Assembly (NCBI GenBank): GCA_002687715.1 | Contig: NZBC01000036.1 | Location: forward strand, 4,322 to 68,321 | Length of the DNA stretch: 64,000 nt | From: Planctomycetota bacterium | Lineage (GTDB): Bacteria; Planctomycetota; GCA-002687715 | Reading direction: 5' to 3' | Part shown: piece after piece, positions 1 through 64,000 of the stretch | Layout: each line of letters starts with the position of its first letter | Position numbering within the stretch: position 1 is the first letter of the stretch | Position numbers and translations under genes: made by a program | The notes under the pieces: generated by a model | Database searches by the model: none | The model's input: the letters and a program-made list of their open reading frames with translations, nothing else | Told to the model about the DNA's origin: nothing

Positions 1-423
1 CATGCGAAGCGCGATCTCGACGGGTCCGGCTTCCCGCATCACGACCGGGTGAACGAAGAACCAGCTCCCCGTGTGATCGGCGGACGAACGCATGAGCAGG
101 CGCCTGCTGAGATCACGCACGTCGCGGCCAACTCGCACGACCTGCAGCGGTCCGAGGCGTTCGCCAGGAGATTCGGCGCCGACGCGGGCCTTCATTCCGT
201 CGGCGATGCAGTAGAGCAGCACCCCCTCCCCCACCCTGGCCGAACGCGCCTGGATGCCCAGCCGCACCCGCACTCCGTCCCCGAGGTCGATGGGCGTCTG
301 CTCGAGCAGCTCCTCGAACGTCGCCACGACCGCGACGTCGGCGGATTCGACGGAGTCTGGGTGATTCGCACACCCCACCAGAACTACGAGCCCCAAGGCC
401 ACGACAAGAGGAAGCTTGATCAT
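1..423 (-). CDS. hypothetical lipoprotein (C-terminus outside window)
   Basis: ATG at 423-421 (minus) overlaps the stop of the upstream gene at 422-420 (ATGA). Frame stays open to the window edge. N-terminus MIKLPLVVALGLVVLVGC has a lipobox. It is absent from the ORF track because it has no stop inside the window. Confidence 0.4.
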   Translation of the reverse strand, partial: MIKLPLVVALGLVVLVGCANHPDSVESADVAVVATFEELLEQTPIDLGDGVRVRLGIQARSARVGEGVLLYCIADGMKARVGAESPGERLGPLQVVRVGRDVRDLSRRLLMRSSADHTGSWFFVHPVVMREAGPVEIALRM

Positions 424-821
424 CGCGCAAACCCTCCGAGGGCAGCCCCTCCGAACAAACAGGCCAGATACAGAAACGTCGCGGTGAACAGCCAGTTGAA
501 ACCCGAGTGACGCCGTTTCTCGTCCGCGTTGTAGTGCCACACCTGCATGACGAGCCGCAGCCCCCAGAACAGCGCAAGGAACCCGCTGATGGCGCGGCCG
601 ATTCCAGTCCCTGACGCCAACGCGTCCGCAAAGAAGATGCAGAGCAGCGCATACCCCGCGACCGCGAGCATCAGAAACGTGTGCTGCGCCCAGAACACGT
701 CACGGACCACGGGATCGACGCGCTCGAGGTTCTCGCGATAGCGGAACATCCTCTTCGCGAAGAAGTTCGCGGACAGGACTCCAAGCTGCGCGGCCGCAGC
801 GATCCAGAACAACTCCTGCAT
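420..821 (-). CDS. small hydrophobic membrane protein, unknown function
   Basis: 133-aa ORF with several hydrophobic segments (FLMLAVAGYALLCIFF, FLALFWGLRLVMQVW, FTATFLYLACLFGGAALG). Its stop overlaps the start of the downstream lipoprotein gene. Confidence 0.5.
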   Translation of the reverse strand: MQELFWIAAAAQLGVLSANFFAKRMFRYRENLERVDPVVRDVFWAQHTFLMLAVAGYALLCIFFADALASGTGIGRAISGFLALFWGLRLVMQVWHYNADEKRRHSGFNWLFTATFLYLACLFGGAALGGFAR

Positions 822-891
822 GCGATCATCCTAAGGAGTCGATCGCTCCACTCCCCGTGAGACGTCCCGGGTACGTGGCCGAAAGGGGGGC

Positions 892-1419
892 ATGAGCCCA
901 TTCGTCGCTTCGTGCACCGAGATCCTCCGCCGCACCCCGAGCGTGCTTCGCGCCCTCCTCGCGGACCTCCCGGACGACTGGACCACGGCCACCGAGAAGC
1001 GGGACGCATGGTCGCCCCACGTCATCGTCGCCCACCTGATCCAGGGCGAGGACACGGACTGGATTCCGCGGGCTCGGCTCATTCTCGAGCACGGCCCGAA
1101 CAGACCTTTCGAACCCTTCGATCGCCATGGCGAACTCAGTCGAATCGCGAACGACCCGCTCGCCCGCCTCCTCGACACCTTCGGCGAACGTCGCACCCGC
1201 AACCTCGAGATCCTGGAGAGCCTGCAGCTCACTGAAGATGACCTCGCCCGCGAAGGCGTCCATCCCGAGCTCGGCACCGTGACGCTCCGGAATCTCCTGG
1301 CGACCTGGTGCGCCCACGACCTCGCCCATCAGGCCCAGATGACGCGCACGATGGCGCGTCGGCTCGCCGAAGACGTCGGACCCTGGCGACACCCGGAGTA
1401 CATGGCCCACTTCACTTGA
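892..1419 (+). CDS. DinB/YfiT-like (DinB_2 superfamily) metal-dependent protein
   Basis: 175 aa. Histidine pattern (HVIVAHL ... HDLAH) and size are typical of the DinB_2 four-helix-bundle family. An AAAGGGGGG Shine-Dalgarno sits upstream. Confidence 0.7.
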   Translation: MSPFVASCTEILRRTPSVLRALLADLPDDWTTATEKRDAWSPHVIVAHLIQGEDTDWIPRARLILEHGPNRPFEPFDRHGELSRIANDPLARLLDTFGERRTRNLEILESLQLTEDDLAREGVHPELGTVTLRNLLATWCAHDLAHQAQMTRTMARRLAEDVGPWRHPEYMAHFT

Positions 1420-2440
1420 TCAGCTTGCGCGCGCGAAAGTGCCGCTCCCAGGCGTCGAGGTCCTTGCCATGGTCCTCCTTCGAGATCCGGCGGAACGCGG
1501 GGAGCACGTTCGCGGTCCAGTGCCGCGGGTTGGCGCGCGCGTAGCGAACGAGTCGCGGGAGCCCGTCGGGACGTCCAAACGCGGTCAGCGCAAACGCCGC
1601 ATACAGCGCGGCGCGCTCGTCGTCTCGGACGAGCAGCGCGGCGATCCGGTCAGCCGCATCCGCTGCGCCCATGGCCGCCAGCGTCTCGCACGCGAACACC
1701 CGGCCCTCCGTATCCTCCCCAGTCAGCAGCCCGACCAGGAGGGCGGTGAACCGCTTCGGCGCGAGGTCCTTCGCGAGGGGTCCGAAGAACGTGCCGCCGA
1801 TGTGCTCGACAAGGACCGGCTCGCGCCGGCGAATGAGCTCCTCCAGCTCCTCGACCGGACCGAGGATCCTCAGGAGCCACTCGGAGTCGGGTTGCGGCCC
1901 GGCGCGAACGAGCGACGACATGATGTCGCGGCGCCAATCCTCGAGCAGGTCGAGGGTCTCCTGCATCGTGCCCCGGGTCACGTTCTTCGCGTCGAAGGGC
2001 ACGGGTCGAATCGCGTTGCGGGCGACCAGCTCCCAGTTGCCGCCCGGCATCTTCTTGATCCATACGCGGACGCGGGTGTGCTCAGACGGCGGCACGAAGA
2101 GCTTCGCGCCGGGCGCCTGCGGATCTCGACGGGTCTGTCCGAAGCGGAGATAGATCACCTCACCGCGCTTGGGCCCCGAGCCGCGGTCGAGCTTCCGCAC
2201 GCCGAGCTCGATACAGAACCGCTCGTCGACGTAGTGCCCCGCAGGAGGCAGCGCGCGGACGCGCTCGTATACGTGGACGACTTGCCCGACGACGACATGA
2301 GAGGCGCGGCGATCCAGCTCCTCCCGCGTGACCTCCCTCGGGAACATCCGCTGCCCGAAGGCCGGGAGGGCGAGCCCGGCGAGGAACACCACCCACATGC
2401 TCGACTCGATGAACTTCCGCCTCATGGGGATTCTCCGCAT
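1412..2440 (-). CDS. HEAT-repeat (PBS-lyase-like) secreted protein
   Basis: Start re-assigned to the internal Met (MRRIPMRRKFIESSMWVVFLAGLALPAFG, signal-peptide-like). The C-terminal half has repeated LL..D....R..AA.AL..G HEAT-like units. Convergent with the DinB-like gene. Confidence 0.55.
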   Translation of the reverse strand: MRRIPMRRKFIESSMWVVFLAGLALPAFGQRMFPREVTREELDRRASHVVVGQVVHVYERVRALPPAGHYVDERFCIELGVRKLDRGSGPKRGEVIYLRFGQTRRDPQAPGAKLFVPPSEHTRVRVWIKKMPGGNWELVARNAIRPVPFDAKNVTRGTMQETLDLLEDWRRDIMSSLVRAGPQPDSEWLLRILGPVEELEELIRRREPVLVEHIGGTFFGPLAKDLAPKRFTALLVGLLTGEDTEGRVFACETLAAMGAADAADRIAALLVRDDERAALYAAFALTAFGRPDGLPRLVRYARANPRHWTANVLPAFRRISKEDHGKDLDAWERHFRARKLIK

Positions 2441-2548
2441 GGTTCGACTCCCGACGCGCACGTGGCCACGATCAATCGGACCGTGGTCTCCGCATGATAC
2501 GAGCGCCGTTCCCGACCTGCTCATCCGACTCGAGATCGATACCTTCCC

Positions 2549-4651
2549 GTGACACGAGTCCATAGAATGCCCGCTATGGGACGCGTCGCCGTGATCTTCC
2601 TCTTGCTCATCGGAACCCAATCGCCGAGCCAGACGGTCCGGGCCAGCAAGCTACGAGCGTTGTTCAAGATCCCGGTCAAGGAGCTGAAGGCGGACGGGTA
2701 TCTCGCTGCGACGTGGCGGTTTGCGAAGGTCGAGGAGATGCGGGCTTTCCAGGAAGAGGAAGGGCTCGAGCTGACCTCGGATTCGGGCGTGATGATCCAG
2801 AAGAACGCCGCACTCGCGTGGCGGGAGCTGTTCTTCGAGGGCGACCTCACGATGTCATTCGAGGTGTGGGCGGCGTCTGAAGACGGTGAGCTGCGAGTGA
2901 TCCTCGGCGCACCCGGCGACCGCGTAAACGGCGTGCTCGCGTTCTTCAACGGCACGATCGGTGACGAGAAAGGACGCCACTGCGCAGCGGTCAAGGTCGT
3001 CAACGGCGAACCGGGCGAGATCCGGGGCGCGCTCACGGTCGATCTCAAACCGCGGACGTGGCACCGGATCGGGTTCGAGGTGAAGGCCGGCACGCTGACC
3101 CTGATCGCGAACGGCAAGCGGATCACCGCACGCGGGGTGAAGGTCCCGCGCACCTTCGCCACGACGCTGTACCCGGCAGCGAACCGCGTCCACGTCCGAG
3201 ACCTCGAGATCGCCGGCCATGTGAACCTCGCGTCGTTGCGCAAGCTCGTGGGTGGCGCCAAGGCGGCCTCACGATCCCACCCCAGGAATCGCGGTGGCGG
3301 GGCACTCGCCGCGCTGCGCAACGAGGAACGTCGCGCTGTCCTCGACGAGATCCTCAAGGTCCGCAAGCGCTCCGAACCCCGCGACCCCGGCGCGGCCGAG
3401 CGACAGATCCGCGAGCGCAACCTCGCCGTCGGGCTCATCAACCGCGCCACGAAGGCCTGGCGCGACGACCACTTCGACGTCGCGATCGCCGAGCTGACCA
3501 AGGCCGACGCCAACTGGTTCCACCCCGGGGCGATCGCCTACCTCAAGGGGATCATCCAGTTCGATGCCCGGGAGCTCGACCACGCACTGGAATCCCTCGG
3601 CGAGGCCGCCAAGGCCCGCAAGAAGTATGTACCCGCCTTACGTGCGATGGCGTTGGTCCACATCGAACGCGAGGACTACGACCGCGCGGAACGCGTCCTG
3701 GCCAAGGCCCGGTCGATGGAGCGCAAGAACGGCTACACGATGGCGTTCCTCGCCCTCGCGCAAATGGCGAGAGGCAAACTCCCGCAGGCCCAGACCTCGC
3801 TCCGCATCGCCAAGGACCAGATGCCGTCATCCGACGGCGTGAAGCTCCTGCTCACCCACGTGCAGCGCCTGCGCTCGCGGCCCCGATGGTCTGCCGTCCA
3901 CAAGAAGTCCAACCGCTGGTACGCCGTCGAGACCAACGTCGGCGGTGGGGTGGCAGCCGACATCGCCCAGGACCTCGAACGCTACCGCACCTTCCTCGAG
4001 CAGGCCCTCCCCCTCGGCATCAAGCAACGCAGGCCCGTCCGCGTCTGGGTCTTCGACTCCCAGGATGAGTACCTCTCCTTTACCGAGGTCCTCATCCGCC
4101 GCGCCGAGAGCTCGCTCGGGTGTTACGTCCCCGCCATCAAGACCTTCCTCTTCTTCCACACGCTGGACGAGGAGAAGAACCGCGAAGTCCTGTACCACGA
4201 AGCGTTCCACCACTACCTCCACCAGAAGACCAGACGTCCCCCGATCTGGCTCGATGAAGGTCTCGCCGAGTACTACGGCGGCACGACCTTCACCTCGGAC
4301 GGCCGCGCCACTCCCGGCGCCATCCACCACAACCGTCTCATCGACTTGAAGGACTGGCTCGCCAAGAACCGCGCGATCCCCCTGAAGGCCCTCATGCACA
4401 TGGCCCCGGCCACCTTCATGAGCCCCGAAACCGCCGCCGTCCACTACGCCACATCCTGGGCCTTCGTCCACTGGATCAAGCACGCCGCCCCCGCCGACGC
4501 CAAGAAGACGTTCGACACCTACGTCACGTCCGTGCTCCGCAAGAAGCCCGCGACGGCTGCGTGGTCCGCGTCGTTCGCGAAGCTGGACGTCGGCAAGCTG
4601 GATGAACAGCTCCGCGCGTACGTGACGGGAGTGTTGTTCAAGAAGCTGTAG
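2549..4651 (+). CDS. secreted DUF1570-like protein with HExxH motif (putative metallopeptidase) and TPR-like helical region
   Basis: 700 aa. N-terminal signal peptide (VAVIFLLLIGTQSPSQ). Central helical/TPR-like segment. C-terminal HEAFHHYLHQ motif (HExxH) followed by conserved WLDEGLAEYYGG, resembling DUF1570 proteins of Planctomycetes. Confidence 0.55.
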   Translation: MTRVHRMPAMGRVAVIFLLLIGTQSPSQTVRASKLRALFKIPVKELKADGYLAATWRFAKVEEMRAFQEEEGLELTSDSGVMIQKNAALAWRELFFEGDLTMSFEVWAASEDGELRVILGAPGDRVNGVLAFFNGTIGDEKGRHCAAVKVVNGEPGEIRGALTVDLKPRTWHRIGFEVKAGTLTLIANGKRITARGVKVPRTFATTLYPAANRVHVRDLEIAGHVNLASLRKLVGGAKAASRSHPRNRGGGALAALRNEERRAVLDEILKVRKRSEPRDPGAAERQIRERNLAVGLINRATKAWRDDHFDVAIAELTKADANWFHPGAIAYLKGIIQFDARELDHALESLGEAAKARKKYVPALRAMALVHIEREDYDRAERVLAKARSMERKNGYTMAFLALAQMARGKLPQAQTSLRIAKDQMPSSDGVKLLLTHVQRLRSRPRWSAVHKKSNRWYAVETNVGGGVAADIAQDLERYRTFLEQALPLGIKQRRPVRVWVFDSQDEYLSFTEVLIRRAESSLGCYVPAIKTFLFFHTLDEEKNREVLYHEAFHHYLHQKTRRPPIWLDEGLAEYYGGTTFTSDGRATPGAIHHNRLIDLKDWLAKNRAIPLKALMHMAPATFMSPETAAVHYATSWAFVHWIKHAAPADAKKTFDTYVTSVLRKKPATAAWSASFAKLDVGKLDEQLRAYVTGVLFKKL

Positions 4652-4787
4652 AAGCGCCGGACGAATGGCAGCCCGACCTCCGACCTCGAAGTCGACTCTC
4701 CCGGGAGCGCGAACCTCCACGTCCGCTCCGGCTGCGGAAGTGGGGATCGCAGTGAGTTGCCCCTCCGAACTTGCGAAGCACCGCCGA

Positions 4788-5255
4788 TCAGTCGGCGTCT
4801 TCTTCCGGAGCGACGCGCCAGCGCATGTACAACCGTCGGACCTCAGGGATGCAGCACTGACCCGAGGGCGTCTTCGTGAGGCATGCCGCTGCCGGCGATT
4901 CGGACTTCTCGATCAAGCTGCGCAAGCGAGTGGGGTCGTTGTTGCGGGCGTCGGTTTCGATGTCGTCCGCGGTCATGCCGAAGCAGGGACAGACGGGCGA
5001 CTCGGGGTGCTTGGGCCAGACGGGGTGCCGCAACACGGTGATGGGGATGGAGGTGCCCCACGCGTCGAACCACGCGACCTCGCAGGTCGCGCTCGTGCAC
5101 CAATACGCTTCGTGGGCGAGGGAAGCGCGGAGGTCTTCGGTGAGCCAGGCCACGAGGGTCTCGTCGGAGACGGGTTCGCCGGTGCCGCCGCAGCCCTCGG
5201 GAGCGGGACAGGTGGGTTCGAGGGGTTCGGGGTCCTTGACGAAGGCCTTGTTCAT
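4788..5255 (-). CDS. cysteine-rich putative metal/Fe-S binding protein
   Basis: Start moved to MNKAFVKDPEP (ATG 5255-5253), which overlaps the DUF3501 stop (ATGA). Multiple Cys motifs (CPAPEGCGG, CTSATC, CPCFGMTADDIE as in BFD-like 2Fe-2S domains, CC). It is the last gene of the rubrerythrin/Fe-S operon. Confidence 0.45.
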   Translation of the reverse strand: MNKAFVKDPEPLEPTCPAPEGCGGTGEPVSDETLVAWLTEDLRASLAHEAYWCTSATCEVAWFDAWGTSIPITVLRHPVWPKHPESPVCPCFGMTADDIETDARNNDPTRLRSLIEKSESPAAACLTKTPSGQCCIPEVRRLYMRWRVAPEEDAD

Positions 5256-5814
5256 GAAACGGCTTCGATGTCCTCGGTGAGGGCAACTCGCGTGTCCTCG
5301 GAGAGCTGGGTCTCGGCCGTCACCACCGGGTGGTCGCAGCCGAGCGCGACCGGTACCCGTCCGCCGACCGGGAACTGGAGGAACTGGACCGAGGAGAGAC
5401 GGTCGTCGCCGACCTGGCGGTCGTCCCACGTGGCGCGAACGACGGCCCCGTCATCGAGCTTGACGTACAGATGGGCGCAGAGGCCGAACCAGGTGCGGAG
5501 CTTCACGTCGCGTTCTTCGGGATCGCGGATACCGATCATGAGCGTGCACCCGAGACCGCCGTCCTTCCCGAGAAGCTCGTTATAGGTGTCGAGCTCGTGC
5601 TGGATGTCCGACTCCTTGACTAACTGCTCGGTGCGGACCATCTCGAGGACCTGGTAGCGGACGGTCTCGTGGGACTCGAAGAGGAAGGTGAGGACGTCGG
5701 CGACGATGACCCGGCGGCGCTCCTTTGCAGCCATCGCGGAGTCGCGGATCTGGTCACGCTTCTCGCCATAGGTAACGAAGTCGAGGATCTCGTCGCGATG
5801 CACCGTACTCATGT
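5252..5814 (-). CDS. DUF3501 family protein
   Basis: Start re-assigned to MSTVHRDEILDFV (ATG 5814-5812), overlapping the stop of the upstream Fe-S gene. Sequence matches the DUF3501 family that is habitually encoded next to HdrD-like CCG Fe-S proteins. Confidence 0.65.
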
Positions 5815-7167
5815 CTTCTCCTCCTCGGCCTTCACTGACCTGGGGAAGCCGTCTTCCCGATAGGCGCGCGCGAGGACGGTCATGGGGTGGAGCGGTTTCT
5901 TGTCTGCGTGCTGCTGGAACTGGAGCGCAGCGAGCGGGCAGTCGGTTGCCCAGACCTCGGCCTCGGCCTGCTTCATGCCGTCGAACGCCTTGCGGCCGAT
6001 GCGCCGCGACGGCTCGAATCCCTCGACCTTCATGGCATAGGTCCCGTCGTGGCCACAACATTCCATGGTCATGCGGGGTTTCACTCCCGGGATCTTGCGC
6101 AACAGGTCACGACCCCGGAAACCGACGCCCTGCGCTCGGAGATGGCACGGGGCATGGTACGCGACCGCATCGCCGGGAGTGCTCTTGAAGTCGGTGTTGA
6201 AGCGGTCCTCGTCTCGGATCGACCACAGCTTCTCGCTCGGGTCGCGGATCGCATCGGCGACCTTCTTCGCGCGTTCGCGGTCTTCTTCCGCCACCAGCTG
6301 GGGATACTCGCGGCGCAGCATCATGCTGCAGGTCGGGTTGATGGCGATCACCTCCGCCCCCGCGTCGACGTAGGGTTCGAGGATGTCCAGGTTGGTCTTT
6401 GCCTGCTTCTGCAAGCCGGCGAGATCGCCCGACTCCCAGGCCGGCATGCCGCAGCACGCAAGCCCCGCGGTGCAACGAACGTCGACCTGGTTCTTCTCCA
6501 GGACTTCGAGCGTATCGCGGCCGATCTGCGGCTCGTTGTTCTGTACGTAGCAGGTCGGAAAGAGGACCGCCTCTCCACCGGCTTCCTCGTTGATCTTGCC
6601 AGCTTGCGACGCCCATTTCTCGAACGTGGTGCCCGCGAAGTCCGGAAGGAGCTTGTCGCGGTGAATACCGACCAGCTTCTCCATGAACCACCGGTGGAGC
6701 CCGACGCGATTCATGACGTTCGCGAGACCGAAGCTGCTCCGCGCGAGCTTCGCGGCCCGGTCCGGGTCGCCGAGTACCCGGGCGCTGAGCGAGATGCCAT
6801 CACGCTTCGCGCGCTGCGCCTGATAGCGGTGCACGAGCTTCGGGAAGTCGAGCTGGAATTCGTGGCCGTCGCGTTCGGTGTACGGGCACTGGACCTCACA
6901 GAGCTTGCACTGGAAGCACTGGTCCATGACCTGGTCCGTTTCCTCGGTCGTCACCTTGCGAACGTCCCCGTCGTGGCGATCGTCGATGAACGAGAAGAGG
7001 CTCGGGAAGCTGTCGCAGTACTTGAAGCACATGCGGCAGCCATGACAGACCTCGAACACGCGCGTCACCTCCTTCTGGAGCGCGGTCGCTTCCCAGTAGC
7101 GCGGTTCCACCGGGTCGTACGACAACCCGTCGGTTGGCTGGTAGGAGATCGCCTTTTCGTTGCTCAC
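5809..7167 (-). CDS. heterodisulfide-reductase-related (Fe-S)-binding protein with CCG domains (GlpC/LutA/HdrD-like)
   Basis: 452 aa. Two ferredoxin-type Cys clusters (CHGCRMCFKYC, CFQCKLCEVQC) and C-terminal CCG motifs (ACCGMPAW ..., CPLAALQ). Gene neighbourhood with DUF3501 and rubrerythrin. Confidence 0.8.
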   Translation of the reverse strand: MSNEKAISYQPTDGLSYDPVEPRYWEATALQKEVTRVFEVCHGCRMCFKYCDSFPSLFSFIDDRHDGDVRKVTTEETDQVMDQCFQCKLCEVQCPYTERDGHEFQLDFPKLVHRYQAQRAKRDGISLSARVLGDPDRAAKLARSSFGLANVMNRVGLHRWFMEKLVGIHRDKLLPDFAGTTFEKWASQAGKINEEAGGEAVLFPTCYVQNNEPQIGRDTLEVLEKNQVDVRCTAGLACCGMPAWESGDLAGLQKQAKTNLDILEPYVDAGAEVIAINPTCSMMLRREYPQLVAEEDRERAKKVADAIRDPSEKLWSIRDEDRFNTDFKSTPGDAVAYHAPCHLRAQGVGFRGRDLLRKIPGVKPRMTMECCGHDGTYAMKVEGFEPSRRIGRKAFDGMKQAEAEVWATDCPLAALQFQQHADKKPLHPMTVLARAYREDGFPRSVKAEEEKT

Positions 7168-7186
7168 TGAGACTCTCCGGACGGAC

Positions 7187-7225
7187 GAGGGGCGCCGGAC
7201 GTGGTGCTCACTTCCGGCGCCCCTC
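7187..7225 (-). other. perfect 13-bp inverted repeat (GAGGGGCGCCGGA / TCCGGCGCCCCTC, 13-nt loop) between rubrerythrin and the Fe-S gene
   Basis: Read directly from the sequence. It is a strong GC hairpin in the 98-nt intercistronic gap with no clear U-tract. Candidate partial terminator or processing site giving differential expression within the operon. Confidence 0.4.
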
Positions 7226-7265
7226 GATTCGGACTAGCGTACGCACCGCGGTACGCGTTCGATGG

Positions 7266-7685
7266 TCAGCTGACGGAGTCGAGCAGCTGCTGGAAGCGAC
7301 CGGCGTGCGACTTCTCCGCCTTCGCGAGCGTCTCGAACCAGTCGGCGATCTCGCCGAAGCCCTCTTCGCGCGCGGTGGCGGCCATGCCCGGGTACATGTC
7401 GGTGTACTCGTGGGTCTCACCAGCCACGGCCGCCGCGAGGTTCAGCTGCGTGTCGCCGATCGGGAGGTCCGTCGCCGGATCGCCGACCACCTTCAGGTAG
7501 TCGAGGTGGCCGTGCGCGTGGCCGGTCTCGCCCTCCGCGGTCTCCCGGAAGTTCGAAGCGATCTCCGGGTAGCCCTCGATGTCCGCGACCTTGGCGAAGT
7601 AGAGGTAGCGCCGGTTGGCCTGGGACTCTCCTGCAAACGCAGCCTTGAGGTTGTTGTGGGTCTCGGTGCCGTTCAGATCAGCCAT
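7266..7685 (-). CDS. rbr: rubrerythrin-family ferritin-like protein (no rubredoxin domain)
   Basis: 139 aa. Ferritin-like di-iron E...ExxH motifs ([37 protein letters not shown]) typical of rubrerythrin/symerythrin. Confidence 0.85.
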
Positions 7686-7703
7686 GACTCAGTGTTTTCC
7701 AGT

Positions 7704-8159
7704 TCATCGAAGGTCGTCCTGGCAGTCCTCGCACGTGCCGATCACCTGGACCGACACCTTTTCCGGCGCGAAGCCGTCCAGGTTCCGGGGCAAACGGAGG
7801 CGGGAGAGCCCCGCATCCGTGAAGTCCGTGATGCTATCGCAGGACCCGCACACCAGGTGGTGGTGCGGCTCGAGATTCGCGTCGTAGCGGTGGGTGCTGC
7901 CATCGTTGGCGACGCGGGCGATGAGTCCGAGCTCGACGAGACAGTCGAAGGTCTTGTACACGGTCGCGAGCGAGAGGCTCGGCATGTCCGCGCGGACCTC
8001 GTGGAAGACCTCGTCGGGGGTGGGGTGCGCGCACGATCCCGCGACCGCTCGGTACACCGCAATGCGCTGCGGCGTGACCTTCATCCCCGACTCACGGCAG
8101 TGCGCAGTCAGCCGCTCGAGGACGTCGTCTGGTGGGGTCCGGGGTCTCATCGCGGGCAT
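7704..8159 (-). CDS. perR: Fur-family transcriptional regulator, likely PerR
   Basis: 151 aa. Fur-family HTH (SLATVYKTFDCLVELGLI) plus HHHLVCGSC and CEDC structural Zn site. It sits directly upstream of rubrerythrin, a classic PerR regulon arrangement. Confidence 0.8.
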   Translation of the reverse strand: MPAMRPRTPPDDVLERLTAHCRESGMKVTPQRIAVYRAVAGSCAHPTPDEVFHEVRADMPSLSLATVYKTFDCLVELGLIARVANDGSTHRYDANLEPHHHLVCGSCDSITDFTDAGLSRLRLPRNLDGFAPEKVSVQVIGTCEDCQDDLR

Positions 8160-8209
8160 GATACCGTCTCCGGAGATTCTATCAACGGAGAATTTTTCTT
8201 AATCTTGAC

Positions 8210-9892
8210 TCACCGTCCGTCGTAGACCGTCTTCCCTCCGACCACGGTCATCACGACCTTGGTTTCGAGGATCTTCTCGTGCGGGATCGTGAAGACGTCG
8301 TGATCCAGGACGACGAAATCCGCGAGACGACCGGGCGCCAGCGATCCCTTCACGTCCTCCAGGTGCTCGCCGTACGCGCTGCCGACGGTGTAGTGGTACA
8401 CCGCCTCCCACGCAGTGAGCTTCTGCTCGGGGAACCAGCCCGTCTTCGGCTCCATGCGTTGGATGTTGGTCCGCGTGACTGCGGAGTACACACCGCGCAT
8501 CGGATCGAGCGGCTCGACGGACCAGTCCGTCCCGAATGCGAGCTTCGCCCCCGAATCGAGCAACGACCGCCAGGGGTACGCGGTCCGGCAGCGCAGCCTG
8601 CCGATCCGGGTCTCGGCAAATCGCATGTCGGTCGTGCAGTGGGTCGGTTGCATCGACGCAATGACGCCGAGACGCGCGAACCGGCGCAGGTCGTCCTTGT
8701 GGATCACCTGGGCGTGCTCGACGCGGTGCCGGCGGTCCTTCGTTCCGTTGACCCTCGCGGCGCGTTCGAACGCGTTCAACACCATGTGGACGCCCTTGTC
8801 GCCGATCGCGTGGATCCCGATCTGGAACCCGAGCCGGTCTGCCTCGACGACCATCGCGTCCAGCTTCTTCTGATTCATGGTCGGGAGACCATCGAAGTCG
8901 GGACGATCGATGAACGGGTCGAACATCGCCGCCGTGCCGTCGCCGAGCGTGCCGTCGATGTACCCCTTGAGGAAACCGACACGCACCCAGTTATCGCCCT
9001 GCCCCGTGACGACGCCGCGCTCCCCGAGCCACGCCGCCTGGCGCAACGGAAGCCAGCCCGTCCACCGCAGCGTCAGCTTGCCCTGGGCCTTCAGCTCACG
9101 AATGACCTCCATCTCCCGGAGGCTGCTGCTGGTCTGGACACTCGTGACTCCACGCCGGGCTGCGTGTCGAAAGCCGGCGATGAGGTCGGCCTCGAGCCGC
9201 TTGCGTCGCTGCTCGCGGGTCAACTGCGGACCGCGCCGCCGTCCCCGCACCAACCCTGCCGCCGACTCCAGCAGGATGCCGGTCGGCTGCCTCGTCTTGG
9301 AGTCCCGCTGGATCTCCCCCGCCGGCGGGTCCTTCGACGCGCTCGTGATCCCGCTGATCTTCAAGGCGAGCGAGTTGACCCACACCGAGTGCCCACTCGC
9401 GCGCCTCAGCACGACGGGGTTGTCGGGCGCGACCCGGTCGAGGTCCTGCTTGGTCGGCCAACGATCACCCCAGAGCGTGTGGTCGTAGCGCGACCCGTAG
9501 ATCCACTCCCCCGGCTGTGCCCGATCGACGGACTCCTTCACCAGCTTCAGGACCTTCGCCAGCGTGTCGACGCCGTAGAGGTTCAGCTGCCGCAGAAGCC
9601 GCGACCCGCCGGTGAAGTGGCTGTGACTGTCGTTGAACCCGGGCACGACCAGCTTGCCGTCGAGATCGACGACCTTGCCGCCCGGACGCATGGCCGACCT
9701 CACGTCCTCCTCGATCCCGATCGCCACGATCCGCTCGCCTCGCACCAGGACCGAGTCGGCACGCGGCACGCGACTGTCCATGGTCATGACGCGACCATTG
9801 ACGAACATGACGTCGGTCGGATCGCCGGCACTCTGCCCCCACGAAATCGCGACCAGGAGCAGACTCAACAGGGCATGACGCAACGCGGGCAT
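8210..9892 (-). CDS. secreted amidohydrolase (Amidohydro_3 family)
   Basis: 560 aa with signal peptide (LLSLLLVAISWGQSAGDP). Metal-binding HxH near the N-terminus (GFNDSHSHF), plus IGIHAIGDKG and VEHAQ motifs typical of the amidohydrolase superfamily. Confidence 0.8.
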   Translation of the reverse strand: MPALRHALLSLLLVAISWGQSAGDPTDVMFVNGRVMTMDSRVPRADSVLVRGERIVAIGIEEDVRSAMRPGGKVVDLDGKLVVPGFNDSHSHFTGGSRLLRQLNLYGVDTLAKVLKLVKESVDRAQPGEWIYGSRYDHTLWGDRWPTKQDLDRVAPDNPVVLRRASGHSVWVNSLALKISGITSASKDPPAGEIQRDSKTRQPTGILLESAAGLVRGRRRGPQLTREQRRKRLEADLIAGFRHAARRGVTSVQTSSSLREMEVIRELKAQGKLTLRWTGWLPLRQAAWLGERGVVTGQGDNWVRVGFLKGYIDGTLGDGTAAMFDPFIDRPDFDGLPTMNQKKLDAMVVEADRLGFQIGIHAIGDKGVHMVLNAFERAARVNGTKDRRHRVEHAQVIHKDDLRRFARLGVIASMQPTHCTTDMRFAETRIGRLRCRTAYPWRSLLDSGAKLAFGTDWSVEPLDPMRGVYSAVTRTNIQRMEPKTGWFPEQKLTAWEAVYHYTVGSAYGEHLEDVKGSLAPGRLADFVVLDHDVFTIPHEKILETKVVMTVVGGKTVYDGR

Positions 9893-9955
9893 GGCAAGAC
9901 CTCCAAGACATCATCATGCCAGTTCCGCTGTCGAAGGGGAGCCTGCCGGGAGCGC

Positions 9956-11443
9956 ATGCAGTACGATCCGGTCATGGGATGCCTTCTTCCGTGGTGCGTG
10001 GTCATGATCGTGACCGCGGCCTCGGCCCTGGCTTCGGCGCAGACTCCGGACGACCCTTTGGTCGTCGGCCCGCTCGAGTGCCGCACAGCGGTCACGAAGC
10101 TGCGCAACGAAATCCGGAGTGGTCGTCGCGCGGGTGAGCTCGGATGCTCGGAGCTGGCCCAGGCGATCGCGCGCACGTTCAAGAAGCTCGGGCTTCAATC
10201 AGGGGGTGACGGTCGCGATCGTTCGAATCCGTGGACGCAGCGCGTCACGTTGAAGGGAGCCGGTTGGAGCCCCGCGCGTACCTTCATCGGGGTCGTTGGG
10301 CGCGAGAAGCAGCGCGTGAGCATCGGATCGGGGTTCTCTGCAGAAGCTCCCGCCCGAATGGACGCCAAGGGGAAGCTCGCGGTCCTGTGTGTGCCGGAGA
10401 TCACCAAGGACCCCGCGCTGTCAGTAGCCCAGGTTCTGAATCGGCCCCGGCCAAGAATGAAGAAGTTCGAGATCCACGGTTCGGTCGTAATCGTGGCACC
10501 CAACCGAGAGGGCGGCGACGAGGCGGCCCACCGCGGATGCGTGTCCAAGTTGCGCAAGGCCGGCGCGAAGGCGGTCCTGTTGGTCGATTCGAAGGCACGG
10601 CTCGGCGACCTCTGCGAGACCTGGACGTTGGCGACTCGATACCGCCGCCGATCCAACCTCGCCAGCCCGCTACTGTACGTTACGAGATCCGAAGCCGAGA
10701 AGCTGGCCAAGTCGGCGAACCTGGAACTCAACCTGATCGAAGCGCAGCGTAGCGTCCACAGCGCACTCGGCGCGGGCGCGAACGCCTTCTCACGGTCCAA
10801 GAAGTCGGTGCACGTCGCCCTCGAATACCGGGTACGAAGGCACCACGACGTAAACGTCGTGGGTTGGATCGGGGGATCCGATCCGAAACTGGCCGAGGAG
10901 GTCGTCGTCGTCGTGTCCCACCTCGATCACCCGGTGCCGAAACTCCTCGGGATCACATCCGGCGACGGGCTCACCGGATGCGCCGGCCTCGTCCTGATCG
11001 CGAAGCGCCTCGCCGAGTCGAAGCCCCGACGGACGGTGGTCTTCGTCGGCGCCTCGGGGGAACACGCGGATTCTGCGGGTGCGCGCTGGTTCGCCAAGCA
11101 CCCGTCGCATCCGCTGGACAAGGTGATCGGTGTCGTCGCGCTCGGTTCTGTCGGCATTGCCGATGGGCCCCTCGAGAAGCGCCCCACAGCGCTGGCGCAC
11201 AGCGGCGCCACCGCCCTCGTCGCCCGAGTCAAGGCCTGGAACGGAGACAAGGGATTGCAGCTCGTCGAGAAGCCGACGGTCGGGTCCGCACTCGAACCGT
11301 TCAACGGCAAGCAACGACTTCTTCTCGGACTTGCCGGAGTCCCGGGCGGAGAGACGGGCAGGTGCGCCGTTGATGCCGAAGGCATGGCGCAGGCCGTCGA
11401 GCTGGCGCTGCGCGCCGTCACCGCAATCGCGAATGACCGCTGA
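9956..11443 (+). CDS. M28-family zinc aminopeptidase with PA domain
   Basis: Real coding part is the distal end of the 1054-aa track ORF (its proximal part is antisense artefact). Start at ATG 9956 (alternative ATG 9974, MGCLLPWCVVMIVTAASALA signal peptide). M28 motifs HLDH, DGLTGCAG and FVGASGEH are present. Confidence 0.7.
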   Translation: MQYDPVMGCLLPWCVVMIVTAASALASAQTPDDPLVVGPLECRTAVTKLRNEIRSGRRAGELGCSELAQAIARTFKKLGLQSGGDGRDRSNPWTQRVTLKGAGWSPARTFIGVVGREKQRVSIGSGFSAEAPARMDAKGKLAVLCVPEITKDPALSVAQVLNRPRPRMKKFEIHGSVVIVAPNREGGDEAAHRGCVSKLRKAGAKAVLLVDSKARLGDLCETWTLATRYRRRSNLASPLLYVTRSEAEKLAKSANLELNLIEAQRSVHSALGAGANAFSRSKKSVHVALEYRVRRHHDVNVVGWIGGSDPKLAEEVVVVVSHLDHPVPKLLGITSGDGLTGCAGLVLIAKRLAESKPRRTVVFVGASGEHADSAGARWFAKHPSHPLDKVIGVVALGSVGIADGPLEKRPTALAHSGATALVARVKAWNGDKGLQLVEKPTVGSALEPFNGKQRLLLGLAGVPGGETGRCAVDAEGMAQAVELALRAVTAIANDR

Positions 11444-11448
11444 TCCGC

Positions 11449-12264
11449 CTACGAGCTCGCACTCCTGACCGCGCCCGGCTCTTGGGGTAAGCCTGTCCTC
11501 GCCACCCTTCGGATCCACGCCGACGGCCAGTAGGTCACCGGGTCGCGGACCTTGCCCTCGTTGAAGCGGAAGGTCGGGGTCTGGATCTCGAACTCCGGGT
11601 GGGCGAGGACGAAGTCTCCCGCCGCGGAGGTCGGGTTGTTCGTAGCCCAGTCGGGGGCGGAGCGGGGGGCGCCCTGGAGTCCGGCCATGATGCCGTCGCA
11701 GGCAACGATGTAGGAGCCCTCGTCGACGAGGTCGTGGTAGGCATCGAGCTCGCGCTGCACGTGCTCCCGGGTGTGGCAGGAGTCGAGCAGGACGAGGACA
11801 CGCTCGCCGGGCTGGATCAAGGACTTCACTCGGGCGACGATCACCGGGTCGGTGGAGTCGCCTTCGATCATCGTGATGAGCTCGTCGGTGAGCTCGTGGG
11901 ATTCCATCGCAGCGCGGTTGTGAGGACGGATTTCCACGTCGACTCCGATGACACGACCATGACCCATCGCCTTGCAAAGGGAGGCGTGGAAGACCAGCGA
12001 GCCGCCGTGGGCGATGCCCGTCTCGACGATGACGTCGGGCTTCAGCTCGTAGATGACCTCCTGCAAGCGCACGATGTCCTCTGGGAGCTGGATGATCGGG
12101 CGGCCCATCCACGTGAAGCTGTAGACGTGCTTCGTGTCCCACCCGCAGCGCAGCCACGCCTGGGACACGATGCGGAACGCCTCGGAGCTGTCGAGCGGGT
12201 AGCTCTCCTCGACACCGTTCGACTCGGTGCACACACGACCGTTTTCGAGGTCGATCTTGATCAT
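11449..12264 (-). CDS. CmcI-family (cephalosporin-hydroxylase-like) class I SAM methyltransferase, likely sugar O-methyltransferase
   Basis: 271 aa. VETGIAHGGS SAM-binding region and overall similarity to PF04989 rhamnosyl O-methyltransferases. Its start overlaps the stop of the ketoreductase gene (ATGA). Confidence 0.7.
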   Translation of the reverse strand: MIKIDLENGRVCTESNGVEESYPLDSSEAFRIVSQAWLRCGWDTKHVYSFTWMGRPIIQLPEDIVRLQEVIYELKPDVIVETGIAHGGSLVFHASLCKAMGHGRVIGVDVEIRPHNRAAMESHELTDELITMIEGDSTDPVIVARVKSLIQPGERVLVLLDSCHTREHVQRELDAYHDLVDEGSYIVACDGIMAGLQGAPRSAPDWATNNPTSAAGDFVLAHPEFEIQTPTFRFNEGKVRDPVTYWPSAWIRRVARTGLPQEPGAVRSASS

Positions 12265-13088
12265 GTCACGCTCATCTCGGAGAGGGAGTCCTGGACCACC
12301 CGGACCATTTCCGGCAAGGCATCCACGACGGACCGGGGTCGGAAACCGAACTCATCGACGATCCGGTCGATGACCACCGCCACGTCCTCGATGCAGGGTG
12401 CATTCTCGGCGACGTCCCACCCGCAGCCGCAGATGGACGACAGCCGTTCCACGATCGCGCGATGAGTCGTGAGGGCGCCGGACGCCACGTTGTAGATCCG
12501 ATGGACCCCACGAAGCGCGATCGCCTCGATCATTGCCACGACGTCGTTCAGGTGCACATAGTCCTTGCACGACGCGGCACTCGTTCGCAGCGAGACGTGG
12601 CCGTTCACGGCCTCGCGAACGATCGACGCGAGGAAGTTGTCCGAAGCGTCGCCCGGCGCCGAGACGTTGCTCAGGCGAACGACGCGGCCCCGCATCCGCC
12701 GCGCGGACAGCGTCAGCGCCTCGCCGGCGAGCTTCGAGATGTCGTAGAGGTGATCCGAATCGCGGGGGTCCACGATGAACGCCGACTCTTCGTGCCCCGA
12801 CGGTGCTCCGCGATAGAGGCGCGCGGACGCCAGGTACGAGAACGACGCTGCGTCCCCGTCGGCCAGGACCCGCGCCGGGAGCGCCACGTGCGGTTCGGCG
12901 ACCTCCAGCGGACGATGCCGGAAGTCGGCCGTCAGCCCGGCCGCCCACACGACGTGCCCCAGCTCAGAGCCGCGCCAGCTGTCATCATCCCGCCCCGGCA
13001 CTTCCACGTCGTGGCCCTGGGTCTCGAGGTGGCGGACGAGCGCCGAGCCGATGAAGCCCCGCCCTCCGAACACCGTGAACCGCGCCAC
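12261..13088 (-). CDS. NAD(P)-dependent sugar epimerase/4-ketoreductase (short SDR-type)
   Basis: The true gene is only the distal 275 aa of the 563-aa track ORF. Start GTG 13088-13086 (VARFTVFGGRGFIGSAL, Rossmann GxxGxxG) overlaps the stop of the C-methyltransferase. The ORF has no internal Met upstream of the Rossmann fold. Confidence 0.65.
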   Translation of the reverse strand: MARFTVFGGRGFIGSALVRHLETQGHDVEVPGRDDDSWRGSELGHVVWAAGLTADFRHRPLEVAEPHVALPARVLADGDAASFSYLASARLYRGAPSGHEESAFIVDPRDSDHLYDISKLAGEALTLSARRMRGRVVRLSNVSAPGDASDNFLASIVREAVNGHVSLRTSAASCKDYVHLNDVVAMIEAIALRGVHRIYNVASGALTTHRAIVERLSSICGCGWDVAENAPCIEDVAVVIDRIVDEFGFRPRSVVDALPEMVRVVQDSLSEMSVT

Positions 13089-14356
13089 TACGGGATCACC
13101 TCGATGCGAGGAATCGGCACCACGAAGCGCCCGCCCCACGAGCGCACGAAATCCGCGCACTCGACGATCTCGTCCCGCAGGTTCCACGGCAGGATGAGCA
13201 CCCAATCCGGTCGCGCCGTCTTCAAGTACTCGACCGGGTAGACCGGGATGTGGCTGCCGGGCAGCCAGCGACCGTGTTTGCGCGGTGAACGGTCGACCGT
13301 GAACGAGACGAGGTCCCGGCCGATACCGCAGTAGTTGAGCAGCGTGTTGCCTTTCGCGGGCGCACCGTAGGCCGCGACGGCTTGGCCGCGCGCCTTGGCG
13401 TCCTCGAGGAACTTCCGCAGCCCGGTCCGCACCGAGCGTGCGCGCGCACCGAATGTCTCGTAGGTGTCCATCCGGAGGAGCCCGGCGCGGCGCTCCTCCG
13501 CGAGCACCTCGCTGACGGAAGGCCGCACCGACGGTGACGTCGCGGCGTGACCGACCCGGACCCGCAGGCTGCCGCCGTGGGTCTTCAGCCGCTCGACGTC
13601 GAACACGCTCAGCCCGACCCGCTCGAGAAGCCGCTTGGTCGCGGTCAGCGAGAGGTAGGAGAAATGCTCGTGGTAGATGGTGTCGAACTGCCCTTCGTCC
13701 ATCATCCGCAGCAAGTGCGGAAACTCGAGCGAGATCACTCCGTCGCGCGCAAGCAGGATGCGCAACCCCGAGACCAGGTCGCGAATGTCCGGGACGTGGG
13801 CGAGCACGTTGTTGGCGATGATGACGTCGGCCCGCCACCCGCGCTCGACCAGATCTCGCGCCGTTTCCTGACCGAAGAAGCGAACTTCCGTCGGGATACC
13901 CGCGGCGATCGCCACCTCGGCGACGTTGCGGCACGGGTCGACGCCAAGACACGGGATCCCGCGCGCGATGACGTTGCGGAGCAGGTAGCCATCGTTGCTC
14001 GCGATCTCGACGACCTTCGAATCCGGCCCGAGACCGCGCTCGGCGATGAGGTCGTCAACGAGCCTGGCTGCGTGATCGAGCCAGGAGTCGCTGAACGATG
14101 AGAAGTACGCGTAGTCGTCGTCGAAGAGCTCGTCCTGCGACCACACGGTCGCGATCTGCACGAGGTAGCAGTTTCCGCAGACGCGGGCGTGGAGGGGGCG
14201 CAGCCGCTCCTCTTCCGCGAGCTGATCCTCGGTCAGGTACGCGTTCGCTGACGGGTGGACACCGAGATCCGCCAGGGTGTTCGTCAACGGTGCGTCGCAG
14301 CCCCGGCACAGAACCCGTGGCTCGGCCCGGAGCATCGTCGCGGAACTCTCCCCCAT
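13088..14356 (-). CDS. NDP-hexose C-methyltransferase (TylC3/EryBIII/NovU family)
   Basis: 422 aa. N-terminal Zn-finger CRGCDAPL...CGNC. Class I MTase core (VVEIASNDGY) and C-terminal C-methyltransferase domain (AAYGAPAKGNTLLNY), characteristic of sugar C-methyltransferases. Confidence 0.75.
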   Translation of the reverse strand: MGESSATMLRAEPRVLCRGCDAPLTNTLADLGVHPSANAYLTEDQLAEEERLRPLHARVCGNCYLVQIATVWSQDELFDDDYAYFSSFSDSWLDHAARLVDDLIAERGLGPDSKVVEIASNDGYLLRNVIARGIPCLGVDPCRNVAEVAIAAGIPTEVRFFGQETARDLVERGWRADVIIANNVLAHVPDIRDLVSGLRILLARDGVISLEFPHLLRMMDEGQFDTIYHEHFSYLSLTATKRLLERVGLSVFDVERLKTHGGSLRVRVGHAATSPSVRPSVSEVLAEERRAGLLRMDTYETFGARARSVRTGLRKFLEDAKARGQAVAAYGAPAKGNTLLNYCGIGRDLVSFTVDRSPRKHGRWLPGSHIPVYPVEYLKTARPDWVLILPWNLRDEIVECADFVRSWGGRFVVPIPRIEVIP

Positions 14357-14536
14357 GTTCCAAACGTCGTCCGGGGCGAGGGTTTACGTTGAGAAAAGAT
14401 TCCCTCCGAGGCGCGCTTTGGCTCAAAACCCACCCGTGGGCTGAACGATAAGCAGAGATGGAATGAGGGAGCGGACGCTTCGGGCCGAGTTCCAGCACCG
14501 AAGGACCTCCCGAGAAGTCAGGGGAACCTCCGTCTC

Positions 14537-15361
14537 ATGAAGGTCGTGATCTTCGCTGGCGGATGGGGAACGCGTCTCGGCCAGATCGCGGATCGGGTGC
14601 CCAAACCCATGGTTCCGATCGGTGGACAATCCATCCTGCGGCACATCATGAACGCCTACGCCTGGCACGGGTACAAGGACTTCGTCCTGTGCCTGGGCGT
14701 CAAGGGCGACGCGATCCGCGCGTACTTCGAGAACCTCCCGGCGTATAGCCGCGACTTCACGATCGACCTCGCGACGGGCCGCAAGACGCTCCACGGCGCG
14801 TCGGAGCCGGTCCTCGACTGGAACGTGACCCTTGCCGGGACCGGGCTCAATACACTCAAGGGCGGACGGCTCAAGAAGGTCGGACGCTACCTCGACAGCG
14901 AGCACCACTTCCTGACCTACGGCGACGGCCTCGCCGACGTCGACCTGCAGGCGCTGCTCGCGTTCCACAAACGCCACGGCAAGTTGCTCACCATCACCGG
15001 AGTACATCCTCCGTCACGCTACGGAGAGATGGAAGAGCGCCGGGGCCGGGTGACCGCGTTCGCCGAGAAGGCGAGCTCTAGCCAGTGGATCAACGGCGGC
15101 TACATGGTCTTCCGACGCGGCTTGCTCGACTGGCTGACGACGGACGACGGGTGCGACTTCGAGAACGGGGTCGTATCCGAACTCGCGGGCCACGGCGAGG
15201 TCGCAATGTACCGCCACGTCGGCCCATGGATCGGCATGGATCACGAGCAGGACGTCCACGAGCTGGAGCGGCTACTCGCCGACGGCAGAGCATTCTGGAA
15301 GCCGTGGGAACGCGTGAAAGAGACCGCCGCCGTCTCGGCAAGTGACGAGCGTGCGTTCTGA
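14537..15361 (+). CDS. rfbF: glucose-1-phosphate cytidylyltransferase
   Basis: MKVVIFAGGWGTRLG...PKPMVPIGG nucleotidyltransferase signature, size 274 aa, and overall similarity to RfbF/DdhA. Confidence 0.85.
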   Translation: MKVVIFAGGWGTRLGQIADRVPKPMVPIGGQSILRHIMNAYAWHGYKDFVLCLGVKGDAIRAYFENLPAYSRDFTIDLATGRKTLHGASEPVLDWNVTLAGTGLNTLKGGRLKKVGRYLDSEHHFLTYGDGLADVDLQALLAFHKRHGKLLTITGVHPPSRYGEMEERRGRVTAFAEKASSSQWINGGYMVFRRGLLDWLTTDDGCDFENGVVSELAGHGEVAMYRHVGPWIGMDHEQDVHELERLLADGRAFWKPWERVKETAAVSASDERAF

Positions 15362-15371
15362 AGGGGAGATC

Positions 15372-16397
15372 ATGCGCGTACTCGTTACAGGACACCGCGG
15401 CTACATCGGGCCCTGGGTCGTCCGTCTGTTCAAGGACGCCGGCCACGAAGTGGTTGGCGTCGACGTCGGGTTGTTCGAGGGATGCGCATTCGAACCGTTG
15501 CCCTATGCCGACGCGGAGTGGTCCCGCGACTTCCGCGACCTGTCGGTACGGGACCTGGCTTCGTTCGACGCGATCGTCCACCTCGCGGCGATCTCCAACG
15601 ATCCGATGGGTGAACTCGACCCGGGCCTCACGCGGGCCGTCAATCTCGAGGGCTCCGTCGCGCTCGCCGAGTGCGCTCGCGACGCGGGGGTGAGCCGGTT
15701 CCTCTTCTCGGGCAGCTGCTCCGTGCACGGCAAGGGCGGCGACGACGCGCCCGCCGACGAGTCGTCACCGGTGCAGCCGTTGTCGGTGTACGCCGAGAGC
15801 AAGGTCCTCGCCGAGACGCGTATTGGCGCGCTCGCCCAGCCCGGATTCTCTCCGGTATTCCTGCGCAACGCGACGGCCTTCGGTCACTCGCCGATGTTGC
15901 GGATCGACCTCGTGGTGAACAACCTGCTCGCGTGTGCAGTGGCCCGAGGCGAGATCCGCATCCACTCCGACGGGTCTCCGTGGCGTCCATTGATCCACTG
16001 CCGGGACATCGCAGCCGCGCTCCTCGCGATCGCAGAAGCACCGGTCGAGCTCACCCACGGACTGGCGATCAACGTCGGCGATGACGGGCAGAACTACCGC
16101 GTCAAGGACGTGGCCGATGTCGTAGGCAACCTCGTCCCCACGGCCCGCGTCATCTACACCGGTGAGGCCGTCGACGACCCACGGGACTACCGCGTCTCGT
16201 TCTCGCGCCTCCGGCGGCTGCTCCCCGCATTCGCACCCCTCTACGATCTGCGCACTGGCGCGGAGGATCTCCTCCGACGCCTGCAGCAGCGCGGGTTCCG
16301 TCAGACTGATTTCGATAGTCCTCGCTACGTGCGCCTCCGCACCCTGCAGCGACGCGGCGAGGTCGCGGAACTACGTTACGAAAAGAGCTCGGTATGA
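15372..16397 (+). CDS. CDP-glucose 4,6-dehydratase-like NAD-dependent epimerase/dehydratase
   Basis: Start at ATG 15372 after a GGGGAG Shine-Dalgarno. MRVLVTGHRGYIGPWVV mirrors the RfbG motif VFVTGHTGFKGSWL. Extended-SDR size (341 aa). Sits between rfbF and the RmlC-like gene. Confidence 0.7.
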   Translation: MRVLVTGHRGYIGPWVVRLFKDAGHEVVGVDVGLFEGCAFEPLPYADAEWSRDFRDLSVRDLASFDAIVHLAAISNDPMGELDPGLTRAVNLEGSVALAECARDAGVSRFLFSGSCSVHGKGGDDAPADESSPVQPLSVYAESKVLAETRIGALAQPGFSPVFLRNATAFGHSPMLRIDLVVNNLLACAVARGEIRIHSDGSPWRPLIHCRDIAAALLAIAEAPVELTHGLAINVGDDGQNYRVKDVADVVGNLVPTARVIYTGEAVDDPRDYRVSFSRLRRLLPAFAPLYDLRTGAEDLLRRLQQRGFRQTDFDSPRYVRLRTLQRRGEVAELRYEKSSV

Positions 16398-16948
16398 GAT
16401 TCGTAGGAACAGGACTCCAGGGCGCATGGATCATCGAGACGGAGTCGCACGAGGACACTCGTGGGTCGTTCGCTCGTACGTTCTGCGCGCGAGAATTCCG
16501 CGAGCGCAGACTCGAATCGCGGATGGTCCAATCCAGCATCTCGCGGAACCAGCTCCGGCACACCCTGCGTGGGCTGCACTGGCAGGCGGGCGCGGCTGGA
16601 GAAGCCAAGCTGATCCACTGCGTCCGAGGCGAGATCCTCGACGTTCTCGTCGACCTCCGGCGGGGGTCACCCACGTTTGGTCGCCACGAGAAGGTCGTCC
16701 TGTCGGAAGACAACCAGCGCATGGTGTACGTTCCGCGTGGGTTCGCGCACGGGTTCCTCACGCTGCGCGACGACACGTGGGTCTCCTATCAGATGACCAA
16801 TCACTACGCGCCGCAGAGCGCGCGCGGCCTGAAGTGGAACGACCCTCACCTCATCATCGCGTGGCCAGTCGACCAGCCGCGGGTGTCCGATCAGGACGCC
16901 AACTGGCCGGACTTCGAACCAGCAGCCATCACGGCCGAGATGCCATGA
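16394..16948 (+). CDS. NDP-4-keto-6-deoxyhexose 3,5-epimerase (RmlC-like cupin)
   Basis: 184 aa. Conserved RmlC-type motifs (ETRGSF, SRN.LRG.H, YVP.GFAHGF, Y...Y). Confidence 0.8.
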   Translation: MRFVGTGLQGAWIIETESHEDTRGSFARTFCAREFRERRLESRMVQSSISRNQLRHTLRGLHWQAGAAGEAKLIHCVRGEILDVLVDLRRGSPTFGRHEKVVLSEDNQRMVYVPRGFAHGFLTLRDDTWVSYQMTNHYAPQSARGLKWNDPHLIIAWPVDQPRVSDQDANWPDFEPAAITAEMP

Positions 16949-17901
16949 ACGCCCGCGTCACTGTGATCATCCCGGCCACCGAAGGCGCCGACCGGATTGC
17001 CCGACTCGTCGCGTACTGGCACGGCCGTCTCGTCCGCATCATCCTCTGTGACGGCTCGCCGGACGGATTCTCGATCGCGGCGACGAAACCGACGCTGCAT
17101 CTACGTCGGCCGGGGTCGACGTGGATCGATCTCGTCGCTGACGGCGTTGCTCGCGTCCAAACCGACTACGCGCTCGTGTGCGACACGGATGTGTTCGTGA
17201 CCCCGACCGCGATCGGCTCCGCGATCGCGTGGCTCGACGTCCACCCCGGGCACGCGGCCGTTCAGGGACGCCACCTGCGTGCCATTCACGGCGCCGATGA
17301 TGTCCAGTTCGAGCCGTGTGAGATCCTGGGCGGGCTGCAGATGGTCTCGGCGGAGTGCCCGTCGGTCCGCGTACAGCAGATCTTCGACCCCTACCTGCAC
17401 GTCGTCACCGCGCTCCATCGGACGGAGACGCTGCGAGACGCGTTCTGTGGATTCCTGCGTGGAACATGTATCTCGGCCCGAGCGCTCGCCGAGCTACTGC
17501 TGGCGATGATCACGGCCGTCAACGGCAAGGTCCGCGTCTTGCCGGTGCCCTGGTGCGTGCGAGAGGTCTCCCACTCGGGCGAGACGACAAGCCCCACGCC
17601 GAGCCTGCTCACCCTGCTCGATGACCCCGACGCCGCCGACCAGATCGATCGCTTCCTGGGATCAGCCATCGTTCACCTCATGAACCGCGCCGACGTCCCG
17701 CAGGGGGACGCGCGAACGAGCGTGGGCAGTGCCCTGGACGTCTATCTCAACCGCTACTTGCCGCGCCTGCACCGACACCGCCTGCTTCCAGCGGTCGAAC
17801 GTGCTGCCCGCTCACTCACTCATCGCGGGTACCCCTCGGACGACCACGAAGATCTGGTGGCGATCCGCGCAGCGCTCTTGGGCGCCGTGGTCCAGGCCTA
17901 G
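16945..17901 (+). CDS. putative glycosyltransferase (GT2-like)
   Basis: True start MNARVTVIIPATEG at ATG 16945 overlaps the rmlC-like stop (ATGA). The upstream part of the 579-aa track ORF is non-coding. N-terminus resembles GT-A fold transferases, with an acidic DTD motif. Confidence 0.5.
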   Translation: MNARVTVIIPATEGADRIARLVAYWHGRLVRIILCDGSPDGFSIAATKPTLHLRRPGSTWIDLVADGVARVQTDYALVCDTDVFVTPTAIGSAIAWLDVHPGHAAVQGRHLRAIHGADDVQFEPCEILGGLQMVSAECPSVRVQQIFDPYLHVVTALHRTETLRDAFCGFLRGTCISARALAELLLAMITAVNGKVRVLPVPWCVREVSHSGETTSPTPSLLTLLDDPDAADQIDRFLGSAIVHLMNRADVPQGDARTSVGSALDVYLNRYLPRLHRHRLLPAVERAARSLTHRGYPSDDHEDLVAIRAALLGAVVQA

Positions 17902-18902
17902 CCCTGCGACGGGTCCTCTCGGAGGAGCCGGATCAGCGCGAGGAGGAACTCCGCGTGGACCTCGCCGTAGTGGCGCAGGCTGCACAGAAGCCGATTGGCA
18001 CGTCTGAGCTTGTAGCCACCAGCGGGATGGACGTCTTCCATGGCGCGTTCCCTCTCGACGCCCGGGAGCGGGTTCATCTCCACGCTCAACGCCACCGCAC
18101 CCCGCACACGTCCGAACCAGTCCATGGTGAGGCCGCGCCGACTGGGTCCGCTCATCTCGAACGCGAGACTGTGCGGGTAGACCATGCTCTCGTAGATCGC
18201 GCAGATGTCGGCGTAGCGTTTCCGCTGATCCTTCGGGGGGTATTTCGGATGGATGATGAGGTTCGCGGAGGTGTGGTAGCTGATCGCGAGGTCGATAGGG
18301 CCGACCCGTTTCCAGAACGCCATGACCGCCTGCGTTTCCGGCTCGGGTACGGAGACGTGCTCCGCGATCGATCGGCCGTCGATCGTGACTGCCTTGATCG
18401 GATAGTTGCGGTTGAGGTCGACGTCGTGAACGTTGTTGCGGTGATGCGGAAACGGCGGTCGCATCCCGCGGTGGAGGCCGTCGGGATTCAGCACCGGCGC
18501 AAGGTAGAGGCGGATTCGAGAAAGCCAGGCGGGAGGCTTGCCTTCGCCGATGGCCCGCCGCAGGTGCTCAGCGACCGCGAGCGCGGGGCGCTGGCTACCG
18601 AGCTCACCGCCGTGGATCGCACCGTCGATCCAGTAACCCTTCTTCTTTCCCGTCGCTTGTGTATCGGTCACGACCAGGCACGGGAGGGGCCGCCCCTGCA
18701 CGGAGTGGCCCATGATCTCGACGGAGAACCAGCGCGGCGCAGCTTCCTCGAGCGTCCGGAACCATGCCAACACCATCGAGACGTCATAGAAGCGGTCCAC
18801 GGCCAGTTCGGCGTCAACGACTCGACCCGACGTCGGCGCGTCTGCGCAACCCAGCAGCAGGACAGCCAACAGAGGCAGCAAGAGCACCCACCGACTGATC
18901 AA
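17898..18902 (-). CDS. M14 zinc carboxypeptidase lipoprotein (MpaA / gamma-D-Glu-DAP peptidase-like)
   Basis: Lipoprotein signal (LLAVLLLGCADAP). M14 motifs HGGE, NPDG..R and ISYHT. 334 aa. Confidence 0.7.
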   Translation of the reverse strand: MISRWVLLLPLLAVLLLGCADAPTSGRVVDAELAVDRFYDVSMVLAWFRTLEEAAPRWFSVEIMGHSVQGRPLPCLVVTDTQATGKKKGYWIDGAIHGGELGSQRPALAVAEHLRRAIGEGKPPAWLSRIRLYLAPVLNPDGLHRGMRPPFPHHRNNVHDVDLNRNYPIKAVTIDGRSIAEHVSVPEPETQAVMAFWKRVGPIDLAISYHTSANLIIHPKYPPKDQRKRYADICAIYESMVYPHSLAFEMSGPSRRGLTMDWFGRVRGAVALSVEMNPLPGVERERAMEDVHPAGGYKLRRANRLLCSLRHYGEVHAEFLLALIRLLREDPSQG

Positions 18903-19585
18903 GATCCGCCCTCCTTCAAGTCCATTCCGGTGCGCCGAACCACCTGACCTGCCGCGGCCGCCACGAGGCGCCGCACGACGCCGAGCCCGAGGTCCTCATC
19001 CGCCGTTCGTTCCGGATGCCACTGCACTCCGAGCCAGAATCGGCGCGACGGATCGAGAATGGCCTCGATGACGCCATCCGGAGCCCGCGCGACGACTTCA
19101 AGGCCGCCGGGTGTGGCGAGCGCCTGATGGTGCGCGCTCGTGACCGGCCCAGCAAGGTGCGTACCCTCGACCAGGTGGACATGGTCGTTCGTGTGCAGCT
19201 GGGGACGGTCGAGGACGTCGTCGAGGTGCTGCTCGAGTCTCGCGCCGGCCCGCAGACCCATGAGCTGCATCCCGAGGCACACGCCGAGCGCGGGGAGATC
19301 GCTGGCGTAGCACTGCGCGAGCAACGCGAGGTCCGATTCCTGGCGACGCGGGTCCATCAGCCTCGCTGCGGGATGGGTGGACTGACCGAACGCCTCCGTC
19401 GCCGGATCGCGGCCGCCGGTGAACAGCACCCCGTCGCATCGCTCCGCCAAGGCCGACGCGCCGCGACCAACGGGAAGGATCATCGAATCGCCGCCCGCCC
19501 TCTCGATGGCGCGAACGTAGTCGGCGCCAACGGTGAGGCAGTCGTCCCGGAGGTCCGCGGTAAGTCCGATGACGGGGCGGGTCAT
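18899..19585 (-). CDS. class I glutamine amidotransferase-like peptidase C26 (gamma-glutamyl hydrolase family)
   Basis: 228 aa. Catalytic GVCLGMQ and WHPE motifs of PuuD-like gamma-glutamyl-GABA hydrolases. ATGA overlap with the M14 gene. Confidence 0.8.
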   Translation of the reverse strand: MTRPVIGLTADLRDDCLTVGADYVRAIERAGGDSMILPVGRGASALAERCDGVLFTGGRDPATEAFGQSTHPAARLMDPRRQESDLALLAQCYASDLPALGVCLGMQLMGLRAGARLEQHLDDVLDRPQLHTNDHVHLVEGTHLAGPVTSAHHQALATPGGLEVVARAPDGVIEAILDPSRRFWLGVQWHPERTADEDLGLGVVRRLVAAAAGQVVRRTGMDLKEGGS

Positions 19586-19589
19586 GCCC

Positions 19590-20570
19590 TCATGTGATCA
19601 TGAACTGGCTGCGACCGGTACCCTTCGCCAGGCTGTCGTAGACCGCGCGATGGGACGGAGCAGCCTCGCGCAGGCGCGGCAACCCGCAATCGGAGGCGTC
19701 GGCGAGCAACTTCTGGAGGAAGACGCCCGTTGACTCGCTCACCGGCAGACTGCCGATCGGGTGTTCCACGTCGTGGACGAGATCGTGGAGGGTGCCCTCG
19801 TTTTCCTCGAGGACGAAGACGGGCGCGCCCGACTCCTTGTCGCGTACGGTGATTCGAATGGGGCCGGGGCCGAACCCGTCGCCGCCGCAGACCAGCGTCA
19901 GCGTGTCGCCGTGTGGAACGCGGAACGTGGCGGAGCCAACGAACTCCTCGAACTCGGGGCCGCGACGAGAGAACTCGGGCGCCGCCTCGATGATCGCAGC
20001 CGTACACGCGATCGATTCCGCGCCGGCGGCGAAACGGAACGCCTCGACGAGGTGCACCGAATTACAACCGTACCCCCAGCCCTCCCCCGTCACGAGCATG
20101 TGAAACGGACCGGGGCGTTCAGCGAGCCCGTCGCGCAGCCGCCGCCATCCCTCGAACAGGTTGCGGACGCAGTTGACGTAGATCCGTTTCTCAGAGATGG
20201 CGCCCGAGTAGGTCGCGATGATCGACTCCAGCGCCTCCGGAGACTGGGCGGCTGGCTTCTCGACGAGTACGGCCCGCGGAGCCATGGCCGCGATCCCTTC
20301 GACGACCTCCGGCTGGCGATCCGCAGTGACCGCCGCGATCGCGCACCCGATGCCGTTGCCGTTGATCGCGCTCTCAGCGTCGTCGAGGCCGGACACCACA
20401 TCCACCTCGACCTCGGAGAGCTCTCCCGCAAGCCCGAGGATGTCGTTCCGCCGGGTTTGCCGTGGCTCGACCACGACAATGCGTCCGATCGACGGCACGC
20501 CCGCCGCCGCCTGGACATGACGCCAGCCGATGTCTCCACAACCGACGATGAGGACGGTCGCTCTGGTCAT
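19590..20570 (-). CDS. Gfo/Idh/MocA-family NAD(P)-dependent oxidoreductase
   Basis: Start re-assigned to MTRATVLIVGCGDIGWRH (Rossmann). 326 aa. Confidence 0.7.
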   Translation of the reverse strand: MTRATVLIVGCGDIGWRHVQAAAGVPSIGRIVVVEPRQTRRNDILGLAGELSEVEVDVVSGLDDAESAINGNGIGCAIAAVTADRQPEVVEGIAAMAPRAVLVEKPAAQSPEALESIIATYSGAISEKRIYVNCVRNLFEGWRRLRDGLAERPGPFHMLVTGEGWGYGCNSVHLVEAFRFAAGAESIACTAAIIEAAPEFSRRGPEFEEFVGSATFRVPHGDTLTLVCGGDGFGPGPIRITVRDKESGAPVFVLEENEGTLHDLVHDVEHPIGSLPVSESTGVFLQKLLADASDCGLPRLREAAPSHRAVYDSLAKGTGRSQFMIT

Positions 20571-20586
20571 GGATCGAAGGCTCTGG

Positions 20587-21549
20587 TCATGAAGCGTAGC
20601 CAGCGATCGTCTCGATGATCGCCAGGGTCTCCGCGAAGGTACGAAGTTGGGGCAAGACACTGGGGGACGTGGGCCGCTCCCGTAGTCCGTCGAACGCCTC
20701 CACCGTGCGCCAGACGCCCGGCTTCCAGTCGGTGTCCAGGCTGTCGGTAGGGGGGATCTCGGTCCACGCCACGGTGCCGGGTCGCATCACGAACAGACGC
20801 TCCATCGGCGCCAGACGATACCGACCCTGGCGCGTCCGCACCTCGATCGACCACCGTCCGGGAGCGATCCAACTCGACGACCAGGTCACCGGCACGGCAG
20901 TACAACGTCCGCTTCCCACGAAGGTCGCGCCTGCCGGATGCCAGGTCAACGCCCCCGGGTCGCCAACCGTCACATGGTCGGGTCGCAACGGTCCCAGCAG
21001 GTGCTCGACCGTGTCGATGACATGAATCGAGTTCGCGAGGGCCCACCGCTCCAGCACGTCCGCGCGGCGTCCACTGGTCGCGACGCGATCGGCCCATTCG
21101 GTGAAGTCGAACCTAGCGCACAGCGGCGCTTCGTCGTCCAGGATCGCACGGAGGGCAACCACCGATCCGAAGTACCGCCGGTTGGTCGCGATCCGTACGA
21201 GCGCGCCGACCTCCTCGGCCCGGTCCGCGAGCCCACGCAGCGCACCGGCGGACATCGCCCCGGGCTTCTCCAGCAGCATCTCGCGTGCACCGAGATCGAG
21301 CAGGCGGGTCGCCACCGGGTCGAGGCTCTCCGGCGTGGTGGCGACGATCGTCCAGGCGGACTCCGCGACCGTCCCGGCGTCGAGGTCTTCGAGCAGGACA
21401 TGGTCGACCGCGCCCGTCTCGTCCGCGAATACCGCGGTCCGGCCGGGGTCGCGTGCCACCACGCGGAAGGACGTTCCCCGCCCACGCAACACGCGTGCAT
21501 ACTCGCGGGCCATCGGCCCGGAACCGACGAGGAGGACGGAAGGCAGCAT
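20587..21549 (-). CDS. Gfo/Idh/MocA-family NAD(P)-dependent oxidoreductase (paralog)
   Basis: Start re-assigned to MLPSVLLVGSGPMAREYARVL (Rossmann). 320 aa. Tandem with the previous gene. Confidence 0.7.
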   Translation of the reverse strand: MLPSVLLVGSGPMAREYARVLRGRGTSFRVVARDPGRTAVFADETGAVDHVLLEDLDAGTVAESAWTIVATTPESLDPVATRLLDLGAREMLLEKPGAMSAGALRGLADRAEEVGALVRIATNRRYFGSVVALRAILDDEAPLCARFDFTEWADRVATSGRRADVLERWALANSIHVIDTVEHLLGPLRPDHVTVGDPGALTWHPAGATFVGSGRCTAVPVTWSSSWIAPGRWSIEVRTRQGRYRLAPMERLFVMRPGTVAWTEIPPTDSLDTDWKPGVWRTVEAFDGLRERPTSPSVLPQLRTFAETLAIIETIAGYAS

Positions 21550-21657
21550 GGATTCTCTTCGTGTTTCATCGGCCAAGAGCACCGTTCGAGGCACTGTCGC
21601 GAATATCGACGGCCGCGGGACGTGGCGGCACGGCGGGCGAGAGCATATCCTCGCGCG

Positions 21658-23964
21658 ATGCGCGTCTTCCTCCTCCTCTTCCTGCTCCCGCTTCCGACCG
21701 CCGGGGCCCAGACACCGCTGGCCAGGGATCTCGCCGCTGCGGCTGACCGCGCGATGGCCGCCGGACATGCGCCTGGGGTCGTCATCCGAGCGCAGCAACT
21801 CGACGGAGCGGTCGACGTCACGGTCGTACGGGGCGTGGCGGCCGAGGCCCCAGCCCGCGAAACGTGGAACGAAGGCTCGCTACCAGCTACCGGCCGCACG
21901 TTCGACCTGGCCTCGCTCACGAAGTGTGTCGCGACCGCGACCTGCGTGATGAAGCTCGTCGAAGAAGGTCGCTTGAAGCTGTCGGACCGCGCGGCGGATC
22001 ACCTGCCCGGGTTCGGGGTCAATGGCAAGGACGTCATCACCGTCGAACAGCTCCTGCGGCATCGCGGCGGCCTTCTGCCCGATAACCGGCTCGCCGACTA
22101 TCGCGACGGCGCGAGGCTGGCTCGCAAGCGCATCTACGCGCTCGGACTGCGAGCGGCACCGGGCACGCGGTACATCTACACCGACGTCGGCTTCATCGTG
22201 CTTGCCTGGATCGTAGAGAAGGTGACGGAGCAGCCGTTCGACGCCTACGCGAAGGCCGCGGTCTTCGCCCCGTGCGGCATGGCCCACACCGGGTTCCTGC
22301 GTGGCGGTGCGCCCAAGGCAGCGTGGTCAGCTCGTTCCATTCCGACCGAACCGGCGCGCGAGGGCGGAGCGCCGCTGCGGGGCGTGGTCCACGATCCGCG
22401 CGCCCGGCTGCTCGGCGGAGTCGCCGGTCACGCCGGCTTGTTCTCCACGATCGACGACCTCTCGCGCTACGCCCGCATGATCCTGCGCGGCGGCGTCGCC
22501 GACGACGGCACGCGCGTTCTCACGGCCGCGACCATCCGCCTCATGGGACGGTGCGGGCCCCTCCCCCGCCTGGAACGCCGGGGACTGGGCTTCGACCTGC
22601 GCCCGCTCGCGTTCACTCGCAAGGGCCCACGCGGACGTCACTTCCCGGACGGGACCTTCGGCCACACGGGGTTCACGGGCACGTCCATGTGGATGGACCC
22701 CGCGTCGAAGAGCTACGTGATCGTCCTGACCTCGCGTCTGCATCCCGACGGGCGCGGCGACGTCTCGCAACTCCGCTACGACGTCGGCACCGCGGTCGCG
22801 AAGGCCCTCGATCCACGCCCGTGGGCGCTGCGCCTCGGTCCCGCGCGCTCAGGGCTGCAGCGCATCGCCGACGGTGAGGTCTTGCCGGCGCTCACCGGCA
22901 AACGGATTGGCCTCATCACCAACCACACCGCTCGCGACCGCACGGGTGCATCGGCGATCGAGCGGCTGCACCCTCACGGACTCCGCGCGCTCTTCTCCCC
23001 GGAGCACGGCATCGCCGGCAAGTTCGACGCGCGCGTCGGCGACGCGGTCGATCCGCTGACCGGGCTGAAGATCCACAGCCTCTACCAGAAGGACCGCCGG
23101 CGGCCGTCGAAAGCGGCTCTGAAAGACCTCGACGTACTCGTGTTCGACATCCAGGACATCGGCACCCGGTTCTACACCTACGTCTCGACCATGGTGAACT
23201 GCATGGAGGAAGCGTCCCGAAACGGGTTGTCGTTCGTCGTACTCGACCGTCCCAATCCGATCGGCGTCGCCGTCGAGGGTCCGATCGCGAACGACGACGC
23301 CCTGGACTTCGTCGGTCGACTGCGGATTCCCATCCGCCACGGCATGACGGTCGGGGAACTCGCGCGCCTCGCGAAGCAGGACCTGAAGCTCGATCTCGAC
23401 CTCCAGGTCGTGGCCGTCAAGGACTGGTCACCCAATCAGTACCTCGACGATACCGGGCAACGCTGGGTCAACCCCTCCCCCAACATGCGCTCCATGGCGG
23501 CTGCGCTTCTCTACCCGGGTATCGGCATCCTCGAGACGACGAACCTCTCGGTCGGTCGCGGCACGAAGACTCCGTTCGAGCACGTTGGCGCTCCCTGGAT
23601 GAACGGCGAGGCGATCGCCAACGACCTCCGCGCCGCCGCCCTCGACGGCATCACCTTTTCCCCGGTGACCTTCACTCCCACCTCGAGCAAGTACCGCGGC
23701 AAGCGCTGCTCCGGAGTCCGCTTCGCCATCACCGATCGCACTGCACTGCGCCCGATTCGTGTCGGCCTGACCCTCGCCACCGCACTGCGGAAACACCACC
23801 CCGTCCAGTGGGACACCGCCCGCCTCGGACGCCTGCTCAAGCACCGCAAGACGCTCATCGCGATCCGGCGTGGCCGCGGAGTCACGGATATCGAGAAGAC
23901 GTGGACGTCCGAGGTCGCCGCGTTCCGGGAACGACGCAAGGCGGCTCTGATCTACGCTCGCTGA
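21658..23964 (+). CDS. fusion protein: beta-lactamase-fold serine hydrolase (AmiE/AmpH-like) + DUF1343 (NamZ-like exo-beta-N-acetylmuramidase)
   Basis: True start MRVFLLLFLLPLPTAGAQ (signal peptide) at 21658. N-terminal domain has SLTK (SxxK) and YxN-like motifs of class C/PBP4 beta-lactamase-fold enzymes. The C-terminal ~400 aa match DUF1343 (GKRIGLITNHTA ... DIQDIGTRFYTY ... NLSVGRGT). Confidence 0.75.
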   Translation: MRVFLLLFLLPLPTAGAQTPLARDLAAAADRAMAAGHAPGVVIRAQQLDGAVDVTVVRGVAAEAPARETWNEGSLPATGRTFDLASLTKCVATATCVMKLVEEGRLKLSDRAADHLPGFGVNGKDVITVEQLLRHRGGLLPDNRLADYRDGARLARKRIYALGLRAAPGTRYIYTDVGFIVLAWIVEKVTEQPFDAYAKAAVFAPCGMAHTGFLRGGAPKAAWSARSIPTEPAREGGAPLRGVVHDPRARLLGGVAGHAGLFSTIDDLSRYARMILRGGVADDGTRVLTAATIRLMGRCGPLPRLERRGLGFDLRPLAFTRKGPRGRHFPDGTFGHTGFTGTSMWMDPASKSYVIVLTSRLHPDGRGDVSQLRYDVGTAVAKALDPRPWALRLGPARSGLQRIADGEVLPALTGKRIGLITNHTARDRTGASAIERLHPHGLRALFSPEHGIAGKFDARVGDAVDPLTGLKIHSLYQKDRRRPSKAALKDLDVLVFDIQDIGTRFYTYVSTMVNCMEEASRNGLSFVVLDRPNPIGVAVEGPIANDDALDFVGRLRIPIRHGMTVGELARLAKQDLKLDLDLQVVAVKDWSPNQYLDDTGQRWVNPSPNMRSMAAALLYPGIGILETTNLSVGRGTKTPFEHVGAPWMNGEAIANDLRAAALDGITFSPVTFTPTSSKYRGKRCSGVRFAITDRTALRPIRVGLTLATALRKHHPVQWDTARLGRLLKHRKTLIAIRRGRGVTDIEKTWTSEVAAFRERRKAALIYAR

Positions 23965-24209
23965 CAATCCGGAAGCGCGGGTGTGAAGCAATCTAACGGG
24001 AGCGCGGACCTCCAGAGGCGGTGAGTCAATCGGCTCCGAGGCGAGCGAAGCGCCCAGAACGGCGCGGGCAAGGAAGGCGAAGCGAGCGGGGCAGTCCCCG
24101 TGAGCTGAGCCTGACGCAGTCCAGCGTCGCTCTGGGCTGAGCGCAGCCCGGATTGACGGCGAAGCCGCAACCCGACCCAGAGCGGACCCGCGCTCCCGAA
24201 GGACACGGG

Positions 24210-25175
24210 TCAGAAATCGCCGCGCCCCATCTCGATCAGCACCTTGAGCACACCGCTCCGTTCCGCATGGTCCAGCGCGGTGACCGCGTCGTCGAGCGGG
24301 TAGCGCGCGTCGATCATGCCCCGTGGGTCGATCCGACCGTCGGCGAGAGCAGCGAGGGCCGGGGCGAACGGTCCGCAGCGGGAGCCCACGAGGGTGATCT
24401 CGTCGACGACGATCGGCGCGAGGTCGAGGGTGGCTGGTTGCTCGCTGGTGGTTTTCAGGACGACCGTGCCGCGAGCGCGCACGTGGGTCAGCACGCGAGC
24501 GAGGGCGTCGGGATGGCCCGTCGCCTCGACGGCAATATCGAACGGTCGGTCCGCAGCCTCCGTCTCGAGGAGACCCGTGACGTGCGCGATGGACGATGGC
24601 AGGAGCCGTGCCCGCTCCGGGTGACGTCCCGCGAGGGTGACGTCCACACCGTAGAGCGCGAGCACCTGGGCGCAAAAGAGGCCGAGACGTCCGTCGCCCG
24701 CGACGAGCCCGCACATCCCCGGCGCGAGCGCCACCTGATTGGGGATCTCGAACGCCGCCGCCAGGGGCTCGGCGAAGACGGCCGACTCGTCCGGCACGGT
24801 GTCGGGCACGGCGATGAGATTGCGCGTAGGCAGCAAGACCTCCTCCGCGAACACCCCGGGGCGGCCGAGGATGCCCAGCACCGTCCGGGTCAAGCAGTGG
24901 TGGCCGTCGCCCTCGGTGCAATCGGCGCAGCGTCCACACGATGCGTTGATCCCGCCCACGACCCGCTGGCCAATCAGCGGCCCGTCGAGAGCCATGCCGA
25001 CGAATTCGTGGCCGGGCACGCCGCGGAATCCCAGGTAGCCGCGCCGCAGCGCCAGGTCCGTGGCACACACACCGGCGACACGGACCTCGATCCGCGTCTC
25101 GTCGAAAGGCCCCGGTGCCAGGGTCACGTCGTCGCGCAGCTGCGCCGCACCGTCCTCGAACCAGAGGGCTTTCAT
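24210..25175 (-). CDS. zinc-binding alcohol dehydrogenase (MDR family)
   Basis: 321 aa. GHEFVG Zn-ligand motif, structural Zn Cys cluster (CGRCADCTEGDGHHC) and GxGxxG (VAGDGRLG). Confidence 0.8.
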   Translation of the reverse strand: MKALWFEDGAAQLRDDVTLAPGPFDETRIEVRVAGVCATDLALRRGYLGFRGVPGHEFVGMALDGPLIGQRVVGGINASCGRCADCTEGDGHHCLTRTVLGILGRPGVFAEEVLLPTRNLIAVPDTVPDESAVFAEPLAAAFEIPNQVALAPGMCGLVAGDGRLGLFCAQVLALYGVDVTLAGRHPERARLLPSSIAHVTGLLETEAADRPFDIAVEATGHPDALARVLTHVRARGTVVLKTTSEQPATLDLAPIVVDEITLVGSRCGPFAPALAALADGRIDPRGMIDARYPLDDAVTALDHAERSGVLKVLIEMGRGDF

Positions 25176-25311
25176 GTCGGCATCGTACAGCGATGCGTCG
25201 TTCCCGCGCCGTCGAGAGGACGTCCCTCACCGCCGGTGACGCAAATCACGACGCTCACCGGCCACGTCAACCGGACGCGGACTCGCTGTCGATATCCCTG
25301 GTTGCCGTCTC

Positions 25312-26883
25312 ATGACATCACTCCAACCGCCAACCGACGCGACGACGCTCCTCGAGCAGGGCGAACGCCACTTCCTGCAAGGCGACCTGCTTCGAGCGGA
25401 GGACACGTTCCGTGAAGCCGCGAAGCTCGACCCAGAGGCCGCCGACAGTTGGAGCAACCTGGGCGTCGCCCTGTTTCCCCTCGAACGGCCGGAGGACGCT
25501 CGAACGGCGTTCGGCCGCGCGCTGAGCCTCGAACCGGAACACGACGCCGCGCGCGAAGGTCTCGCCCATGTCGACACCGTCGATGCGGCCGCACCAGACG
25601 CCCCACCGACGACCGACCTGCTGTTGATGCCCGCGTTCGACGACGAAGCGTCGCTCGCGGAACACCTGGGGCGGATTGCGTGGTACGTCGGCCCCTGGAT
25701 CGACGACATCGGTGCGCTCCGCATCGTCGTCGCGCCGGACTTGGGAACGCCGGACCTCCTGGACCGTATCGCCACATCCACGCCCGACCACCTCGACCCC
25801 GCCGTGCCCGACCTCGTGCGGGCCCTTGCCCAGCGCACCGAGCTGATCGTGGATCACGACGCCTCGGCGCTCGATCACGCATTCTCGACTTCGTCCCGCA
25901 TCCTGGTCTGGGACTCCGCCCGGTGGCATCGCCTCACGACCACCCTGCGCGCCGCCGGAGCGACCCGACAGCTTCCGCCAACCATCGACATCGATCCGTT
26001 CGCCGGCACGGCGCGTATGCACGAGATCCCACGGGTCGTCTCGACCGTGTTCTCCCGGGAGGCGTCGGCCGCGGGACCGGCGAGGTTCCGCAACGCCCTG
26101 GAGACGCTGGCCGATCACAAGCCCACGGACATCTGCTACGTCTTCGGTGGGGGACCGACGATCAGGAGCGCGGTCGATCGCGACCTCAGCGACGGGTTCT
26201 CGATCGTCTGCAACCGATTCGTTTGGGACGACGCGCTCACCGATCACGTCGACCCGACGTTCCTCGCCTTCATGGACGCGAGCTGCGTGGGTCCATCGCG
26301 CGCCGGGACCATGTTCCGGGAACACCTCCGGACCTGGCTCGAAGGTGGTGCCTGCCGGTTCGTGCTCACGTTTGACGTGTTCGGTCCGTGGGTCGAGTTC
26401 ATGCTCCCGCCCGAGCTCCACGATCGGGTCATCGCCGCCCCCGCCCAGGCGGTCGACTTCCCGGCGACCCGATTCAACGCCGACCTGCGATCCGCATGGT
26501 GGATGCCCGACGCCCACAACGTCATCACCAGCGTGTGCTTGCCCGTGGCGGCGACCGTTGCGCAGGAGATCCGGCTGCTCGGCCTGGACGGCGTCCGCCC
26601 GGACAAGGTCTACGAATCCTGGGGTCGCAGCTGGGAGAAGGACGCCGAGTCCGAAGCCGAATCCGTCCCGGACGACCCCTTCCTCGCGGCGCTGCGTCGC
26701 ACCCATCCCTGGCGACACAACTGGGTTTCCCCGGATTACCAGGACACCTACCGCGACAATCTCGAGGAGTCCCTGCGGCGAATATTCACGCAGCTGGAGC
26801 AGGCGGGAACTCGGATCACCTGCGTCACGCCATCATGGATGGAGGTGATGCGAGACCGCGGTGGCGCTTCGACTCCCGCCTGA
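25312..26883 (+). CDS. TPR-containing protein with a DUF115/Maf-like central region, unknown function
   Basis: 523 aa. N-terminal TPR repeats (LLEQGERHFLQGDLLRAEDTFREAAKLDPEAADSWSNLGVALF...). Central YVFGGGPTI ... SIVCNRF pattern is reminiscent of DUF115 (MptE/Maf-like). That is low-confidence recall, not a computed match. Confidence 0.45.
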   Translation: MTSLQPPTDATTLLEQGERHFLQGDLLRAEDTFREAAKLDPEAADSWSNLGVALFPLERPEDARTAFGRALSLEPEHDAAREGLAHVDTVDAAAPDAPPTTDLLLMPAFDDEASLAEHLGRIAWYVGPWIDDIGALRIVVAPDLGTPDLLDRIATSTPDHLDPAVPDLVRALAQRTELIVDHDASALDHAFSTSSRILVWDSARWHRLTTTLRAAGATRQLPPTIDIDPFAGTARMHEIPRVVSTVFSREASAAGPARFRNALETLADHKPTDICYVFGGGPTIRSAVDRDLSDGFSIVCNRFVWDDALTDHVDPTFLAFMDASCVGPSRAGTMFREHLRTWLEGGACRFVLTFDVFGPWVEFMLPPELHDRVIAAPAQAVDFPATRFNADLRSAWWMPDAHNVITSVCLPVAATVAQEIRLLGLDGVRPDKVYESWGRSWEKDAESEAESVPDDPFLAALRRTHPWRHNWVSPDYQDTYRDNLEESLRRIFTQLEQAGTRITCVTPSWMEVMRDRGGASTPA

Positions 26884-26951
26884 GGCGATTTCAGCTCCGC
26901 GGCCCACGCCTGTTACCATGCCGCGCACCGCACCCTCGTCATGCTTCTTTC

Positions 26952-29498
26952 ATGAATCGCAGGGCACTCCCGCTCCTCCTCGTCGCGCTTCTCGGCACCA
27001 CCTCGTGCTCGCAGGAGCCGGACGTCGCCAGACCGCCCGCTGCGGGTGACGTCGCACGGTCCCGCGACGCGCTGAGGGCGTTCGTCGATCGCTATCGCAA
27101 GAGTCCCCGCACCTTCGGCCCGGAAACCCAGGACTGGGCGGACGGGGTCTGGACGTATCAGGCCTGGCGCAGTCTCCTGCTGGCCGGCGTCCCTGTCGAC
27201 CCGACCGCGGGCGCACCTGACGATCGCGCGGCTGCCTTGCGGGGTCTTCGCCGAGATCAGATCCCCACGCTCCTGGTTAGCCGACTGAAGCTGGCGCGAC
27301 TCTGGGGACTGAAGGTCGAGGAGGCCGGGGCCCCAGGCGTACCGTTCCTGCCCCTCATGACCTGGGTGGGGTCGCCGCCACTGGAAGAGCTCGAAGCGAG
27401 GGTGACTGCGGACGTGATGCGGGGCCGTAAGGTCGACGTCGCGGCGCTGAAACAGATGGTCGGATTCTGGCGCGGCCCCGACGGCGGCTATCGCTACCCC
27501 GCCGGCCTCGGCGAGATCTACCCGCGCATCCTCACCAACGCGACCACCTTCACCGCGCCACCGAGACCCCACCTGGGGACTTCTACGTGCGGTGCGATCG
27601 CCGCGGCCGTAGCCTGCCTCACGCAGGTCGGCGTGCCCGTCCCCCGGCTGGACGCGGTCGTTCTGCGGCTACGCGCGCTGCGCTCCGGCGGACATTGGAG
27701 TCAGCAGCGGAACCCACTTCACGACGGAACCGGTCTCTGGGCGACCTGGAACGCACTGCGCGCCCTGTCGATGCTCGGCGTCTCGAGCGAAGCGCCGGAC
27801 GAGATCGCAGCGTGGCTCCGCACTCTGCGCCATCGCGACGGCGGCTTCGCCCATGCCCTCGACGAGCCCGCGAGCCTAGAAGCGACGTGGCTCGCGCTCG
27901 AGTGTCTGCGCCTCATTCAGCGCCCTCTGGGTCCGATGCCATCGAAGCCAGCCGCCGGACGACTGCCGAAGGCGAACGGCGCCAACGACGCATCACTGAA
28001 GCCACTGCAGGCCGTCGTACAAATGGGACCCGATCCAGCGGCTTCGGTGGTCCTCGCCCGTCGCGCGGGCGCGGACCTGTTGCTGCTGAAGAGCCTCGAC
28101 CACGACGAGCCCGCCCTCGTCGCGCGCGCGCGGCGGCTCGCCGCCCGGCTGCCCGGACCGAAGCTCGAGATCGCGTGCGTCCGAGAGGAGCACCGCAGCG
28201 CATGGGGCGTCGAGGGCATCGGGTACGTGACCCACTGCTCGGACGCGGTGTTCGCTCCGGCGGTGACGCTGGGCCAACGTGGCCGTCATCGCACGTTCGA
28301 CGAGATCCTCGACGCGTGGAAGGTCAACCGGTTGAGGGGCTGCGTGTTCTTCTCCTGTTCGTATCTGAATCGCGAGCTGCTCGCGCCCGCCTATGACCGG
28401 TCGTCGCGGCGGTTCGCCGACGGCTATGACGCTCTCATGGTCGGCTGGGCGTTCGCGCGCGGCGGCGACCTCATCCGGGACTATCCGTGGCTCCACCGAT
28501 ACGTTGGACGGATGGCGCTCATCGGCAACCATGACGCCCACGGGGACCCGCTCCACTGGTTCCACCGGGGGATGCGTACCCGCACGCTGTTCTTCGCGAA
28601 GGACGCGTCGGTCGCGTCGTTTCAGGAGGCGGTCCGCTTGGGACGCACGGTCGCGGTCGTGCACGGTCCGGTCGCTCCGGCGTACTGGGGCCACCCGACG
28701 TGGGTCGAGAAGGCGAAGGCGCGTCGCGCGGATTGGGATCGCGGACGTCCGGGGTTCACGCCCGGCGAGTGGCTACCAGCCCCGTTCGCCGCTCCGATCG
28801 ACGCGTCGACGCAGGTCGAGATGCCGTGGGTCACGAGAGGCTTCGGCATCCTCGTTCGTGCCGCGGGCCGCATCGCCGACGACGCGATGCCGCACGAGGT
28901 CACGGTCCGGGTCGGCGGGGAGGATGAGCCGCGGGTCCCGCTGCGCATCGTCCCCGCGGACGGCAAGCGACCTCCGGCACTGTGGGCGCCCCTCCCGGAT
29001 CTGAAGCCTGGTGATCACCTGGTCGTCGTAGAGGCGTTCGGTCAGACCTCGCGCCAGACGCTGCGGTGGGTCGCCCCCGTCGCGATCGCGACTCCTCCGA
29101 CGATGGCTCCACCACCGGCCCTCGAGTTCCGCGGCGCGAACGAGTTGCCGTGGGTGAGCAACACCTCGCTGGCGCCGGGCGACTTCGAAGGGTCGCTGCG
29201 GATCGTGTGCAACCGCGCGGACTTCGCGCTACGCGCGTCGCCTGGGAAGTCGCGCTTGCGCGTGAAGTGGCGTGGCGGGAAGGCCGCCGGTCCGCTGCAG
29301 TTCTTCGTCGACGGCGCGTCCGTCGGCGCGGTGACGCCGAACGGCTCGCCCGGCGAAACCAGCTTCGATTTCGACGGCGCGACAGCCCGCGCCCACCGCG
29401 TCACGTTGCGCACCGCACTGCCCGGCTGGATCTCATCGTTCGATCGCCCGAAAAGCGACCTCGAGTTGCTCCTTCTCGCCGTGGAGACGCGCCCATGA
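26952..29498 (+). CDS. large lipoprotein with prenyltransferase/terpene-cyclase-like alpha-alpha repeats
   Basis: Start MNRRALPLLLVALLGTTSC (lipobox) at 26952. N-terminal half has repeated ...DGGF/DGGY.. W..L.AL motifs like squalene-cyclase/prenyltransferase repeats. C-terminal half unassigned (HxH/GNHDAHGD metal-like motif). Confidence 0.5.
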   Translation: MNRRALPLLLVALLGTTSCSQEPDVARPPAAGDVARSRDALRAFVDRYRKSPRTFGPETQDWADGVWTYQAWRSLLLAGVPVDPTAGAPDDRAAALRGLRRDQIPTLLVSRLKLARLWGLKVEEAGAPGVPFLPLMTWVGSPPLEELEARVTADVMRGRKVDVAALKQMVGFWRGPDGGYRYPAGLGEIYPRILTNATTFTAPPRPHLGTSTCGAIAAAVACLTQVGVPVPRLDAVVLRLRALRSGGHWSQQRNPLHDGTGLWATWNALRALSMLGVSSEAPDEIAAWLRTLRHRDGGFAHALDEPASLEATWLALECLRLIQRPLGPMPSKPAAGRLPKANGANDASLKPLQAVVQMGPDPAASVVLARRAGADLLLLKSLDHDEPALVARARRLAARLPGPKLEIACVREEHRSAWGVEGIGYVTHCSDAVFAPAVTLGQRGRHRTFDEILDAWKVNRLRGCVFFSCSYLNRELLAPAYDRSSRRFADGYDALMVGWAFARGGDLIRDYPWLHRYVGRMALIGNHDAHGDPLHWFHRGMRTRTLFFAKDASVASFQEAVRLGRTVAVVHGPVAPAYWGHPTWVEKAKARRADWDRGRPGFTPGEWLPAPFAAPIDASTQVEMPWVTRGFGILVRAAGRIADDAMPHEVTVRVGGEDEPRVPLRIVPADGKRPPALWAPLPDLKPGDHLVVVEAFGQTSRQTLRWVAPVAIATPPTMAPPPALEFRGANELPWVSNTSLAPGDFEGSLRIVCNRADFALRASPGKSRLRVKWRGGKAAGPLQFFVDGASVGAVTPNGSPGETSFDFDGATARAHRVTLRTALPGWISSFDRPKSDLELLLLAVETRP

Positions 29499-32400
29499 CC
29501 GGGGCGTGGAGGATGATCGTCGCCGGCGTTCTCGCCGGTGCGGCGCTGGGGGTCGTGGAGGCCATCCTCCTCGGAACCGATGGAGAGCTCGGCTCGATCG
29601 TCTTGCCGGTGCTCGCCCGCTACGCATGGGCGGGGGCCGGCGTCGGCGTCTTCGGCGCACTCGCCGTCGGGCTGGTGGGGCGGCGGCCGGTCCCGTGGCG
29701 ACGCGTCGTCATCGCGGGCGGCATCGCGGCGGGCACCCTGGCGGTTCTCTACTTGAAGAACCAGTTCAAGCGCGACCCGGGAGGCCCGGCCGGCGCGGGC
29801 ATGGTCGCGACGACGGCCACCGTCCTCGCGGCACTCGCCCTCGCCGTCGTCTTCCCCGAGCGGAGCCATCGCGGATCGATCTCCCGCGGCCTCGCTCTGA
29901 TGCTCGCCGCGGCCGGACTCGCCATCGTCGACCCGCGTAGCGCCCGCGGTACCTATCCGTCGCTCGACCTGATGCTGCTGGGCTGGGGTATCTCCACGGC
30001 GGCGTTCGGGATCGCCGCGTTACTCACCACGACCGGCCCGCGGACGGGAATCGCGACCACCATCCTCGCGATCGCCGCGCTCGGTGCGATCCGTCTGTCG
30101 GAAGATCCCGCGCGGATGTCCGAGCTCGTGCTGTCGTCGAACCGATGCGACCTGCTCGACCGCACGCTGGTCGCGATCGGCGTGCGCGAGCCACGCACCC
30201 TCGACGATACCCGCGACGTCGTCGACTCTGCTGCCATCATGGATCCGCCGGTGCCGCTTGCGCAGAGCCGCGATCGGTGGCGGGCAATGCGGAAGGGCAA
30301 GAAGCCGTTGTCGTTGGTGTGGGTGACGCTCGATGCCGTGCGCTCGGATGCCACCGGCCTCAACGGCGGACGGCACACTCCACGCCTGGACGCACTAGCA
30401 GCGGTCGGGTTCGGTTTCCCCGCGACCTGGAGCCAGGCGCCGGCTACGGGTTTCAGCGTCGAGTCGTTCACGACGGGCCGCTACACGTCGCGCACCGCCG
30501 TCGCCTTCGGCTGGCGGGCCGGGCGCGCATCCGTGCAGTTCCCTTCCATCGCCGAGCACCTCGGCAAGCGCGGGTTCCGTACCGGGTTCATCACCGGCCT
30601 CCACCAGAACAAGTTCGACGACCCGGAGAACAAGACGTTCTCACGCTTGCCCAACGGGTTCCACGAGCTGGTCACGTCGCCCTCCGACGTGGATGCCAAT
30701 CGAACCGCGGACCAGGCGCTCGAGTGGATCGACAAGAACCGGGCCGGCCGGTTCTTCGCGTGGGTTCACTACTTCGATCCGCACGCGCCCTATGTGCCGC
30801 GGGACGGGCTCGCGGCCGGCGCCGAGCCACGGCGGCTGTGGGAGGGCGAAGTCACGTATGCCGATCGCGCGCTGGGCAAGGTCCTCGACGGCCTGAAGGA
30901 GCGCGGCCTGGAGGACGAGGTCGTCGTCGTGGTCCACTCCGATCACGCGGAGGCGTTCGGCGAGCACAACCGCTTCTTTCACGCGTCCTCGTACTACGAC
31001 ACGCAGATCCACATCCCCCTGGTCATCCGCGTGCCCGGGATGAAGCCCGCGCGCATCGATCGCCCGACGTCCAACGTAGACCTCTTCCCCACTCTGGTGG
31101 ATCTGCTCCAGGTCGAGGCGCCCGACTATCTACAGGGTCACTCCCTGCTGCCGGTCATGCTCGATCCGAGGCTGGAGTGGCCGAAGTTCATGCTGGCGGA
31201 GACGACGATCCTCGAGGATGACGGCCGCTGGCCGGACGATCGGCTGCGAACGATCTCCGACGGTCGCTGGAAGCTCATCGAGTTCCTCTCCGGAAACGCT
31301 CGACTGCTCTTCGATCGCGTCCAGGACCCGCTCGAGACCACGAACCTCGCCGAAGAGCGGAAGGACGTCGTCCGTCGACTCCTCGGGTGGCTCGACGCCG
31401 TCGACCAACGACTCGATGCGGCCGACGCGCGCTATCAAGCGACGACCGTGAAGCTCTCGATCACCGAGTTGCGAAAGCAACTGAACAGCCGCGACGCGCA
31501 CACCCGGCTCACGGCGTTCCAGCGCTTGATGTTCGGCGGCCGGCCGGACGCGCTCGGCCAGCTCGAGGACGAACTCGAACAGCTACGTCCGCAGGCCGCC
31601 CACAGCCTGCTCATCGTGCTCGACCACTACCTCATGGCGGACACGGAGGGGTTGGGCGTCGAGATCCCGTTGCCGGACCAGCCCTCGCCGATGCGGTTCC
31701 GGCTGCTGGAACGGTACGCACGGTCACCGCGGTTCTGGGATCTTCCGATGCCCGAGATCAGCGACTCGATCACCACCCCCGAAGCGGTCGCGGTGGCCGA
31801 AGCGAGGGCCGCGCGTGGACTGCCGGAGCCGCTGACCGCGATGAAGCAGGTCGAGCCCGCATCCCGAGAGCTGTGGAACTTCTTCGCGCCGATCCTCGCC
31901 CGGGGCCGTGATCCGGCCGGCGCGCAGATCATCATCGCGCAGACCCAGCGCAACGACGCCAAGGAAGCCTGGATCGTCCGCGGACTGCGCGCGCTGGCGG
32001 CGGCGGATCCGATCGCGTTCTTGAAGGTCGTCGTCCACATCTGGCCGAGTGACGTCCGCCGCGTGAGCCCGGCCAGGCTCGAGGCCATCGCCGACATGGC
32101 GATAGGCATCGAGCATCCCCACGCCTGGCTGGGATTGCTCGCGCTCCACTCGACGCCCGAAGCGTCGGCCGCGGCGCCGCGGTTGGAGGCCGCACTCTTG
32201 AAGCGGTCCCCGGCGCTCACCCGAGAGCGCGTCGTCCAGCTCAGCCGCCGGTGGGGACGGGCCCGGTTCCTCGAAGGCCGCCTCGACGCCGTTGCCGCCC
32301 TCGAAGCGACGCTCGCCCTCGTTCCGAAGAACACCGACCTCCCCACTGACCAGATCCGCAACGAGCTGACGCGCGCGCGGATCACCCGGCCGACCCACAT

Positions 32401-33130
32401 CCCGGAGTCGCTCGTCGTCCAGCGAGTCACCGGCATCGCGAGCGGCATCGATCAGCTCGTTGCCGGCCCGCCACGGGTTCACCTGAAATGGAGCGGAAAG
32501 TCGCGGCTCCCCCTCGGCCCCGAACGGGTCCCGTTCCTCGGCATCGTGTGGCGACAAGGCGACCGCCAGCAACAGGCAGGCATCCTCGGCCTTCCTCGCA
32601 TCGCGCTCCCCGCGGGCGGCGAGGAGACCTTCGTGATCCCGCTCGACTATCCACGCGGCACCGGCACCTGGCGCCTTGCGGTGACGCTCGAGGACACAAT
32701 CCTCCCCATGGCGTCACCCGCGCCGACATACTCCGTCCCCAAAGTCAGCAAGTGGGAAGGACCCGCCCTCGCGCGGGTCTGCACCGCCTGGCCGCTGCCC
32801 GTTCGCCTCCTCCCCGACGGCGCTCTGTTCGAGGCCTGGGAAGACGGCGACCGCGGGTTCGCCCTGCCGGCGCTCGAGCTACCGAAGGGCAAGGTCACCA
32901 TCCACATGACCTTCCGCGCGTGGTTCGACTCCGACAAACCTTGGCGGCCTCTGGTCTCGCTCGGCGCCACCGGCAAGCGCCACCTCACGGGCGCCGCCAA
33001 GTCCGGCGCCGAGACCACGCTCTCGGTGACCCTGGACGTCCCCACGGCCGGCCGCCACGAACTGTTCGTGCGCTGGCCGCTCCCCGCATCGATCGTTCAC
33101 CTCTACGGCGTGAACGTGGTCGCGCGATAG
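29495..33130 (+). CDS. polytopic membrane protein with sulfatase-like (alkaline-phosphatase superfamily, LtaS/EptA-like) domain and long C-terminal HEAT-like/beta-rich extension
   Basis: Start ATG 29495 overlaps the upstream stop (ATGA). ~8 N-terminal TM helices, then VTLDAVRSD...HYFDPHAPY...VVVHSDHAEAFGEH sulfatase-family metal/active-site motifs. No CxPxR formylglycine motif, so a transferase-type rather than a true sulfatase. 1211 aa. Confidence 0.6.
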   Translation: MTGAWRMIVAGVLAGAALGVVEAILLGTDGELGSIVLPVLARYAWAGAGVGVFGALAVGLVGRRPVPWRRVVIAGGIAAGTLAVLYLKNQFKRDPGGPAGAGMVATTATVLAALALAVVFPERSHRGSISRGLALMLAAAGLAIVDPRSARGTYPSLDLMLLGWGISTAAFGIAALLTTTGPRTGIATTILAIAALGAIRLSEDPARMSELVLSSNRCDLLDRTLVAIGVREPRTLDDTRDVVDSAAIMDPPVPLAQSRDRWRAMRKGKKPLSLVWVTLDAVRSDATGLNGGRHTPRLDALAAVGFGFPATWSQAPATGFSVESFTTGRYTSRTAVAFGWRAGRASVQFPSIAEHLGKRGFRTGFITGLHQNKFDDPENKTFSRLPNGFHELVTSPSDVDANRTADQALEWIDKNRAGRFFAWVHYFDPHAPYVPRDGLAAGAEPRRLWEGEVTYADRALGKVLDGLKERGLEDEVVVVVHSDHAEAFGEHNRFFHASSYYDTQIHIPLVIRVPGMKPARIDRPTSNVDLFPTLVDLLQVEAPDYLQGHSLLPVMLDPRLEWPKFMLAETTILEDDGRWPDDRLRTISDGRWKLIEFLSGNARLLFDRVQDPLETTNLAEERKDVVRRLLGWLDAVDQRLDAADARYQATTVKLSITELRKQLNSRDAHTRLTAFQRLMFGGRPDALGQLEDELEQLRPQAAHSLLIVLDHYLMADTEGLGVEIPLPDQPSPMRFRLLERYARSPRFWDLPMPEISDSITTPEAVAVAEARAARGLPEPLTAMKQVEPASRELWNFFAPILARGRDPAGAQIIIAQTQRNDAKEAWIVRGLRALAAADPIAFLKVVVHIWPSDVRRVSPARLEAIADMAIGIEHPHAWLGLLALHSTPEASAAAPRLEAALLKRSPALTRERVVQLSRRWGRARFLEGRLDAVAALEATLALVPKNTDLPTDQIRNELTRARITRPTHIPESLVVQRVTGIASGIDQLVAGPPRVHLKWSGKSRLPLGPERVPFLGIVWRQGDRQQQAGILGLPRIALPAGGEETFVIPLDYPRGTGTWRLAVTLEDTILPMASPAPTYSVPKVSKWEGPALARVCTAWPLPVRLLPDGALFEAWEDGDRGFALPALELPKGKVTIHMTFRAWFDSDKPWRPLVSLGATGKRHLTGAAKSGAETTLSVTLDVPTAGRHELFVRWPLPASIVHLYGVNVVAR

Positions 33131-33199
33131 GAACTCGCGCCGTAGGAGGGACCGAAGTTCCAGAGGAGAGCCCGGTTCTCCTGATCTCCTCCCAAGAAA

Positions 33200-33230
33200 G
33201 CGGGCCGGCGTCGAGAAAACGCCGGCCCGC
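33200..33230 (+). terminator. GC-rich hairpin downstream of the sulfatase-like gene (GCGGGCCGGCG-N9-CGCCGGCCCGC)
   Basis: Perfect 11-bp inverted repeat 70 nt after the stop. No U-tract, which is common in high-GC genomes. Confidence 0.45.
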
Positions 33231-33614
33231 AAGACCGCATCCCCGCCTGGGACGAGAAGGAGACCGTTGATGGGTCAGACACGTCCCCCGAGGGGGACGG
33301 TTCGGAGGTGCAGCCTGCGGACCGGAGCCAGAGCAATGGAGGTGGTGGAGCGAACCCCAATTTGCCGTTCGCCACTGATTGCTGAAGGACAGAGAGTGTC
33401 GCTCACAGCGAGATGTAGCCTCCCGGTCGAGCCGGGATTCGGGGCCCACCCCACCACCATGTATGACGACGTCGGGACGAGCAGCTCGCCACGACGGGTA
33501 TCCGTATGACGCTTGCCCGGCCGGCGGGCAAGCAGCTGTTTCTGGTTCGCACGGGGTCTGCGCTCGACGTAGACGCCGGGCTGGGTGGCGAGAGCCTGCC
33601 GCGCGTTGTCGAGA

Positions 33615-34028
33615 TCAGTCCCGGGCATCGTCTTCGGCCTCCTCGCCCGTGGTCTGCTCCTCACGCTCTCGGATCAGCGACTTCACGCGATCCAGATCGC
33701 CGGGCGCGAGCTCGCGCGCCGAGAGGAGCTGGCAGACCAGCTCGGTCACATCTCCGCGGAACACCCGATCGGCCACGCGGCTGACGACGTCCTGGCGGAC
33801 GTCCTCCTCCGTGACGGTGGGCCGGTACACGAACTGCCGGCCCGTCACGCGGTGGATCAGCAGCCCCCGCTTCTCGAGGCGGGAGAGCAGCGTGGCCACC
33901 GTGGTCACGGCGAGATCTCGCTGGGTCAGCAGGGCTTCATGGATTTCCGACACGGTGCCTTCACCCCGTTGCCAGAGGGCCTGCATGACGCTGAGCTGCA
34001 GATCGCTGAGTAGAGGACCGTCGGTCAT
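33615..34028 (-). CDS. BlaI/MecI/CopY-family transcriptional repressor
   Basis: 137 aa. N-terminal winged-helix (LSVMQALWQRGEGTVSEIHEAL...TVATLLSRLEKRGLL) and C-terminal dimerisation helix with an acidic tail, typical of the penicillinase-repressor family. Confidence 0.85.
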   Translation of the reverse strand: MTDGPLLSDLQLSVMQALWQRGEGTVSEIHEALLTQRDLAVTTVATLLSRLEKRGLLIHRVTGRQFVYRPTVTEEDVRQDVVSRVADRVFRGDVTELVCQLLSARELAPGDLDRVKSLIREREEQTTGEEAEDDARD

Positions 34029-34076
34029 GGTGTTGTGCGAGGTCGCGGATGCGGGGAGGCAGGGTGCATCGACGAC

Positions 34077-34118
34077 AGATGTAATACTACAGATGTAATA
34101 CTACATATGTAATACTAC
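34077..34118. promoter_or_regulatory. tandem BlaI/CopY operator: three 14-bp repeats (AGATGTAATACTAC x2, ATATGTAATACTAC) giving two TACA-N2-TGTA dyads
   Basis: Read directly. This AT-rich island sits in a 68% GC genome, 50 bp upstream of the repressor start and 120 bp upstream of the divergent thioredoxin-like gene. TACAGATGTA (34088-34097) and TACATATGTA (34102-34111) match the canonical CopY/BlaI box TACAnnTGTA. Confidence 0.65.
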
Positions 34119-34239
34119 TCCTGGGACGGATCTTCAACCTCAGATCGCAGGAAGCTGCAAATCGAGGGGCCGCACCATCTTCTGACCTCACCCTGCTCGC
34201 TCGACGGAGACCGCGGCTCAAGAGGATTATCATGCCGGC

Positions 34240-35388
34240 ATGACGTCGCTCATCTGCGTTCTGCTCGCCAGCCTCGGCCCCGGGTTCGACGAGCCGCCCG
34301 TCTCCAGCTCCGAGTTCCGGAGCCTCCACGGCTCCCTGGTTCCGAAGCAGCGCGCCCTGTGGGAGACGATCCCGTGGTCGGTCGACCTCGTCGCCGCGGT
34401 CGATCGAGCGCGCCGCGAGAAGAAACCGCTCTTCATGTGGTCGATGAACGGCCACCCCATGGGCTGCACGTGAAACAACGGGGTGCTGGACCGTGCGTCC
34501 ACGTTCTCCGATCCCGACATCATCGCGATGCTCCAGACCCGTTTCGTCCCGGTCGCGGTCGACGTGTGGTACGAGGAGCGTCGCCAGGATCCGGCTGGGA
34601 AGCTCTACCGCCGGATCGTGAACCAGCGCGACGGCATGCGGCCCGGGCGCACGACGCAGGGGTTCTATCTCTTCACGCCGACGGGGGACTTGCTGCAGGG
34701 CTGGAACAACCGCGACGTCAGAAAGGTCAAGCGCAGGCTCCGCAAGGCCCTCGCGTCGTACACGCCACCCACCAGCGACCCCGTGGGCGCCGGGTCCCTC
34801 GACCGCCGCTTCGAGCGGACGCCGCCCGTCGGTGCGGTCGTCGTGGACGTCTTCTCGCGCATCGTGAAGGCGAGCTGGCCACCGTCGCAGTCCCGATGGG
34901 ACCGCGTACAGCGTGAAGCCACCGGGCGCGACCACCTGTGGCTCCTGCCGGCTGAGATCACCGAGATCGTCGCCGGGCGCTGGCCCGCAACGGTCACCCG
35001 GCGCATCGCGCGCTTCCACGTCATCGACAACACCCGCGGCGAGCCGCCGATGTGGAGATCGAACGAGGTGACAGCCGCCGCCCTGAAGCTCGAGTCGACC
35101 GCCGATGGGTACCGCCTGGTCGGGAAGATCCAGGTCAAGAGCCGGAAGGGCGATCGCGGCTGCGACGCTGCCCTGCTCGGCCGGGTCAGGGTGAAGGAGG
35201 GCCGCCTCACGCGGCTCGACATCGTCGCCCGCGGATCCTATTTCGGTCATGGACGCTACACGGGCGGGGCACCTCCCGGTTCCTTCACGCTCGCGGTCGC
35301 GTTCCGACTCGCCGACCCGAAGGCGACCTCGACCCGGGTCCCGCCCCAGGGCTCGCGCGATCTCAACGGATACCTGAGAGCGCGATGA
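34240..35388 (+). CDS. thioredoxin-fold protein interrupted by an in-frame TGA at the active-site position (candidate selenoprotein, or pseudogene/split gene) with ~200-aa C-terminal domain of unknown function
   Basis: Track ORFs 34240..34473 and 34483..35388 are in the same frame, separated by a single TGA (34471-34473). The joined sequence ...KKPLFMWSMNGHPMGCT-[TGA]-NNGVLDRASTFSDPDIIAMLQTRFVPVAVDVW...YRRIVN...QGFYLFTPTGDLL reads as a contiguous thioredoxin fold (beta1, active-site turn, alpha1, beta3, cis-Pro-like region). A 5-bp hairpin GGACCGTGCGTCC lies 15 nt after the TGA. The stop overlaps the SDR start (ATGA). Confidence 0.45.
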
Positions 35389-36179
35389 CCCGAATGCTCC
35401 CGGACGCGACGTTCGCGAATCGAACCGTCCTCGTGACGGGCGGCGGGACCGGACTCGGCAAAGAGACCGCACACCGGTTCGGTGAGCTCGGCGCGCGAGT
35501 CGTCATCGCGAGCCGCAAGGCCGAGCATCTCGATCCCGCCGCCGAGGAGCTGCGCGGCGCCGGCGTCGACGTCCTCGCCGTACCGACCGACGTGACGCGA
35601 CCCGCCCGCGTGGCCGCCCTGCTCGAAACCGCCGTCGAGCGCTTCGGGCGGATCGACGTCCTCGTGAACAACGCGGCGGGCAACTTCTACTGTCCGACCG
35701 CGGATCTCAGCCCCGCGGGCTGGAAGGTCGTGATCGACATCGCGCTCAACGGAGTCTTCTACTGCAGCCGCGAGATCGGCCGCCACATGATCGAGCAGGG
35801 CGGAGGCCGCATCGTGAACGTCGTCGCGACGTACGCGTGGACGGGCGGCCCCGGCACCGCGCACTCGGCGGCCGCCAAGGCCGGCGTCTTGGCGCTCACG
35901 CGGACGCTCGCGGTCGAATGGGCTCAGCACGACGTCCGCGTCAACGCCGTCAGCCCGGGTCCCTTCCATTCCGACGGGGCGAAAAAACGGCTCTGGCCCG
36001 ATGCGAAGACCGAGGCCGCGATGAAGGCCCAGGTCCCGCTGCAGAGATTCGCCACCCGCCACGAGGTGGCCGATGCCATCACCTGGCTGGCATCACCCTT
36101 CGCCGATTATGTGAATGGCGAGGTGCTCGTGATGGACGGCGGGGCTCATCTCGGGCGGGGGTTGACCGGCGAAGCGTGA
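35385..36179 (+). CDS. SDR-family oxidoreductase
   Basis: 264 aa. TGGGTGLG cofactor motif, NNAAG, catalytic S...Y(xxx)K (YAWTGGPGTAHSAAAKAG), PGPF. Confidence 0.85.
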   Translation: MTRMLPDATFANRTVLVTGGGTGLGKETAHRFGELGARVVIASRKAEHLDPAAEELRGAGVDVLAVPTDVTRPARVAALLETAVERFGRIDVLVNNAAGNFYCPTADLSPAGWKVVIDIALNGVFYCSREIGRHMIEQGGGRIVNVVATYAWTGGPGTAHSAAAKAGVLALTRTLAVEWAQHDVRVNAVSPGPFHSDGAKKRLWPDAKTEAAMKAQVPLQRFATRHEVADAITWLASPFADYVNGEVLVMDGGAHLGRGLTGEA

Positions 36180-36336
36180 AGCGCGGGTGGACCTGCAAGT
36201 CGGCTTTTTCGTTTTTTTGGGCCATATGGACAGGGTAGACTGCTACGTTCCCCTATCCCCCAATCTCGGAACGGTCGCACGACGCGAACTACTGCCGGTT
36301 CGACGCTCGCGCAGGCATCAAGAACAAGGTGGGTCC

Positions 36337-37908
36337 ATGTCCAAGCGTAGTTCGCCGGCCATCGTCTGTGCCCTGGTCGTGCTCAGTGCCGTCTCGGCGC
36401 TCCCCGCCCAGATCCTGTCCAAGGACCTCGTGGTCAGCGGCCTTTCCCGACCGGTCCTCGTGACCGCTCCCGTGGGGGACCCTCGTCTGTTCATCGTCGA
36501 GCAGGGCAACAGTGGTGGACTGGTGGCTAGGATTCGCATCTTCAAGAACGGTGCGTTGCTCGGGACCCCGTTCCTGAACGTCGACAGCCTCGTTATCAAC
36601 AGCGGCAACGAGCGCGGCCTGCTCGGACTCGCGTTCCACCCGAACTACGAGCAGAACGGCTACTTCTACATCAACTACAACGACACCAGTGCTCGCACGG
36701 TCATCCGGCGGTACACGGTGTCCGCAAACCCGGACGTCGCGAACGCGGCCTCCGGCCTCACGTTGATGACCATCAATCAGCCGTACTCGAACCACAATGG
36801 TGGGATGCTCGCATTCGGTCCGGACGGCCATCTGTACATCGGCATGGGTGACGGCGGCTCGGGGAACGACCCCGGCAACCGCGCGCAGAACGTGAACGAC
36901 CTGATGGGCAAGATGCTCCGCATCGACGTCGACAACCCGGCACCTGGTCTGAACTACGGCATTCCCGCCGGCAACCCGTACGCGGGTCCGACCGCCGGCC
37001 GCGACGAGATCTTGCACGTCGGCCTGCGGAACCCGTGGCGGTTCTCGTTCGACCGCGACAACGGCGACCTGTACATCGGTGACGTCGGCCAGAACGCGCG
37101 CGAGGAGATCTCGTACGCCGCCGTCGGGAGCAGCCCGTTGAACTTCGGCTGGCGGTGCATGGAGGCCAACGGCTGCACTGGTCTCTCCGGATGCACCTGC
37201 TTCGCGACGTCGTTGGCGGACCCCGTCCACGAGTACTCCCAGGGCGGCTCGACCGGCTGGTGCATCCCCGGCGGCTACGTCTATCGCGGCTGCCAGTACC
37301 CGGAACTCTACGGCCAGTACTTCTTCGGCGACTACATCACCGACAAGATCTGGACGGCCGAGATCAATCCCGCGGGGACGGCGCTCATAGGCGTCGCGGA
37401 CCGGACCATCGAGCTCAGCAGTGGTGTCAACGGACTCGCGGCATTCGGCGAGGACGGCTTCGGCGAGCTCTACATCGTGGCCCGTGACGGCGGGACGGTG
37501 CACCGTATCAAGGCAACGACGGGCGGCTCCACACTGACCGTCTTCGGCACGCCGAGCATCGGCAGCACGATCAACCTGTCGCTCAACGCGCCGGGCAACC
37601 CGAGTCGCGCGTTCATCCTGGGCATCTCGGCTTCGACCGCGCCGGGAATCGTCCTGGGGGATGGTCGGATCATTCCTCTGACCGCGGACCCCCTGCTCCT
37701 CTACGCCCTGACCACGGTGCCCAACGGTCTGTACAACCCGGTGGGCAACCTGCATTCGCTGCTCTCGAACGCGCTCGTCCCACTGGCCATCCCCAACACC
37801 CCGGCGATCATCGGCGCGGAGTTCTGGATGGCTTACATCGTCCTCGAGCCGACCGCGTCCGCCGGCGTCCAGATCATCTCCTGCCCGACGTCGATCCTCG
37901 TGCAGTAG
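36337..37908 (+). CDS. PQQ-dependent sugar dehydrogenase (soluble glucose/sorbosone dehydrogenase-like beta-propeller) with C-terminal ~100-aa extension
   Basis: Start MSKRSSPAIVCALVVLSAVSALPAQ (signal peptide). GDH/6PGL-family motifs (GLLGLAFHPNY, NHNGGMLAFGPDG.LYIGMGDGG, RNPWRFSFD, LYIGDVGQN, FGWRCMEA). Confidence 0.8.
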   Translation: MSKRSSPAIVCALVVLSAVSALPAQILSKDLVVSGLSRPVLVTAPVGDPRLFIVEQGNSGGLVARIRIFKNGALLGTPFLNVDSLVINSGNERGLLGLAFHPNYEQNGYFYINYNDTSARTVIRRYTVSANPDVANAASGLTLMTINQPYSNHNGGMLAFGPDGHLYIGMGDGGSGNDPGNRAQNVNDLMGKMLRIDVDNPAPGLNYGIPAGNPYAGPTAGRDEILHVGLRNPWRFSFDRDNGDLYIGDVGQNAREEISYAAVGSSPLNFGWRCMEANGCTGLSGCTCFATSLADPVHEYSQGGSTGWCIPGGYVYRGCQYPELYGQYFFGDYITDKIWTAEINPAGTALIGVADRTIELSSGVNGLAAFGEDGFGELYIVARDGGTVHRIKATTGGSTLTVFGTPSIGSTINLSLNAPGNPSRAFILGISASTAPGIVLGDGRIIPLTADPLLLYALTTVPNGLYNPVGNLHSLLSNALVPLAIPNTPAIIGAEFWMAYIVLEPTASAGVQIISCPTSILVQ

Positions 37909-37940
37909 CAGCTCGTGAATGGCGCGGGCCAGCCCAGGCC

Positions 37941-38411
37941 TCACTTGTCCAGGCGGGTCGGCTGCAGGATCACCTTCTCGAACCAGATGCGTTCCACGCG
38001 CGCCTCCTCCCTGGGGAAGAGCTGCTCTTGCGTCATGGCGAGGAGACGTCGCTTCAGAGCGAGCTTGCCGTGGCGGGTGTCGAGGTCCTGGGCGGAGAAC
38101 TCGGGGAGGCGGGTGTGTATCGCGTCGGTGAGGTGGAGCTTGCGACCCGCGATGTGGCCGGCGGGGTCTTCGAGCTCCTTGCCGGCGCGGTAGCTGAAGA
38201 TGTACTCGAGGACGGGGTAGATCTCGGGGTCCCCGTTGAGGCGGAGCGAGACGGGGCCGATGTGGTTCTCGACCTGCTCTTCTTCGTAGTAGGCGTCGGA
38301 GCCGCGCATGCGCTCGGTGTGCTGCTGGCTCCACCCGGCGGGGCCGGAGGAGAGGGCGGCGATCGCCCCGAGGCCAAGCACCAGGCCCGTGATGATGAGC
38401 GCGAGCTTCAC
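37941..38411 (-). CDS. fliL: flagellar basal-body-associated protein FliL (paralog 1)
   Basis: 156 aa. GTG start overlaps the stop of the upstream fliL paralog. Single N-terminal TM (LALIITGLVLGLGAIAAL), then the FliL periplasmic domain pattern (Y......F..N...). Last gene of the flagellar operon. Confidence 0.65.
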   Translation of the reverse strand: MKLALIITGLVLGLGAIAALSSGPAGWSQQHTERMRGSDAYYEEEQVENHIGPVSLRLNGDPEIYPVLEYIFSYRAGKELEDPAGHIAGRKLHLTDAIHTRLPEFSAQDLDTRHGKLALKRRLLAMTQEQLFPREEARVERIWFEKVILQPTRLDK

Positions 38412-38872
38412 TGGATCTTGAAATCGCGGAAGAGGATGTCCTCGATCATCCCTTTCTGATCGGGGAAGACGACCTTCTGGATCAGCGCGCGCATCTCTTG
38501 CTTGAGGATCTCCTTCTGCTCTTTGGACTCGACGTCCTTCCTCTGCTTGGAGGAGATGAGCATGAGGAAACGGTCTTGGAGCTTCGCCGCCTTGGCGCTG
38601 AAGAGCCCCGGCGCTTCGGCGGGTTCGATCTCGGGCCCAACGCGGTACTCGGCGGTGGCGAGGATCTCGATGAACTCACCGTTCGTGCCGCGGAGGTTGG
38701 TCACGATCTTGGCCAGGTCAAACGCGAGCTCATCGCTCGTGTAGTACCCCTTCGTGCCCCGCTTCGAGGTGTCGATCGGCTCGGGCACCCCGGCCGACCC
38801 GACGATCATGAACGCGACACCGCCGAGCAGGAGAAGACCGCCCCCGCCACTGATGAAAACCTTCTTGTTCAT
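38408..38872 (-). CDS. fliL: flagellar basal-body-associated protein FliL (paralog 2)
   Basis: 154 aa. N-terminal TM (LLLLGGVAFMIVGSAGV), YYTSDELAFDL...NLRGTNGEFIEI FliL-like core. GGGGGAGGGG Shine-Dalgarno upstream. Confidence 0.65.
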   Translation of the reverse strand: MNKKVFISGGGGLLLLGGVAFMIVGSAGVPEPIDTSKRGTKGYYTSDELAFDLAKIVTNLRGTNGEFIEILATAEYRVGPEIEPAEAPGLFSAKAAKLQDRFLMLISSKQRKDVESKEQKEILKQEMRALIQKVVFPDQKGMIEDILFRDFKIQ

Positions 38873-38908
38873 CTACAACCCCTCCCCCGGCAATCAGGGT
38901 GCCCTGGG

Positions 38909-39619
38909 TCACGGCCCCACAGTGCTGATCAGTGCGATGCGGCGTCCCCACGAATCCTGACGCCACGAGGTCTCGCCCCCCCCGGTGGGGCCGTATCCGA
39001 TGGGAATGAACCTCTCGATGGGTATATCGCCCGCGGATGAGAGGTATCTGATGACATTGTCGGCACGTTGCATGGCCAGATGCCACGCTGCTTCCGTACC
39101 GAGACCTTCCTTCCACGCGAAACCTTCCACGCGGATTCGGATATCGGAATACCCCGTGAGCCAGGGGGCCATCGTGTCGAGGACCGCCCGGTGCGCGGTG
39201 GTCAGCGTCGAGGACCCCGGTGAGAACACGAGCGGCGCACCGATCTCGTTGGTCCCGGGTTTCTCCAGCGTGTCCATGACCACCTCACGCAGCGCGTCGC
39301 GATTGGCGTCCGTGATGCGGCCCGATTCGTCGACGAGCAGCTTGGAATTGATGCTCTTCGCCGGGCGGAACAGAACACGATCGGCGCCGAGGTCCATCGG
39401 CTTCTGATCGCTCTTCAAGACGCCTGGGAGGCCGTGCGACATGAGCGCCTCGCGGAACGACGACACGCCGTCGCTGATGAAGCCGGCGCGACGTTCGTCC
39501 GCGAACGCCTCGAGCAGGATGAAGAAGCAGAGCAGGTTCGTCATCATGTCCGAGAAGGACAGCATGTATAGAGGTGCGCCCGGTTCGTCCGCTTCTTCGA
39601 CCTTCTTCTTTTCGCTCAC
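38909..39619 (-). CDS. motB: flagellar motor stator protein MotB (paralog 2, OmpA-like C-terminal domain)
   Basis: 236 aa. TM helix with conserved Asp (LYMLSFSDMMTNLLCFFILL). C-terminal OmpA/MotB peptidoglycan-binding region. Confidence 0.75.
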   Translation of the reverse strand: MSEKKKVEEADEPGAPLYMLSFSDMMTNLLCFFILLEAFADERRAGFISDGVSSFREALMSHGLPGVLKSDQKPMDLGADRVLFRPAKSINSKLLVDESGRITDANRDALREVVMDTLEKPGTNEIGAPLVFSPGSSTLTTAHRAVLDTMAPWLTGYSDIRIRVEGFAWKEGLGTEAAWHLAMQRADNVIRYLSSAGDIPIERFIPIGYGPTGGGETSWRQDSWGRRIALISTVGP

Positions 39620-40362
39620 AGGTGCCCCTTCCCGTCGGGGTCCCAGATGACCTGGATCTCGATACGACGGTTCTTGCGGCGGCCGATCTCCGTTTCGTTA
39701 TCCGCGATCGGCACGGCCGCGCCGAGACCCGCGGCGCCGATGCGCCACGGTTCCCACGCCGTCTCCCTACCCAAGAACTTCGCCATCTCGAAAGCGCTCT
39801 TGCGCGTAAGGGTCAGTGCGTCTTGCCCGGGGACGAGGTCCGAGGTCTTGCTGTCAGTGTGAGCCTCGATGACGATGCGGACCGGCTCGTCCTTGAAGAA
39901 CCGCGCCACCTCGAGCAGCACGTCACGACCCGTCGACTTCAGCCGGGTCCCTCCGGGCAGGAAGAAGTGGCGCCCGTCCATGCGAATGCGATAGCCGTCC
40001 GGCATCTTCGAGAAGTCGACCTTCCGGTCGAAGACCGACGGATCCTGGATCGCCGTCGACATCCTCTCCTCGAGTTCCTGCCGCTTGGGGTGGCTCTCGG
40101 CGCCCTTCAAGTCGGTCTTCACGTTGCTCGGGACGTTGAGCTTGAACGGGGACTGTTTGCTCTTCTTCTGCTTCGGCGTCATCACGCCGAGCGAGCCCGT
40201 CAGGGCGCCGGTCACGCGGCGGAGCTTGTCGACGTCCACCGCAGAAAACGCGAACAGGAGAATGAAGAACGTCACCAGCAGAGAGATGAGGTCACCGAAC
40301 GTGACCACCCACATCGGGGCGAGGAGCTCCTTGTCTGCCGGGGCTGATTTTCGATTCGCCAT
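39616..40362 (-). CDS. motB: flagellar motor stator protein MotB (paralog 1)
   Basis: 248 aa. MWVVTFGDLISLLVTFFILLF TM with the proton-channel Asp. OmpA-like C-terminus (RIVIEAHTDS...NRRIEIQV). Confidence 0.8.
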   Translation of the reverse strand: MANRKSAPADKELLAPMWVVTFGDLISLLVTFFILLFAFSAVDVDKLRRVTGALTGSLGVMTPKQKKSKQSPFKLNVPSNVKTDLKGAESHPKRQELEERMSTAIQDPSVFDRKVDFSKMPDGYRIRMDGRHFFLPGGTRLKSTGRDVLLEVARFFKDEPVRIVIEAHTDSKTSDLVPGQDALTLTRKSAFEMAKFLGRETAWEPWRIGAAGLGAAVPIADNETEIGRRKNRRIEIQVIWDPDGKGHL

Positions 40363-40388
40363 CGTCCTGCGGTCGGGTCACCCCGTCC

Positions 40389-41162
40389 CTACTTCTTCGC
40401 GTCTTCGAGCTCGGCGCGCTCATTGGGAGAGATGTAGCTCTTCAGCTTCTCCTTGATCATCTGCGGCTTGTCCCCCGCCTGGATCGAGGCGATCCCCTCG
40501 ATCATGATCTCCCGCATGAGTGTCTCTTCCTTTTGACGCGCCTCCAGCTTCACCGCGAGCGGGATGAAGATCATGTTCGCCATGACCGCGCCGTAGAACG
40601 TCGTGATGAGCGCGACCGCCATACCACCACCAATCTGGCTCGGGTCGTCGAGGTTCTTGAGCATGGCGATGAGACCCATGAGGGTCCCGATCATGCCGAA
40701 CGACGGGGCCATCGTGCCCATCTGGTCCACGATCTTCTTGCCACTCAGGTGGCGGCCCTGCATGCCGAACAACTCGATGCCCATGATGTCCCGCACGGTC
40801 TGGGCAGGGAATCCGTCGACCACGAGACGCACGCCCTTGATGAGGAACGGGTCCTCGAGCTCCTTGATCTTCTCCTCGAGGGCGAGCAGGCCTTCGCGGC
40901 GTGCGACGTACGCGAAGTCCGCCATGCGCTCGATCTCTGCCTGCGGCGTGGGCAGCGGGTAGAGCACGGTCTTCTTGATGACCTTCATGACCCCGAGGAC
41001 CTTGCCCAGCGGGAAGGCCATCAGGGTGGCGGCGAGGGTTCCGCCCATCACGATGGCCATGCTTGGCACGTCGATGAACGACCCGACCCCCGCGCCACTG
41101 GACATGGACCAGATGACGAGGCCGAAGCCCAGCACGATGCCGATTAGGGTTGCGACGTCCAT
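40389..41162 (-). CDS. motA: flagellar motor stator protein MotA
   Basis: 257 aa. Four TM segments and the conserved MotA/TolQ/ExbB C-terminal region (GTLMGLIAMLKNL...ALITTFYGAVMANMIFIP). Confidence 0.85.
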   Translation of the reverse strand: MDVATLIGIVLGFGLVIWSMSSGAGVGSFIDVPSMAIVMGGTLAATLMAFPLGKVLGVMKVIKKTVLYPLPTPQAEIERMADFAYVARREGLLALEEKIKELEDPFLIKGVRLVVDGFPAQTVRDIMGIELFGMQGRHLSGKKIVDQMGTMAPSFGMIGTLMGLIAMLKNLDDPSQIGGGMAVALITTFYGAVMANMIFIPLAVKLEARQKEETLMREIMIEGIASIQAGDKPQMIKEKLKSYISPNERAELEDAKK

Positions 41163-41210
41163 TCCCGGAATCTCCCTCTATGGGGATCTTCGGATCAACG
41201 GGGCCTCGCT

Positions 41211-42002
41211 TTAGAGCCCCGCCGTCGTGTTCTTCTCGGCGGTGATCGCCTGCATGCGCTTCGTCACCTGGACGGCCTGGTTGGGGTCCAATTCCTGCAG
41301 GATCTTGGCGGAATTCCGCTCGGACATCCCTTTGAGGATCTTCGCGACCGAGTCCACGTCCGGGGGAACCAGCTGCGCGGCCGGGTTCGCCGCGTCCGGG
41401 CTCTGCGCGTCCGGCTTCTCCCCCTCGATCATCCTCTTGAAGATGATGGCGGCCTTCTGCGGCGACATCTTCTCGAACGTCGCCCGGAGGATCTTCAAGT
41501 TCTTCTCCTCGCTCCGGAGGACGAGGACCTGCTGCTGATCGAGCTCTTCCCGACGGGCCTCGAGGGAGTACGCCTCTTTCTCGAGCTTCGCGCCGACGGT
41601 CTTCAAGTCCTCACGCCAGTTCTCGAGCTCGCGCCGCTCCGAATCCACCGCGTCCTTCTTCTTCTGCATGTCGAGGCGCTCCTGCTCGACCGCCGTTCGC
41701 CCGTCGGCCAGCTCGTGAGCCAGGGCCTCGAGCTCCTTGGCGGTCATGCCCGTGGGCAGGTCCCAAAGCTCCAAACTCTCGCGCAGCAACAGCTTCGACT
41801 TGAGATCCGCCGCATCGGCCTTGGAGAGCTCTTCCTCGCCCTCGGGTGGGAAGAAGAACCCGCCGACGACCGGCATCGCGTGCAGCGACTCCATCGTCTC
41901 GGCCGAGTTCTTGCCTTGGACGCGGATCAACACGTGAACGAGGCCGACGAAGATCAGCTGGGCCATGAACACGACCCCGAATACGCAAAACACCTTCTTC
42001 AT
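41211..42002 (-). CDS. YlxF/MotE-like flagellar protein with MgtE_N-type C-terminal domain
   Basis: 263 aa. N-terminal TM, long charged coiled-coil, C-terminal SVAKILKGMSERNSAKILQELDPNQAVQVTKRM resembling the MgtE_N domain found in B. subtilis YlxF and MotE. Position between fliJ and motA matches ylxF in fla operons. Confidence 0.45.
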   Translation of the reverse strand: MKKVFCVFGVVFMAQLIFVGLVHVLIRVQGKNSAETMESLHAMPVVGGFFFPPEGEEELSKADAADLKSKLLLRESLELWDLPTGMTAKELEALAHELADGRTAVEQERLDMQKKKDAVDSERRELENWREDLKTVGAKLEKEAYSLEARREELDQQQVLVLRSEEKNLKILRATFEKMSPQKAAIIFKRMIEGEKPDAQSPDAANPAAQLVPPDVDSVAKILKGMSERNSAKILQELDPNQAVQVTKRMQAITAEKNTTAGL

Positions 42003-42445
42003 GATTCCCTCCGATGAAGCACGGCCGCAACCTCGTCCATGAGGCGTTCTTCCTCGCGGCGTTCTTCCTCTCCGTGTTCTTCACGCGCCCGGTCTTCGAG
42101 GTGATCGAGCGCCTTGCGATCAGCCTGGCGTATGCGGGCCTCTTCACGCGCTACTTCGAATGCGTTCCTGGCCGTGGCGATCATCGTGATCGCCCGTTCG
42201 TCCGCGTCGTCCAACTGAGCGATCTCGTCGTGGTGCAGACCGATGAACGACAGATCGATCCGCCCGGTCGCGAGATGTCGCTCGAGGTCGTCGACCACGG
42301 CCTGCCTCTGGGTCCGGATGGCCTCGAGGTGCGCTTCGGCCTCGCGAAGCCCCTGCAGAGCTCGCGCCAGCGCGAGCAGCGCCTCCTTCTCCGCCGCGGC
42401 GCGGAGCTTCTGGACCTTAGCGAGCCGGAACTGGAACCGCCTCAT
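41999..42445 (-). CDS. fliJ: flagellar export protein FliJ
   Basis: 148-aa all-helical coiled-coil protein immediately after fliI, with ATGA overlap. Size and position are typical of FliJ. Confidence 0.65.
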   Translation of the reverse strand: MRRFQFRLAKVQKLRAAAEKEALLALARALQGLREAEAHLEAIRTQRQAVVDDLERHLATGRIDLSFIGLHHDEIAQLDDADERAITMIATARNAFEVAREEARIRQADRKALDHLEDRAREEHGEEERREEERLMDEVAAVLHRRES

Positions 42446-43764
42446 GACGCGGCCTTCCCGGCGACGTTGCCGAGTAGCGCGAGCGTCTCGGCCATGGTCC
42501 GCCCCTGGCCCGTGCGTTGAGCGAGAAGGGCCTCGAACTCCGTCTGCACAGCCAGCGCGCGATCGACCTTCGGGTCCGACCCTGGCTTGTATGCGCCGAC
42601 GGAAACGAGATCCCGGGCCTCCTCGTAGGCCGCCATCAGACTACGGACCTCGATCGCCGCCTCGCGGTGGACCTCCGAGGTGACGCGATCCATGATGCGA
42701 GACGTGCTCCGCAGAACGTCTACCGCGGGGAATCGTCCGCGCTGGGCAACGTCGCGAGAGAGCACGATGTGCCCGTCGAGCAGGCCCCGCATGGTGTCCG
42801 CGACGGGGTCGTTCATATCGTCGCCATCGACGAGCACGGTGAAGATACCGGTGATGCTCCCGGTCGGGGTGCGTCCCAGACGCTCGACTAGTTTCGGCAT
42901 CGATGAGAAGAACGATGGCGGGTAGCCCTTCACCGTCGGTGGCTCGCCGAGGGCGAGCCCGACCTCACGCGTGGCGCCGGCGAGTCGAGTGACCGAGTCC
43001 AGCATCATCATCACGTCGTGGCCCTGGTCACGAAACGACTCCGCGATGGCGGTCGCAGTGAGGCAGGCCTTGATACGGATGAGGGGAGGCGCGTCAGAGG
43101 TCGCGACCACAATGACGCTCTTCTTCAGCCCCTCTTCGCAGAGCGCCTCCTCGATGAAGTGACGGACCTCGCGGCCGCGCTCACCGATGAGCGCGATGAC
43201 GTTGACGTCCGCGAGTGTCGACCGGGCGACGTCTGCGAGCAACGTCGACTTGCCGACACCCGAACCCGAGAAGATGCCCATGCGCTGGCCGCGCCCGAGG
43301 GTGAGAAAGGCATCGATGACGGATACGCCGCTCGGCAGCGGCTCCTCGATCGGAACCCGCTCCATCGGCGTGGGCGCGGCGCGTTGCAGCGGGAACGTGC
43401 GGCCCGGCGGGATGGGAGGTCCGCCGTCGATTGCTCGCCCGAGTCCATCGACCACGCGTCCGAGCAGCGCGTCGCCGCCGCGAACCTCGAGGCGCGTACC
43501 CCGCGGAACCACGCTCGCCCCGGGGTGGAGGCCGTCCGCCTCCCCCAGCGGCATGACCAGCGTCGCGCCGCCCCGAAACCCCACGACCTCGACGTCCAGC
43601 TCGCTGCCATTGTCGAGTTCGACTCGGCAGAGGTCGCCCATCGCAGCCTGCAAGCCACGGCACTCGACGAGCAGTCCGACGACCTGGGTCAGGACGCCCG
43701 CGTGACGACCCATGGGCACGGCGCGGACGATGTGTTCCATGCGCGCTACGTCAGGCAGGACCAT
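42442..43764 (-). CDS. fliI: flagellum-specific ATP synthase FliI
   Basis: Start re-assigned to MVLPDVARMEH (ATG 43764-43762). Walker A GSGVGKST, Walker B VMMMLDSVTR, and full F1/T3SS-ATPase similarity. Confidence 0.9.
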   Translation of the reverse strand: MVLPDVARMEHIVRAVPMGRHAGVLTQVVGLLVECRGLQAAMGDLCRVELDNGSELDVEVVGFRGGATLVMPLGEADGLHPGASVVPRGTRLEVRGGDALLGRVVDGLGRAIDGGPPIPPGRTFPLQRAAPTPMERVPIEEPLPSGVSVIDAFLTLGRGQRMGIFSGSGVGKSTLLADVARSTLADVNVIALIGERGREVRHFIEEALCEEGLKKSVIVVATSDAPPLIRIKACLTATAIAESFRDQGHDVMMMLDSVTRLAGATREVGLALGEPPTVKGYPPSFFSSMPKLVERLGRTPTGSITGIFTVLVDGDDMNDPVADTMRGLLDGHIVLSRDVAQRGRFPAVDVLRSTSRIMDRVTSEVHREAAIEVRSLMAAYEEARDLVSVGAYKPGSDPKVDRALAVQTEFEALLAQRTGQGRTMAETLALLGNVAGKAAS

Positions 43765-44440
43765 GTTCTGCCTCCGAGAGCAGGCGCTCGCGCATCTGCT
43801 CGAGCCGCTCCGAGATGCCCGAGTACATCTCGGCGTCGCCGCCGGTAACCCGGAACGCACCCCTTGCGAACGTCGGGTCCGGCTTCAACGTGAGACCATC
43901 CTCGGTGAGGCTCTGAGGCAAGACCCCGAGGTCTTCAGGGTGTCCCGAGAGGGTCACGGGCTCGCCCGCGAGCTCGGGCAGGACGCTGTCGAGCACGCGC
44001 TTCACGAGTCCGCGGACGTCGTGCTGTTCCGCATCGACAACGCTCGCCGTCAGCTCTTCCGCGATGGTACACGCCAGACGCACCACGAATTCCGTGAGCT
44101 CCGAACGATCGTTCACCCGGGCCTGCGCGAGCCGATTCGCGGCGGAGCACATGGTGGCGGACGCGGCATCGACGGTCGCGGAGACCTCCGCCAACGCGTG
44201 CTCGCGGCCTCGCTCGAACGCCTTGCGCTGCACCGCCTTCAGATCAAGCGCCGGCAGGGCACGGTTCGCCGCCGGAGGTTTGGGTGCGCCGACGGGGTTG
44301 GCCTCCGGGGTATCCTCAGCATCCGCATCGGGAGCCCCGCCCTCGGGGGTCCGCGGTGTCGGAACGGAGGCCGCCCCGGGTTCGTCACGGCGGCGGACCG
44401 CGACCAGGCCGCGGGGCACGACGACCTGCCTACGCGACAT
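43751..44440 (-). CDS. fliH: flagellar assembly protein FliH
   Basis: 229 aa. Pro/Ala-rich N-terminus, central helical region, C-terminal FliH/ATP-synthase-b-like domain. Lies between fliG and fliI and overlaps both. Confidence 0.6.
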   Translation of the reverse strand: MSRRQVVVPRGLVAVRRRDEPGAASVPTPRTPEGGAPDADAEDTPEANPVGAPKPPAANRALPALDLKAVQRKAFERGREHALAEVSATVDAASATMCSAANRLAQARVNDRSELTEFVVRLACTIAEELTASVVDAEQHDVRGLVKRVLDSVLPELAGEPVTLSGHPEDLGVLPQSLTEDGLTLKPDPTFARGAFRVTGGDAEMYSGISERLEQMRERLLSEAEHGPA

Positions 44441-45458
44441 ACGCGCCGCCCTTGCCCTTGGAGACGGAGATCTCTCCCGAGTCCATCAGCTCGCGCACGA
44501 TGAGCAGGATCTGCTTCTGTGAGTCGAGCACCTCGCTCAGCGGCACCGCGCCGAGGAACTCACGTTCCTCGAGGATCATGTCACGCGTACGCTGCGACGT
44601 GGCCTGCAGGATCGAGTTCTGCACCTCCTCGTCGCACGCCTTGAGCGATAGCGCCAGTAGCTTGGTATCGATCCCCGCGAGGATCTTCTGCATGGTGCGC
44701 TTGTCGAGCAGCGAGAGGTCCGCCCAGGTGAACATCCGCTCGCGGATCTCCGTGCTGAGGGTCTCGTCGTCTTCCTCGACGCGCTTGAGGATCTCCTTGT
44801 CCACGCCGGGCTCGGTCGCGTTGAGAATGTCGGCGACCACACGGAAACGCGTGTCCGTCTCGTCCTCGGCGTCTTCCTCCTCGCGGCGCAATCCGCGCGT
44901 GCGTTCGATCATCGTCTGGGCAACTTGCTTCAGCATGCGCGCCGACGGCTCCTCCATGGTCGCCATGCGGGTCACGATGGCGGACCGCGCCTCCTCCGGG
45001 ATCTCCTCGAGGATGCTGGCAGCCTGCTCCGAATCCAGGTTCGCGAGCACGAGCGCCTGCAGCTGCGGGTGTTCGTCGCAGAGGACGCGCGCGAGATCCT
45101 GGGCGCGGATTCCTCGGAGGGCGCGGAACGGATACTGGCTCCGCGAGGCATCGCGGATCGTACTCAGACGCTCCTTGCCCTCCTCCGGCCCGTACAGGTT
45201 CTCCATCATTCCGGTCAGGGTCTTGCCCAGGTTCGACCGGAACACGACGCCGGACTGGAGCATCTCACGGAACTCGTCGATCACCCCGTTGATGACGCTC
45301 TCGTCGATGTCCGTTTCCTCGAGTTCGACCATCGCCTGACCGATACGGCCCTGCTCGTCGGTATCGAACTCCGCCATGACGGAGGACGCCGCCTCATCAC
45401 CGACGACGGCGAGCAGGACCGCGACCTTCTGGATTCCCTTGAGCTGGACGGGCGACAT
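44430..45458 (-). CDS. fliG: flagellar motor switch protein FliG
   Basis: 342 aa. Conserved FliG middle and C-terminal domains (...ILEEIPEE...IVTRM... / LSLKACDEEVQNSILQ), with the charged torque helix. Confidence 0.9.
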   Translation of the reverse strand: MSPVQLKGIQKVAVLLAVVGDEAASSVMAEFDTDEQGRIGQAMVELEETDIDESVINGVIDEFREMLQSGVVFRSNLGKTLTGMMENLYGPEEGKERLSTIRDASRSQYPFRALRGIRAQDLARVLCDEHPQLQALVLANLDSEQAASILEEIPEEARSAIVTRMATMEEPSARMLKQVAQTMIERTRGLRREEEDAEDETDTRFRVVADILNATEPGVDKEILKRVEEDDETLSTEIRERMFTWADLSLLDKRTMQKILAGIDTKLLALSLKACDEEVQNSILQATSQRTRDMILEEREFLGAVPLSEVLDSQKQILLIVRELMDSGEISVSKGKGGAYVA

Positions 45459-46951
45459 CAGCTGCTACTACCCGCGGGTTCGTACATCCAGTTGCGAAGG
45501 AGCTTGCCGACGGTCCCCACGTCCCGGTGGACCAGCTCCTTGAGCTCGTCCTTGGGGTCGGGGCGGACCTCGAGTTGCCGCCGCTCATCCGTTTCTTCCT
45601 CGGCGATGCGCGCGAGCGCGGAGCCGACGGTCTTCTTGGCCCGGCGGGCGGTCAGAGCGAGGTAGGCGACGAACGCCAGCCCGATCACCCCCGTGATCGA
45701 CCACTTGATGAGCTCCCAGGCGAATCCGGTCTCCCACATCGTCGGTTCGACGGGCGCGGCGGCGGCGATGGGCGCCGCGAAAGGCACGAACTGCACGCCT
45801 CCGAACGTGTCGCCCCGCGCGGAGCGATAACCGACGGCGCCCTTCACGATGCTCTCGATCGCCAGGGTGTGCACTTTCAGCGACTCGTCCGCCAGGACGC
45901 TGACCGCCAGGTTCTTGACCGCCCCGACTTCCTTGATGCGGACCTCCCTTTTCTTGCCGTGCGCATAGGTGATGTCCGTGTCTTCGGTCTTGGACCCGAC
46001 CTCCGAGCCCGCAGCCGTGCCGGCCTGCACTGCGCTCGTGCTCACCGTGCCCTTCCCCAGCGGTTTGGAGTTCTCGGTCGCACGGATCTTCTCCGTCTGG
46101 ACGACCTGCGAATCGGGGAGGAAACCATCGGTCTCGACCCGTACCTGCTCCATGTCGAGTTCCACGTTGCAGCGCACCACGACCTTGTCGCGGCCGAACA
46201 CACGCTCGAGTGCTTCCTCCGCGGCGCCCTGGAGGCGCATGCTGCGGGCCTGGGCAAGGCCGGCGGCGACGGCCACTGGACGGTCGGCGCCTTCCGGGCG
46301 GGCCAGGACCAGACCGCGCGTGTCCGTGACGACGACGCTCTCGGCATCGAGCTCCTTCACCGCGCCGGCGACGAAGCGGACGATCGACTCGACCTGGTGG
46401 GCCGAGATCAGGTGCCCGGGCGTCGGGTCGAGCATGACGGACGCCTTGGCGCCTTGGCTGCCCTCCTTGGTCCAGTGATGCTTGGCGGGCGTGATGTAGA
46501 CCGTTGCGTCCTCGATTCCCTCCTGACGCATGATCGCCATCTCGAGCTCGTCCTGGAGCGCGATCAGACGCTTGAACTCCTGCTGCGACTTGGTCGCCGT
46601 GATATCGAGTCCGAACGCCTTCGCGAACCCTTTGTCGGAGTCGTGCTGGAGCAGATCGTTCTGCACGACGATGGTCTGGACCTCGTTCCAACGATCGAAC
46701 GGGACCTCGATGGTCGAGCCGCCCTCGACGATCCGGTACGGCACGTCGGCATCGTCCAGTTTCGCGAGGACCTTCTGGGCCTCCTTGCGACTGAGCCCGC
46801 TCCCGAGCGTGCGCCACTGCGTGGAGCTGCCCGTGAAGATCGCAACGCAGGAGAACAGCACGATGAGCACGGCCGTCCCGAGGACCAACCCACGCTGGAC
46901 CCTGCTGAGCCGCTGCCAGACCTGCTTCACTTGTGTAACGAACGCGTTCAT
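45458..46951 (-). CDS. fliF: flagellar M-ring protein FliF
   Basis: 497 aa. N-terminal TM (LVLGTAVLIVLFSCVAIF), YscJ/FliF secretin-ring domain, and a second TM near the C-terminus (GVIGLAFVAYLAL). Confidence 0.9.
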   Translation of the reverse strand: MNAFVTQVKQVWQRLSRVQRGLVLGTAVLIVLFSCVAIFTGSSTQWRTLGSGLSRKEAQKVLAKLDDADVPYRIVEGGSTIEVPFDRWNEVQTIVVQNDLLQHDSDKGFAKAFGLDITATKSQQEFKRLIALQDELEMAIMRQEGIEDATVYITPAKHHWTKEGSQGAKASVMLDPTPGHLISAHQVESIVRFVAGAVKELDAESVVVTDTRGLVLARPEGADRPVAVAAGLAQARSMRLQGAAEEALERVFGRDKVVVRCNVELDMEQVRVETDGFLPDSQVVQTEKIRATENSKPLGKGTVSTSAVQAGTAAGSEVGSKTEDTDITYAHGKKREVRIKEVGAVKNLAVSVLADESLKVHTLAIESIVKGAVGYRSARGDTFGGVQFVPFAAPIAAAAPVEPTMWETGFAWELIKWSITGVIGLAFVAYLALTARRAKKTVGSALARIAEEETDERRQLEVRPDPKDELKELVHRDVGTVGKLLRNWMYEPAGSSS

Positions 46952-46964
46952 GCCTCAACCTCGA

Positions 46965-47273
46965 TCAGACCTGAATCCGCATCACTTCCTGGTACGCATC
47001 GACGAGCTTGTTCCGGACTTCGAGCATCATCCGGAAGCTCACATCCGCCCGGTTCATCGCGATCATCACGTCATGCACATCGTCGATCTTGCCGGAGGCG
47101 AAATCGTCGAGCTTCTGGTGCGAAGCCTTGTGCATCTCGTCCGCTTGCTCGAGGAGACCCTCGAGCACCTTGCTGAAGCCCTCGCCGTCGCCCGACTTGT
47201 CCTGCTCTTGTGGCTGCAGCCGCGCCATGTCTTCCGCGATGCGCATCGCGTTCACGTCAATGGGCATGCTCAT
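46965..47273 (-). CDS. fliE: flagellar hook-basal body complex protein FliE
   Basis: 102 aa. C-terminal FliE signature (DVHDVMIAMNRADVSFRMMLEVRNKLVDAYQEVMRIQV). Confidence 0.8.
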   Translation of the reverse strand: MSMPIDVNAMRIAEDMARLQPQEQDKSGDGEGFSKVLEGLLEQADEMHKASHQKLDDFASGKIDDVHDVMIAMNRADVSFRMMLEVRNKLVDAYQEVMRIQV

Positions 47274-47276
47274 GGG

Positions 47277-47690
47277 TTACCTCGCGAGTTCCAGAGCCTG
47301 CTCGGCCATGCGGACCGACATCTGGGCTGCCTGCAGATTCGCCTCGTACGCCCGCGCCGCCGTCATGAGGTCCACCATCTCGAATGTCGGGTTGATGTTC
47401 GGCATCTTCACCATGCCACTGCTGTCAGCGTGGCGATGCCCGGGCTGGTACTTCTCGAGATGCGGCGTCTTGGTGTCGTCGACGATCTCGGCGACCCGCA
47501 CTCCCCCGCGCATCTCACCGTCGAGGACGGTCTCGAATACGGCGAGCTGACGTTTGTAGGGCGTGCCGTCGCCGCGGTTCGTATCGTGAGCGTGCGCGAG
47601 ATTCGTCGCGATCAGGCCCATGCGAACCCGCTCGGCAAGCAAGCCGCTGGCGCTGATCGACAGTCCGCGAAGTACGTTGTTGAGGTCCAT
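47277..47690 (-). CDS. flgC: flagellar basal-body rod protein FlgC
   Basis: 137 aa. N-terminal rod motif (ISASGLLAERVRMGLIATNLAHAHD) and C-terminal VDLMTAARAYEANLQAAQ. Confidence 0.85.
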   Translation of the reverse strand: MDLNNVLRGLSISASGLLAERVRMGLIATNLAHAHDTNRGDGTPYKRQLAVFETVLDGEMRGGVRVAEIVDDTKTPHLEKYQPGHRHADSSGMVKMPNINPTFEMVDLMTAARAYEANLQAAQMSVRMAEQALELAR

Positions 47691-47735
47691 CTCTCTCTCA
47701 ATCTGAGGCCGTGGTGAGCCTCGAGCTGACCATGA

Positions 47736-48055
47736 CTACTGGCTACGACCCGCGATGGCCGCGCGAGTGGTCCGCGTTTCGGAGGCCATGGCCTGCAGGA
47801 ACAGGCGGTACACGAGCGCGTTCTTGCGCATCTCCGCGTTCTCGATCTCGAGCACGACAGTGTTGCCGTCCTGGCGCGGGTTGATCCCCTGCCTTTCTTC
47901 CATGACGGCGGACTCCAGCGCTTCGTCGAACCGCAAGGTCTTCGCCTTGAAGCCCGGCGTGTTCAGGTTCGCGAGATTGCGTTGGATCACTCGATGCTGC
48001 TCAGACGTGAAGTCCAGCGCAGCGAGGATCTTCGAACTCTGTGGTCCTAGTGGGC

Positions 48056-48059
<4 letters not shown>
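47736..48059 (-). CDS. flgB: flagellar basal-body rod protein FlgB
   Basis: Start re-assigned to MSPLGPQSSKILAALDFTSEQHRVIQRNLANLNTPGFKAK (ATG 48059-48057, ATGA overlap with the response-regulator stop). 107 aa. Confidence 0.8.
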
Positions 48060-49422
<1,363 letters not shown>

Positions 49423-49426
<4 letters not shown>

Positions 49427-50700
49427 GACGTTACTCCAGGCGAACGGATCGGTAGCACGACCGTCAACCGCGCGCCTCCAATCGGGGCGGTCTCAGCGAT
49501 GATGGAGCCGCCATGGAGCTCGACGAACTTGCGGGAGAGCGCGAGTCCCAGTCCGGTGCCTTCGGCCTTCGTGGTCGTGAACGGCCGGAAGAGGCGCCCG
49601 CGCAGGTCGGTCGGGATGCCCGGTCCATCATCGTCCACGGTGATGCGAAGACGGTTGCCCTCGCGACGTGCGCCGATCATCACTCGCCCGTCTTCTCCGG
49701 TCGCCTCCATGCCGTTGCGGACGAGGTTCCCCAGCGCCAGCTTCAGCTTGAGACGATCGCACTCGATCTCGGTCCCGCTGGTGTGGTCAACCACCTCCAC
49801 CGCGGCCCGCGGCATTCCCGTCGGCTCCTCGGCGGCGGCCGCGACCTCACCGAGCAGGGCGCTCACAGTCACGGGGTCCATCCGCGCGCGCTCGGGCCGT
49901 GCCCACAGCAGCAGGTTGGAGATGATCCCGTTGACCTCCGCCACACCCTTGCGAATGCGGTCGGCGTAGCGCAGCAGTTGTGACTTCGAGGCGGCCTCGA
50001 TGCCCTCGAGACTCTCCCCCTCACCCCGCAGGGCCTTGGCGAGCAGCCCCGCGAATCCCTCGACCCCGTTCATCGGGTTGCGAATCTCGTGCGCAACGCC
50101 CGCGGCCATCTCTCCGAGCTCGGCCAGCGTGTCGAGACGCGTGACCTGTGAGCGCAGATGCGCGACCTCGGTCTGATCCGACAGGATCTCGAGGCGTCCG
50201 CCATCAGGGAGGTCCGCGACGGACCCAGACAGAAAGCGCTCTGATCCGTCCAGGCAACAGACGAGCCGTTCCACGACGGTTCCCGACCGGACCTCGCTCC
50301 TCCCAAGCAGCAGGATCGAGGTACCGCGATGATCGAGCAGCGTGCGCGCGTCACGACCGCTGACCTCGTGCGACGGACGTCCGATGATCCGCTCGGCTGC
50401 AGGGTTCAGCCGCGTGATCGTGCCCTCTCCGTCACACGCCACGACCCCGCAGGGGATCGCGTCGAGGATGCCGTTCAGCTCCCCCGTGACGCTCTTGAGC
50501 TCTGAGACCTTGTTCAGCAGCCGTCCGTTGGCCGCGGACAAGCGACCATCCACGCCGGCGGCGCGGTCCTCGAGCCGCGAGTACGCGCGCTCGAGACTGC
50601 GGGTCACCTGGTTGAACACCCGGAAGCTCTCTTGGAGATTCGTCGCTTCGTTCACCGGCATTGTCGGGCCGACCTCTCGTTCTGGTGCCACGCCGTTCAT
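49423..50700 (-). CDS. PAS-domain sensor histidine kinase (FleS/FlgS-like)
   Basis: Start at ATG 50700-50698 (MNGVAPE), ATGA overlap with the upstream TPR gene. Alternative start MPVNE at 50661. PAS (ILDAIPCGVVACDGEGTI), HisKA H-box (AAGVAHEIRNPMN) and HATPase_c (GTGLGLALSRKFVELHGG). Confidence 0.85.
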
Positions 50701-51530
50701 GTGGTTCCCTTTCCCCCCGCGAGCAGCTTGCGGATGCGTTCTCTCTGCTTGCCGAGGTCGAGGCTCCACTTCGCCTGGTTGCCCCAGTGCCCCTGCGGGT
50801 CGTCGCCCTGGGTCGCGACGTAGAGTTCCTCGGCTTCCTTCCACCGCCCGAGCTTGTCGTGGCAGCGAGCCATGCGGAACGTGATTTCGGCTGTGCGCTC
50901 CTTCGCCAACACCCGCTGGAACGCCTTGAGCGCGCCCGCGTAGTCCTCGGCGAAATACAGCGCCTTCGCGAGCGCGACCTTGTCAACGGCATCAGCGATG
51001 CGTTCTTCAGACCCGACCCCCGACTTCGGCGGCTCGGGGACTTCGAGTGCCACGTCGAGCGCGGCGGCGCCGAAACGGGTCGGACGGCGCACCTTCGCGA
51101 TCTCTCCCCGAGAACGCTCGTTGGCGAGGCGAGTCCGACGCGCCCGGAGAAGGCGCTCCTTGGCCTGCAGCTCCGCGACCTGGGTTTCCTCCTGCTTCAA
51201 GGACGACTCGGAGGCGCCAGCGTCGAGCCGCTGTTTCAAGACCTCGGGCATGTCGACGATGATGCCGCGCTCCAGCGCCGACTGCAGATTCTCGAGGTGA
51301 CGGATCTCCTCTTCGGTCTCGGCAAGACGCGCCTCCATCACCTTGACCTTCGACTTGTCCGCGGACTTCAGCATGACGCCGATGTCCCCGAAGATCTCCT
51401 GCAACGTCGGAGGCGATTCCTGGTTGCCCCCCAACTCGTCCAGGATGTTCCAGATGGCGCCTCCGGGTCGCTGGGCAGGCGCGGTCGCCGCCAGGATTCC
51501 CGTCAGCATCATCATTGCCGCACGTCTCAT
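50697..51530 (-). CDS. secreted coiled-coil/TPR-like protein (candidate flagellar accessory protein)
   Basis: Start re-assigned to MRRAAMMMLTGILAATAPAQ (signal peptide, GGAGGAAG Shine-Dalgarno). 277 aa with a long coiled coil and a C-terminal TPR-like region. Embedded in the flagellar operon. Confidence 0.5.
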   Translation of the reverse strand: MRRAAMMMLTGILAATAPAQRPGGAIWNILDELGGNQESPPTLQEIFGDIGVMLKSADKSKVKVMEARLAETEEEIRHLENLQSALERGIIVDMPEVLKQRLDAGASESSLKQEETQVAELQAKERLLRARRTRLANERSRGEIAKVRRPTRFGAAALDVALEVPEPPKSGVGSEERIADAVDKVALAKALYFAEDYAGALKAFQRVLAKERTAEITFRMARCHDKLGRWKEAEELYVATQGDDPQGHWGNQAKWSLDLGKQRERIRKLLAGGKGTT

Positions 51531-53107
51531 CCGTCTTCCTCCGGTGCCTGGCCGGACTTCCCGTCGTCCGGGGTCTTCCCCGCGTCCGTTGTCTTGTTGC
51601 GTCGGGTGCCAAACGCAAGCGCCGCCTTCGCGTAGTCGCCGAGCTGCATGTAGCAGCGACCGCGCAGCCGCGCTATCTCGTCGTGATCCACGCCGTCCGC
51701 TGCAGCCGGGATCTTCTCGAGCAGGGTGATCGCCTCGCGATTGCGCCCAAGGCCGATCTCGCAGCGCGCGAGCAGGACCGTGGCCCATGGCATCCGGTCC
51801 GGCCGTAGCGCGAGGTGGCGATAGATCTCCCGCGCCTCGTCGAATGCGTGACGCGCGAACAGGATGGACGCGGTCTCGCGCAAGATGTGGAACTCCACGC
51901 CGGTGAGGTCACCCGCACCGCACGCGACCGCGGCCTGGTCATACGCCTCCATGGCGCGTTGGCCGAGGCCGAGCTGAGTGTAGATCTCCGCCTGCATGAG
52001 ACGCGCCTCCACGAGATGCCGTCCGGTCGGCTTCTCGTTCAGCGCGATCTGTACGTTCTGAAGTGCCGCGATCCGGCGCTTGAGGTGGATACACGCCTGC
52101 GCAAGCGCGAGCGCAGCGCGGACGCGCACAACCCGGTCGGGTGTGAGCAGGCAGCGCTGCAATCGGGACAGGGCGCGCTCGTGCGCGCCCTCGAGCATCA
52201 GGCACATTCCTTCGAACAGTGGCGCCAACGCTCCGAGGTCCTCGAACTCCCGGCGCATGTCGATCGTGAATCCCTCGAGCGCATCGCTGGCCTGCTTGCC
52301 CTTGCCCTGGACATACCAGAACTCGGCATGCACGAGGCTCCCCAGCGCACGCAGGCGACTGGACGGCGCTTTCCTCATGACCCGCGCGAGGATGGGTGGC
52401 ACGGGCGACCACTCCTTGCGCTTCATGAAGAGACGGACCTGGAGCAGCCACGCCTCCATGACCTCGTTGCTGCCGTCGTACTGCTGGATGATCCGCTGCA
52501 GGTACGATTCTCCTCGCGGCTCGTCGCCCGACCGAAGCAGACACGAGGCGGCAAGCAACAGCGCTCGAGGCGCGCGTTCGTCATCTTTCGCCACCGTCGC
52601 GAACCGCTCGAAGTGGCCCACGGCCTTGCCATACTCGTTGGCGGCGAGGTGGAGCAGTCCGATCTTCCACAAGTGCTCGGGGTCACCTTTCAACGACGCA
52701 TTGCGGCGCGCAGCCAGCGCACCCAGACGGGCCCACTCCTTTGCTTCGTCGCTGCCTTCCGCCGGCTCCGGCCGCACGACGATGTGTCCGTCCTCGACGC
52801 GCCCTTCGAGTCCGACCGCGCCCGCCAGATGCGACACCAGGTCGGCAAGCGGCATCTCCACGACCTGCACGGGAACGACCTGACCCTCCATGATCACGGG
52901 CGAGCCAGGCAGGAATCGGAGCTCGACGTCGAGCCGCGCTCCAAGCTGCACCAGGACCTCGCGAATCGGCGTCGCGCGGGTCAGCAGGTCGATGAGGATG
53001 ACGCGACCCCTGCGGTGAATCGTGATGTCGAGAACGGGAGTCTGTGCCGGTGCTTCCGGCAACGCAGAGACGAACACGATGATCCCGATCAAGGCGCGTC
53101 TCACCAT
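51527..53107 (-). CDS. secreted TPR-repeat protein (candidate periplasmic flagellar scaffold, PflA/PflB-like)
   Basis: Start re-assigned to MVRRALIGIIVFVSALPEAPAQTP (signal peptide). 526 aa with multiple TPR-like helical repeats. Overlapping starts and stops with neighbours in the flagellar operon. Confidence 0.55.
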   Translation of the reverse strand: MVRRALIGIIVFVSALPEAPAQTPVLDITIHRRGRVILIDLLTRATPIREVLVQLGARLDVELRFLPGSPVIMEGQVVPVQVVEMPLADLVSHLAGAVGLEGRVEDGHIVVRPEPAEGSDEAKEWARLGALAARRNASLKGDPEHLWKIGLLHLAANEYGKAVGHFERFATVAKDDERAPRALLLAASCLLRSGDEPRGESYLQRIIQQYDGSNEVMEAWLLQVRLFMKRKEWSPVPPILARVMRKAPSSRLRALGSLVHAEFWYVQGKGKQASDALEGFTIDMRREFEDLGALAPLFEGMCLMLEGAHERALSRLQRCLLTPDRVVRVRAALALAQACIHLKRRIAALQNVQIALNEKPTGRHLVEARLMQAEIYTQLGLGQRAMEAYDQAAVACGAGDLTGVEFHILRETASILFARHAFDEAREIYRHLALRPDRMPWATVLLARCEIGLGRNREAITLLEKIPAAADGVDHDEIARLRGRCYMQLGDYAKAALAFGTRRNKTTDAGKTPDDGKSGQAPEEDG

Positions 53108-53862
53108 CCGGCTCCCTGGAAGAGCACCGGCTCCGGCAACGCGTCGAGCGCGCGACCGTTCAGCTGGGTCTGAAACTCGACCTCGAAGCTCTGAGCGAGG
53201 CGGCGCTGCGCCTCCAGAACGAGCTCCGGTTCGGGAGCGTCCATCTGACCTCCACCGAGAGCGATGAGGTGAAGACGACGACGCGCGGCCCGGGCCCGGC
53301 CGGCCTGGAGGTCCTCTGCCGCCAGATCGAAGATCGCGAGTCCCTTGTCGGACAGACCGCTGAGGTGCTTCGCCACCTGGTCGCGGTACAGGGCGGCCGC
53401 GGACATCTGACCGAGGTGGTGGCACGCTTTGGCCATGGCGCGGCACAGATCGGCTCGCAGCCGACGCTGTCGCGGCTCCGCGGCGATGAGTCCGTCGCCG
53501 AGGAGACGCTGCGCCTCGCTGAAGCGGCCGTCTTCCATGGCTGCCCGCCCCAGGTCGAGGTACTCGGACGCCCCCAGATTCGTCGGCGCGGCCGGTTTCG
53601 GCTCCGTCGGCGTGACGACTTCGGGCTGCGTCGAGGCCGGCCCCGGCTCAGGCTCTGCGTCGGTCAGAGAGGAGCCAAGCCCGACCCAGAGGAGGACAGC
53701 GGTCGCCGTGCCCGCGCCGATGAGGATCCACTCGTTCCTCAGGAACGCGACGACGGCGGCGATCTTCGTGAGCTCCGACGACGACGCGACGTCCGCCTCG
53801 GCAGCGTCCGCACCGGCATCCGCCTGCTCCGTCTGGCGCTTGGTCAGAGTGTCTTGGGTCAT
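53101..53862 (-). CDS. membrane-anchored hypothetical protein with TPR-like C-terminal domain (first gene of sigma54 flagellar operon)
   Basis: ATG 53862-53860 (MTQDTLTKR). The track start is a TTG 18 nt upstream. Single TM (WILIGAGTATAVLLWVGLG), Pro-rich linker, helical C-terminus. Confidence 0.45.
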   Translation of the reverse strand: MTQDTLTKRQTEQADAGADAAEADVASSSELTKIAAVVAFLRNEWILIGAGTATAVLLWVGLGSSLTDAEPEPGPASTQPEVVTPTEPKPAAPTNLGASEYLDLGRAAMEDGRFSEAQRLLGDGLIAAEPRQRRLRADLCRAMAKACHHLGQMSAAALYRDQVAKHLSGLSDKGLAIFDLAAEDLQAGRARAARRRLHLIALGGGQMDAPEPELVLEAQRRLAQSFEVEFQTQLNGRALDALPEPVLFQGAGW

Positions 53863-53913
53863 GGTTGCGAAAACCGTCAATGCCGGTTGTTCCCCGGCCT
53901 AGATCCCCAGAAC

Positions 53914-53928
53914 GCAAGGCCCGTGCCC
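53914..53928 (-). promoter_or_regulatory. sigma54 (RpoN) promoter, -24/-12: GGGCAC-N5-TTGCG
   Basis: The minus strand reads cGGGCACgggccTTGCg with exact GG-N10-GC spacing of the TGGCAC-N5-TTGC consensus. It lies 35-50 nt upstream of the operon's first start codon and is flanked upstream by an intrinsic terminator. Confidence 0.55.
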
Positions 53929-53962
53929 GAACGCTGAGTGACGGCGATCTCCACAGGATCAC

Positions 53963-53990
53963 TGAAAAGAGGACCCGTTCGGGTCCTCTT
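53963..53990 (-). terminator. intrinsic terminator of the upstream sigma54-activator gene (AAGAGGACCC-GAAC-GGGTCCTCTT + UUUU)
   Basis: Perfect 10-bp inverted repeat. On the minus strand it is followed by TTTTCAGT, 45 nt after the stop at 54035. Confidence 0.6.
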
Positions 53991-54034
53991 GGTCGATCTC
54001 GCCGCGATGCGCGACGCAGAGCGGTGTCCGTGGG

Positions 54035-55441
<1,407 letters not shown>

Positions 55442-55456
55442 GGAGACTTCCCGGAT

Positions 55457-55472
55457 TGGCACGACAGTGGCA
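55457..55472 (+). promoter_or_regulatory. candidate sigma54 promoter (TGGCAC-N5-TGGCA) upstream of fliC
   Basis: TGGCACgacagTgGCA has correct GG/GC spacing with one mismatch at -14. It lies ~290 nt upstream of the fliC ATG on the coding strand. No sigma28-like element was seen near fliC. Confidence 0.3.
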
Positions 55473-55759
55473 CGGGCCACGCTGTGCGATCTCTCTTCTC
55501 GAACTGGACGGTTCGGCGTCACGATGATGCCACCCCACGTATCGTCAAATCCGACAGCTGACTGAAAACAAATCACTCGTGCACCTTTGTCCCCTGTGGG
55601 CCGCCGCAACTTGGGACGTGGGCGCCTGTTTCCTCAGCACCCGGTGCATTTCGCCACCTTGATCTCAAGTTCGGCCCCAGTCGACCTACAAGACCTGTGA
55701 CGAGCGGCGAACCGTGGACGACGCACCGCGACCCTCGCAGGACGCTCCGGGAGGAACTC

Positions 55760-56590
55760 ATGGGACTCAGGGTAAACACCAACGTCTCCTCGCTGACTGC
55801 TCAGCGAAGCCTTGCACGGGCTACGGAAAACTTGAACCGCAACTTCCGCCACCTCAGCACCGGACTCCGGGTGGCCACGGCCGCCGACGACGCCGCCGGA
55901 CTCGCCATCTCGGAACGACTCCGGGCCAGGATCCGCTCGCTGGATCAGGCCGCTCGGAACGCCCAGGACGGCATCAGTCTCGTCCAGACGGCAGAGGGCG
56001 CACTCGAGCAGGTCAACTCGAACCTCATTCGGATGCGGGAGCTCTCGATCCAGGCGAGCAACGGCACGGTTTCGAACGCCGATCGGGATACTCTGGATGA
56101 GGAATTCCAGGCGCTGATCAACGAGGTCGGACGGATCTCCGGCCAGACGAACTTCAACACGATCCAGTTGCTCGACGGCTCGACGCCAACTCTGACGCTC
56201 CAAGTGGGCGCAGACACGTCGGTGGGTGTCGACACCCTGGCCGTGACACTCGTCGCCGTCACGACATCTGCTTTGACGCTCAGCACGTTGGGCATCGGCT
56301 CCGCCGGTAGCCCGTCACAGGCGATCGCCAACATCGACGCCGCCATCGACGCGGTGAGCACCGCTCGCGGTGGCCTGGGTGCCGTGCAGAACCGTCTCGA
56401 CGGCGTCATCTCAAACCTGCAAGTCTCTTCGGAGAACCTCGCAGCTGCGCAGTCCCGCATCCGGGACGTCGACGTGGCGTCGGAAAGTGCGATGCTCACG
56501 AAGAACACCATCCTCCAGCAGGCTGCGATCTCCGTACTCGCCCAGGCGAACGTACAACCGCAAGCCACGCTGTCCCTGCTGCAGGGTTAG
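55760..56590 (+). CDS. fliC: flagellin
   Basis: Start MGLRVNTNVSSLTAQR (GGGAGGAA Shine-Dalgarno). Conserved flagellin N-terminus and C-terminus (ILQQAAISVLAQANVQPQATLSLLQG). Short variable region (276 aa). Confidence 0.9.
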   Translation: MGLRVNTNVSSLTAQRSLARATENLNRNFRHLSTGLRVATAADDAAGLAISERLRARIRSLDQAARNAQDGISLVQTAEGALEQVNSNLIRMRELSIQASNGTVSNADRDTLDEEFQALINEVGRISGQTNFNTIQLLDGSTPTLTLQVGADTSVGVDTLAVTLVAVTTSALTLSTLGIGSAGSPSQAIANIDAAIDAVSTARGGLGAVQNRLDGVISNLQVSSENLAAAQSRIRDVDVASESAMLTKNTILQQAAISVLAQANVQPQATLSLLQG

Positions 56591-56608
56591 GAACGCGCTA
56601 CGACGTGA

Positions 56609-56636
56609 GACGGCCGCCACTCGGGTGACGGCCGTC
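56609..56636 (+). terminator. GC hairpin after fliC (GACGGCCG-N12-CGGCCGTC)
   Basis: 8-bp stem 19 nt after the fliC stop. No U-tract. Confidence 0.4.
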
Positions 56637-56684
56637 CATTCACACCGAGTCAGGCGGGTTTTGAAGGGAAGGGGGAGAGTCACG

Positions 56685-56783
56685 ATGAACGCAAGCAACT
56701 CAATCTCGCCCGTCTTCGACAAAGTCGCCTCTCGAGGTGGTGTGTGCATCCAGCCCTCGTCGATAGTCCAGGAGGCTGCCTGA
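56685..56783 (+). CDS. 32-aa micro-ORF with very strong RBS between fliC and fliD (possible FlaG-like remnant / small flagellar protein)
   Basis: AAGGGGGAGAG Shine-Dalgarno 6 nt before ATG 56685. Encodes MNASNSISPVFDKVASRGGVCIQPSSIVQEAA. It ends 23 nt before the fliD start. Confidence 0.3.
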   Translation: MNASNSISPVFDKVASRGGVCIQPSSIVQEAA

Positions 56784-56806
56784 GTACAGGCAACGGAGAA
56801 CGCCCC

Positions 56807-58168
56807 ATGGAAATCGGCTCTCAAATCACCTTCAGCGGCCTGGCCACGGGACTGGATTCGCGAGCGATCATCGACGCACTGCTGCAAGTCGAGTCGATTC
56901 CGATCCTGCGCATGCAGAATCGGAAGTCGATGCTCAACACCCAGGACAGCGTCTTCTCGACGCTGGACTCCAGGCTTGATGATCTACGGAGCGCGGTCGA
57001 AGCCCTCGACTCGATCGGCGAGCTCGCCAGCTACACGGCGTCATCGTCAGACGAGGACGCGATCAGCGTGACCGCCAGCGGCACAGCGACCGAAGGGACC
57101 AACAGCGTCGACGTCGTCGGGCTGGCGGCGGCCGAGAGTCGCACGACCGGCGGGTACGCCAACGCGGACGCGCTGGACATCGGTACGGGATCGTTCACGA
57201 TCATGGTCGACGGTAACAACTACAACGTCGACCTGAACTCGAGCCCGAACAACACGCTGCAGGACGTCCGCGACGCGATCAACGCGTCGGGCGCCCCCGT
57301 CTCGGCGTCGATCATCGACACCGGTTCCGGCGCGGATCCGTTCCAGCTCGTCATCAACAGCACCGAGACCGGGGCGGAAAACGCATTCTCGGTCGACCTG
57401 ACCGGGTTCACGCCTGTCGAACCGGCGAAGTTCAACATCGACGACATAGCGTCGCGGCTCCAGACGGGGGTGGATGCCCACATCAGGGTCAACAACCTCG
57501 ACGTCTACCGCCCGACCAACACGATCAGCGACGTCATCGAGGGCGTCACGCTCGACATCAAGTCCGTGTCTGCAAGGACCCAGGTGACCGTCAACCGGGA
57601 CAACCAGGGCATCAAGGACAAGGTGCAGAGTTTCCTCGACGCATACAACGACATCGCGACGATCATGGACGCGCAGAATCAGGTCGACGAGGAGGGCTCG
57701 ACGGATGCCGTCCTCTTCGGTGACTCCGGACTGCGAAGCATCGCCTCGCGACTGCGCCAGGCCGTCAACCACAGCCCCGCGTCCCTGACCGGCAACTTCA
57801 CGAGCCTCGCGGCGATCGGCATCACGTCGGATTCGACCGGCAAGCTGAACCTCGACTCGTCCGATTTCGACGCCGCCCTCGCGAGTGACTTCCAGGGCGT
57901 CATGGATCTCTTCACCAGCACGACGGACGGCTCCGCCAAGGAGTTCAAGGCGGCCGTCGACGATCTGACCGACCCGGTCAACGGGATCATCAAGATCCGC
58001 AAGGACGGCATCTCGTCCCGCCAGAGCACCCTCGACGACCGGATCGAAGCGCTGACCAACCGCCTCGCCGACTACGAGGAACGCCTCATCCAACGCTTCG
58101 CGACTCTCGAGACCCAGGTCTCGTCCTTCCAGGCTCAGGGGTCCGCCCTCTCGAGCTTCCAGTTCTGA
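56807..58168 (+). CDS. fliD: flagellar filament capping protein FliD
   Basis: Start ATG 56807 (MEIGSQITFSGLATGLDSRAIIDALLQVESIPI). Track start is a GTG 63 nt upstream. FliD N-terminal and C-terminal coiled-coil domains. 453 aa. Confidence 0.8.
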   Translation: MEIGSQITFSGLATGLDSRAIIDALLQVESIPILRMQNRKSMLNTQDSVFSTLDSRLDDLRSAVEALDSIGELASYTASSSDEDAISVTASGTATEGTNSVDVVGLAAAESRTTGGYANADALDIGTGSFTIMVDGNNYNVDLNSSPNNTLQDVRDAINASGAPVSASIIDTGSGADPFQLVINSTETGAENAFSVDLTGFTPVEPAKFNIDDIASRLQTGVDAHIRVNNLDVYRPTNTISDVIEGVTLDIKSVSARTQVTVNRDNQGIKDKVQSFLDAYNDIATIMDAQNQVDEEGSTDAVLFGDSGLRSIASRLRQAVNHSPASLTGNFTSLAAIGITSDSTGKLNLDSSDFDAALASDFQGVMDLFTSTTDGSAKEFKAAVDDLTDPVNGIIKIRKDGISSRQSTLDDRIEALTNRLADYEERLIQRFATLETQVSSFQAQGSALSSFQF

Positions 58169-58241
58169 TTGCATGGTGTGCGGAGGGGGACCGCGCGCTC
58201 GAGATACCGGCACCCATGGGACACACGACAGGGAGTAATAG

Positions 58242-58625
58242 GTGACCACCGCCACGCAGATCAACGCCGCGCGCCAGTATCAGCGGCAAGCGATCATGAC
58301 GGCCTCGAAAGAGAAGCTCGTCGTCATGTTGTACGACGGCGCGCTCCGGTTCATGGACCGGGGGCTCCACGCGTTCGAGAGCGGCAATACGACGGCAATC
58401 GGCGAGGCTCTCAGCAAGGCGTTCGCCGTCGTCGGCGAGCTGCGGTCGACGATCGACCACGGGCGCGGCGGGACGATCGCTCTGGATCTGGAACGCCTCT
58501 ACGGCTTCATTCAGGACCGCATCGTCCAGGCGAACCGCGACCGCCAAACCGAACCGCTAGTCGCCGCTCGCGAAGTGATGGCCACGCTGAAGGAGGGCTG
58601 GGATGCCATCGTCCGCACCGCTTGA
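58242..58625 (+). CDS. fliS: flagellar export chaperone FliS
   Basis: GTG start after GGGAG. YQRQAIMTASKEKLVVMLYDGALRFM... matches the FliS four-helix bundle. 127 aa. Confidence 0.85.
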   Translation: MTTATQINAARQYQRQAIMTASKEKLVVMLYDGALRFMDRGLHAFESGNTTAIGEALSKAFAVVGELRSTIDHGRGGTIALDLERLYGFIQDRIVQANRDRQTEPLVAAREVMATLKEGWDAIVRTA

Positions 58626-58977
58626 GAACCCGCCGGCAGTGTGGGCGGGCCTCAATCGGCTTCGCGCTATCTCCCGCCTCGTCCTCGTCGCCATCGAACA
58701 AGAAGACCTCGAGCGGGTCGCCGAGCTGTCGAGGGAAAGCGAGACCATCATCGCGGCCCTGAAGAACCACTCCGGACCTTCGGCCGACGCCGAGTTCGTG
58801 CGGACTCTGCTCGACGAGATCGGGCAGGCGAATCGCAGGATCGTCGAAGAGCTGAAGGAGCGGATGTTCGACACTTCGCGTGAGCTCGCCCGGACCCGCG
58901 AGACCCGCTACCGCCTCCGCGCGGCCGGCATGCCGGGACCAGCGCCGACGAGCTCCATACTCGACCGCGAAGGTTGA
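58603..58977 (+). CDS. FliT-like small helical protein
   Basis: 124 aa. AAGGAGGG Shine-Dalgarno. Overlaps the fliS 3' end by 23 nt. Helical with an acidic centre. Sits in the fliD-fliS-fliT position. Confidence 0.4.
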   Translation: MPSSAPLENPPAVWAGLNRLRAISRLVLVAIEQEDLERVAELSRESETIIAALKNHSGPSADAEFVRTLLDEIGQANRRIVEELKERMFDTSRELARTRETRYRLRAAGMPGPAPTSSILDREG

Positions 58978-59112
58978 TGACCGCCTGGGCGGCACCCTGC
59001 GCCGCGGGCCGAGGAGTCCCACCCGAGCCGCGTCGGTCGAAACCAACGCCCGCGACGAGGTTTCTTTCGGGAAAGACCGCCCTCGGGCGCGTGTACCCAG
59101 AGTACTTCTCCG

Positions 59113-59120
59113 GCCGATAG
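59113..59120 (+). promoter_or_regulatory. candidate sigma28 (FliA) -10 element GCCGATAG
   Basis: 7/8 match to GCCGATAA, 14 nt upstream of the ATG of the rod-domain gene. The -35 TAAA is not convincing. Confidence 0.3.
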
Positions 59121-59133
59121 ATGAGCAGAAGGC

Positions 59134-59457
59134 ATGTCTCGCATGCCTATCTGGAGGACCCCGTTGATCCAAGCCTTGTACACCGCCGCCTCCGGCATCG
59201 CCCTCGGACGCAGACAGCTCGACGCCGCCGCGAACAACGTGGCCAACGCGTCGACACCGGGGTTCGAGCGATCAGAGGTCGTCGGCGTCGCGGACCCCGC
59301 AGGAGGCGTGACGCCGACCGTGGTGCCGGGGGTGGATGACGGAATCGCAGCCGACCTGGTCCAGACCATCCTCGCCAAGCACACGGTGAAAGCGAATGCG
59401 GCCATGTTCCGTCGCGCCAATGCCGTTGCCGGTGAGTTGATCGACCTGATCGGCTGA
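59134..59457 (+). CDS. minimal flagellar rod-family protein (FlgB-like, N- and C-terminal rod motifs only)
   Basis: 107 aa. N-terminal AASGIALGRRQLDAAANNVANASTPGFER and C-terminal DLVQTILAKHTVKANAAMFRRANAVAGELIDL match both conserved ends of Flg_bb_rod proteins. Confidence 0.55.
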   Translation: MSRMPIWRTPLIQALYTAASGIALGRRQLDAAANNVANASTPGFERSEVVGVADPAGGVTPTVVPGVDDGIAADLVQTILAKHTVKANAAMFRRANAVAGELIDLIG

Positions 59458-59515
59458 GATCGAAAGAGGGAAAGCGCGACGCCCATTGGCGTGTCGTGAT
59501 TGGGAAGGACCAGCC

Positions 59516-61132
59516 GTGGCGAAGAAGAAGAACCCGCGCATCAGCCTCTGTATGATCGTCAAGAACGAAGAGGCGCTCCTCCCGCGGTGCCTCGACGCCG
59601 CCAAGCCTTTCGTCGACGAGATCATCGTGGTCGACACGGGCTCCACCGATGCGACGATCGAGATCGCGCGCGGCTTTGGCGCGAAGGTCTCCGAGTACCC
59701 CTGGAACGACCACTTTGCCGAGGCGCGCAACGTCGCTCTCGAGCAAGCCACGGGCGACTGGATCCTCTCTCTGGACGCGGACGAGGTCCTCTCGGAGCTC
59801 GCGGGTCGCGACCTCAGAAAGGCCGCCAGGAAGTCCCAGTACATCGGCGCCTACATCCCCCTCCGCGACCGCGGCGACAGCGGGAAGGAGACGGTCTCGC
59901 TGATGTTCCGGGCCTGGCGGAACAAGCCCGAGATCCGCTGGCGCTATCGCCTTCACGAGCAGGTCCTGCCCGACGCCCTCCCATTCGTCCGCGACCACGG
60001 GATGCGCCTCGCGCAGCTCTCCGGCGAGATCTTCCACGACGGATATCGAGCCGAGATCATGGAGGCCAAGAACAAGGACGAGCGAAACGAACGTCTGTAC
60101 GACCTCCAACTGGCGGAATCACCCGACGACCTCTACGTCCTCTACAAGTACGCGGACTTTCTCCGCCAGGACGAGGACCGCCGCCACGAGGCGATGGAAC
60201 CGCTCCGGCGCGCCTACGACGCCATGCATCAGCTCGAAGACGGGCGCCGCAAGGAGTTCACGTTCACGGGTGAGATATGCGCGCTCCTCGCGCTAGATCT
60301 CCAACGCTCCGATCGCCCGGACGGCACACTCGAGATCACCCGCTTCGGCATCGACCACTGCCGCCATACCGCGCACCTGTGGTACGCCCACGCCAACTCG
60401 CTGTCATTCGAAGGCGAATGGGAAGAAGCCGAGTCGGCGTTCCGTGAGTGCATCGGCTACCACGGCCGCCCGATGCACATCCCGCCTCAAGCCCACATCA
60501 CGGGCGCTGCCGCCCGCAAGGGTCTCGTCCGCGCCCTCGCCCACCAGACCAGGAACGAGGACGCGAGCGAGGAAGCCTGGCGCATCGCCCAGGACTACCC
60601 CGACGACGCGGAAGCCCTGGCCCTCTTCGTCGACGTGAGTTGCATCGCCAAAGATCTGGCTGGCGTCACCAGGCGGCTCATCGAGCGGGTCCAGCAGCGC
60701 CCGCTCTGCGGCAACACCTGGTTCAAGGGCGGCGAGCTCTTCTTTCGCCTCCGACTGTTCGAGAAAGCGCTCCCCTGGATCATGCGCGCAGCCGAACTCC
60801 TCGAAGACCCCGGCCCCGCCAACGGCCTCCTCGGCGAGTGCCTTCTCGCCGCCGGCCACTACGAACCGGCCATCGACGCGTTCTCACGAGGCCTCCCCGA
60901 CGACCTCCGCTGTCGCGCGGGCATCCTCCTCATGTCCCTCGCCTACAACATCGAACTCGCGGAACCCCTGGACCCCGCCGACGAGAGCCTCCGCACCGAG
61001 GTCCGCCGCATGATCGGCAACCTCCGGGAGCTCGGGCACGACCGCCTGCAACATCGCCTTCACGAGGCAGCGCCGCAACTGGAAGAGACCGACCCCGTCG
61101 CCCACCGGTTCCTGGAGGCTGCGCTGGGCTAG
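59516..61132 (+). CDS. GT2-family glycosyltransferase fused to a C-terminal TPR-like domain (candidate flagellin glycosyltransferase)
   Basis: Preferred start GTG 59516 (MAKKKNPRISLCMIVKNEE) with GGGAAGGA Shine-Dalgarno. Track start is a TTG at 59486. GT-A signature (IVVDTGSTD, DAD..L). The C-terminal 300 aa are helical/TPR-like. Located directly downstream of fliC-fliD-fliS. Confidence 0.65.
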   Translation: MAKKKNPRISLCMIVKNEEALLPRCLDAAKPFVDEIIVVDTGSTDATIEIARGFGAKVSEYPWNDHFAEARNVALEQATGDWILSLDADEVLSELAGRDLRKAARKSQYIGAYIPLRDRGDSGKETVSLMFRAWRNKPEIRWRYRLHEQVLPDALPFVRDHGMRLAQLSGEIFHDGYRAEIMEAKNKDERNERLYDLQLAESPDDLYVLYKYADFLRQDEDRRHEAMEPLRRAYDAMHQLEDGRRKEFTFTGEICALLALDLQRSDRPDGTLEITRFGIDHCRHTAHLWYAHANSLSFEGEWEEAESAFRECIGYHGRPMHIPPQAHITGAAARKGLVRALAHQTRNEDASEEAWRIAQDYPDDAEALALFVDVSCIAKDLAGVTRRLIERVQQRPLCGNTWFKGGELFFRLRLFEKALPWIMRAAELLEDPGPANGLLGECLLAAGHYEPAIDAFSRGLPDDLRCRAGILLMSLAYNIELAEPLDPADESLRTEVRRMIGNLRELGHDRLQHRLHEAAPQLEETDPVAHRFLEAALG

Positions 61133-61160
61133 ATCGGCCGTAGGAAGACAGAGGAGAAAA

Positions 61161-61215
61161 GGAGAACCCAGGAACCCAAGAACCATGTTTCTGCTCCTGG
61201 GTTCCTGGGTTCTCC
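61161..61215. terminator. bidirectional terminator: perfect 18-bp inverted repeat GGAGAACCCAGGAACCCA ... TGGGTTCCTGGGTTCTCC
   Basis: Read directly. It sits between the convergent GT2-TPR (+) and pcnB (-) genes. The loop contains an extra AGAA/TTCT pairing. Confidence 0.6.
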
Positions 61216-61254
61216 TTAGCTCTCTGCTCCCCTGATCTCCGGCCACGCGGCCGC

Positions 61255-62499
61255 CTAGACCTTCCCCTCCCACGCCTCGATCGTGTCGAGGAATCGCCCC
61301 CGCGTCTCGCCCTGGATCTTGAAGAGGAGCCACGCTGCGCGGAAGTATTCGCGGCTCATGAACTGGCCGATGGAAGCCCGGCGGCGCTTGCCCTTGACGA
61401 AGCCGGCGAGACGGCGCTGGGCGACGAGGATCTGCTTCAGGCGGTAGACGTCGCGTCGGGACATGTGGAGCCGGATGGCGATCGGACGGAGCAGGCGCTC
61501 GGTGAGGAGGTTGAGATCGCGAACGCCGTTCTGCGAGTTCTCGTCGTAGAGAGGCCGGTCGAAGAGGTTGAGGAAGACGCAGGCGAGCATGACGACGTGG
61601 TCGATGGACTCGCCGGAGCGGACGCGGCGGTCGAGCTCTTCGAGGTAGCCCCACATCGGCGACTCGATGCCGGCGGCAAAGCAGCGCTCGAGGTCCTCCG
61701 CGATCTCCGGCAACATGACCTGCATGAGGCCGGACTTGTAGAGGAGCCGGATCGACTGGAGCGCGCCGCCCCGATTGAGAAGGCGGAAGATCTCCTCGAG
61801 CAGGCGCGGGGCGGCGGCCTTGTTGAGATCGTCGCGGCAGTCGAGCATCGCCTGGTAGACGTCGTCGGCGAAGGTGAAGTTGATACGGCCGGCGAACTTG
61901 ATCGCGCGCAGCATGCGCACCGGGTCCTCGCGGAAGCGGACCCAGGGGTCGCCGATGGTCTCGATGACCCGGCGGTCGAGGTCGTCAAGGCCGCCGACGT
62001 AGTCGATCAACTCCCCCGACCGAACGTCGTAGAACAGGCCATTGATCGTAAAGTCGCGGCGACGCGCGTCCTCGCCGGCGGTGCCGAAGACGTTGTCGTG
62101 ACGGATCATCGGGTCGTCGGCGTCCGCGGGCGTTTCCACCTGGGCCCGGAACGTCGAGACGTCGAGCACCTTGTCCTGGAACGTCACGTGCACGAGGCGA
62201 AAGCGGCGACCGATGATCCGGCTGTTGCGGAACAGGCGCTTCACCTGACGAGGAGTCGCCTCGGTGGCGATGTCGAAGTCCTTCGGCTCGACCCGCAGCA
62301 TGAGGTCGCGAACGCAGCCGCCGACGAGATACGCCGTGAACCCGTGGTGGTTGAGACGGCGGAGGACCTTGACGGCGTCCGGGTCGAGCGTCCGGTAGGA
62401 GAAGCGACCGTCCGCCTTGACCCGGGTCGGCTCGGTTACTCCGGAGACGCCGTTGCGACGCACCACCATTCCGCGACCAAGAATGGCGCTCAGTCCCAT
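61255..62499 (-). CDS. pcnB: poly(A) polymerase I / CCA-adding-enzyme family nucleotidyltransferase
   Basis: Conserved head domain (LVGGCVRDLML..PKDFDIAT...RDFTINGLFYD) and PcnB-type Arg-rich C-terminal region. Start set at M64 of the track ORF (MGLSAILGRG). M52 and M74 are alternatives. Confidence 0.75.
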   Translation of the reverse strand: MGLSAILGRGMVVRRNGVSGVTEPTRVKADGRFSYRTLDPDAVKVLRRLNHHGFTAYLVGGCVRDLMLRVEPKDFDIATEATPRQVKRLFRNSRIIGRRFRLVHVTFQDKVLDVSTFRAQVETPADADDPMIRHDNVFGTAGEDARRRDFTINGLFYDVRSGELIDYVGGLDDLDRRVIETIGDPWVRFREDPVRMLRAIKFAGRINFTFADDVYQAMLDCRDDLNKAAAPRLLEEIFRLLNRGGALQSIRLLYKSGLMQVMLPEIAEDLERCFAAGIESPMWGYLEELDRRVRSGESIDHVVMLACVFLNLFDRPLYDENSQNGVRDLNLLTERLLRPIAIRLHMSRRDVYRLKQILVAQRRLAGFVKGKRRRASIGQFMSREYFRAAWLLFKIQGETRGRFLDTIEAWEGKV

Positions 62500-62692
62500 G
62501 CGGCTCTTGCGAGCTATCCCCAAGCTTCTCGGCATCAAGGTGTTAGCGAAGAAACGGCGCGGCTCGTGGTGATGCACACCCTCCCGGGCGCGATCACTCG
62601 CGCTCGGCAGGCTCACTGCGCACCGAGCGGCCATCGAGGCAGTGGTTAGACTACGCGGGTTCAACGATTTGCGCACGGAAAGGGACACACGA

Positions 62693-64000
62693 ATGGCAGC
62701 GGTGACGTGTCACGCCTGTGGGGGCTACTTCGAGGTCGACTTCGCGCCCGGTACCCAGTTCACCTGTGGCGCTTGCGGTGCCACTCTCGCCGTACCGGTC
62801 GCTCCGGTCGCCCAACCGGTCCAGCCGGCGGCCCCTCCGCCCGTGACCCCGGCTGCCTCCGCAGCTCCGGTCGCCCCCGCGATCCGGCCCCGCTCGGCTG
62901 CCCCCATGGGCAAACCTCGCCCGGGAGCGGCAGCGCGCCGCCGGGCCGCCGACCCGATCCCGGCCAAGAAGCCCATACCCACGGGATCCGCTGACCTCCC
63001 TCGATCCGGCCTTCACCAGGCGCTGGGCACCGGCAGCAAGAAGAACAACACGGTCATGATTGCCGCCGCGGGCGGCGGGATGCTCCTCCTCGCCGTCATC
63101 GTCATCATCGTGGTTTCGAGCGGCGGCAAGGACGGGAACGCCGCCGGGCCCGGCGGCGAGCGCGTGAAGACCGAGAAGGACTTCGATCCCTACGACGTCG
63201 CACGCACCAAGGCCCAGAACGGCAACTACGACGAGACCAAGCGCCTCGCGGAGATGGCCTGGAACCGGTTCAACAGCGCCAAGGGCCGGAACGCGGAAGA
63301 CGAGAAGAAGTACCGCCGCCACTGGCGGTGGGCGTACAAGCAGATCCTCCGCAGGGAACCCCAGAACGCCATCGCGCACGAACGCATGGGCGACATCCTC
63401 TTCGACCTCAAGGAGGCGCAGTCCCTCGCCGATCTCGAGGCGGTCTCCGAGAGCGTCCGCGACGACCTCCTCATGCTCATCGAGGACATCGAAGCGAACC
63501 ACGAGGCAAGCCTGAAGAAGAACCGCGGTCGCCTGTGGCTGGAGCCCCGCGACAAGGAGGCGAAGGCCTGGCTCGACCTCAAGGGCAGGCTCGAGAAGCA
63601 TCGCAAGGCCACGACCGAACGGGCCACCGACTCGTTCTATCCCGAAGCCGAGCGCTACGGCAACAAGCTCGCGAGCGACCTCGCGTCCGACCTCGTCGAC
63701 TTCCGACTCGACGGGATAAAGGACGCGCCGTTCTCCGTGTTCGTCCACAAGCCGTACGTCTTCATCGTGCAGCGCGCATCGGCCGGGTTCGAGGATCGCG
63801 TCGCATCCAAGTGGAATGACGTGCTCCAGCAGCTCCTCGAGACGTTCTACGGCGAGTATGGCGAGGGCGCGAACCTGACGCCAATCACCAAGCCGACCCC
63901 GATCGTCATCCTGCGCAAGGCGAGCGAGTACACGAAGTACATGGTGCGCAACGACACCGACGACCAGTCACCGACTCCCGTCACGAGCGCAGGCCACTTC
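62693..64000 (+). CDS. zinc-ribbon / Pro-rich / single-TM protein, unknown function (runs off window end)
   Basis: Hand-translated open frame from ATG 62693 (AAAGGGA Shine-Dalgarno) to the window edge with no stop. It is not in the ORF track. N-terminal CHACGGYF...CGACG zinc ribbon, Pro/Ala-rich linker, TM helix (VMIAAAGGGMLLLAVIVIIVV), then a charged helical domain. Confidence 0.5.
   Translation, partial: MAAVTCHACGGYFEVDFAPGTQFTCGACGATLAVPVAPVAQPVQPAAPPPVTPAASAAPVAPAIRPRSAAPMGKPRPGAAARRRAADPIPAKKPIPTGSADLPRSGLHQALGTGSKKNNTVMIAAAGGGMLLLAVIVIIVVSSGGKDGNAAGPGGERVKTEKDFDPYDVARTKAQNGNYDETKRLAEMAWNRFNSAKGRNAEDEKKYRRHWRWAYKQILRREPQNAIAHERMGDILFDLKEAQSLADLEAVSESVRDDLLMLIEDIEANHEASLKKNRGRLWLEPRDKEAKAWLDLKGRLEKHRKATTERATDSFYPEAERYGNKLASDLASDLVDFRLDGIKDAPFSVFVHKPYVFIVQRASAGFEDRVASKWNDVLQQLLETFYGEYGEGANLTPITKPTPIVILRKASEYTKYMVRNDTDDQSPTPVTSAGHF

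Follow-up and report, generated by a model that had tools for sequence, protein, structure and literature searches.

Which sugar is made by a compact cluster of seven genes in a marine Planctomycete, and does that sugar lose or keep the oxygen at C6? The cluster occupies positions 11449–17901 of the window, by which we mean the whole 64-kb stretch of DNA that was analyzed, and a preliminary description had interpreted it as a single CDP-hexose pathway leading to a C-branched, O-methylated 6-deoxyhexose. Both of its boundaries coincide exactly with stop codons (that of gene A at 11449, and the end of that of gene G at 17901), and the gene calls on public contigs carrying the same sequence agree with these coordinates. 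The genes form two divergent, tightly coupled operons, C-B-A on the minus strand and D-E-F-G on the plus strand, separated by an intergenic region (14357–14536); no sigma-70-type promoter was found there, a weak test given how little that consensus says for a Planctomycete, so we can only presume that this region serves as a shared promoter. Reading the junctions directly from the DNA, we found ATGA overlaps at B/A, E/F, and F/G and a 1-nt overlap (TAGTG) at C/B, but a 10-nt gap with an AGGGGAG Shine-Dalgarno-like site between D and E. The two back-to-back operons of the preliminary description thus stand, with coupling that is near-complete rather than ATGA/GTGA 'throughout'. The start of E implied by the list of open reading frames (15342) was rejected, as homologues begin with MRVLVTGH, which corresponds to 15372. 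Because of the translational coupling, and because the same parts occur together in other loci (on plasmid p6 of Azospirillum lipoferum 4B and on two related Planctomycete contigs), we retained the original view that the seven genes constitute one nucleotide-sugar pathway.

The nucleotide carrier is indicated by gene D (14537–15361, plus strand, 274 aa), which resembles sugar-1-phosphate cytidylyltransferases. D scored 248.9 bits against the RfbF model TIGR02623 in a full-length alignment (residues 1–257 against 255 model positions) and 213 bits against the RfbF-type structure PDB 1tzf. Because the TIGR02623 score falls below the equivalog cutoff of 300.25, we classify D as RfbF-like, with its use of CTP predicted. 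Its nearest relatives (46–49% identity) are partners of canonical RfbG proteins, which themselves score 473–509 bits on the RfbG model TIGR02622. The full-length match and this pairing of its closest relatives with RfbG argue for a CDP-linked route, in keeping with the preliminary description, and CDP-glucose is probably the sugar nucleotide from which the pathway starts.

The enzymes expected to act on a CDP-linked keto sugar were also assigned to families, and here the earlier assignments held. Gene F (16394–16948, plus strand, 184 aa) encodes an RmlC-type 3,5- (or 5-) epimerase that scored 171.2 bits on TIGR01221 (cutoff 155.75) and retains all four catalytic residues (His62, Lys72, Tyr132, and Asp168) in an alignment with E. 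coli RfbC. Gene C (13088–14356, minus strand, 422 aa from an ATG at 14356, or 415 aa from an alternative start at 14335) encodes a C-methyltransferase of the TylC3/TcaB9/MtmC family, containing a zinc-binding N-terminal domain (PF08421) with four zinc cysteines visible in the sequence (C17, C20, C60, and C63), a SAM domain (PF13489), and a C-terminal domain (PF08484). Over residues 11–422 it matched MtmC (PDB 4rv9, 271 bits), KijD1 (259 bits), and TcaB9 (about 250–253 bits). Every structurally solved relative of C is a C3 enzyme, a comparison that excludes the C5 enzymes, for which no structure was available. Gene B (12261–13088, minus strand, 275 aa, GTG start) encodes a short extended SDR (PF01370) with 40–48% full-length identity to its counterpart, the short SDR of RfbG-type cassettes, with which it also has the motifs GLTADFR, LYLSSxR, and LYxxSK in common; we propose that it is an NDP-4-keto-sugar 4-reductase. 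The last gene of the minus-strand operon, A (11449–12264, 271 aa), encodes a SAM-dependent methyltransferase of the CmcI/RMNT family (PF04989, 228.3 bits with the cutoff at 23.2, aligned to model positions 2–206 of 206) and is 62–74% identical to members of a very large family whose genes, in related cassettes, always adjoin a short SDR gene. A scored 76.7 bits on the rhamnosyl O-methyltransferase equivalog NF045824, below its cutoff of 400, and we propose that it is a sugar O-methyltransferase. The NCBI record for this protein (MAG55177.1) carries the label 'hydroxylase'.

The remaining plus-strand gene, G (16945–17901, 318 aa), matched no Pfam model, the GT2 model included, and scored 82.7 bits on TIGR04440 (cutoff 70). 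Its AlphaFold2 model (pLDDT 93.5) has a GT-A fold, for which Foldseek returned WrtF, SpsA, TarP, and TarS (E-values from 2e-11 to 1e-8) as well as RmlT, and a DxD motif (D80-T-D82) is conserved, all of which fits the GT2-like transferase of the preliminary description. G keeps its position as fourth gene of a D-E-F-G operon in two close Planctomycete relatives, L175 and L176, with only 39–41% identity there.

In the same two relatives the homologue of C is either decayed (L176) or absent (L175), which shows that this lineage can do without some of the cassette's genes and raises the possibility that the seven genes are a chance juxtaposition or decaying remnant that no longer encodes one working pathway. 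We consider this very unlikely for the window, in which all seven reading frames are intact, translationally coupled, and of normal codon bias, catalytic residues are conserved, and the cluster recurs in identical copies on at least nine metagenome contigs. That close relatives have kept, degraded, or lost the C-methyltransferase suggests that the surface sugar diversifies rapidly.

The preliminary description had also held the predicted sugar to be unusual outside secondary metabolism, which the distribution of its genes contradicts. Searches capped at 8,000 candidates gave over 7,000 homologues (E ≤ 1e-20) each for A and E, the best 120 of which share 55–75% identity. In its standard form the cassette comprises RfbF, a true RfbG, the C-methyltransferase, RmlC, sometimes an acetyltransferase, the short SDR, and the CmcI-type methyltransferase. 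Cassettes of this form lie outside antibiotic clusters, in the genomes of cyanobacteria and Proteobacteria and in numerous metagenomes. The standard cassette is thus very common in environmental bacteria and no oddity of secondary metabolism. Flagellin, which had been suggested as an acceptor, is not supported by gene neighborhood: no flagellin gene lies within 10 kb in any of 27 related cassettes, and the window's own flagellin gene is 38 kb from the cluster.

The answer to our question turns on gene E (15372–16397, plus strand, 341 aa), which encodes an extended SDR of a large unnamed family and occupies the slot of the 4,6-dehydratase. It had been described as RfbG-like, an assignment that we reject on three grounds. 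First, E did not match the RfbG equivalog TIGR02622 (cutoff 278.45) at E ≤ 1e-3, whereas the genes in the same slot of the standard cassettes of Rhodospirillaceae SYSU D60014 and Gallionella scored 473 and 509 bits; its best NCBIfam match was GalE, at 81 bits. Second, the catalytic triplet of E is S-C-S, invariant in E and 19 family members, as opposed to T-D-E (RmlB), S-D-K, or T-S-E (Gmd) in aligned 4,6-dehydratases. The Asp/Glu–Lys/Glu dyad present in every dehydratase that we aligned is missing from E, which retains the Y140-A-E-S-K144 motif and the glycine loop GHRGYIG, both generic to extended SDRs. Third, by sequence, profile, and fold the closest solved relative of E is Cj1427: the two proteins matched at 87 bits by phmmer (with only 28% identity), Cj1427 was the sole PDB chain found at E ≤ 1e-25 with an E-family profile (123.6 bits), and it ranked first in a Foldseek search with E (TM 0.78–0.88). 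Cj1427 oxidizes C4 without dehydration, and its tightly bound NADH is recycled by α-ketoglutarate (PMC10680097).

Comparative context places E at the entry to the pathway. Among 80 loci of the E family, which is ~60% identical across phyla, an RfbF-like gene was nearby in 55, RmlC in 44, and canonical RfbG in none, and in most of the 80 the E-type gene directly followed the RfbF-like gene and preceded RmlC, a position that points to E as the enzyme that oxidizes C4. The D-E-F module is common with a Cj1427-like SDR, and the C-B-A module normally accompanies a genuine CDP-glucose 4,6-dehydratase. With both modules side by side, the window is a rare hybrid that has a Cj1427-like SDR in the dehydratase slot.

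Much of this same context could be read to mean that E has replaced RfbG non-orthologously, as an unconventional CDP-glucose 4,6-dehydratase in which the invariant Cys116 perhaps acts as the base. In ~30 related cassettes the occupant of the E slot is either RfbG or a 332-aa S-D-K dehydratase-like SDR (211 bits on the RfbG model, below the cutoff of 278.45), and the absence of canonical RfbG from all 80 E loci is what such a replacement would produce. The partners of E point the same way: A, B, C, D, and F are equally similar to their counterparts in RfbG-type and E-type cassettes, and A (62–65%) and B (40–48%) are orthologous to enzymes that act on 6-deoxy sugars in related cassettes. In two Bacteroidota loci, moreover, E and RmlC are followed by an RmlD-like reductase, an arrangement resembling the rhamnose pathway, and the extreme conservation of the E family is of a kind often seen in multi-step enzymes. 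The product would then be the one originally described, a CDP-6-deoxy-3-C-methyl-O-methyl-L-hexose similar to vinelose. CDP-vinelose (6-deoxy-3-C-methyl-2-O-methyl-L-talose) was reportedly isolated from Azotobacter vinelandii in the 1960s. Dehydration by E is nevertheless somewhat doubtful in our estimation. Neither of its two dyad positions carries a carboxylate or lysine, even though the related 5,6-dehydratase TunA (T-C-E) keeps a Glu at the dyad position, and its nearest characterized relative does not dehydrate. In six Solirubrobacterales loci, furthermore, the E-type SDR gene adjoins that of a bona fide T-D-K dehydratase, which suggests that the two enzymes are not redundant.

Those Solirubrobacterales loci, which hold a complete set of RfbF, T-D-K dehydratase, C-methyltransferase, and RmlC with E as an extra SDR, could alternatively mean that E acts late, as a 4-ketoreductase or 4-epimerase on a 4-keto (6-deoxy) intermediate supplied by a dehydratase whose gene lies outside the cluster, at another place in the genome. 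The GH(R)G variant of the glycine loop, common to E and the reductase Fcl, would fit such a role, which we nonetheless judge unlikely. The window already contains a reductase (B), and no extended SDR other than B and E, and hence no such dehydratase, was found in its 64 kb. Nor was a dehydratase found in cassettes of the type D-E-F-reductase, in which the second SDR likewise lacks the dyad. In addition, Asp31 after the second strand would favor NAD over NADPH, and the order D-E-F mirrors RmlA-RmlB-RmlC.

We therefore favor, with a probability of about 45%, the reading that the cluster builds and transfers one modified nucleotide sugar through a hybrid cassette in which E is Cj1427-like and O6 is retained. 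Building on the observed gene order, family membership, catalytic motifs, folds, and comparative context, we propose a scheme in which all substrates, the order of the third to sixth steps, the regiochemistry, and the acceptor are predicted. D would combine CTP and glucose-1-phosphate to yield CDP-glucose, and E, in the least certain step, would oxidize C4, most likely as a Cj1427-type NAD-dependent dehydrogenase and without loss of O6. The His/Tyr pair of F would epimerize the 4-keto sugar, either at C5 alone or at both C3 and C5, after which C would transfer a methyl group from SAM to a carbon adjacent to the ketone, most likely C3. B would then reduce C4, A would methylate one hydroxyl, and G, with its GT-A fold and DxD motif, would hand the finished sugar to an acceptor. 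This route would yield a C-methyl, O-methyl L-hexose instead of a 6-deoxyhexose. That the product is a CDP-linked hexose with C- and O-methyl groups is well supported, as the preliminary description had it. Its '6-deoxy' part is an inference rather than an observation, because E has no RfbG match, carries S-C-S, and has a non-dehydrating nearest solved relative; we put the retention of O6 just short of an even bet.

It speaks against this retention that few bacterial glycans described so far contain L-hexoses with O6, whereas 6-deoxy-L-hexoses are common in them. We still suggest tentatively, with a little less than even confidence, that the E family is a very large uncharacterized family of CDP-hexose C4 dehydrogenases, forming a second, O6-keeping route parallel to RfbG. 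If so, thousands of environmental bacteria would make L-hexoses never described in glycans, of which the C-methyl, O-methyl sugar proposed here would be one. Should E dehydrate, it would be a 4,6-dehydratase of a mechanistically new kind, one without a carboxylate dyad. A huge SDR family sitting in the 4,6-dehydratase slot without its catalytic residues would reveal either a dehydratase mechanism not seen before or, within CDP-sugar metabolism, a new 6-hydroxy branch. In both cases, thousands of genes now annotated as 'NAD-dependent epimerase/dehydratase' would receive a corrected annotation. C-methyl-branched sugars are regarded as rarities in cell-surface glycans, with 3-C-methyl-rhamnose, 3-C-methyl-mannose, and virenose as known examples (PMC7203242, PMC9912281, PMC3539893), yet environmental genomes very commonly carry the genes, biochemically unassigned, to make a sugar that is CDP-linked and both C- and O-methylated.

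Several known systems resemble the cluster. Salmonella and Yersinia make CDP-3,6-dideoxyhexoses with RfbF/DdhA and RfbG/DdhB and, for ascarylose, the AscE 5-epimerase and AscF reductase. The cluster shares with these pathways the cytidylyltransferase entry step and an RmlC-like epimerase and SDR reductase acting on a CDP-4-keto sugar, but it lacks canonical RfbG and the 3-deoxygenation genes (DdhC/DdhD) and has an additional C-methyltransferase and CmcI-type methyltransferase. The C-methyltransferase has the three-domain architecture and zinc site of those that methylate dTDP sugars in antibiotic pathways (TylC3, MtmC, TcaB9, and KijD1, with the epimerase EvaD, and the nogalose and noviose routes), and a 4-keto sugar is its expected substrate; the context here, however, is CDP rather than dTDP, without 2-/3-deoxygenation or amination genes and outside a natural-product cluster. 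A is a full-length member of the Pfam family (PF04989) of the mycobacterial rhamnosyl O-methyltransferase and CmcI, although it matched CmcI structures at only 42 bits. Another related system is the standard cassette, widespread and uncharacterized (for example in Microcoleus, Rhodospirillaceae SYSU D60014, and Gallionella, with hexapeptide acetyltransferases as the optional member, and in partial form as SMb21416–18 of S. meliloti, which encode ddhA, ddhB, and an NDP-hexose 3-C-methyltransferase), to which A, B, C, D, and F of the window are clear orthologues (40–65% identity). The window differs in exchanging RfbG for E, in lacking the acetyltransferase, in adding the TIGR04440 glycosyltransferase, and in being split into two divergent operons where the standard cassette is co-linear in one. 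Finally, the GDP-heptose modification pathway of Campylobacter jejuni (HddC, the C4 dehydrogenase Cj1427, the 3,5-epimerase Cj1430, and the C4 reductase Cj1428) acts on a GDP-heptose, not a CDP-hexose, and differs in detail: the GHRGYIG loop and S-C-S triplet of E correspond to GGAGYIG and T-N-S in Cj1427, and F matches RmlC far better (146 bits) than it does epimerases of the Cj1430 type (about 55–68 bits). The four-step logic of the two systems is nonetheless the same, with a nucleotidyltransferase, a non-dehydrating SDR oxidase, a cupin epimerase, and an SDR reductase.

Codon-bias gene calling, together with a reading of the translations, showed that seven genes exactly fill positions 11449–17901 of the window (~66% G+C), which belongs to a metagenome-assembled genome of a marine member of the Planctomycetota and is also found on a 74.6-kb ENA contig and a Tara Oceans scaffold. 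Three genes lie on the reverse strand (A, 11449–12264; B, 12261–13088; C, 13088–14356) and four on the forward strand (D, 14537–15361; E, 15372–16397; F, 16394–16948; G, 16945–17901), and the two operons are parted by a divergent spacer of 180 bp. The sequence has ATGA overlaps at B/A, E/F and F/G, a single base shared by C and B, and a 10-nt gap between D and E containing an AGGGGAG site. A scan of the divergent region for sigma-70 promoters and terminators found none, a negative that says little for a Planctomycete. In NCBI the seven proteins are MAG55177.1–MAG55183.1 ('Planctomycetes bacterium'). Two entries of a mechanical ORF list, of 1054 aa (8279–11443, forward) and 579 aa (16162–17901, forward), were rejected as high-G+C artefacts that occupy the opposite strand or another reading frame of shorter real genes: an amidohydrolase (8210–9892, reverse) and an M28 peptidase (~9956–11443, forward) in the first case, and F and G in the second.

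Family, motif and fold matches upheld six of the seven gene labels in the preliminary description. A is a full-length CmcI/RMNT methyltransferase (PF04989, 228 bits), and B is an extended SDR of the short type. C shows the three-domain architecture typical of sugar C-methyltransferases, with the four zinc cysteines, and matches MtmC, KijD1 and TcaB9 at 250–271 bits. The alignments of D to the RfbF model and to S. typhi RfbF are full-length; its score on the model is 249 bits (cutoff 300). F exceeds the RmlC equivalog cutoff and retains His62, Lys72, Tyr132 and Asp168. G exceeds the TIGR04440 cutoff, has no Pfam match and carries a conserved DxD motif; its AlphaFold model (34 homologues; pLDDT 93.5) resembles the GT-A glycosyltransferases WrtF, SpsA, TarP, TarS and RmlT.

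The flanks encode M28, M14 carboxypeptidase and C26 peptidases, two GFO/IDH/MocA oxidoreductases and a NamZ fusion, all unrelated to the cluster, which therefore stands as an isolated island outside any large polysaccharide locus. The C26 gamma-glutamyl peptidase and the two oxidoreductases (18899–21549, reverse), 3′ of the sugar genes, are syntenic with positions 15936–18547 of L175, a related Planctomycete contig; because sugar-nucleotide oxidoreductases occur among GFO/IDH/MocA enzymes, a link between these neighbors and the sugar pathway is conceivable. A long ORF at 20974–23964 (forward; 768 aa in the shorter public gene call) encodes a beta-lactamase/penicillin-binding-like domain together with both NamZ exo-beta-N-acetylmuramidase domains. 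Elsewhere in the window, a 1205-aa sulfatase-domain protein (29513–33130, forward), a BlaI/penicillinase-repressor family regulator (33615–34028, reverse), and DUF1570 and HEAT-repeat proteins (1412–4651) fit a Planctomycetota origin.

The cluster is real and coherent, and the preliminary description is right in its broad idea. It is not an import from secondary metabolism. The A family is very large (best matches ~65% identical), and its usual home is a co-linear cassette of RfbF, a dehydratase, a C-methyltransferase, RmlC, a 162-aa hexapeptide O-acetyltransferase, a short SDR and CmcI, found in Microcoleus, a Rhodospirillaceae strain and Gallionella. On pSymB of S. meliloti, annotated genes likewise pair a CDP route with a C-methyltransferase (PMC4053727). 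The pairing is thus a common one with no tie to antibiotic clusters, and the earlier statement that the product would be unusual outside secondary metabolism is not supported. In a sample of 80 metagenome loci, the dehydratase slot held a canonical RfbG in ~19 and a 332-aa dehydratase-like SDR with an S-D-K motif, below the RfbG cutoff, in ~12, but never an E-type SDR. B is a full-length orthologue (40–48%) of the short SDR of the standard cassettes. We had tried to assign C, D and F to one cassette type by identity, but they did not segregate, being equally close to the partners of RfbG-type and E-type cassettes. What is unusual in the window is the joining of a D-E-F module to a C-B-A module, a part list seen again only within its own lineage and on plasmid p6 of Azospirillum lipoferum 4B (CmcI, short SDR, rfbF, C-methyltransferase, E and a TIGR04440 glycosyltransferase). 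In another A-type cassette (L093:5933–9982), no dehydratase was detected between RfbF and the C-methyltransferase; there, RmlC and the short SDR are separated by additional genes for two proteins of 360 aa and 465 aa, the latter with a Cys-rich CxxxCxxC-like motif, and the short SDR is followed by a gene for a 246-aa protein; no search returned an annotation for any of the three.

Two related Planctomycete contigs, L175 and L176, have the arrangement A-B | D-E-F-G, with E 70–72% identical to that of the window. The C-methyltransferase gene, intact in the window (13088–14356), is absent from L175 (E ~70% identical; L175:8174–9180), and in L176 (E ~72% identical) only 143 aa of its C-terminal domain survive (2473–2904, reverse), which are 41% identical to C while the adjoining proteins are 53–74% identical. 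This distribution suggests that the C-methyl decoration was recently gained or lost, and thus that C-methylation is an optional addition, variable in recent times, to a conserved pathway for an O-methyl-hexose. G evolves fastest of the cluster, with 39–41% identity to its relatives. Beside the L175 cassette (L175:1–7213) are nonulosonic-acid-type genes (DegT aminotransferase, CBS-nucleotidyltransferase and NeuB), as well as a carbamoyltransferase, a PhyH dioxygenase and a methyltransferase, such that in this organism the cassette seems to sit within a larger glycosylation island.

Flagellin had been named as a candidate acceptor. The window does contain a flagellar cluster at ~38–58 kb (37941–58168), with fliE, fliF, fliG, fliH, fliI, fliJ, motA, two motB-like genes, fliL, two sigma-54 activators, a histidine kinase, a short flagellin of 276 aa (55760–56590, forward) and fliD (56807–58168, forward), and in locus L010 a related cassette lies inside a flagellar locus, between fliW and a flagellin gene. 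We nonetheless dropped flagellin as a general acceptor, having found it in the flanks of 0 of 27 loci with A homologues and 1 of 73 with E homologues; LPS, EPS, S-layer or another glycoprotein are thus equally possible. TPR-glycosyltransferases neighbored only 4 of the 27 A-type loci.

The most interesting object of the cluster is the E family itself, which is highly conserved and comprises more than 7,000 proteins at E ≤ 1e-20 among the matches listed; the best 120 of these are ~55–72% identical to E, and all bear generic names only. Across 80 genomic loci from many phyla, we counted an RfbF-like gene within 6 kb of E in 55, RmlC in 44, a C-methyltransferase in 35, a 310-aa SDR lacking the dehydratase acid/base dyad ('Red') in 14, and a canonical RfbG in none. 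In the usual operons D-E-F precedes either Red or an RmlD-like gene, and thus E holds the place of RmlB in a rhamnose operon and equally that of Cj1427, the C4 dehydrogenase of GDP-heptose, in a heptose operon. This slot equivalence, the RmlD-like partners, and the status of A and B as orthologues of enzymes acting on 6-deoxy sugars all favor an unconventional dehydratase, a reading that we regard as possible but somewhat doubtful. Six Solirubrobacterales loci (L044, L049, L051, L054, L056 and L077, at ~11.0–12.2 kb in each) speak against it: in every one the E-type SDR is divergently adjacent to a genuine T-D-K dehydratase-type SDR (motif ASTDKAYG), even where no RfbF or C-methyltransferase gene is nearby, which argues that E and true dehydratases are not simply interchangeable. 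A second extended SDR within 6 kb of E was found by a 20-query panel in all but 33 of 58 loci, and because reductases of other families are possible, this count is weak evidence only. We discarded the idea that E, as sole SDR, both oxidizes and re-reduces, after Pfam revealed further SDRs, RmlD-like in L014 and 286 aa long in L015.

The active site of E also differs from that of a dehydratase. E had been labeled an RfbG-like 4,6-dehydratase, yet it did not match the RfbG model, and its top NCBIfam match was GalE (81 bits). We aligned E with E. coli RmlB, Gmd, GalE and Fcl, two canonical RfbG proteins and a third, dehydratase-like SDR below the RfbG cutoff, and compared the three residues beginning at the catalytic Ser/Thr. 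These are T-D-E in RmlB, T-S-E in Gmd, S-D-K in both RfbG proteins and the third SDR, S-A-T in GalE and T-N-S in Cj1427, whereas E has S-C-S, invariant across 20 family members from many phyla, and so the RfbG label fails. Cys116 of E, along with Asp77, Arg165 and Asp179, is among the invariant residues. The GH(R)G glycine loop is common to E, RfbG and Fcl; work on the Yersinia CDP-glucose dehydratase reportedly associates this loop with exchangeable cofactor binding. By sequence, the top PDB match of E was Cj1427 (87 bits), which was also the sole PDB chain at E ≤ 1e-25 for the family profile (124 bits) and ranked first in a fold search (TM 0.78–0.88), with RmlB first seen beyond rank 30. The active site, the nearest characterized relative and the coexistence with true dehydratases, which together count against the dehydratase reading, are why we tentatively favor (probability roughly 0.45) a non-dehydrating, Cj1427-like E that keeps O6. 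That E is a late reductase or epimerase, or that the cluster is non-functional, is unlikely even when these options are taken jointly.

Cupin epimerases and C-methyltransferases both work through an enolate adjacent to a C4 ketone, and therefore one SDR must oxidize before they act and another must reduce once they have acted. The 64-kb window encodes no extended SDRs other than B and E; E is the sole candidate for the oxidizing role and B for the reducing role.

In the cluster, a Cj1427-like SDR takes the place of RfbG in what is probably a tailoring cassette for a CDP-sugar. CDP-vinelose of Azotobacter vinelandii, considered as the known product and set aside as such, is a candidate lead; our literature search for vinelose found no mention. 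StrP/StrQ/StrX of streptomycin constitute a CDP-glucose route that retains O6, a precedent that we set aside because the single paper found gave no enzymology. TunA, a related SDR that eliminates the 6-hydroxyl, has T-C-E in place of the S-C-S of E and so keeps the glutamate. Cj1427, by comparison, oxidizes GDP-heptose at C4 without dehydration, its bound NADH is regenerated by alpha-ketoglutarate, and its 4-keto product passes to a cupin epimerase and then to an SDR reductase (PMC10680097).

Follow-up and report, generated by a model that had tools for sequence, protein, structure and literature searches.

Within a 64-kb window, the whole stretch of DNA that was analyzed, we examined a plus-strand fusion gene and the minus-strand array of four genes that diverges from it. 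ORF coordinates confirmed the positions given for these five genes in an earlier sequence-only reading. The fusion gene (21658..23964, stop codon included) lies in a plus-strand ORF spanning 20938..23964, where the plausible start is the ATG at 21658 (MRVFLLLFLLPLPTAGA|QTP), giving a predicted secreted product of 768 aa with three Pfam domains. The source of the gene is a marine planctomycete. The same 768-aa product, 100% identical, was called on five independent metagenome contigs. Read from the sequence, residues 1-17 (MRVFLLLFLLPLPTAGA; 21658..21708, plus strand) form a predicted Sec signal peptide with cleavage before Q18, rather than a lipobox. The AlphaFold model of the protein has a mean pLDDT of 90.3, with aa 1-20 at about 52, and its pTM of 0.63 makes the placement of the two fusion domains relative to each other only moderately confident.

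The earlier reading had described a secreted SxxK serine-hydrolase domain joined to a complete DUF1343/NamZ module in one 768-aa protein and had called for a DUF1343 and Beta-lactamase profile search. This search bore out the description, with all Pfam hits far above their cut-offs. The N-terminal part (aa 26-366; 21733..22755) is a beta-lactamase-fold serine-hydrolase domain (S12/PF00144; 186 bits, E 1e-54). Between the Pfam envelopes lies a linker (aa 367-416; 22756..22905) that contains a helix at aa 370-383 and in which pLDDT falls to 74-76. The C-terminal part consists of the Rossmann-like GH171 catalytic domain NamZ_N (PF07075; aa 417-613; 22906..23496; 243 bits) and the auxiliary domain NamZ_C (PF20732; aa 617-766; 23506..23955; 153 bits), all on the plus strand.

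The NamZ half showed 41% identity over 366 aa to Bacillus spizizenii NamZ (E 3e-98), which served as the partner for residue alignment. E449 (in P-E-H-G) aligned with the putative catalytic Glu92 of B. subtilis NamZ and R634 (in G-R-G-T) with its Arg279, residues whose roles have been described (PMC8054146), and both were invariant in 68 homologues. In Foldseek comparisons, NamZ_N matched 4k05 with a TMt of 0.90, and the GH171 fold was matched by the Bacteroides fragilis structures BF0371 (TMt 0.90) and BF0379 (TMt 0.84). Unlike the fusion, these proteins and NamZ1 and NamZ2 of Tannerella forsythia consist of a NamZ module alone and carry no fused hydrolase domain, and T. forsythia NamZ1 is a disaccharide-releasing variant.

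The N-terminal domain retains S86-L-T-K89 (SxxK), Y174-T-D176 (YxD) and H336-T-G338 (HxG). In the alignment, its V-H245-D-P-R and G-H258-A-G-L-F motifs are common to AmiE and PBP4B, and all of these motifs, including the extra ones of AmiE/PBP4B type, were invariant across the 68 homologues. Identity was 31% over 334 aa to Escherichia coli PBP4B (YfeW) and 28-29% to Bacillus AmiE, itself a PF00144 protein (PMC10653849, Table 1). Among NCBIfam profiles PBP4B scored best (118.8 bits, followed by LipE with 64.7), but the domain stayed far below the PBP4B equivalog cut-off of 385 bits, and it differs from both AmiE and PBP4B in lacking two insertions that they have in common. By sequence comparison, Bacillus AmiE and E. 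coli PBP4B/YfeW are thus its nearest characterized relatives, to which it is a divergent sister group or relative, in agreement with the AmiE-like label of the earlier reading.

PBP4B, the top-scoring named family, has been described as a PBP of low affinity that acts as a DD-carboxypeptidase (PMC5061867, citing Vega and Ayala 2006), and the structural and sequence neighbors of the N-terminal domain include R61 DD-peptidase and D-peptidases. The domain could therefore cleave inside the stem peptide, as a PBP4B-like DD-carboxypeptidase or endopeptidase, instead of being a MurNAc-L-Ala amidase; the fusion would then shorten peptides or undo their cross-links, and NamZ would act only on strands stripped by another amidase. 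We consider this unlikely, given that PBP4B is 53% identical to AmiE, a demonstrated amidase, and is located in a murQP operon, that an amidase step is the logical match for a partner enzyme that needs peptide-free MurNAc, and that no separate amidase gene was found as a recurrent neighbor in the fusion-locus neighborhoods.

The Foldseek neighbors of the N-terminal half were generic family VIII esterases, EstG and the R61 DD-peptidase, so specificity is not readable from the fold. Its best solved-structure matches were carboxylesterases (4ivi, Est-Y29 and EstB) together with EstG, and automatic pipelines label homologues of the fusion "Esterase EstB". These matches would suit a family VIII/EstG-type enzyme that hydrolyzes esters or other non-peptide bonds, for example one clearing O-acetyl or other groups that obstruct the muramidase, or a protein acting as a whole on a non-peptidoglycan glycan. 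Such a role appears distinctly improbable, however: esterase matches reached at most 60 bits, against BLAST scores of 125-144 bits for AmiE and YfeW, the motifs specific to AmiE/PBP4B are invariant, and the family-wide neighbors are MurNAc-specific genes.

These neighbors were surveyed across 86 fusion loci, all of which had the three-Pfam architecture. The best 120 database hits likewise all had the fusion architecture and came from Planctomycetota and Acidobacteriota. A "DD-peptidase (PF00144)-DUF1343" architecture was named in a 2008 survey (PMC2605481), and NCBI names such fusions "exo-beta-N-acetylmuramidase NamZ domain-containing protein"; these database listings give an architecture identical to that of the fusion. 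No functional study of the fusion was found in the literature searched. The rarity implied by the sequence-only reading is wrong, and the present protein is a further member of a common, already catalogued architecture.

MurQ was found near the fusion in 20 of the 86 loci, with 45-47% identity to E. coli and Bacillus MurQ, and a NagZ-type GH3 in 14, mostly in the same orientation and directly upstream; 10 of the 14 had the NagZ motif KHFPGHGDTxxDSH. Ten loci carried a MurK-like kinase (best PDB match the MurNAc/GlcNAc kinase 8zo3, E 1e-39), and 11-21 an SSF (Na+/solute) symporter. The recurrence of these genes supports a role of the fusion in MurNAc/peptidoglycan salvage. A core MurNAc-pathway neighbor was present in only 32 of the 86 loci; in Gimesia and one Blastocatellia MAG the fusion gene was surrounded by unrelated genes, and no MurQ, NagZ, MurK or SSF homologue was detected within the 64-kb window. 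The co-occurrence analysis proposed by the earlier reading thus linked the fusion to MurQ, NagZ, MurK-like and transporter genes, but not to Gfo1, Gfo2 and M14 of the divergent array, which flank the fusion only on the window's own contig and in none of the other 85 loci.

That array lies on the minus strand. A divergent intergenic region of 108 bp (21550..21657) stands between it and the fusion gene, and the four genes follow one another closely, with 16-nt and 4-nt gaps and one 4-nt overlap. Gfo1 (20587..21549) is a 320-aa cytoplasmic Gfo/Idh/MocA oxidoreductase of a rare subfamily (GFO_IDH_MocA 25.9 bits, Pfam cut-off 24 bits) with an invariant E94-K95-P96, a model pLDDT of 94.6 and Foldseek matches to sugar dehydrogenases (TM 0.75-0.8). 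Only 18 homologues were found, and they sit in glycan/NDP-sugar and polysaccharide-biosynthesis clusters, including those of Bacteroidota and Alphaproteobacteria; Gfo1 probably works in a glycan/NDP-sugar pathway rather than in peptidoglycan salvage. Gfo2 (19590..20570), a 326-aa Gfo/Idh/MocA-like protein with a VEKP motif (Pfam 26.5 bits), is paired with Gfo1 and had no match in a PDB sequence search. In a related planctomycete (L170), a Gfo1 homologue is followed by a partner 41% identical to Gfo2, and the Gfo1-Gfo2-C26 block stands beside the same deoxysugar genes without the fusion.

The third gene, C26 (18899..19585), encodes a cytoplasmic protein of 228 aa that resembles PuuD/SpuA gamma-glutamyl hydrolases or class-I amidotransferases (Pfam 128 bits; PDB matches 3fij, 7d4r and 6vtv). 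Its orthologues (50-59% identity) adjoin the fusion in L003, L004 and L005, in L003 on the same strand with a 29-nt gap, and adjoin Gfo1-Gfo2 in L170. C26 is the sole array member kept near the fusion, only in the four loci of the close clade, and is tied equally to the sugar-cluster side. The fourth, M14 (17898..18902), encodes a 334-aa zinc carboxypeptidase lipoprotein (lipobox LLLGC, motifs HGGE and NRNYP; Pfam 98 bits). Its earlier assignment as MpaA-like was rejected: it scored 19.3 bits against an MpaA cut-off of 157, matched E. coli MpaA at 30% identity over 105 aa, and is closer to classical M14A/B carboxypeptidases, with carboxypeptidases D and B2 as best PDB matches.

The sequence-only reading had treated the fusion and this array as one peptidoglycan-recycling locus, with M14 and C26 proposed for murein-peptide trimming and the Gfo enzymes for oxidation of freed amino sugars. 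The genes are indeed adjacent and divergent, C26 recurs beside the fusion in three other loci, and an exported M14 lipoprotein and a C26 of gamma-glutamyl-bond hydrolase type are chemically compatible with stem peptides. Nevertheless, the distribution of Gfo1, Gfo2 and M14, the L170 block, the polysaccharide clusters around Gfo1 homologues and the low MpaA score all argue against it, no link between C26 and peptidoglycan was found in the literature searched, and we regard a single locus as very improbable. Most likely, the array is not a dedicated partner of the fusion, Gfo1-Gfo2 go together with the neighboring deoxysugar/glycan biosynthesis genes, and M14 is an insertion specific to this lineage.

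The fusion is best compared with Bacillus AmiE (YbbE) and NamZ (YbbC), which are secreted, belong to the same families (PF00144 and GH171), have the same catalytic motifs and catalyze consecutive exo-lytic steps of peptidoglycan degradation. NagZ, AmiE and NamZ act in sequence, with NamZ working on peptide-free MurNAc ends (PMC8054146; bioRxiv 10.1101/2021.12.02.470905). In the B. subtilis operon (murQ-murR-murP-amiE-nagZ-namZ; PMC8054146), however, AmiE and NamZ are separate proteins with nagZ between their genes, whereas here they form one polypeptide, in a window without murQRP or nagZ. PBP4B, the curated family closest to the N-terminal domain, is likewise linked to MurNAc catabolism, yfeW being the third gene of the murQ-murP-yfeW operon, but is a stand-alone protein. 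Compared by description, RmNag3 of Rhodothermus marinus, a secreted GH3 NagZ with a C-terminal beta-lactamase domain of which only the GH3 activity is characterized (PMC6987092), also joins a peptidoglycan-turnover exo-glycosidase to a PF00144 domain and follows the same design logic, although its partner is GH3 (step 1) rather than GH171 (step 3) and its domains come in the opposite order. The murTKQ genes beside T. forsythia NamZ1 resemble the transporter, MurK-like kinase and MurQ set of many other fusion loci.

Taken together, we favor, with modest confidence, a reading of the fusion as a bifunctional, exo-acting hydrolase of peptidoglycan fragments that is secreted (periplasmic or extracellular) and for which the divergent array is not a dedicated partner. 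The S12 domain would strip the stem peptide from the non-reducing terminal MurNAc of a glycan strand or muropeptide, and the substrate would be handed over to the GH171 NamZ module, which would then release the peptide-free MurNAc. Since NamZ enzymes accept only peptide-free MurNAc, the fusion would couple the second and third steps of the Bacillus sequence, while the first would be supplied by a separate NagZ. The freed MurNAc may then be imported and catabolized by a MurT/MurK/MurQ-like route encoded elsewhere in the genome.

The sequence-only reading had described a secreted protein that joins an SxxK serine-hydrolase domain to a DUF1343 domain, and Pfam searches confirmed such a fusion at that position far beyond chance. 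In the window, which has a GC content of ~67% and whose sequence is matched by a Tara Oceans scaffold and by a marine metagenome contig of 74.6 kb, the open reading frame spans 20938..23964 on the plus strand, with a credible ATG start at 21658 that yields a product of 768 aa. The identical 768-aa product was called on five contigs, and the gene product adjoining it carries the NCBI locus tag CMJ83_02745 (“MAG: Planctomycetes bacterium”). Its N-terminus, MRVFLLLFLLPLPTAGA followed by QTP, looks like a Sec signal peptide. Three Pfam domains were found along the protein: Beta-lactamase PF00144 at residues 26-366 (186 bits), NamZ_N PF07075 at residues 417-613 (243 bits against a cut-off of 26.9) and NamZ_C PF20732 at residues 617-766 (153 bits against 25). 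Both NamZ profiles were covered almost end to end and scored over their gathering thresholds, and the DUF1343 assignment thus held in a profile search. The AlphaFold model of the fusion reached a pLDDT of 90.3; at a pTM of 0.63, the predicted placing of the two halves relative to each other is moderately confident.

The C-terminal half aligned with NamZ of Bacillus spizizenii at 41% identity over 366 aa (E = 3e-98). Glu92, putatively catalytic, and Arg279, situated in the cleft, have been proposed as the catalytic residues of BsNamZ (PMC8054146). In the alignment to B. spizizenii NamZ, E449 (within PEHG) corresponds to Glu92 and R634 (within GRGT) to Arg279, and both were invariant in an alignment of 68 fusion homologues (46-59% identity). 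Foldseek searches with the fusion model retrieved 4k05, the B. fragilis protein BF0371 (E = 3.9e-30, TMt 0.90, rmsd 2.0), as well as 4jja (TMt 0.84), and the two-domain Rossmann-like glycosidase fold of BF0371/BF0379 was recovered in the model. Modules, residues and fold together point to a member of the NamZ/GH171 family with predicted muramidase activity.

The nearest characterized family of the N-terminal domain was AmiE/PBP4B, ahead of esterases, class C beta-lactamases and AmpH. YfeW, the PBP4B of E. coli, aligned with it at 31% identity (BLAST 144 bits, E = 3e-43) and Bacillus AmiE at 28-29% identity (125-127 bits), while NCBIfam scores were 118.8 bits for PBP4B, 64.7 for LipE, 32.3 for AmpH and 27.6 for class C; the top PDB sequence match reached 59.9 bits. 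The motifs S86-x-x-K89, Y174-x-D176 and H336-x-G338 are common to the domain, AmiE and YfeW, as are the additional motifs VHD(P/E) and GV(A/S)GHAGLFS. The residues of all these motifs, the additional ones included, were invariant in the 68 homologues, as were those of the NamZ half, so both active sites are under selection. The domain fell short of the PBP4B equivalog threshold (NF002968; 118.8 against 385 bits), and its 28-31% identity to AmiE and YfeW contrasts with the 53% identity over ~400 aa that these two share (L008 6103-7407 versus L012 3549-4874, in the retrieved loci), indicating a sister group rather than an orthologue. AmiE and YfeW also have two insertions that the fused domain lacks.

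Structural comparison was less discriminating, because to our knowledge no AmiE or PBP4B structure exists; the Foldseek neighbors of the N-terminal half were generic (family VIII esterases, EstG and the R61 DD-peptidase). With esterases among these neighbors and AmiE/PBP4B ahead of esterases by sequence, we consider it rather improbable that this half is an esterase or another non-peptide hydrolase. A DD-carboxypeptidase or endopeptidase, as reported for PBP4B, would agree with the R61 DD-peptidase match and the PBP4B score, and is likewise unlikely. PBP4B and AmiE are 53% identical and both are encoded in MurNAc-catabolic operons, so DD-carboxypeptidase activity may not be the primary function of PBP4B, which may itself be an AmiE-type amidase. 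In E. coli K-12, yfeW comes third in the murQ-murP operon, and amiE likewise lies in a MurNAc-catabolic operon. Judged by sequence, the N-terminal domain is probably an AmiE/PBP4B-type serine hydrolase, for which we infer amidase specificity.

The Bacillus operons were retrieved using a B. subtilis NagZ/YbbD fragment, 100% identical to PDB 3bmx, as the query, which brought up murQ-murR-murP-amiE-nagZ-namZ loci from close B. subtilis relatives. B. subtilis 168 itself was absent among the 80 loci and is represented here by B. stercoris (NagZ identity 98%) and B. spizizenii. In B. stercoris D7XPN1 the namZ (ybbC) frame is apparently interrupted (L012 6830-8086), leaving only a 284-aa ORF for the C-terminal two-thirds of NamZ, and the B. 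spizizenii protein is intact at 414 aa (L010 6832-8076); the break may reflect a frameshift, a pseudogene or an error in sequencing.

A protein search with the fusion returned ~7,900 proteins at E<=1e-10, and the best 120 of these all have its three Pfam domains. These 120 came from Planctomycetota (Gimesia, Singulisphaera, Rhodopirellula and Thermoguttaceae) and Acidobacteriota (Blastocatellia), under database names such as “exo-beta-N-acetylmuramidase NamZ domain-containing protein”, “Esterase EstB” and “YbbC (DUF1343)/CubicO group peptidase”. A pattern scan of metagenome contigs confirmed at least 596 relatives. The architecture is thus widespread and already catalogued, as “DDPept-DUF1343” in a 2008 survey of serine-protease architectures (PMC2605481), and the protein in the window is ordinary within its family; our literature search for a functional account of an AmiE-NamZ fusion found only this 2008 entry. 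A parallel fusion, of a GH3 NagZ with a beta-lactamase domain, is known from Rhodothermus (PMC6987092).

To characterize the neighbors of the fusion across the family, we assembled 86 loci with a full-length fusion, comprising six exact-protein look-ups and 80 among the matches listed from the metagenome scan. Neighbors were counted by tblastn with reference proteins; unsupervised ORF clustering was dropped because it gave many alternative-frame artefact clusters in high-GC loci. MurQ was encoded in 20 of the 86 loci and is 45-47% identical to its E. coli and Bacillus counterparts. Fourteen loci have a GH3 gene, usually directly upstream of the fusion on the same strand at a median gap of ~300 nt, and 10 of these genes carry the NagZ signature KHFPGHGDTxxDSH. 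Ten loci encode a BadF/BadG-type kinase, which among PDB entries is closest to the MurNAc/GlcNAc kinase 8zo3 (E = 1e-39); a sodium:solute symporter (SSF) occurred in 11-21 loci and an outer-membrane protein resembling TonB-dependent receptors in 12. One or more core MurNAc genes were present in 32 of the 86 loci, and in 24 of the 57 with 4 kb or more of flanking sequence to one side. The set of transporter, kinase and etherase parallels the murTKQ genes beside NamZ1 in T. forsythia, and the NagZ-then-fusion arrangement reproduces the NagZ/AmiE/NamZ trio of Bacillus in two genes. These neighbors provide good guilt-by-association support for a role of the fusion in peptidoglycan/MurNAc salvage. 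The linkage does not extend to every locus: the fusion gene stood among unrelated genes in Gimesia and in a Blastocatellia MAG, and within the 64-kb window tblastn detected none of MurQ, NagZ, the MurK-like kinase, SSF, MurP or MurR.

A second, stand-alone PF00144 gene adjoined the fusion in 6-12 of the 86 loci, often together with MurQ. It lies upstream of the fusion on the opposite strand in L125 (7982-9586), L142, L145, L150, L162 and L169, and its product is ~30% identical to the fused N-terminal domain and likewise to AmiE.

The interpretation that we favor, with some reserve, is that the fusion is a secreted bifunctional exo-hydrolase, an AmiE-like amidase followed by GH171 release of MurNAc. 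The AmiE-like serine amidase would take the stem peptide off a terminal MurNAc, and the GH171 module would then free the stripped MurNAc. The fusion would join two consecutive steps that are carried out by separate proteins in Bacillus, with NagZ and the route of MurNAc uptake and catabolism encoded elsewhere. NamZ enzymes need peptide-free MurNAc (PMC8054146; bioRxiv 10.1101/2021.12.02.470905). This mechanism builds on the architecture, residues, homology and family-wide linkage observed here, and it presumes a hand-over of the substrate between the two halves. The idea of a fused amidase and muramidase was reasonable from the outset and is strengthened by residue conservation and by the MurQ, NagZ and MurK neighborhoods in the wider family.

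We further analyzed the four minus-strand genes that diverge from the fusion, which had been read together with it as one peptidoglycan-recycling locus. They lie close together, 16 and 4 nt apart at two junctions and overlapping by 4 nt at the third, and begin 108 bp from the fusion gene. At the other end, a deoxysugar/NDP-sugar cluster at 11658-17901 abuts the last of them, the M14 gene, convergently. This cluster contains an NTP_transferase (14537-15361), a dehydratase/epimerase (15372-16397), a dTDP-sugar isomerase (16394-16948) and orf318 (16945-17901), and includes a C-methyltransferase and a CmcI-type methyltransferase; methyltransferases lie upstream on the minus strand.

The first two genes of the array, Gfo1 (20587..21549, minus strand) and Gfo2 (19590..20570, minus strand; VEKP motif), just pass the GFO_IDH_MocA profile, at 25.9 bits against 24 and 26.5 bits, respectively. 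Sequence searches of the PDB with Gfo1 and Gfo2 were almost empty, and Gfo1 was therefore placed via its predicted structure (pLDDT 94.6), which matched inositol dehydrogenase, 1,5-anhydrofructose reductase, the UDP-GlcNAc 3-dehydrogenase GnnA, WlbA and GenD2 at TM 0.75-0.8. With these fold matches and an invariant E94-K95-P96, membership in the Gfo/Idh/MocA family holds. The proposed action of the two enzymes on freed amino sugars did not fare as well. Relatives of Gfo1 are rare (18 matches in a collection of 5.8 billion proteins), and in Aquirufa (Bacteroidota) and Amylibacter (Alphaproteobacteria) the homologue lies inside clusters for polysaccharide biosynthesis, which also encode DegT aminotransferases, glycosyltransferases, Wzy and nucleotidyltransferases. 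On L170, a contig from a related planctomycete, a Gfo1-Gfo2-C26 block (54%, 41% and 59% identity to the window) adjoins a glycosyltransferase of 1,210 aa and the deoxysugar genes that are also found next to the array in the window, namely an orf318 homologue, a dTDP-sugar isomerase, a 4,6-dehydratase-type epimerase and a nucleotidyltransferase; no fusion gene was present within the 12.9 kb retrieved. This context argues for nucleotide-sugar/glycan biosynthesis over catabolism of freed amino sugars.

The third gene, C26 (18899..19585, minus strand), was assigned to its family with confidence (PF07722, 128.5 bits against 20.5), and its GVCLGMQ and QWHPE motifs supply the Cys and His of the class-I amidotransferase triad. 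Its nearest structures are 3fij, 7d4r and PuuD 6vtv, and its sequence identifies it as a predicted cytoplasmic PuuD/SpuA-like enzyme of the gamma-glutamyl hydrolase family. Of the array genes, C26 alone is retained next to the fusion in its three closest relatives, L003-L005 (fusion identity 53-59%, C26 identity 50-56%): in L003 it lies 29 nt upstream on the same strand, in L004 it is divergent at ~60 bp, and in L005 it is divergent and separated from the fusion by an S41 peptidase gene. A dTDP-sugar isomerase gene also lies near C26 in L005. The adjacency is equally compatible with catabolism of gamma-glutamyl peptides, membership of the sugar cluster, or plain inherited synteny, and a literature search for a link between peptidase C26 and peptidoglycan found none.

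The fourth gene (17898..18902, minus strand) had been called an MpaA-like M14 lipoprotein. The M14 lipoprotein part stood (98 bits in Pfam; HxxE and NRNYP motifs), and the likeness to MpaA did not, given a score of 19.3 bits against the 157-bit cut-off of the MpaA model NF007897 and 30% identity over just 105 aa to E. coli MpaA (37 bits, BLAST); the best PDB matches were carboxypeptidases D and B2. In the relatives, C26 is always followed, at the position of M14, by ~540-aa proteins that are unrelated to M14 and match no Pfam family (L004 5614-7260, L005 3736-5364 and, duplicated, L170 6620-9937; 61-69% mutual identity). These proteins are missing from the window, where M14 takes their position. 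One might imagine C26 in the place of MpaA/YkfC as a gamma-D-glutamyl-(meso-diaminopimelate) hydrolase, forming with the fusion a minimal two-gene salvage module to which M14 would add periplasmic trimming in the lineage of the window, but we regard this as a long shot.

The model in which the fusion and the whole divergent array act together is very doubtful. It draws on the compact layout and the persistence of C26, and is mostly unsupported as a peptidoglycan-recycling locus: tblastn found Gfo1, Gfo2 and M14 in none of the 85 other fusion loci, the proteins encoded beside C26 in L004 and L005 had no similarity to any of the three, and the surroundings are those of glycan biosynthesis. The window is thus mostly a fusion gene juxtaposed with a glycan-biosynthesis neighborhood, with C26 as the sole ambiguous link.

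On the other side of the fusion, the close clade is syntenic for a Zn-dependent alcohol dehydrogenase, a ~850-aa lipoprotein and a ~1,200-aa sulfatase-domain protein. The dehydrogenase gene lies directly downstream (63% identity; window 24210-25175, minus strand; L004 10214-11161; L005 10190-11137); in L004 and L005 it overlaps the fusion stop codon by 4 nt, but in the window it is inverted. The lipoprotein, which has no clear Pfam family and is 39-49% identical between relatives, is encoded alongside the sulfatase-domain protein (window 26952-29498 and 29495-33130, both plus strand; L003 10398-16546; L004 11171-17041). Because both genes are co-directional with the fusion in L003 and L004, with tiny gaps or overlaps, they may be its real operon partners in the close clade. 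A gene for a BlaI/Penicillinase_R-type repressor, together with a 117-aa ORF, is located some 10 kb downstream of the fusion, at ~33275-33964 on the minus strand (L001 21618-22307), with no evident link between the repressor and the beta-lactamase-fold domain of the fusion.

The value of the window is mainly corrective, in that the story of a locus was mostly juxtaposition with a glycan-biosynthesis cluster; the idea of a fused two-step exo-hydrolase is unsurprising and of some value to specialists in peptidoglycan turnover. By Rosetta-stone reasoning, the fusion also argues that AmiE/PBP4B proteins, a poorly understood branch of the beta-lactamase fold, target MurNAc-peptides and not antibiotics. 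If the bifunctional reading is true, many members of Planctomycetota and Acidobacteriota, which are abundant marine and soil groups, would need just one secreted protein for two of the three steps by which peptidoglycan is degraded exo-lytically. Since a large amount of organic carbon and nitrogen is stored in peptidoglycan, this would bear on the turnover of bacterial necromass, and it would also bear on cell-wall recycling in planctomycetes, whose peptidoglycan was long disputed.

Follow-up and report, generated by a model that had tools for sequence, protein, structure and literature searches.

We analysed a window of 64,000 nucleotides (the entire stretch of DNA under study) from a Planctomycetota bacterium and observed a short array of repeats in a 211-bp intergenic region between divergent genes. 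A BlaI/MecI-family repressor is encoded on the minus strand, and a putative selenoprotein/SDR operon lies on the plus strand. The features of this region are as follows.

33615–34028, minus strand: BlaI/MecI-family repressor gene (137 aa, a single Cys, acidic C-terminus; Pfam PF03965)
34074–34119, no strand: predicted operator array, three 10-bp boxes with 14-bp phasing from three tandem 14-bp units, kept in orthologues
34077–34090: unit 1, AGATGTAATACTAC
34091–34104: unit 2, AGATGTAATACTAC
34105–34118: unit 3, ATATGTAATACTAC
34074–34083, no strand: box 1, closest to the repressor gene, GACAGATGTA
34088–34097, no strand: box 2, TACAGATGTA
34102–34111, no strand: box 3, TACATATGTA, a lineage-specific extra unit
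34084–34113, minus strand: hypothetical, weak promoter-like hexamers toward the repressor (ATTACA 34113–34108, 18-nt spacer, TAGTAT 34089–34084; 8/12)
34072–34099, plus strand: hypothetical, weak promoter-like hexamers toward the selenoprotein operon (ACGACA 34072–34077, 16-nt spacer, TGTAAT 34094–34099; 9/12)
34220–34243, plus strand: Shine-Dalgarno-like AAGAGGA (34220–34226) and mini-ORF ATG CCG GCA TGA (34232–34243), its stop overlapping the main ATG at 34240
34240–35388, plus strand: thioredoxin-fold (DsbH/DUF255-like) gene, likely a selenoprotein, with an in-frame TGA at 34471–34473 in the motif GCT-U-NNG
35385–36179, plus strand: SDR oxidoreductase gene (2,4-dienoyl-CoA-reductase-like), its ATG overlapping the preceding stop (ATGA)
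36187–37908, plus strand: GSDH-family (glucose/sorbosone dehydrogenase-like) gene

Direct reading of 34077–34118 gave three head-to-tail 14-bp units, and Tandem Repeats Finder recovered them at 34075–34118 (period 14, 3.1 copies, 96% matches, score 81), in agreement with an earlier note on this DNA that had described three tandem units in an AT-rich island. At 26% GC, this 42-mer is the poorest in GC anywhere in the 64-kb window, whose overall content is 66.7%; the intergenic DNA outside the array is GC-rich (63%). Exact TACANNTGTA occurs twice in the window (34088–34097 and 34102–34111) against 0.03 expected, and none of 100 shuffles reached two copies. Of the relaxed CopY-type core KACANNTGTM, the 64 kb contain three copies, at 34074, 34088 and 34102, each start 14 bp from the next. 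The search for further TACAnnTGTA tandem sites that the earlier note had proposed, run within the window, thus placed all boxes in the array. That note had counted two boxes. The count holds for the exact sequence, but the third, relaxed box at 34074 had been overlooked; its outer half-site is degenerate, as it is in the orthologues L001 and L090. Relative to the repressor start (34028, minus strand), the array is located 46–90 bp upstream; relative to the plus-strand ATG (34240), it is located 122–166 bp upstream.

The three units and the mini-ORF are retained in all five metagenome assemblies (L092–L096) obtained independently from one and the same marine population, one of them a Tara Oceans scaffold and another from a marine metagenome. 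Since these assemblies agree, the array is not an assembly artefact. Across the 232 bases compared (34029–34260), the sole difference was a TA to GA change in the spacer of box 3, so that TACATATGTA of the window reads TACAGATGTA in two of the five assemblies (L094 and L096). This population SNP falls in the NN spacer, a position left free by the consensus.

The adjoining minus-strand gene proved to encode a BlaI-family repressor, as had been proposed. Its product matched Pfam Penicillinase_R (PF03965) over residues 7–120 with 102.5 bits (cut-off 22.6), and it was matched by the solved MecI and BlaI structures with E-values from 5.6e-11 (MecI) to 5e-7, the MecI structures 1sd6 and 1okr covering residues 8–120. 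B. licheniformis BlaI makes contact with the TGT of TACA/TGTA through T43, T46 and R50 (PMC1935004). All three residues are identical in the window repressor in an ungapped alignment with this protein (1p6r), and across 30 relatives each is either invariant or conserved to at least 90%. The scissile Asn101-Phe102 of MecI aligns to Gln100-Leu101 of the window repressor; at the position of Asn101, where the window has Gln, at least 90% of the clade has His (His-Leu). Judged from this alignment, the Gln could mean that cleavage of the repressor no longer happens. The best NCBIfam match was CopY_TcrY (TIGR02698) with 77.3 bits, below its cut-off of 121.95. We looked for the C-terminal CxC-x4-CxC metal-binding motif of CopY and found it absent from the repressor, whose single Cys is C99 and whose tail is acidic. 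A CopY identity was ruled out by the one Cys, the acidic tail and the sub-cut-off score. Cys99 is common to the four orphan-lineage repressors. Redox sensing through it was considered as an orphan-specific trait and rejected: C99 is also present in P0018, which is followed by a 935-aa M56-PDZ protein. The 64-kb window holds no second BlaI gene.

We next turn to the sensor protease that usually accompanies such repressors. An M56/BlaR1-like gene directly follows the repressor gene in 74 of the 80 relatives, and also follows that of the 63%-identical P0005. A phmmer search with the Pfam-verified M56 protein of L004 against ORFs of at least 80 aa found no M56-like ORF in the 64-kb window, and the same search in L001–L003 returned a 22.5-bit remnant only. 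The statement that no BlaR1-type sensor protease is nearby therefore holds for the whole window, and the description of the regulator as an orphan is correct within these 64 kb and established no further than them; other parts of the genome could still encode a paralogous partner protease. CopZ and CopA are likewise missing nearby, as had been noted, the adjoining annotated genes encoding sulfatase-domain, thioredoxin-fold, SDR, GSDH-like, FliL and MotB proteins. Among the six exceptions in the 80 relatives, two contigs end early and four loci (L055, L069, L071 and L084) are truly without an M56 gene. These four are Gemmatimonadota MAGs in which at least 3 kb of downstream sequence is present, and orphan BlaI-family repressors make up ~5% of the clade.

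Three orthologues (L001, L090 and L091) carry an ORF of 189–234 aa that overlaps the repressor gene at its 3' end. The positions of this ORF are given below with the corresponding region of the window.

L001, 4395–4964: M56-like remnant ORF
L090, 558–1262: M56-like remnant ORF
L091, 683–1279: M56-like remnant ORF
Window, 33131–33614: counterpart region

Over its first ~70 residues the remnant is similar to the N-terminal transmembrane part of M56 proteins (L001, E=6e-6), and the remnant ORFs of the orthologues have neither a protease domain nor a Pfam match. In the window the remnant is deleted, and the repressor stop lies 154 nt from a conserved block, versus ~340–380 nt in the orthologues. 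From this comparison we infer that an ancestral M56/BlaR1-like partner gene just after the repressor was lost and that the orphan state reflects gene decay.

The conserved block is itself a side observation of this region. It spans ~123 nt downstream of the repressor gene (window 33339–33461, minus strand; L001 ~4784–4906; also in L090 and L091) at ~80% nucleotide identity across four lineages, whose repressors share only 62–70% protein identity. The block contains an invariant 30-mer, CTGTCCTTCAGCAATCAGTGGCGAACGGCA, is read by ORFs in different frames in different lineages, and is restricted to the orphan lineage among ~100 loci. RNAalifold favoured the repressor-sense strand (-48.5 vs -37.3 kcal/mol) and a long closing stem, GGUGGUGAGG/CCUCACCACC, in which only 3 of 38 pairs show compensatory changes. 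It had no Rfam match, and we regard it as a candidate structured RNA. A second short conserved stretch at 33195–33270 (minus strand) is CU-rich, GGTCTCCTTCTCGTCCCAGGCG, and is followed by a terminator-like 13-bp GC-rich hairpin with a T-rich tail (33230–33200). Both stretches could belong to a ~260-nt small RNA or to a structured 3' UTR of the repressor transcript. We do not count as a gene the ORF at 33275–33664 (minus strand), which shares bases with the 3' end of the repressor gene: it has no family match, and what conservation it shows is nucleotide-level, with frames differing between lineages. A further 9-bp GC-rich hairpin, GCTTGCCCG-CCGGC-CGGGCAAGC (33511–33533), lies ~80 nt past the repressor stop and is followed on the plus strand by a T-rich tail. 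It may terminate transcription arriving from the convergent sulfatase-domain gene, a very large ORF (29066–33130, plus strand; up to 1354 aa) with an N-terminal hydrophobic region and sulfatase/SGSH_C domains, which adjoins the repressor also in L001 and in other assemblies of the population.

We assessed the distribution of the boxes in 80 genome loci encoding repressors at 49–61% identity, mostly from Gemmatimonadota and also from Planctomycetota, Eiseniibacteriota and Acidobacteriota. Exact TACANNTGTA occurs 54 times between 300 bp upstream and 20 bp inside the repressor gene in these loci and the metagenome loci L001 and L004, and once in the remaining ~6 kb per locus of the same set. When one mismatch was tolerated, a box was present in 76 of 85 upstream regions, 33 of which had two, against a background of 2 boxes in 214 kb. 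Successive boxes were 14 bp apart in 34 of the 35 pairs counted at this threshold. The clade consensus, TGTAATAC-TACAnnTGTA-GTATTAC, is essentially the repeat unit of the window. Because 76 of the 85 upstream regions share the box and nearly all pairs share the 14-bp spacing, the array is predicted to be the conserved autoregulatory operator of this repressor clade. The literature searched contained nothing on operators of this BlaI-family clade.

Orthologues were obtained by exact-protein look-ups; a metagenome scan with a single repressor sequence gave one distant locus only. The true orthologues are L001 (63% identity), L090 (70%) and L091 (62%), and the repeat was checked at each of these loci and found to be kept as a double box. 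A footprint of the four lineages left this double box, ACA..TGTAGTATTAC...TGT.GT.G, as the sole invariant intergenic block, the remaining intergenic DNA having diverged in all three orthologues. The window has one 14-bp unit more than each orthologous lineage, and among the relatives compared three boxes were found in the window only. As far as the alignments tell, the clade design is two boxes 14 bp apart, to which the window adds one; this points to a recent tandem duplication of a single 14-bp unit in its lineage.

On the plus strand, annotation and a fold search confirmed that the array borders a thioredoxin-fold/SDR operon. The first gene had been called thioredoxin-like. Its thioredoxin fold stands, but rather than a plain thioredoxin the product is very likely a CxU selenoprotein. 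The in-frame TGA (GHPMGCT-TGA-NNGVLDRAS) aligns to the Cys of GCTCNNG in the full-length homologues P0202, P0204 and P0234. The same TGA codon is present in the homologues of L001 and L007, and the reading frame is conserved on both sides. Structure prediction for the Cys homologue P0204 (pLDDT 85) placed a thioredoxin fold at the N-terminus, and a fold search with this model retrieved Thioredox_DsbH/DUF255-type structures (E=1.9e-4). The window protein itself matched Pfam Thioredox_DsbH with an E-value of only 0.008, and the Cys-containing homologues matched no Pfam family. A hairpin in the position expected of a SECIS element, UGGAC-CGUGC-GUCC(A), lies 14 nt past the UGA and is conserved in three lineages, where the sequence is also constrained by coding; the fold past the UGA is no better than that of shuffles. 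The window contains no tRNA genes and thus no tRNA-Sec. Most of the 120 homologues listed are called as ~300-aa products that start just past the TGA; the family looks like one of widespread, unannotated CxU selenoproteins, with most database homologues annotated as truncated.

The GSDH-family gene is possibly the last gene of the operon. Just downstream of it, on the opposite strand (37941–39619, minus), two tandem FliL-family genes and a MotB/OmpA-like gene indicate a flagellar motor cluster. The divergent pair of repressor and selenoprotein-SDR genes recurs in L091/L102, and in L001 with an inserted 480-aa gene. Selenoprotein homologues in other contexts (L007, L008 and L101) have no BlaI neighbour, and no boxes were found at the selenoprotein loci of L007 and L008.

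A standard sigma-70-type promoter scan of 33000–34500 found no promoter; the hexamers listed above match at a relaxed 8–9 of 12 positions, and promoter rules in Planctomycetes are poorly known. The minus-strand hexamers sit within the boxes, and those on the plus strand overlap boxes 1 and 2. The putative 5' UTR (34112–34245) showed no excess structure (z = +0.74). Rfam gave no match in the whole window at gathering thresholds and, at E<=1 across 33131–34245, nothing over the array or the conserved block.

A three-codon uORF (MPA) with its own Shine-Dalgarno sequence and a stop overlapping the ATG at 34240 was present as the earlier note described. It reads ATGCCGGCATGA at 34232–34243 in all five assemblies, with AAGAGGA 5 nt from its ATG and 13 nt from the main ATG. 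In the L001 orthologue (~2237, minus strand), the homologous TATCATG opens the main frame, ATGGCCTCC..., and the start region of the window shows an apparent 1-nt deletion relative to it. Since this TATCATG is an in-frame start in L001, the uORF of the window is most likely an ancestral start codon that a 1-nt deletion put out of frame, moving the start to the in-frame ATG at 34240, and so a by-product. Stop-start coupling at ATGA is possible, and termination-reinitiation would be a reasonable route for translation of the main gene.

Comparison with characterized operators places the array closest to that of the S. aureus mec divergon (mecA versus mecR1-mecI), by the look of the sequences down to the half-site flanks (CTACA, TGTAATA). 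Both have adjacent TACAnnTGTA boxes between divergent genes, with near-identical half-sites (GACTACAttTGTAGTATATTACAaaTGTAGTA in mec, ATACTACAgaTGTAATACTACAtaTGTAATAC in the window), and the window repressor belongs to the Pfam family of MecI, a winged-helix homodimer. The mec region, TACAttTGTA-gtatat-TACAaaTGTA, has two boxes 16 bp apart, whereas the window has three at 14 bp, a spacing 2 bp narrower. In contrast to mec, the window has no adjacent MecR1/BlaR1-type gene, its predicted target is a selenoprotein/SDR operon rather than a penicillin-binding protein, and Gln-Leu replaces the scissile Asn-Phe of MecI. The S. aureus blaZ and B. licheniformis blaP operators share with the window the TACANNTGTA core and T43/T46/R50 (PMC1935004). 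BlaI operators of blaZ and blaP combine control of a divergent gene with autoregulation, as we propose here, but the two boxes of the blaZ versus blaR1-blaI region are 31 bp apart rather than 14 bp. Induction of bla genes runs through the adjacent BlaR1, which senses beta-lactams.

The KACANNTGTM core is also that of the cop box of CopY/CopR in Enterococcus, Streptococcus and Lactococcus (PMC7253601), where CopY usually has two operators per promoter, 24–39 bp apart (PMC7253601). The extended CopY operator, RNYKACANNTGTMRNY (PMC7253601), differs from the window: in boxes 2 and 3, TAC-TACAnnTGTA-ATA, the place of R is taken by T and that of Y by A, and box 1 fits on one side only. The designation as a CopY/BlaI operator can thus be kept for TACAnnTGTA beside a Penicillinase_R gene, but not for the extended CopY consensus or for the protein, since CopY senses Cu/Zn by C-terminal CxC motifs that the window repressor does not have. 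BlaI-family repressors unrelated to beta-lactam resistance, as in the window, include C. difficile CenIR, P. aeruginosa PvmSR and C. thermocellum BlaI_0696/1845, whose signals are unknown (PMC13492132; bioRxiv 10.64898/2026.08.03.742534; PMC8457756). In C. thermocellum the sites are arranged to take two dimers, hence four protomers (PMC13492132; bioRxiv 10.64898/2026.08.03.742534; PMC8457756), and their motifs are GTCTAT repeats, unlike the boxes of the window. These systems keep an M56 partner, whereas the window has none.

Taken as a whole, these data are probably best explained by the array serving as operator for the BlaI/MecI-family repressor encoded beside it. This 137-aa winged-helix protein would bind as dimers to the KACA-NN-TGTM boxes, which, at 14 bp, would place neighbouring dimers ~120 degrees apart round the helix. 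The boxes cover what appears to be the sole AT-rich, promoter-like stretch of the intergenic region. Binding would shut the repressor's own promoter, and the third box would tighten or extend repression. The register of the boxes could be questioned. A 12-mer, TGTA-N4-TACA, occurs once per repeat and might be the true binding unit, with the TACA-N2-TGTA boxes as by-products; it is the best-conserved core of the four-lineage alignment, and in L001 TGTAGTATTACA occurs once in perfect form, TACANNTGTA only in imperfect form. The L001 sequence, GACAccTGTA-gtat-TACAggTGTC, nevertheless resolves into two boxes with one mismatch each. In 42 relatives TACANNTGTA stands as the only box, while every TGTA-N4-TACA found adjoins a box with no more than one mismatch. 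Because single boxes are common among the relatives and the 12-mer never stands alone, we settled on TACA-N2-TGTA and consider the 12-mer very unlikely. The experimentally defined BlaI, MecI and CopY sites are also TACANNTGTA (PMC1935004, PMC7253601). A CopY-type copper/zinc sensor acting on a metal-related operon seems more improbable still. It would agree with the cop-box core and with CopY_TcrY as the best NCBIfam match, but the score falls well short of the family cut-off, the protein has one Cys and no C-terminal CxC...CxC, no CopA or CopZ is adjacent, and close relatives are paired with M56 proteases.

Which genes the array controls can be stated with differing confidence. Autoregulation of the repressor gene is very likely, judging by position: the distance of the array from this gene matches the 22–110 bp at which the relatives' boxes lie upstream of blaI-blaR1 operons. 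We lean towards the divergent promoter of the selenoprotein/SDR/GSDH-like operon being repressed as well, as in the staphylococcal mec divergon. This is plausible because the array is the only conserved AT-rich intergenic element, the plus-strand hexamers overlap the boxes, and mec and bla provide precedents. The case is positional and syntenic, the relatives' boxes being foremost autoregulatory sites of blaI-blaR1 operons, and the distance to the plus-strand start counts against it, as a ~130-nt 5' UTR would be needed. The array might instead serve the repressor gene only, the selenoprotein operon having an unregulated promoter in the 120 bp before its start. The shared distance to the repressor gene would fit this, the better -10-like hexamers face that gene, and other selenoprotein loci have no BlaI gene and, in L007/L008, no boxes. 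However, the divergent synteny is retained in three lineages, the remaining intergenic DNA is unconserved and GC-rich without a better promoter candidate, and the bla and mec divergons show two-way control. We therefore regard strictly autoregulatory action as rather unlikely.

The ancestral partner having apparently been lost, derepression would need a paralogous M56 protease acting in trans, or else the circuit would stay at an uninduced set-point. A protease encoded elsewhere is our preferred guess, and a tentative one. In the uninduced alternative no inactivating signal exists, and the repressor holds its own level, and perhaps that of the operon, constantly low. The lack of an M56 gene in 64 kb, the decaying remnants in the orthologues, the Gln in place of a near-invariant His at the MecI cleavage-site position and the four Gemmatimonadota loci likewise without an adjacent M56 gene are consistent with such a vestigial circuit. 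Against this, both the repressor and its operator have stayed intact and conserved in five assemblies and three further lineages, with the operator even expanded, so we find a vestigial state somewhat doubtful. Fairly improbable in our view is that the repressor of these marine Planctomycetes was rewired to a protease-independent signal and gates an exported selenoprotein oxidoreductase operon through a three-dimer operator. The signal could then be redox state, selenium, a substrate, or the conserved structured RNA-like element at the former protease site.

In conclusion, the array is probably a genuine canonical operator of the BlaI/MecI type, an expected example that does not overturn current understanding. 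The unusual aspects are the third site, a repressor without a nearby sensor protease, and a selenoprotein operon as the probable target. These are lineage-specific details, mildly interesting and unsurprising. The locus appears to show the decay and re-use of a circuit in which the protease was lost, the operator was expanded, and a selenoprotein operon is the neighbour. More broadly, the TACAnnTGTA operator rule established in Firmicutes is extended to a large uncultured clade, whose sampled loci are mostly from Gemmatimonadota, with Planctomycetota, Eiseniibacteriota and Acidobacteriota also represented. The 14-bp double box provides a ready motif for predicting the regulons of BlaI/BlaR1-like pairs with unknown signals in these phyla.

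Follow-up and report, generated by a model that had tools for sequence, protein, structure and literature searches.

The segment 34240..35388 of the window (the whole 64-kb stretch of DNA that was analysed) appears in the present annotation as the hypothetical ORFs CMJ83_02780 and CMJ83_02785, and comparison with its relatives indicates that it is very probably one genuine selenoprotein gene. Nearly as firmly, we favour the fuller explanation that this one gene encodes an exported, two-domain selenoprotein of ~380 residues that uses Sec for redox chemistry. The initial annotation had proposed a candidate selenoprotein here, a reading now strongly supported by a conserved TGA, Cys-bearing relatives, a covarying hairpin and the position of the residue in the fold. 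The features of the locus are as follows.

34240..35388, + strand: probable selenoprotein gene, complete; 382 codons, with Sec at codon 78, then a terminal TGA
34240..34281, + strand: predicted N-terminal signal peptide (MTSLICVLLASLG...), judged from the leaders of homologs; cleavage point approximate
34366..34734, + strand: thioredoxin-fold domain, ~residues 43-165, broken by the TGA
34465..34467, + strand: Cys76 codon (TGC), two residues before Sec; candidate resolving Cys of C-x-U
34471..34473, + strand: UGA codon, predicted to be read as Sec78
34479..34510, + strand: extended SECIS stem-loop, predicted; MFE -15.9 kcal/mol over 34471-34515
34487..34501, + strand: SECIS core hairpin; stem 34487-34491 with 34497-34501, loop CGUGC at 34492-34496
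34783..35385, + strand: C-terminal β-rich domain, ~200 residues, with no match to a known fold
35385..36179, + strand: short-chain dehydrogenase (SDR) gene, its ATG overlapping the selenoprotein stop; lineage-specific

The in-frame UGA and its counterparts in relatives

Two ORFs in one frame, parted by the TGA at 34471 alone, had been described initially, and that layout is borne out. ORF 34240..34473 (77 aa) and ORF 34483..35388 (301 aa) share a frame in which the TGA at 34471-34473 is the sole stop between them, and the joined reading of 382 codons runs ...KKPLFMWSMNGHPMGCT-[TGA]-NNGVLDRASTF.... A composition screen of the whole 64-kb window showed codon-position GC of the coding type on either side of this in-frame TGA and of no other. 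The remaining in-frame TGAs sit in antisense-type frames, and the screen brought up no further selenoprotein genes in the window.

The break recurs throughout the family. A protein search with the joined sequence gave 746 homologs; among the matches listed (120 of 746), nearly all are ~300 aa long and begin directly past the TGA position, and gene callers therefore cut the family at this one place throughout. With each species represented by one genome, a scan yielded 409 related stretches, from which 80 loci were taken, 79 of them testable in that their upstream region was present. They represent several orders of Planctomycetota, the Verrucomicrobiota and a single Omnitrophota MAG. Going upstream in frame from the match, one first meets a TGA stop at the identical codon in 79/79 testable loci, which with the window makes 80/80, well beyond what chance would give. 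The protein is conserved on both sides of this UGA, as expected of a bacterial selenoprotein: the flanks read GHPLGC[T/V] before it and NNGVLDR[A/E]S after it, with zero indels in the 80 loci. At their ends these genes use all three stops (TGA 36, TAG 28, TAA 14), so the exclusive use of TGA at the internal site is not a stop-codon preference. The Cys at -2 is present in 77/80 loci and, being missing in three, may be non-essential.

Two members come from MAG contigs labelled ‘uncultured Alcaligenaceae bacterium’ (L027 and L052); they are typical of the planctomycete type, with ~43% identity to the window protein, and the label is probably a binning or taxonomy error. In another relative (P0035, 593 aa) the C-terminal ORF is longer by ~290 residues, a fusion variant of the family.

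Whether homologs bear Cys or Sec at this position had been posed as a check, and full-length relatives such as P0127 do carry Cys. The profile search that brought them up combined the N-terminal and C-terminal ORFs with one full-length relative and covered 1.84 billion cluster representatives, giving 1758 matches at E <= 0.001. Among the best 150 of these 1758, ~100 begin just past the Sec site and ~22 span it. G-C-T-C replaces G-C-T-U in P0127, P0137, P0139, P0223 and P0164, and P0247 has T-T-C, so that Cys aligns with the UGA in six relatives. This is classical Sec/Cys pairing. The Cys forms are more distant relatives (~37% identity); none occurs among the 80 closest species. A word-index search across the TGA site gave six matches, all of them truncated forms, and the Cys forms surfaced through the exhaustive profile search. 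Other site-spanning relatives have lost the motif (S-V-E, A-A-G, C-T-G, C-V-A and others). A sense codon other than Cys at the site would have spoken against Sec, and such codons occur only in these divergent paralogs without the whole redox motif (S-V-E in P0085, for example), which are ordinary and leave the selenoprotein reading standing.

The downstream hairpin, proposed Sec decoding and other readings of the UGA

A short stem-loop, GGACCGTGCGTCC, had been noted 15 nt after the TGA; it is present at 34488-34500, and it is conserved and covaries. When the 80 sequences were aligned with the TGA at columns 7-9 (alignment A2) and folded with RNAalifold, a single helix resulted, pairing columns 23-27 with 33-37 around a CGUGN loop. 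The 5-bp hairpin begins 13 nt past the UGA, and the MFE fold of the window sequence has 12 pairs. Covariation is clearest at pair 24-36, which is C-G in 57 sequences, G-C in 17 and U-A in 6, with zero mispairs, at columns that are synonymous third positions of Leu (CUN) and Ser (UCN) codons; pair 27-33 shows one double change, in L076. The register is specific: 89% of cells pair, and shifting the 3' arm by 1-3 columns lowers this to 25-42%. Homologs mostly keep the lower stem (34479-34483 with 34506-34510) paired, with weak covariation. Only five pairs are conserved, and the single-sequence folding z-score of the region, -1.4, is unremarkable.

Within the gene, synonymous variation is also least in the codons of the hairpin. 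Entropy at the third codon position drops to 0.17 at Asn79, 0.10 at Asp84, 0.17 at Arg85 and 0.0 at Ala86; in the rest of the gene, conserved A, G, P, T, V, L, S and R residues average 1.62 (sd 0.21). Arg85 is the most constrained four- or six-codon site of all, encoded by CGU in 78 sequences and CGG in 2, and never by AGR. In the published model of bacterial SECIS elements the loop starts 16-37 nt past the UGA (PMC13188914). Here it starts 18 nt past the UGA and is 5 nt long with G at loop position 2, and together with the MFE of -15.9 kcal/mol these values agree with all four criteria of that model (PMC13188914). In one locus, L020 (887-946), a GAC to CAC change (Asp to His) breaks a stem pair with a C-C mismatch at an otherwise invariant position, and may be a sequencing error or the mark of a decaying copy.

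In the proposed mechanism, SelB and Sec-tRNA(Sec) would decode the UGA at 34471 as selenocysteine, recruited by this small hairpin 13 nt downstream. Searches of the 64-kb window (tRNA and Rfam searches, and inspection of large ORFs) found no selA, selB, selD or tRNA-Sec, nor indeed any tRNA or Rfam family, and the proteins encoded by the ten window ORFs with sizes like SelA, SelB or SelD are unrelated to them. Two related planctomycete MAG loci do have a tRNA-Sec gene ~250-300 nt past the downstream end of the family gene, at 10446-10541 of L014 (Rfam RF01852; 66.8 bits, gathering score 47) and at 4057-4155 of L028. The tRNA-Sec of L014 is flanked by genes for galactokinase, gamma-glutamyltransferase and ScpB; no sel genes stand beside it, the three large ORFs there being the galactokinase, the gamma-glutamyltransferase and an unassigned protein. 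A tblastn search of 1.16 Mb of loci with E. coli SelD gave zero matches. Complete sets of selA, selB, selC and selD are documented in planctomycetes (PMC4807772).

If the UGA were instead read through or reassigned to Trp, Gly or Cys, the gene would be expressed without Sec, an explanation that we consider very improbable. Such reassignment is known in some bacteria, including some Verrucomicrobiota (PMC13462651), and would sit easily with a window in which no Sec machinery is seen. However, TGA ends 31 of the 44 genes in the window, the selenoprotein gene itself included, so UGA is not reassigned genome-wide. The UGA site also aligns with Cys in relatives, a conserved, covarying hairpin lies at SECIS distance, tRNA-Sec genes adjoin the family gene in two loci, and planctomycetes with the full Sec machinery are on record (PMC4807772).

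Even less probable is a genuinely split gene, in which a 77-aa peptide and a separately initiated 301-aa protein would assemble after translation. Gene callers do predict two ORFs, with a GTG 9 nt past the TGA, but the putative start codon varies (GTC, GTT, ATA or CTG in many loci) and there is no space for a ribosome-binding site. The 9-nt spacer, moreover, is always in frame and always encodes N-N-G, full-length Cys homologs exist, and the break would fall in the active-site loop of the fold.

A thioredoxin-like gene killed by a nonsense mutation is among the least probable accounts. An in-frame stop does divide a single fold, and no Sec machinery is seen in the 64-kb window, but a pseudogene is hard to square with the same TGA codon in 80/80 loci, with flanks conserved at the protein level, zero frameshifts and coding-type GC3 on both sides. 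A nonsense mutation need not be TGA, and the terminal stops use all three codons; the conserved downstream RNA hairpin likewise contradicts independent recent TGA mutations. Equally remote is a sequencing or assembly error at 34471, which a single base change from a true TGC or TGT codon in a metagenome-assembled genome could have produced, but the split into 77 aa and 301 aa is identical in four independent assemblies of the window’s own organism (three from ENA assembly records, the fourth made by Logan from a sequencing run) and the codon is the same in 79 other species. Pseudogene, sequencing error and split gene had been named from the start as the alternatives to a selenoprotein, and the 80/80 conservation and the four assemblies dispose of them.

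Fold, proposed chemistry and genomic setting

The selenoprotein would carry its Sec where thioredoxin-fold enzymes place their attacking residue. A full-length Cys homolog, P0127 (37% identical to the window protein), was modelled with AF2 (pLDDT 92.4, pTM 0.91), and the C-terminal domain of the window protein was modelled separately. The P0127 model has the β-α-β and β-β-α core of the thioredoxin superfamily, and its redox residue stands at the N-terminal end of helix α1: G-H-P-L-G-C62-T-C64 comes after strand β1 (49-55), and N65 is the first residue of α1. The Sec-equivalent C64 thus sits at the α1 N-cap, the position of the attacking Cys in CxxC proteins. Both the continuous thioredoxin fold across the TGA and the placing of the TGA at the redox-active position, as first proposed, hold in this model. 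The CxxC-like motif did not survive: the redox centre is C-x-U, and in place of a canonical CxxC, UxxC or CxxU the protein has G-C-T-U-N-N-G, where Cys occupies -2 and Gly +3. RDHLW and RFH.DNTRGEPP.W are invariant motifs of the C-terminal domain, which has no match among solved structures, and the protein has no sequence relative in the PDB.

The N-termini of homologs carry hydrophobic leaders with Ala-rich ends before a conserved L(T/S)E.EF..LH start, and from these signal-peptide-like N-termini we infer that the protein, expected to be ~40 kDa as a precursor and smaller once its signal peptide is removed, is exported to the periplasm. Related modules are found in signalling proteins. The thioredoxin-like and β-domain module follows the Pkinase domain in Ser/Thr kinases P0157, P0164 and P0189 and the zf-HC2/FecR part of the anti-sigma-like proteins P0218, P0221, P0236, P0241 and P0246; its place behind kinase or anti-sigma parts fits an extracytoplasmic location. 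The redox motif is usually gone from these modules. Kinase P0164 retains C-T-C and is a possible redox-sensing kinase.

The most likely chemistry would be a selenol-based redox cycle. Sec78 would attack an oxidised substrate, for example a disulfide or a peroxide-like oxidant, Cys76 would resolve the intermediate by forming a selenenylsulfide, and the enzyme would be recycled by an external reductant of the periplasm. The C-terminal β-rich domain would pack on the thioredoxin domain and probably form a site for the substrate or a partner. The proposals for substrate and redox partner are guesses. A more speculative idea, which we hold to be rather unlikely, is that this is a selenoenzyme nearly intolerant of Cys, whose C-x-U and β-rich domains perform a periplasmic chemistry to which sulfur is poorly suited, and whose module was recruited in Sec-less form as a sensor of the kinase or FecR type. 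Its basis is the presence of Sec in all 80 closest species and the ~100 of the best 150 representatives that are cut at the site, compared with six that have Cys. If it were true, the Sec chemistry might concern a particular oxidant, metal or metalloid, and the Sec-less two-domain module would serve Ser/Thr kinases and anti-sigma factors of the FecR type as their extracytoplasmic sensor.

All-against-all clustering of the neighbours in the 80 loci, together with four Pfam-annotated contexts, revealed no conserved partner gene. The overlap with the SDR gene at the 3' end had been taken as a sign of co-transcription; the ATGA itself is present at 35385-35388, and the conserved operon is not, the arrangement being restricted to the window’s lineage in the neighbour comparison of the 80 loci. 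A PQQ-type GSDH gene lies two genes downstream in the window and directly downstream of the family gene in L085, whose family protein is 48% identical; it is the only neighbour found in common between the window and one relative in this comparison. The window also holds a flagellar cluster (~38400-47700 on the minus strand, 48056-50844 and 54035-58168) with two FliL, two MotB, MotA, FliJ, a FliI-type ATPase, FliH, FliG and, further on, FliD, accompanied by a PAS histidine kinase and two response regulators of the sigma-54 type. Such a cluster is ordinary, but L085 has the same flagellar block beside its family gene.

Upstream of the gene, a mini-ORF (ATG CCG GCA TGA, M-P-A-stop) occupies 34233-34244, its stop overlapping the start codon of the selenoprotein gene (ATGA at 34240), and an SD-like AGAGGA at 34219-34224 has a spacing that suits the mini-ORF better than the main ATG. 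The overlap could reflect translational coupling or chance. No promoter-like or terminator-like sites were found in 33950-35500. Farther upstream, three tandem 14-bp repeats (ACAGATGTAATACT x3, 34074-34116) form an AT-rich island in a window of 67% GC. They contain two exact TACAnnTGTA palindromes (34088 and 34102; chance expectation 0.03) and a third with one mismatch (34074), a sequence that we take to be the operator box of the BlaI/MecI/CopY type. The repeats sit between the selenoprotein gene and a divergent gene for a Penicillinase_R (BlaI-like) repressor (33615-34028, minus strand), a location that suggests local repressor control of the BlaI-like gene, the selenoprotein gene or both.

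Comparison with known selenoproteins and thioredoxin-fold families

The source names of the homologs are all ‘hypothetical protein’, and no Pfam or NCBIfam model reaches its cut-off on the window protein. The best Pfam match is PF03190, Thioredox_DsbH (DUF255), at 16.6 bits and E = 0.008 against a gathering threshold of 27; in NCBIfam, NF041383 (VPGUxxT type 2) scores 13.3 bits against a cut-off of 275, and its motif is absent. The 2026 inventory of prokaryotic selenoproteins (PMC13188914, Table 1) lists 119 families, among which there is no obvious match by model, architecture or motif; the scan by model, with Pfam and NCBIfam, covers nearly all of them, a few families having CDD or PANTHER identifiers alone. 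Term searches of the GOS survey, deep-Sep and BSepDB papers likewise brought up no family with such an architecture or motif. The discovery pipelines in that literature lean largely on Sec/Cys pairs, and the omission from catalogues may be because close Cys orthologs are scarce here. Planctomycete P1 has a ‘hypothetical’ selenoprotein candidate (IMG 2643311185/6; PMC4807772, Table S9) that could be a family member. Apparently missing from the catalogues, the family is widespread in Planctomycetota and Verrucomicrobiota, carried as two ‘hypothetical’ ORFs in hundreds of their genomes and in more than 1000 protein clusters. Complete chromosomes with the gene include OZ245838.1 and OZ245740.1. 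Recognising it mends these annotations and enlarges the bacterial selenoproteome, and the family could mark selenium use in abundant marine and freshwater lineages. The compact, highly conserved hairpin is a clean test case for a minimal bacterial SECIS in phyla where the signal is little studied.

Among relatives by fold, the exported domains of the Thioredoxin_7, DsbD-gamma, DsbH (DUF255) and AGR types differ from the window protein in several respects. The window protein lacks CxxC or CxxS, has a C-x-U centre with Gly at +3, scores below the cut-off of every one of these families and adds an unrelated β-rich C-terminal domain of 200 residues. NF041383 (‘hypothetical protein OS_HP5’), a profile of ~290 positions, is likewise a thioredoxin-like selenoprotein and the sole selenoprotein model with any signal, its weak match covering the Sec region (residues 44-107). 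Its motif is V-P-G-U-x-x-T, whereas the window protein has G-C-T-U-N-N-G and is not a member.

The thioredoxin-like selenoprotein family defined by PF13192 (Thioredoxin_3), a small single-domain family, has the C-x-U spacing in common with the window protein, which in contrast has no PF13192 match, is ~380 residues long and has two domains and a predicted signal peptide. The GPx-like selenoproteins (UxxT) also resemble it in their thioredoxin fold, single Sec at a helix N-cap and absence of Cys at +3. An invariant Gln of the window protein (in a TTQG loop), located where the cis-Pro loop of thioredoxin sits, may recall the catalytic Gln of GPx. The window protein has a different motif and no PF00255 match, and no GPx catalytic tetrad was identified in it. 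The family is of a kind already known, the thioredoxin-fold selenoproteins, and is unusual in its C-x-U centre, near-obligate Sec, minimal SECIS and second domain without an assigned fold. The C-x-U centre and the C-terminal domain together point to a chemistry not described so far.
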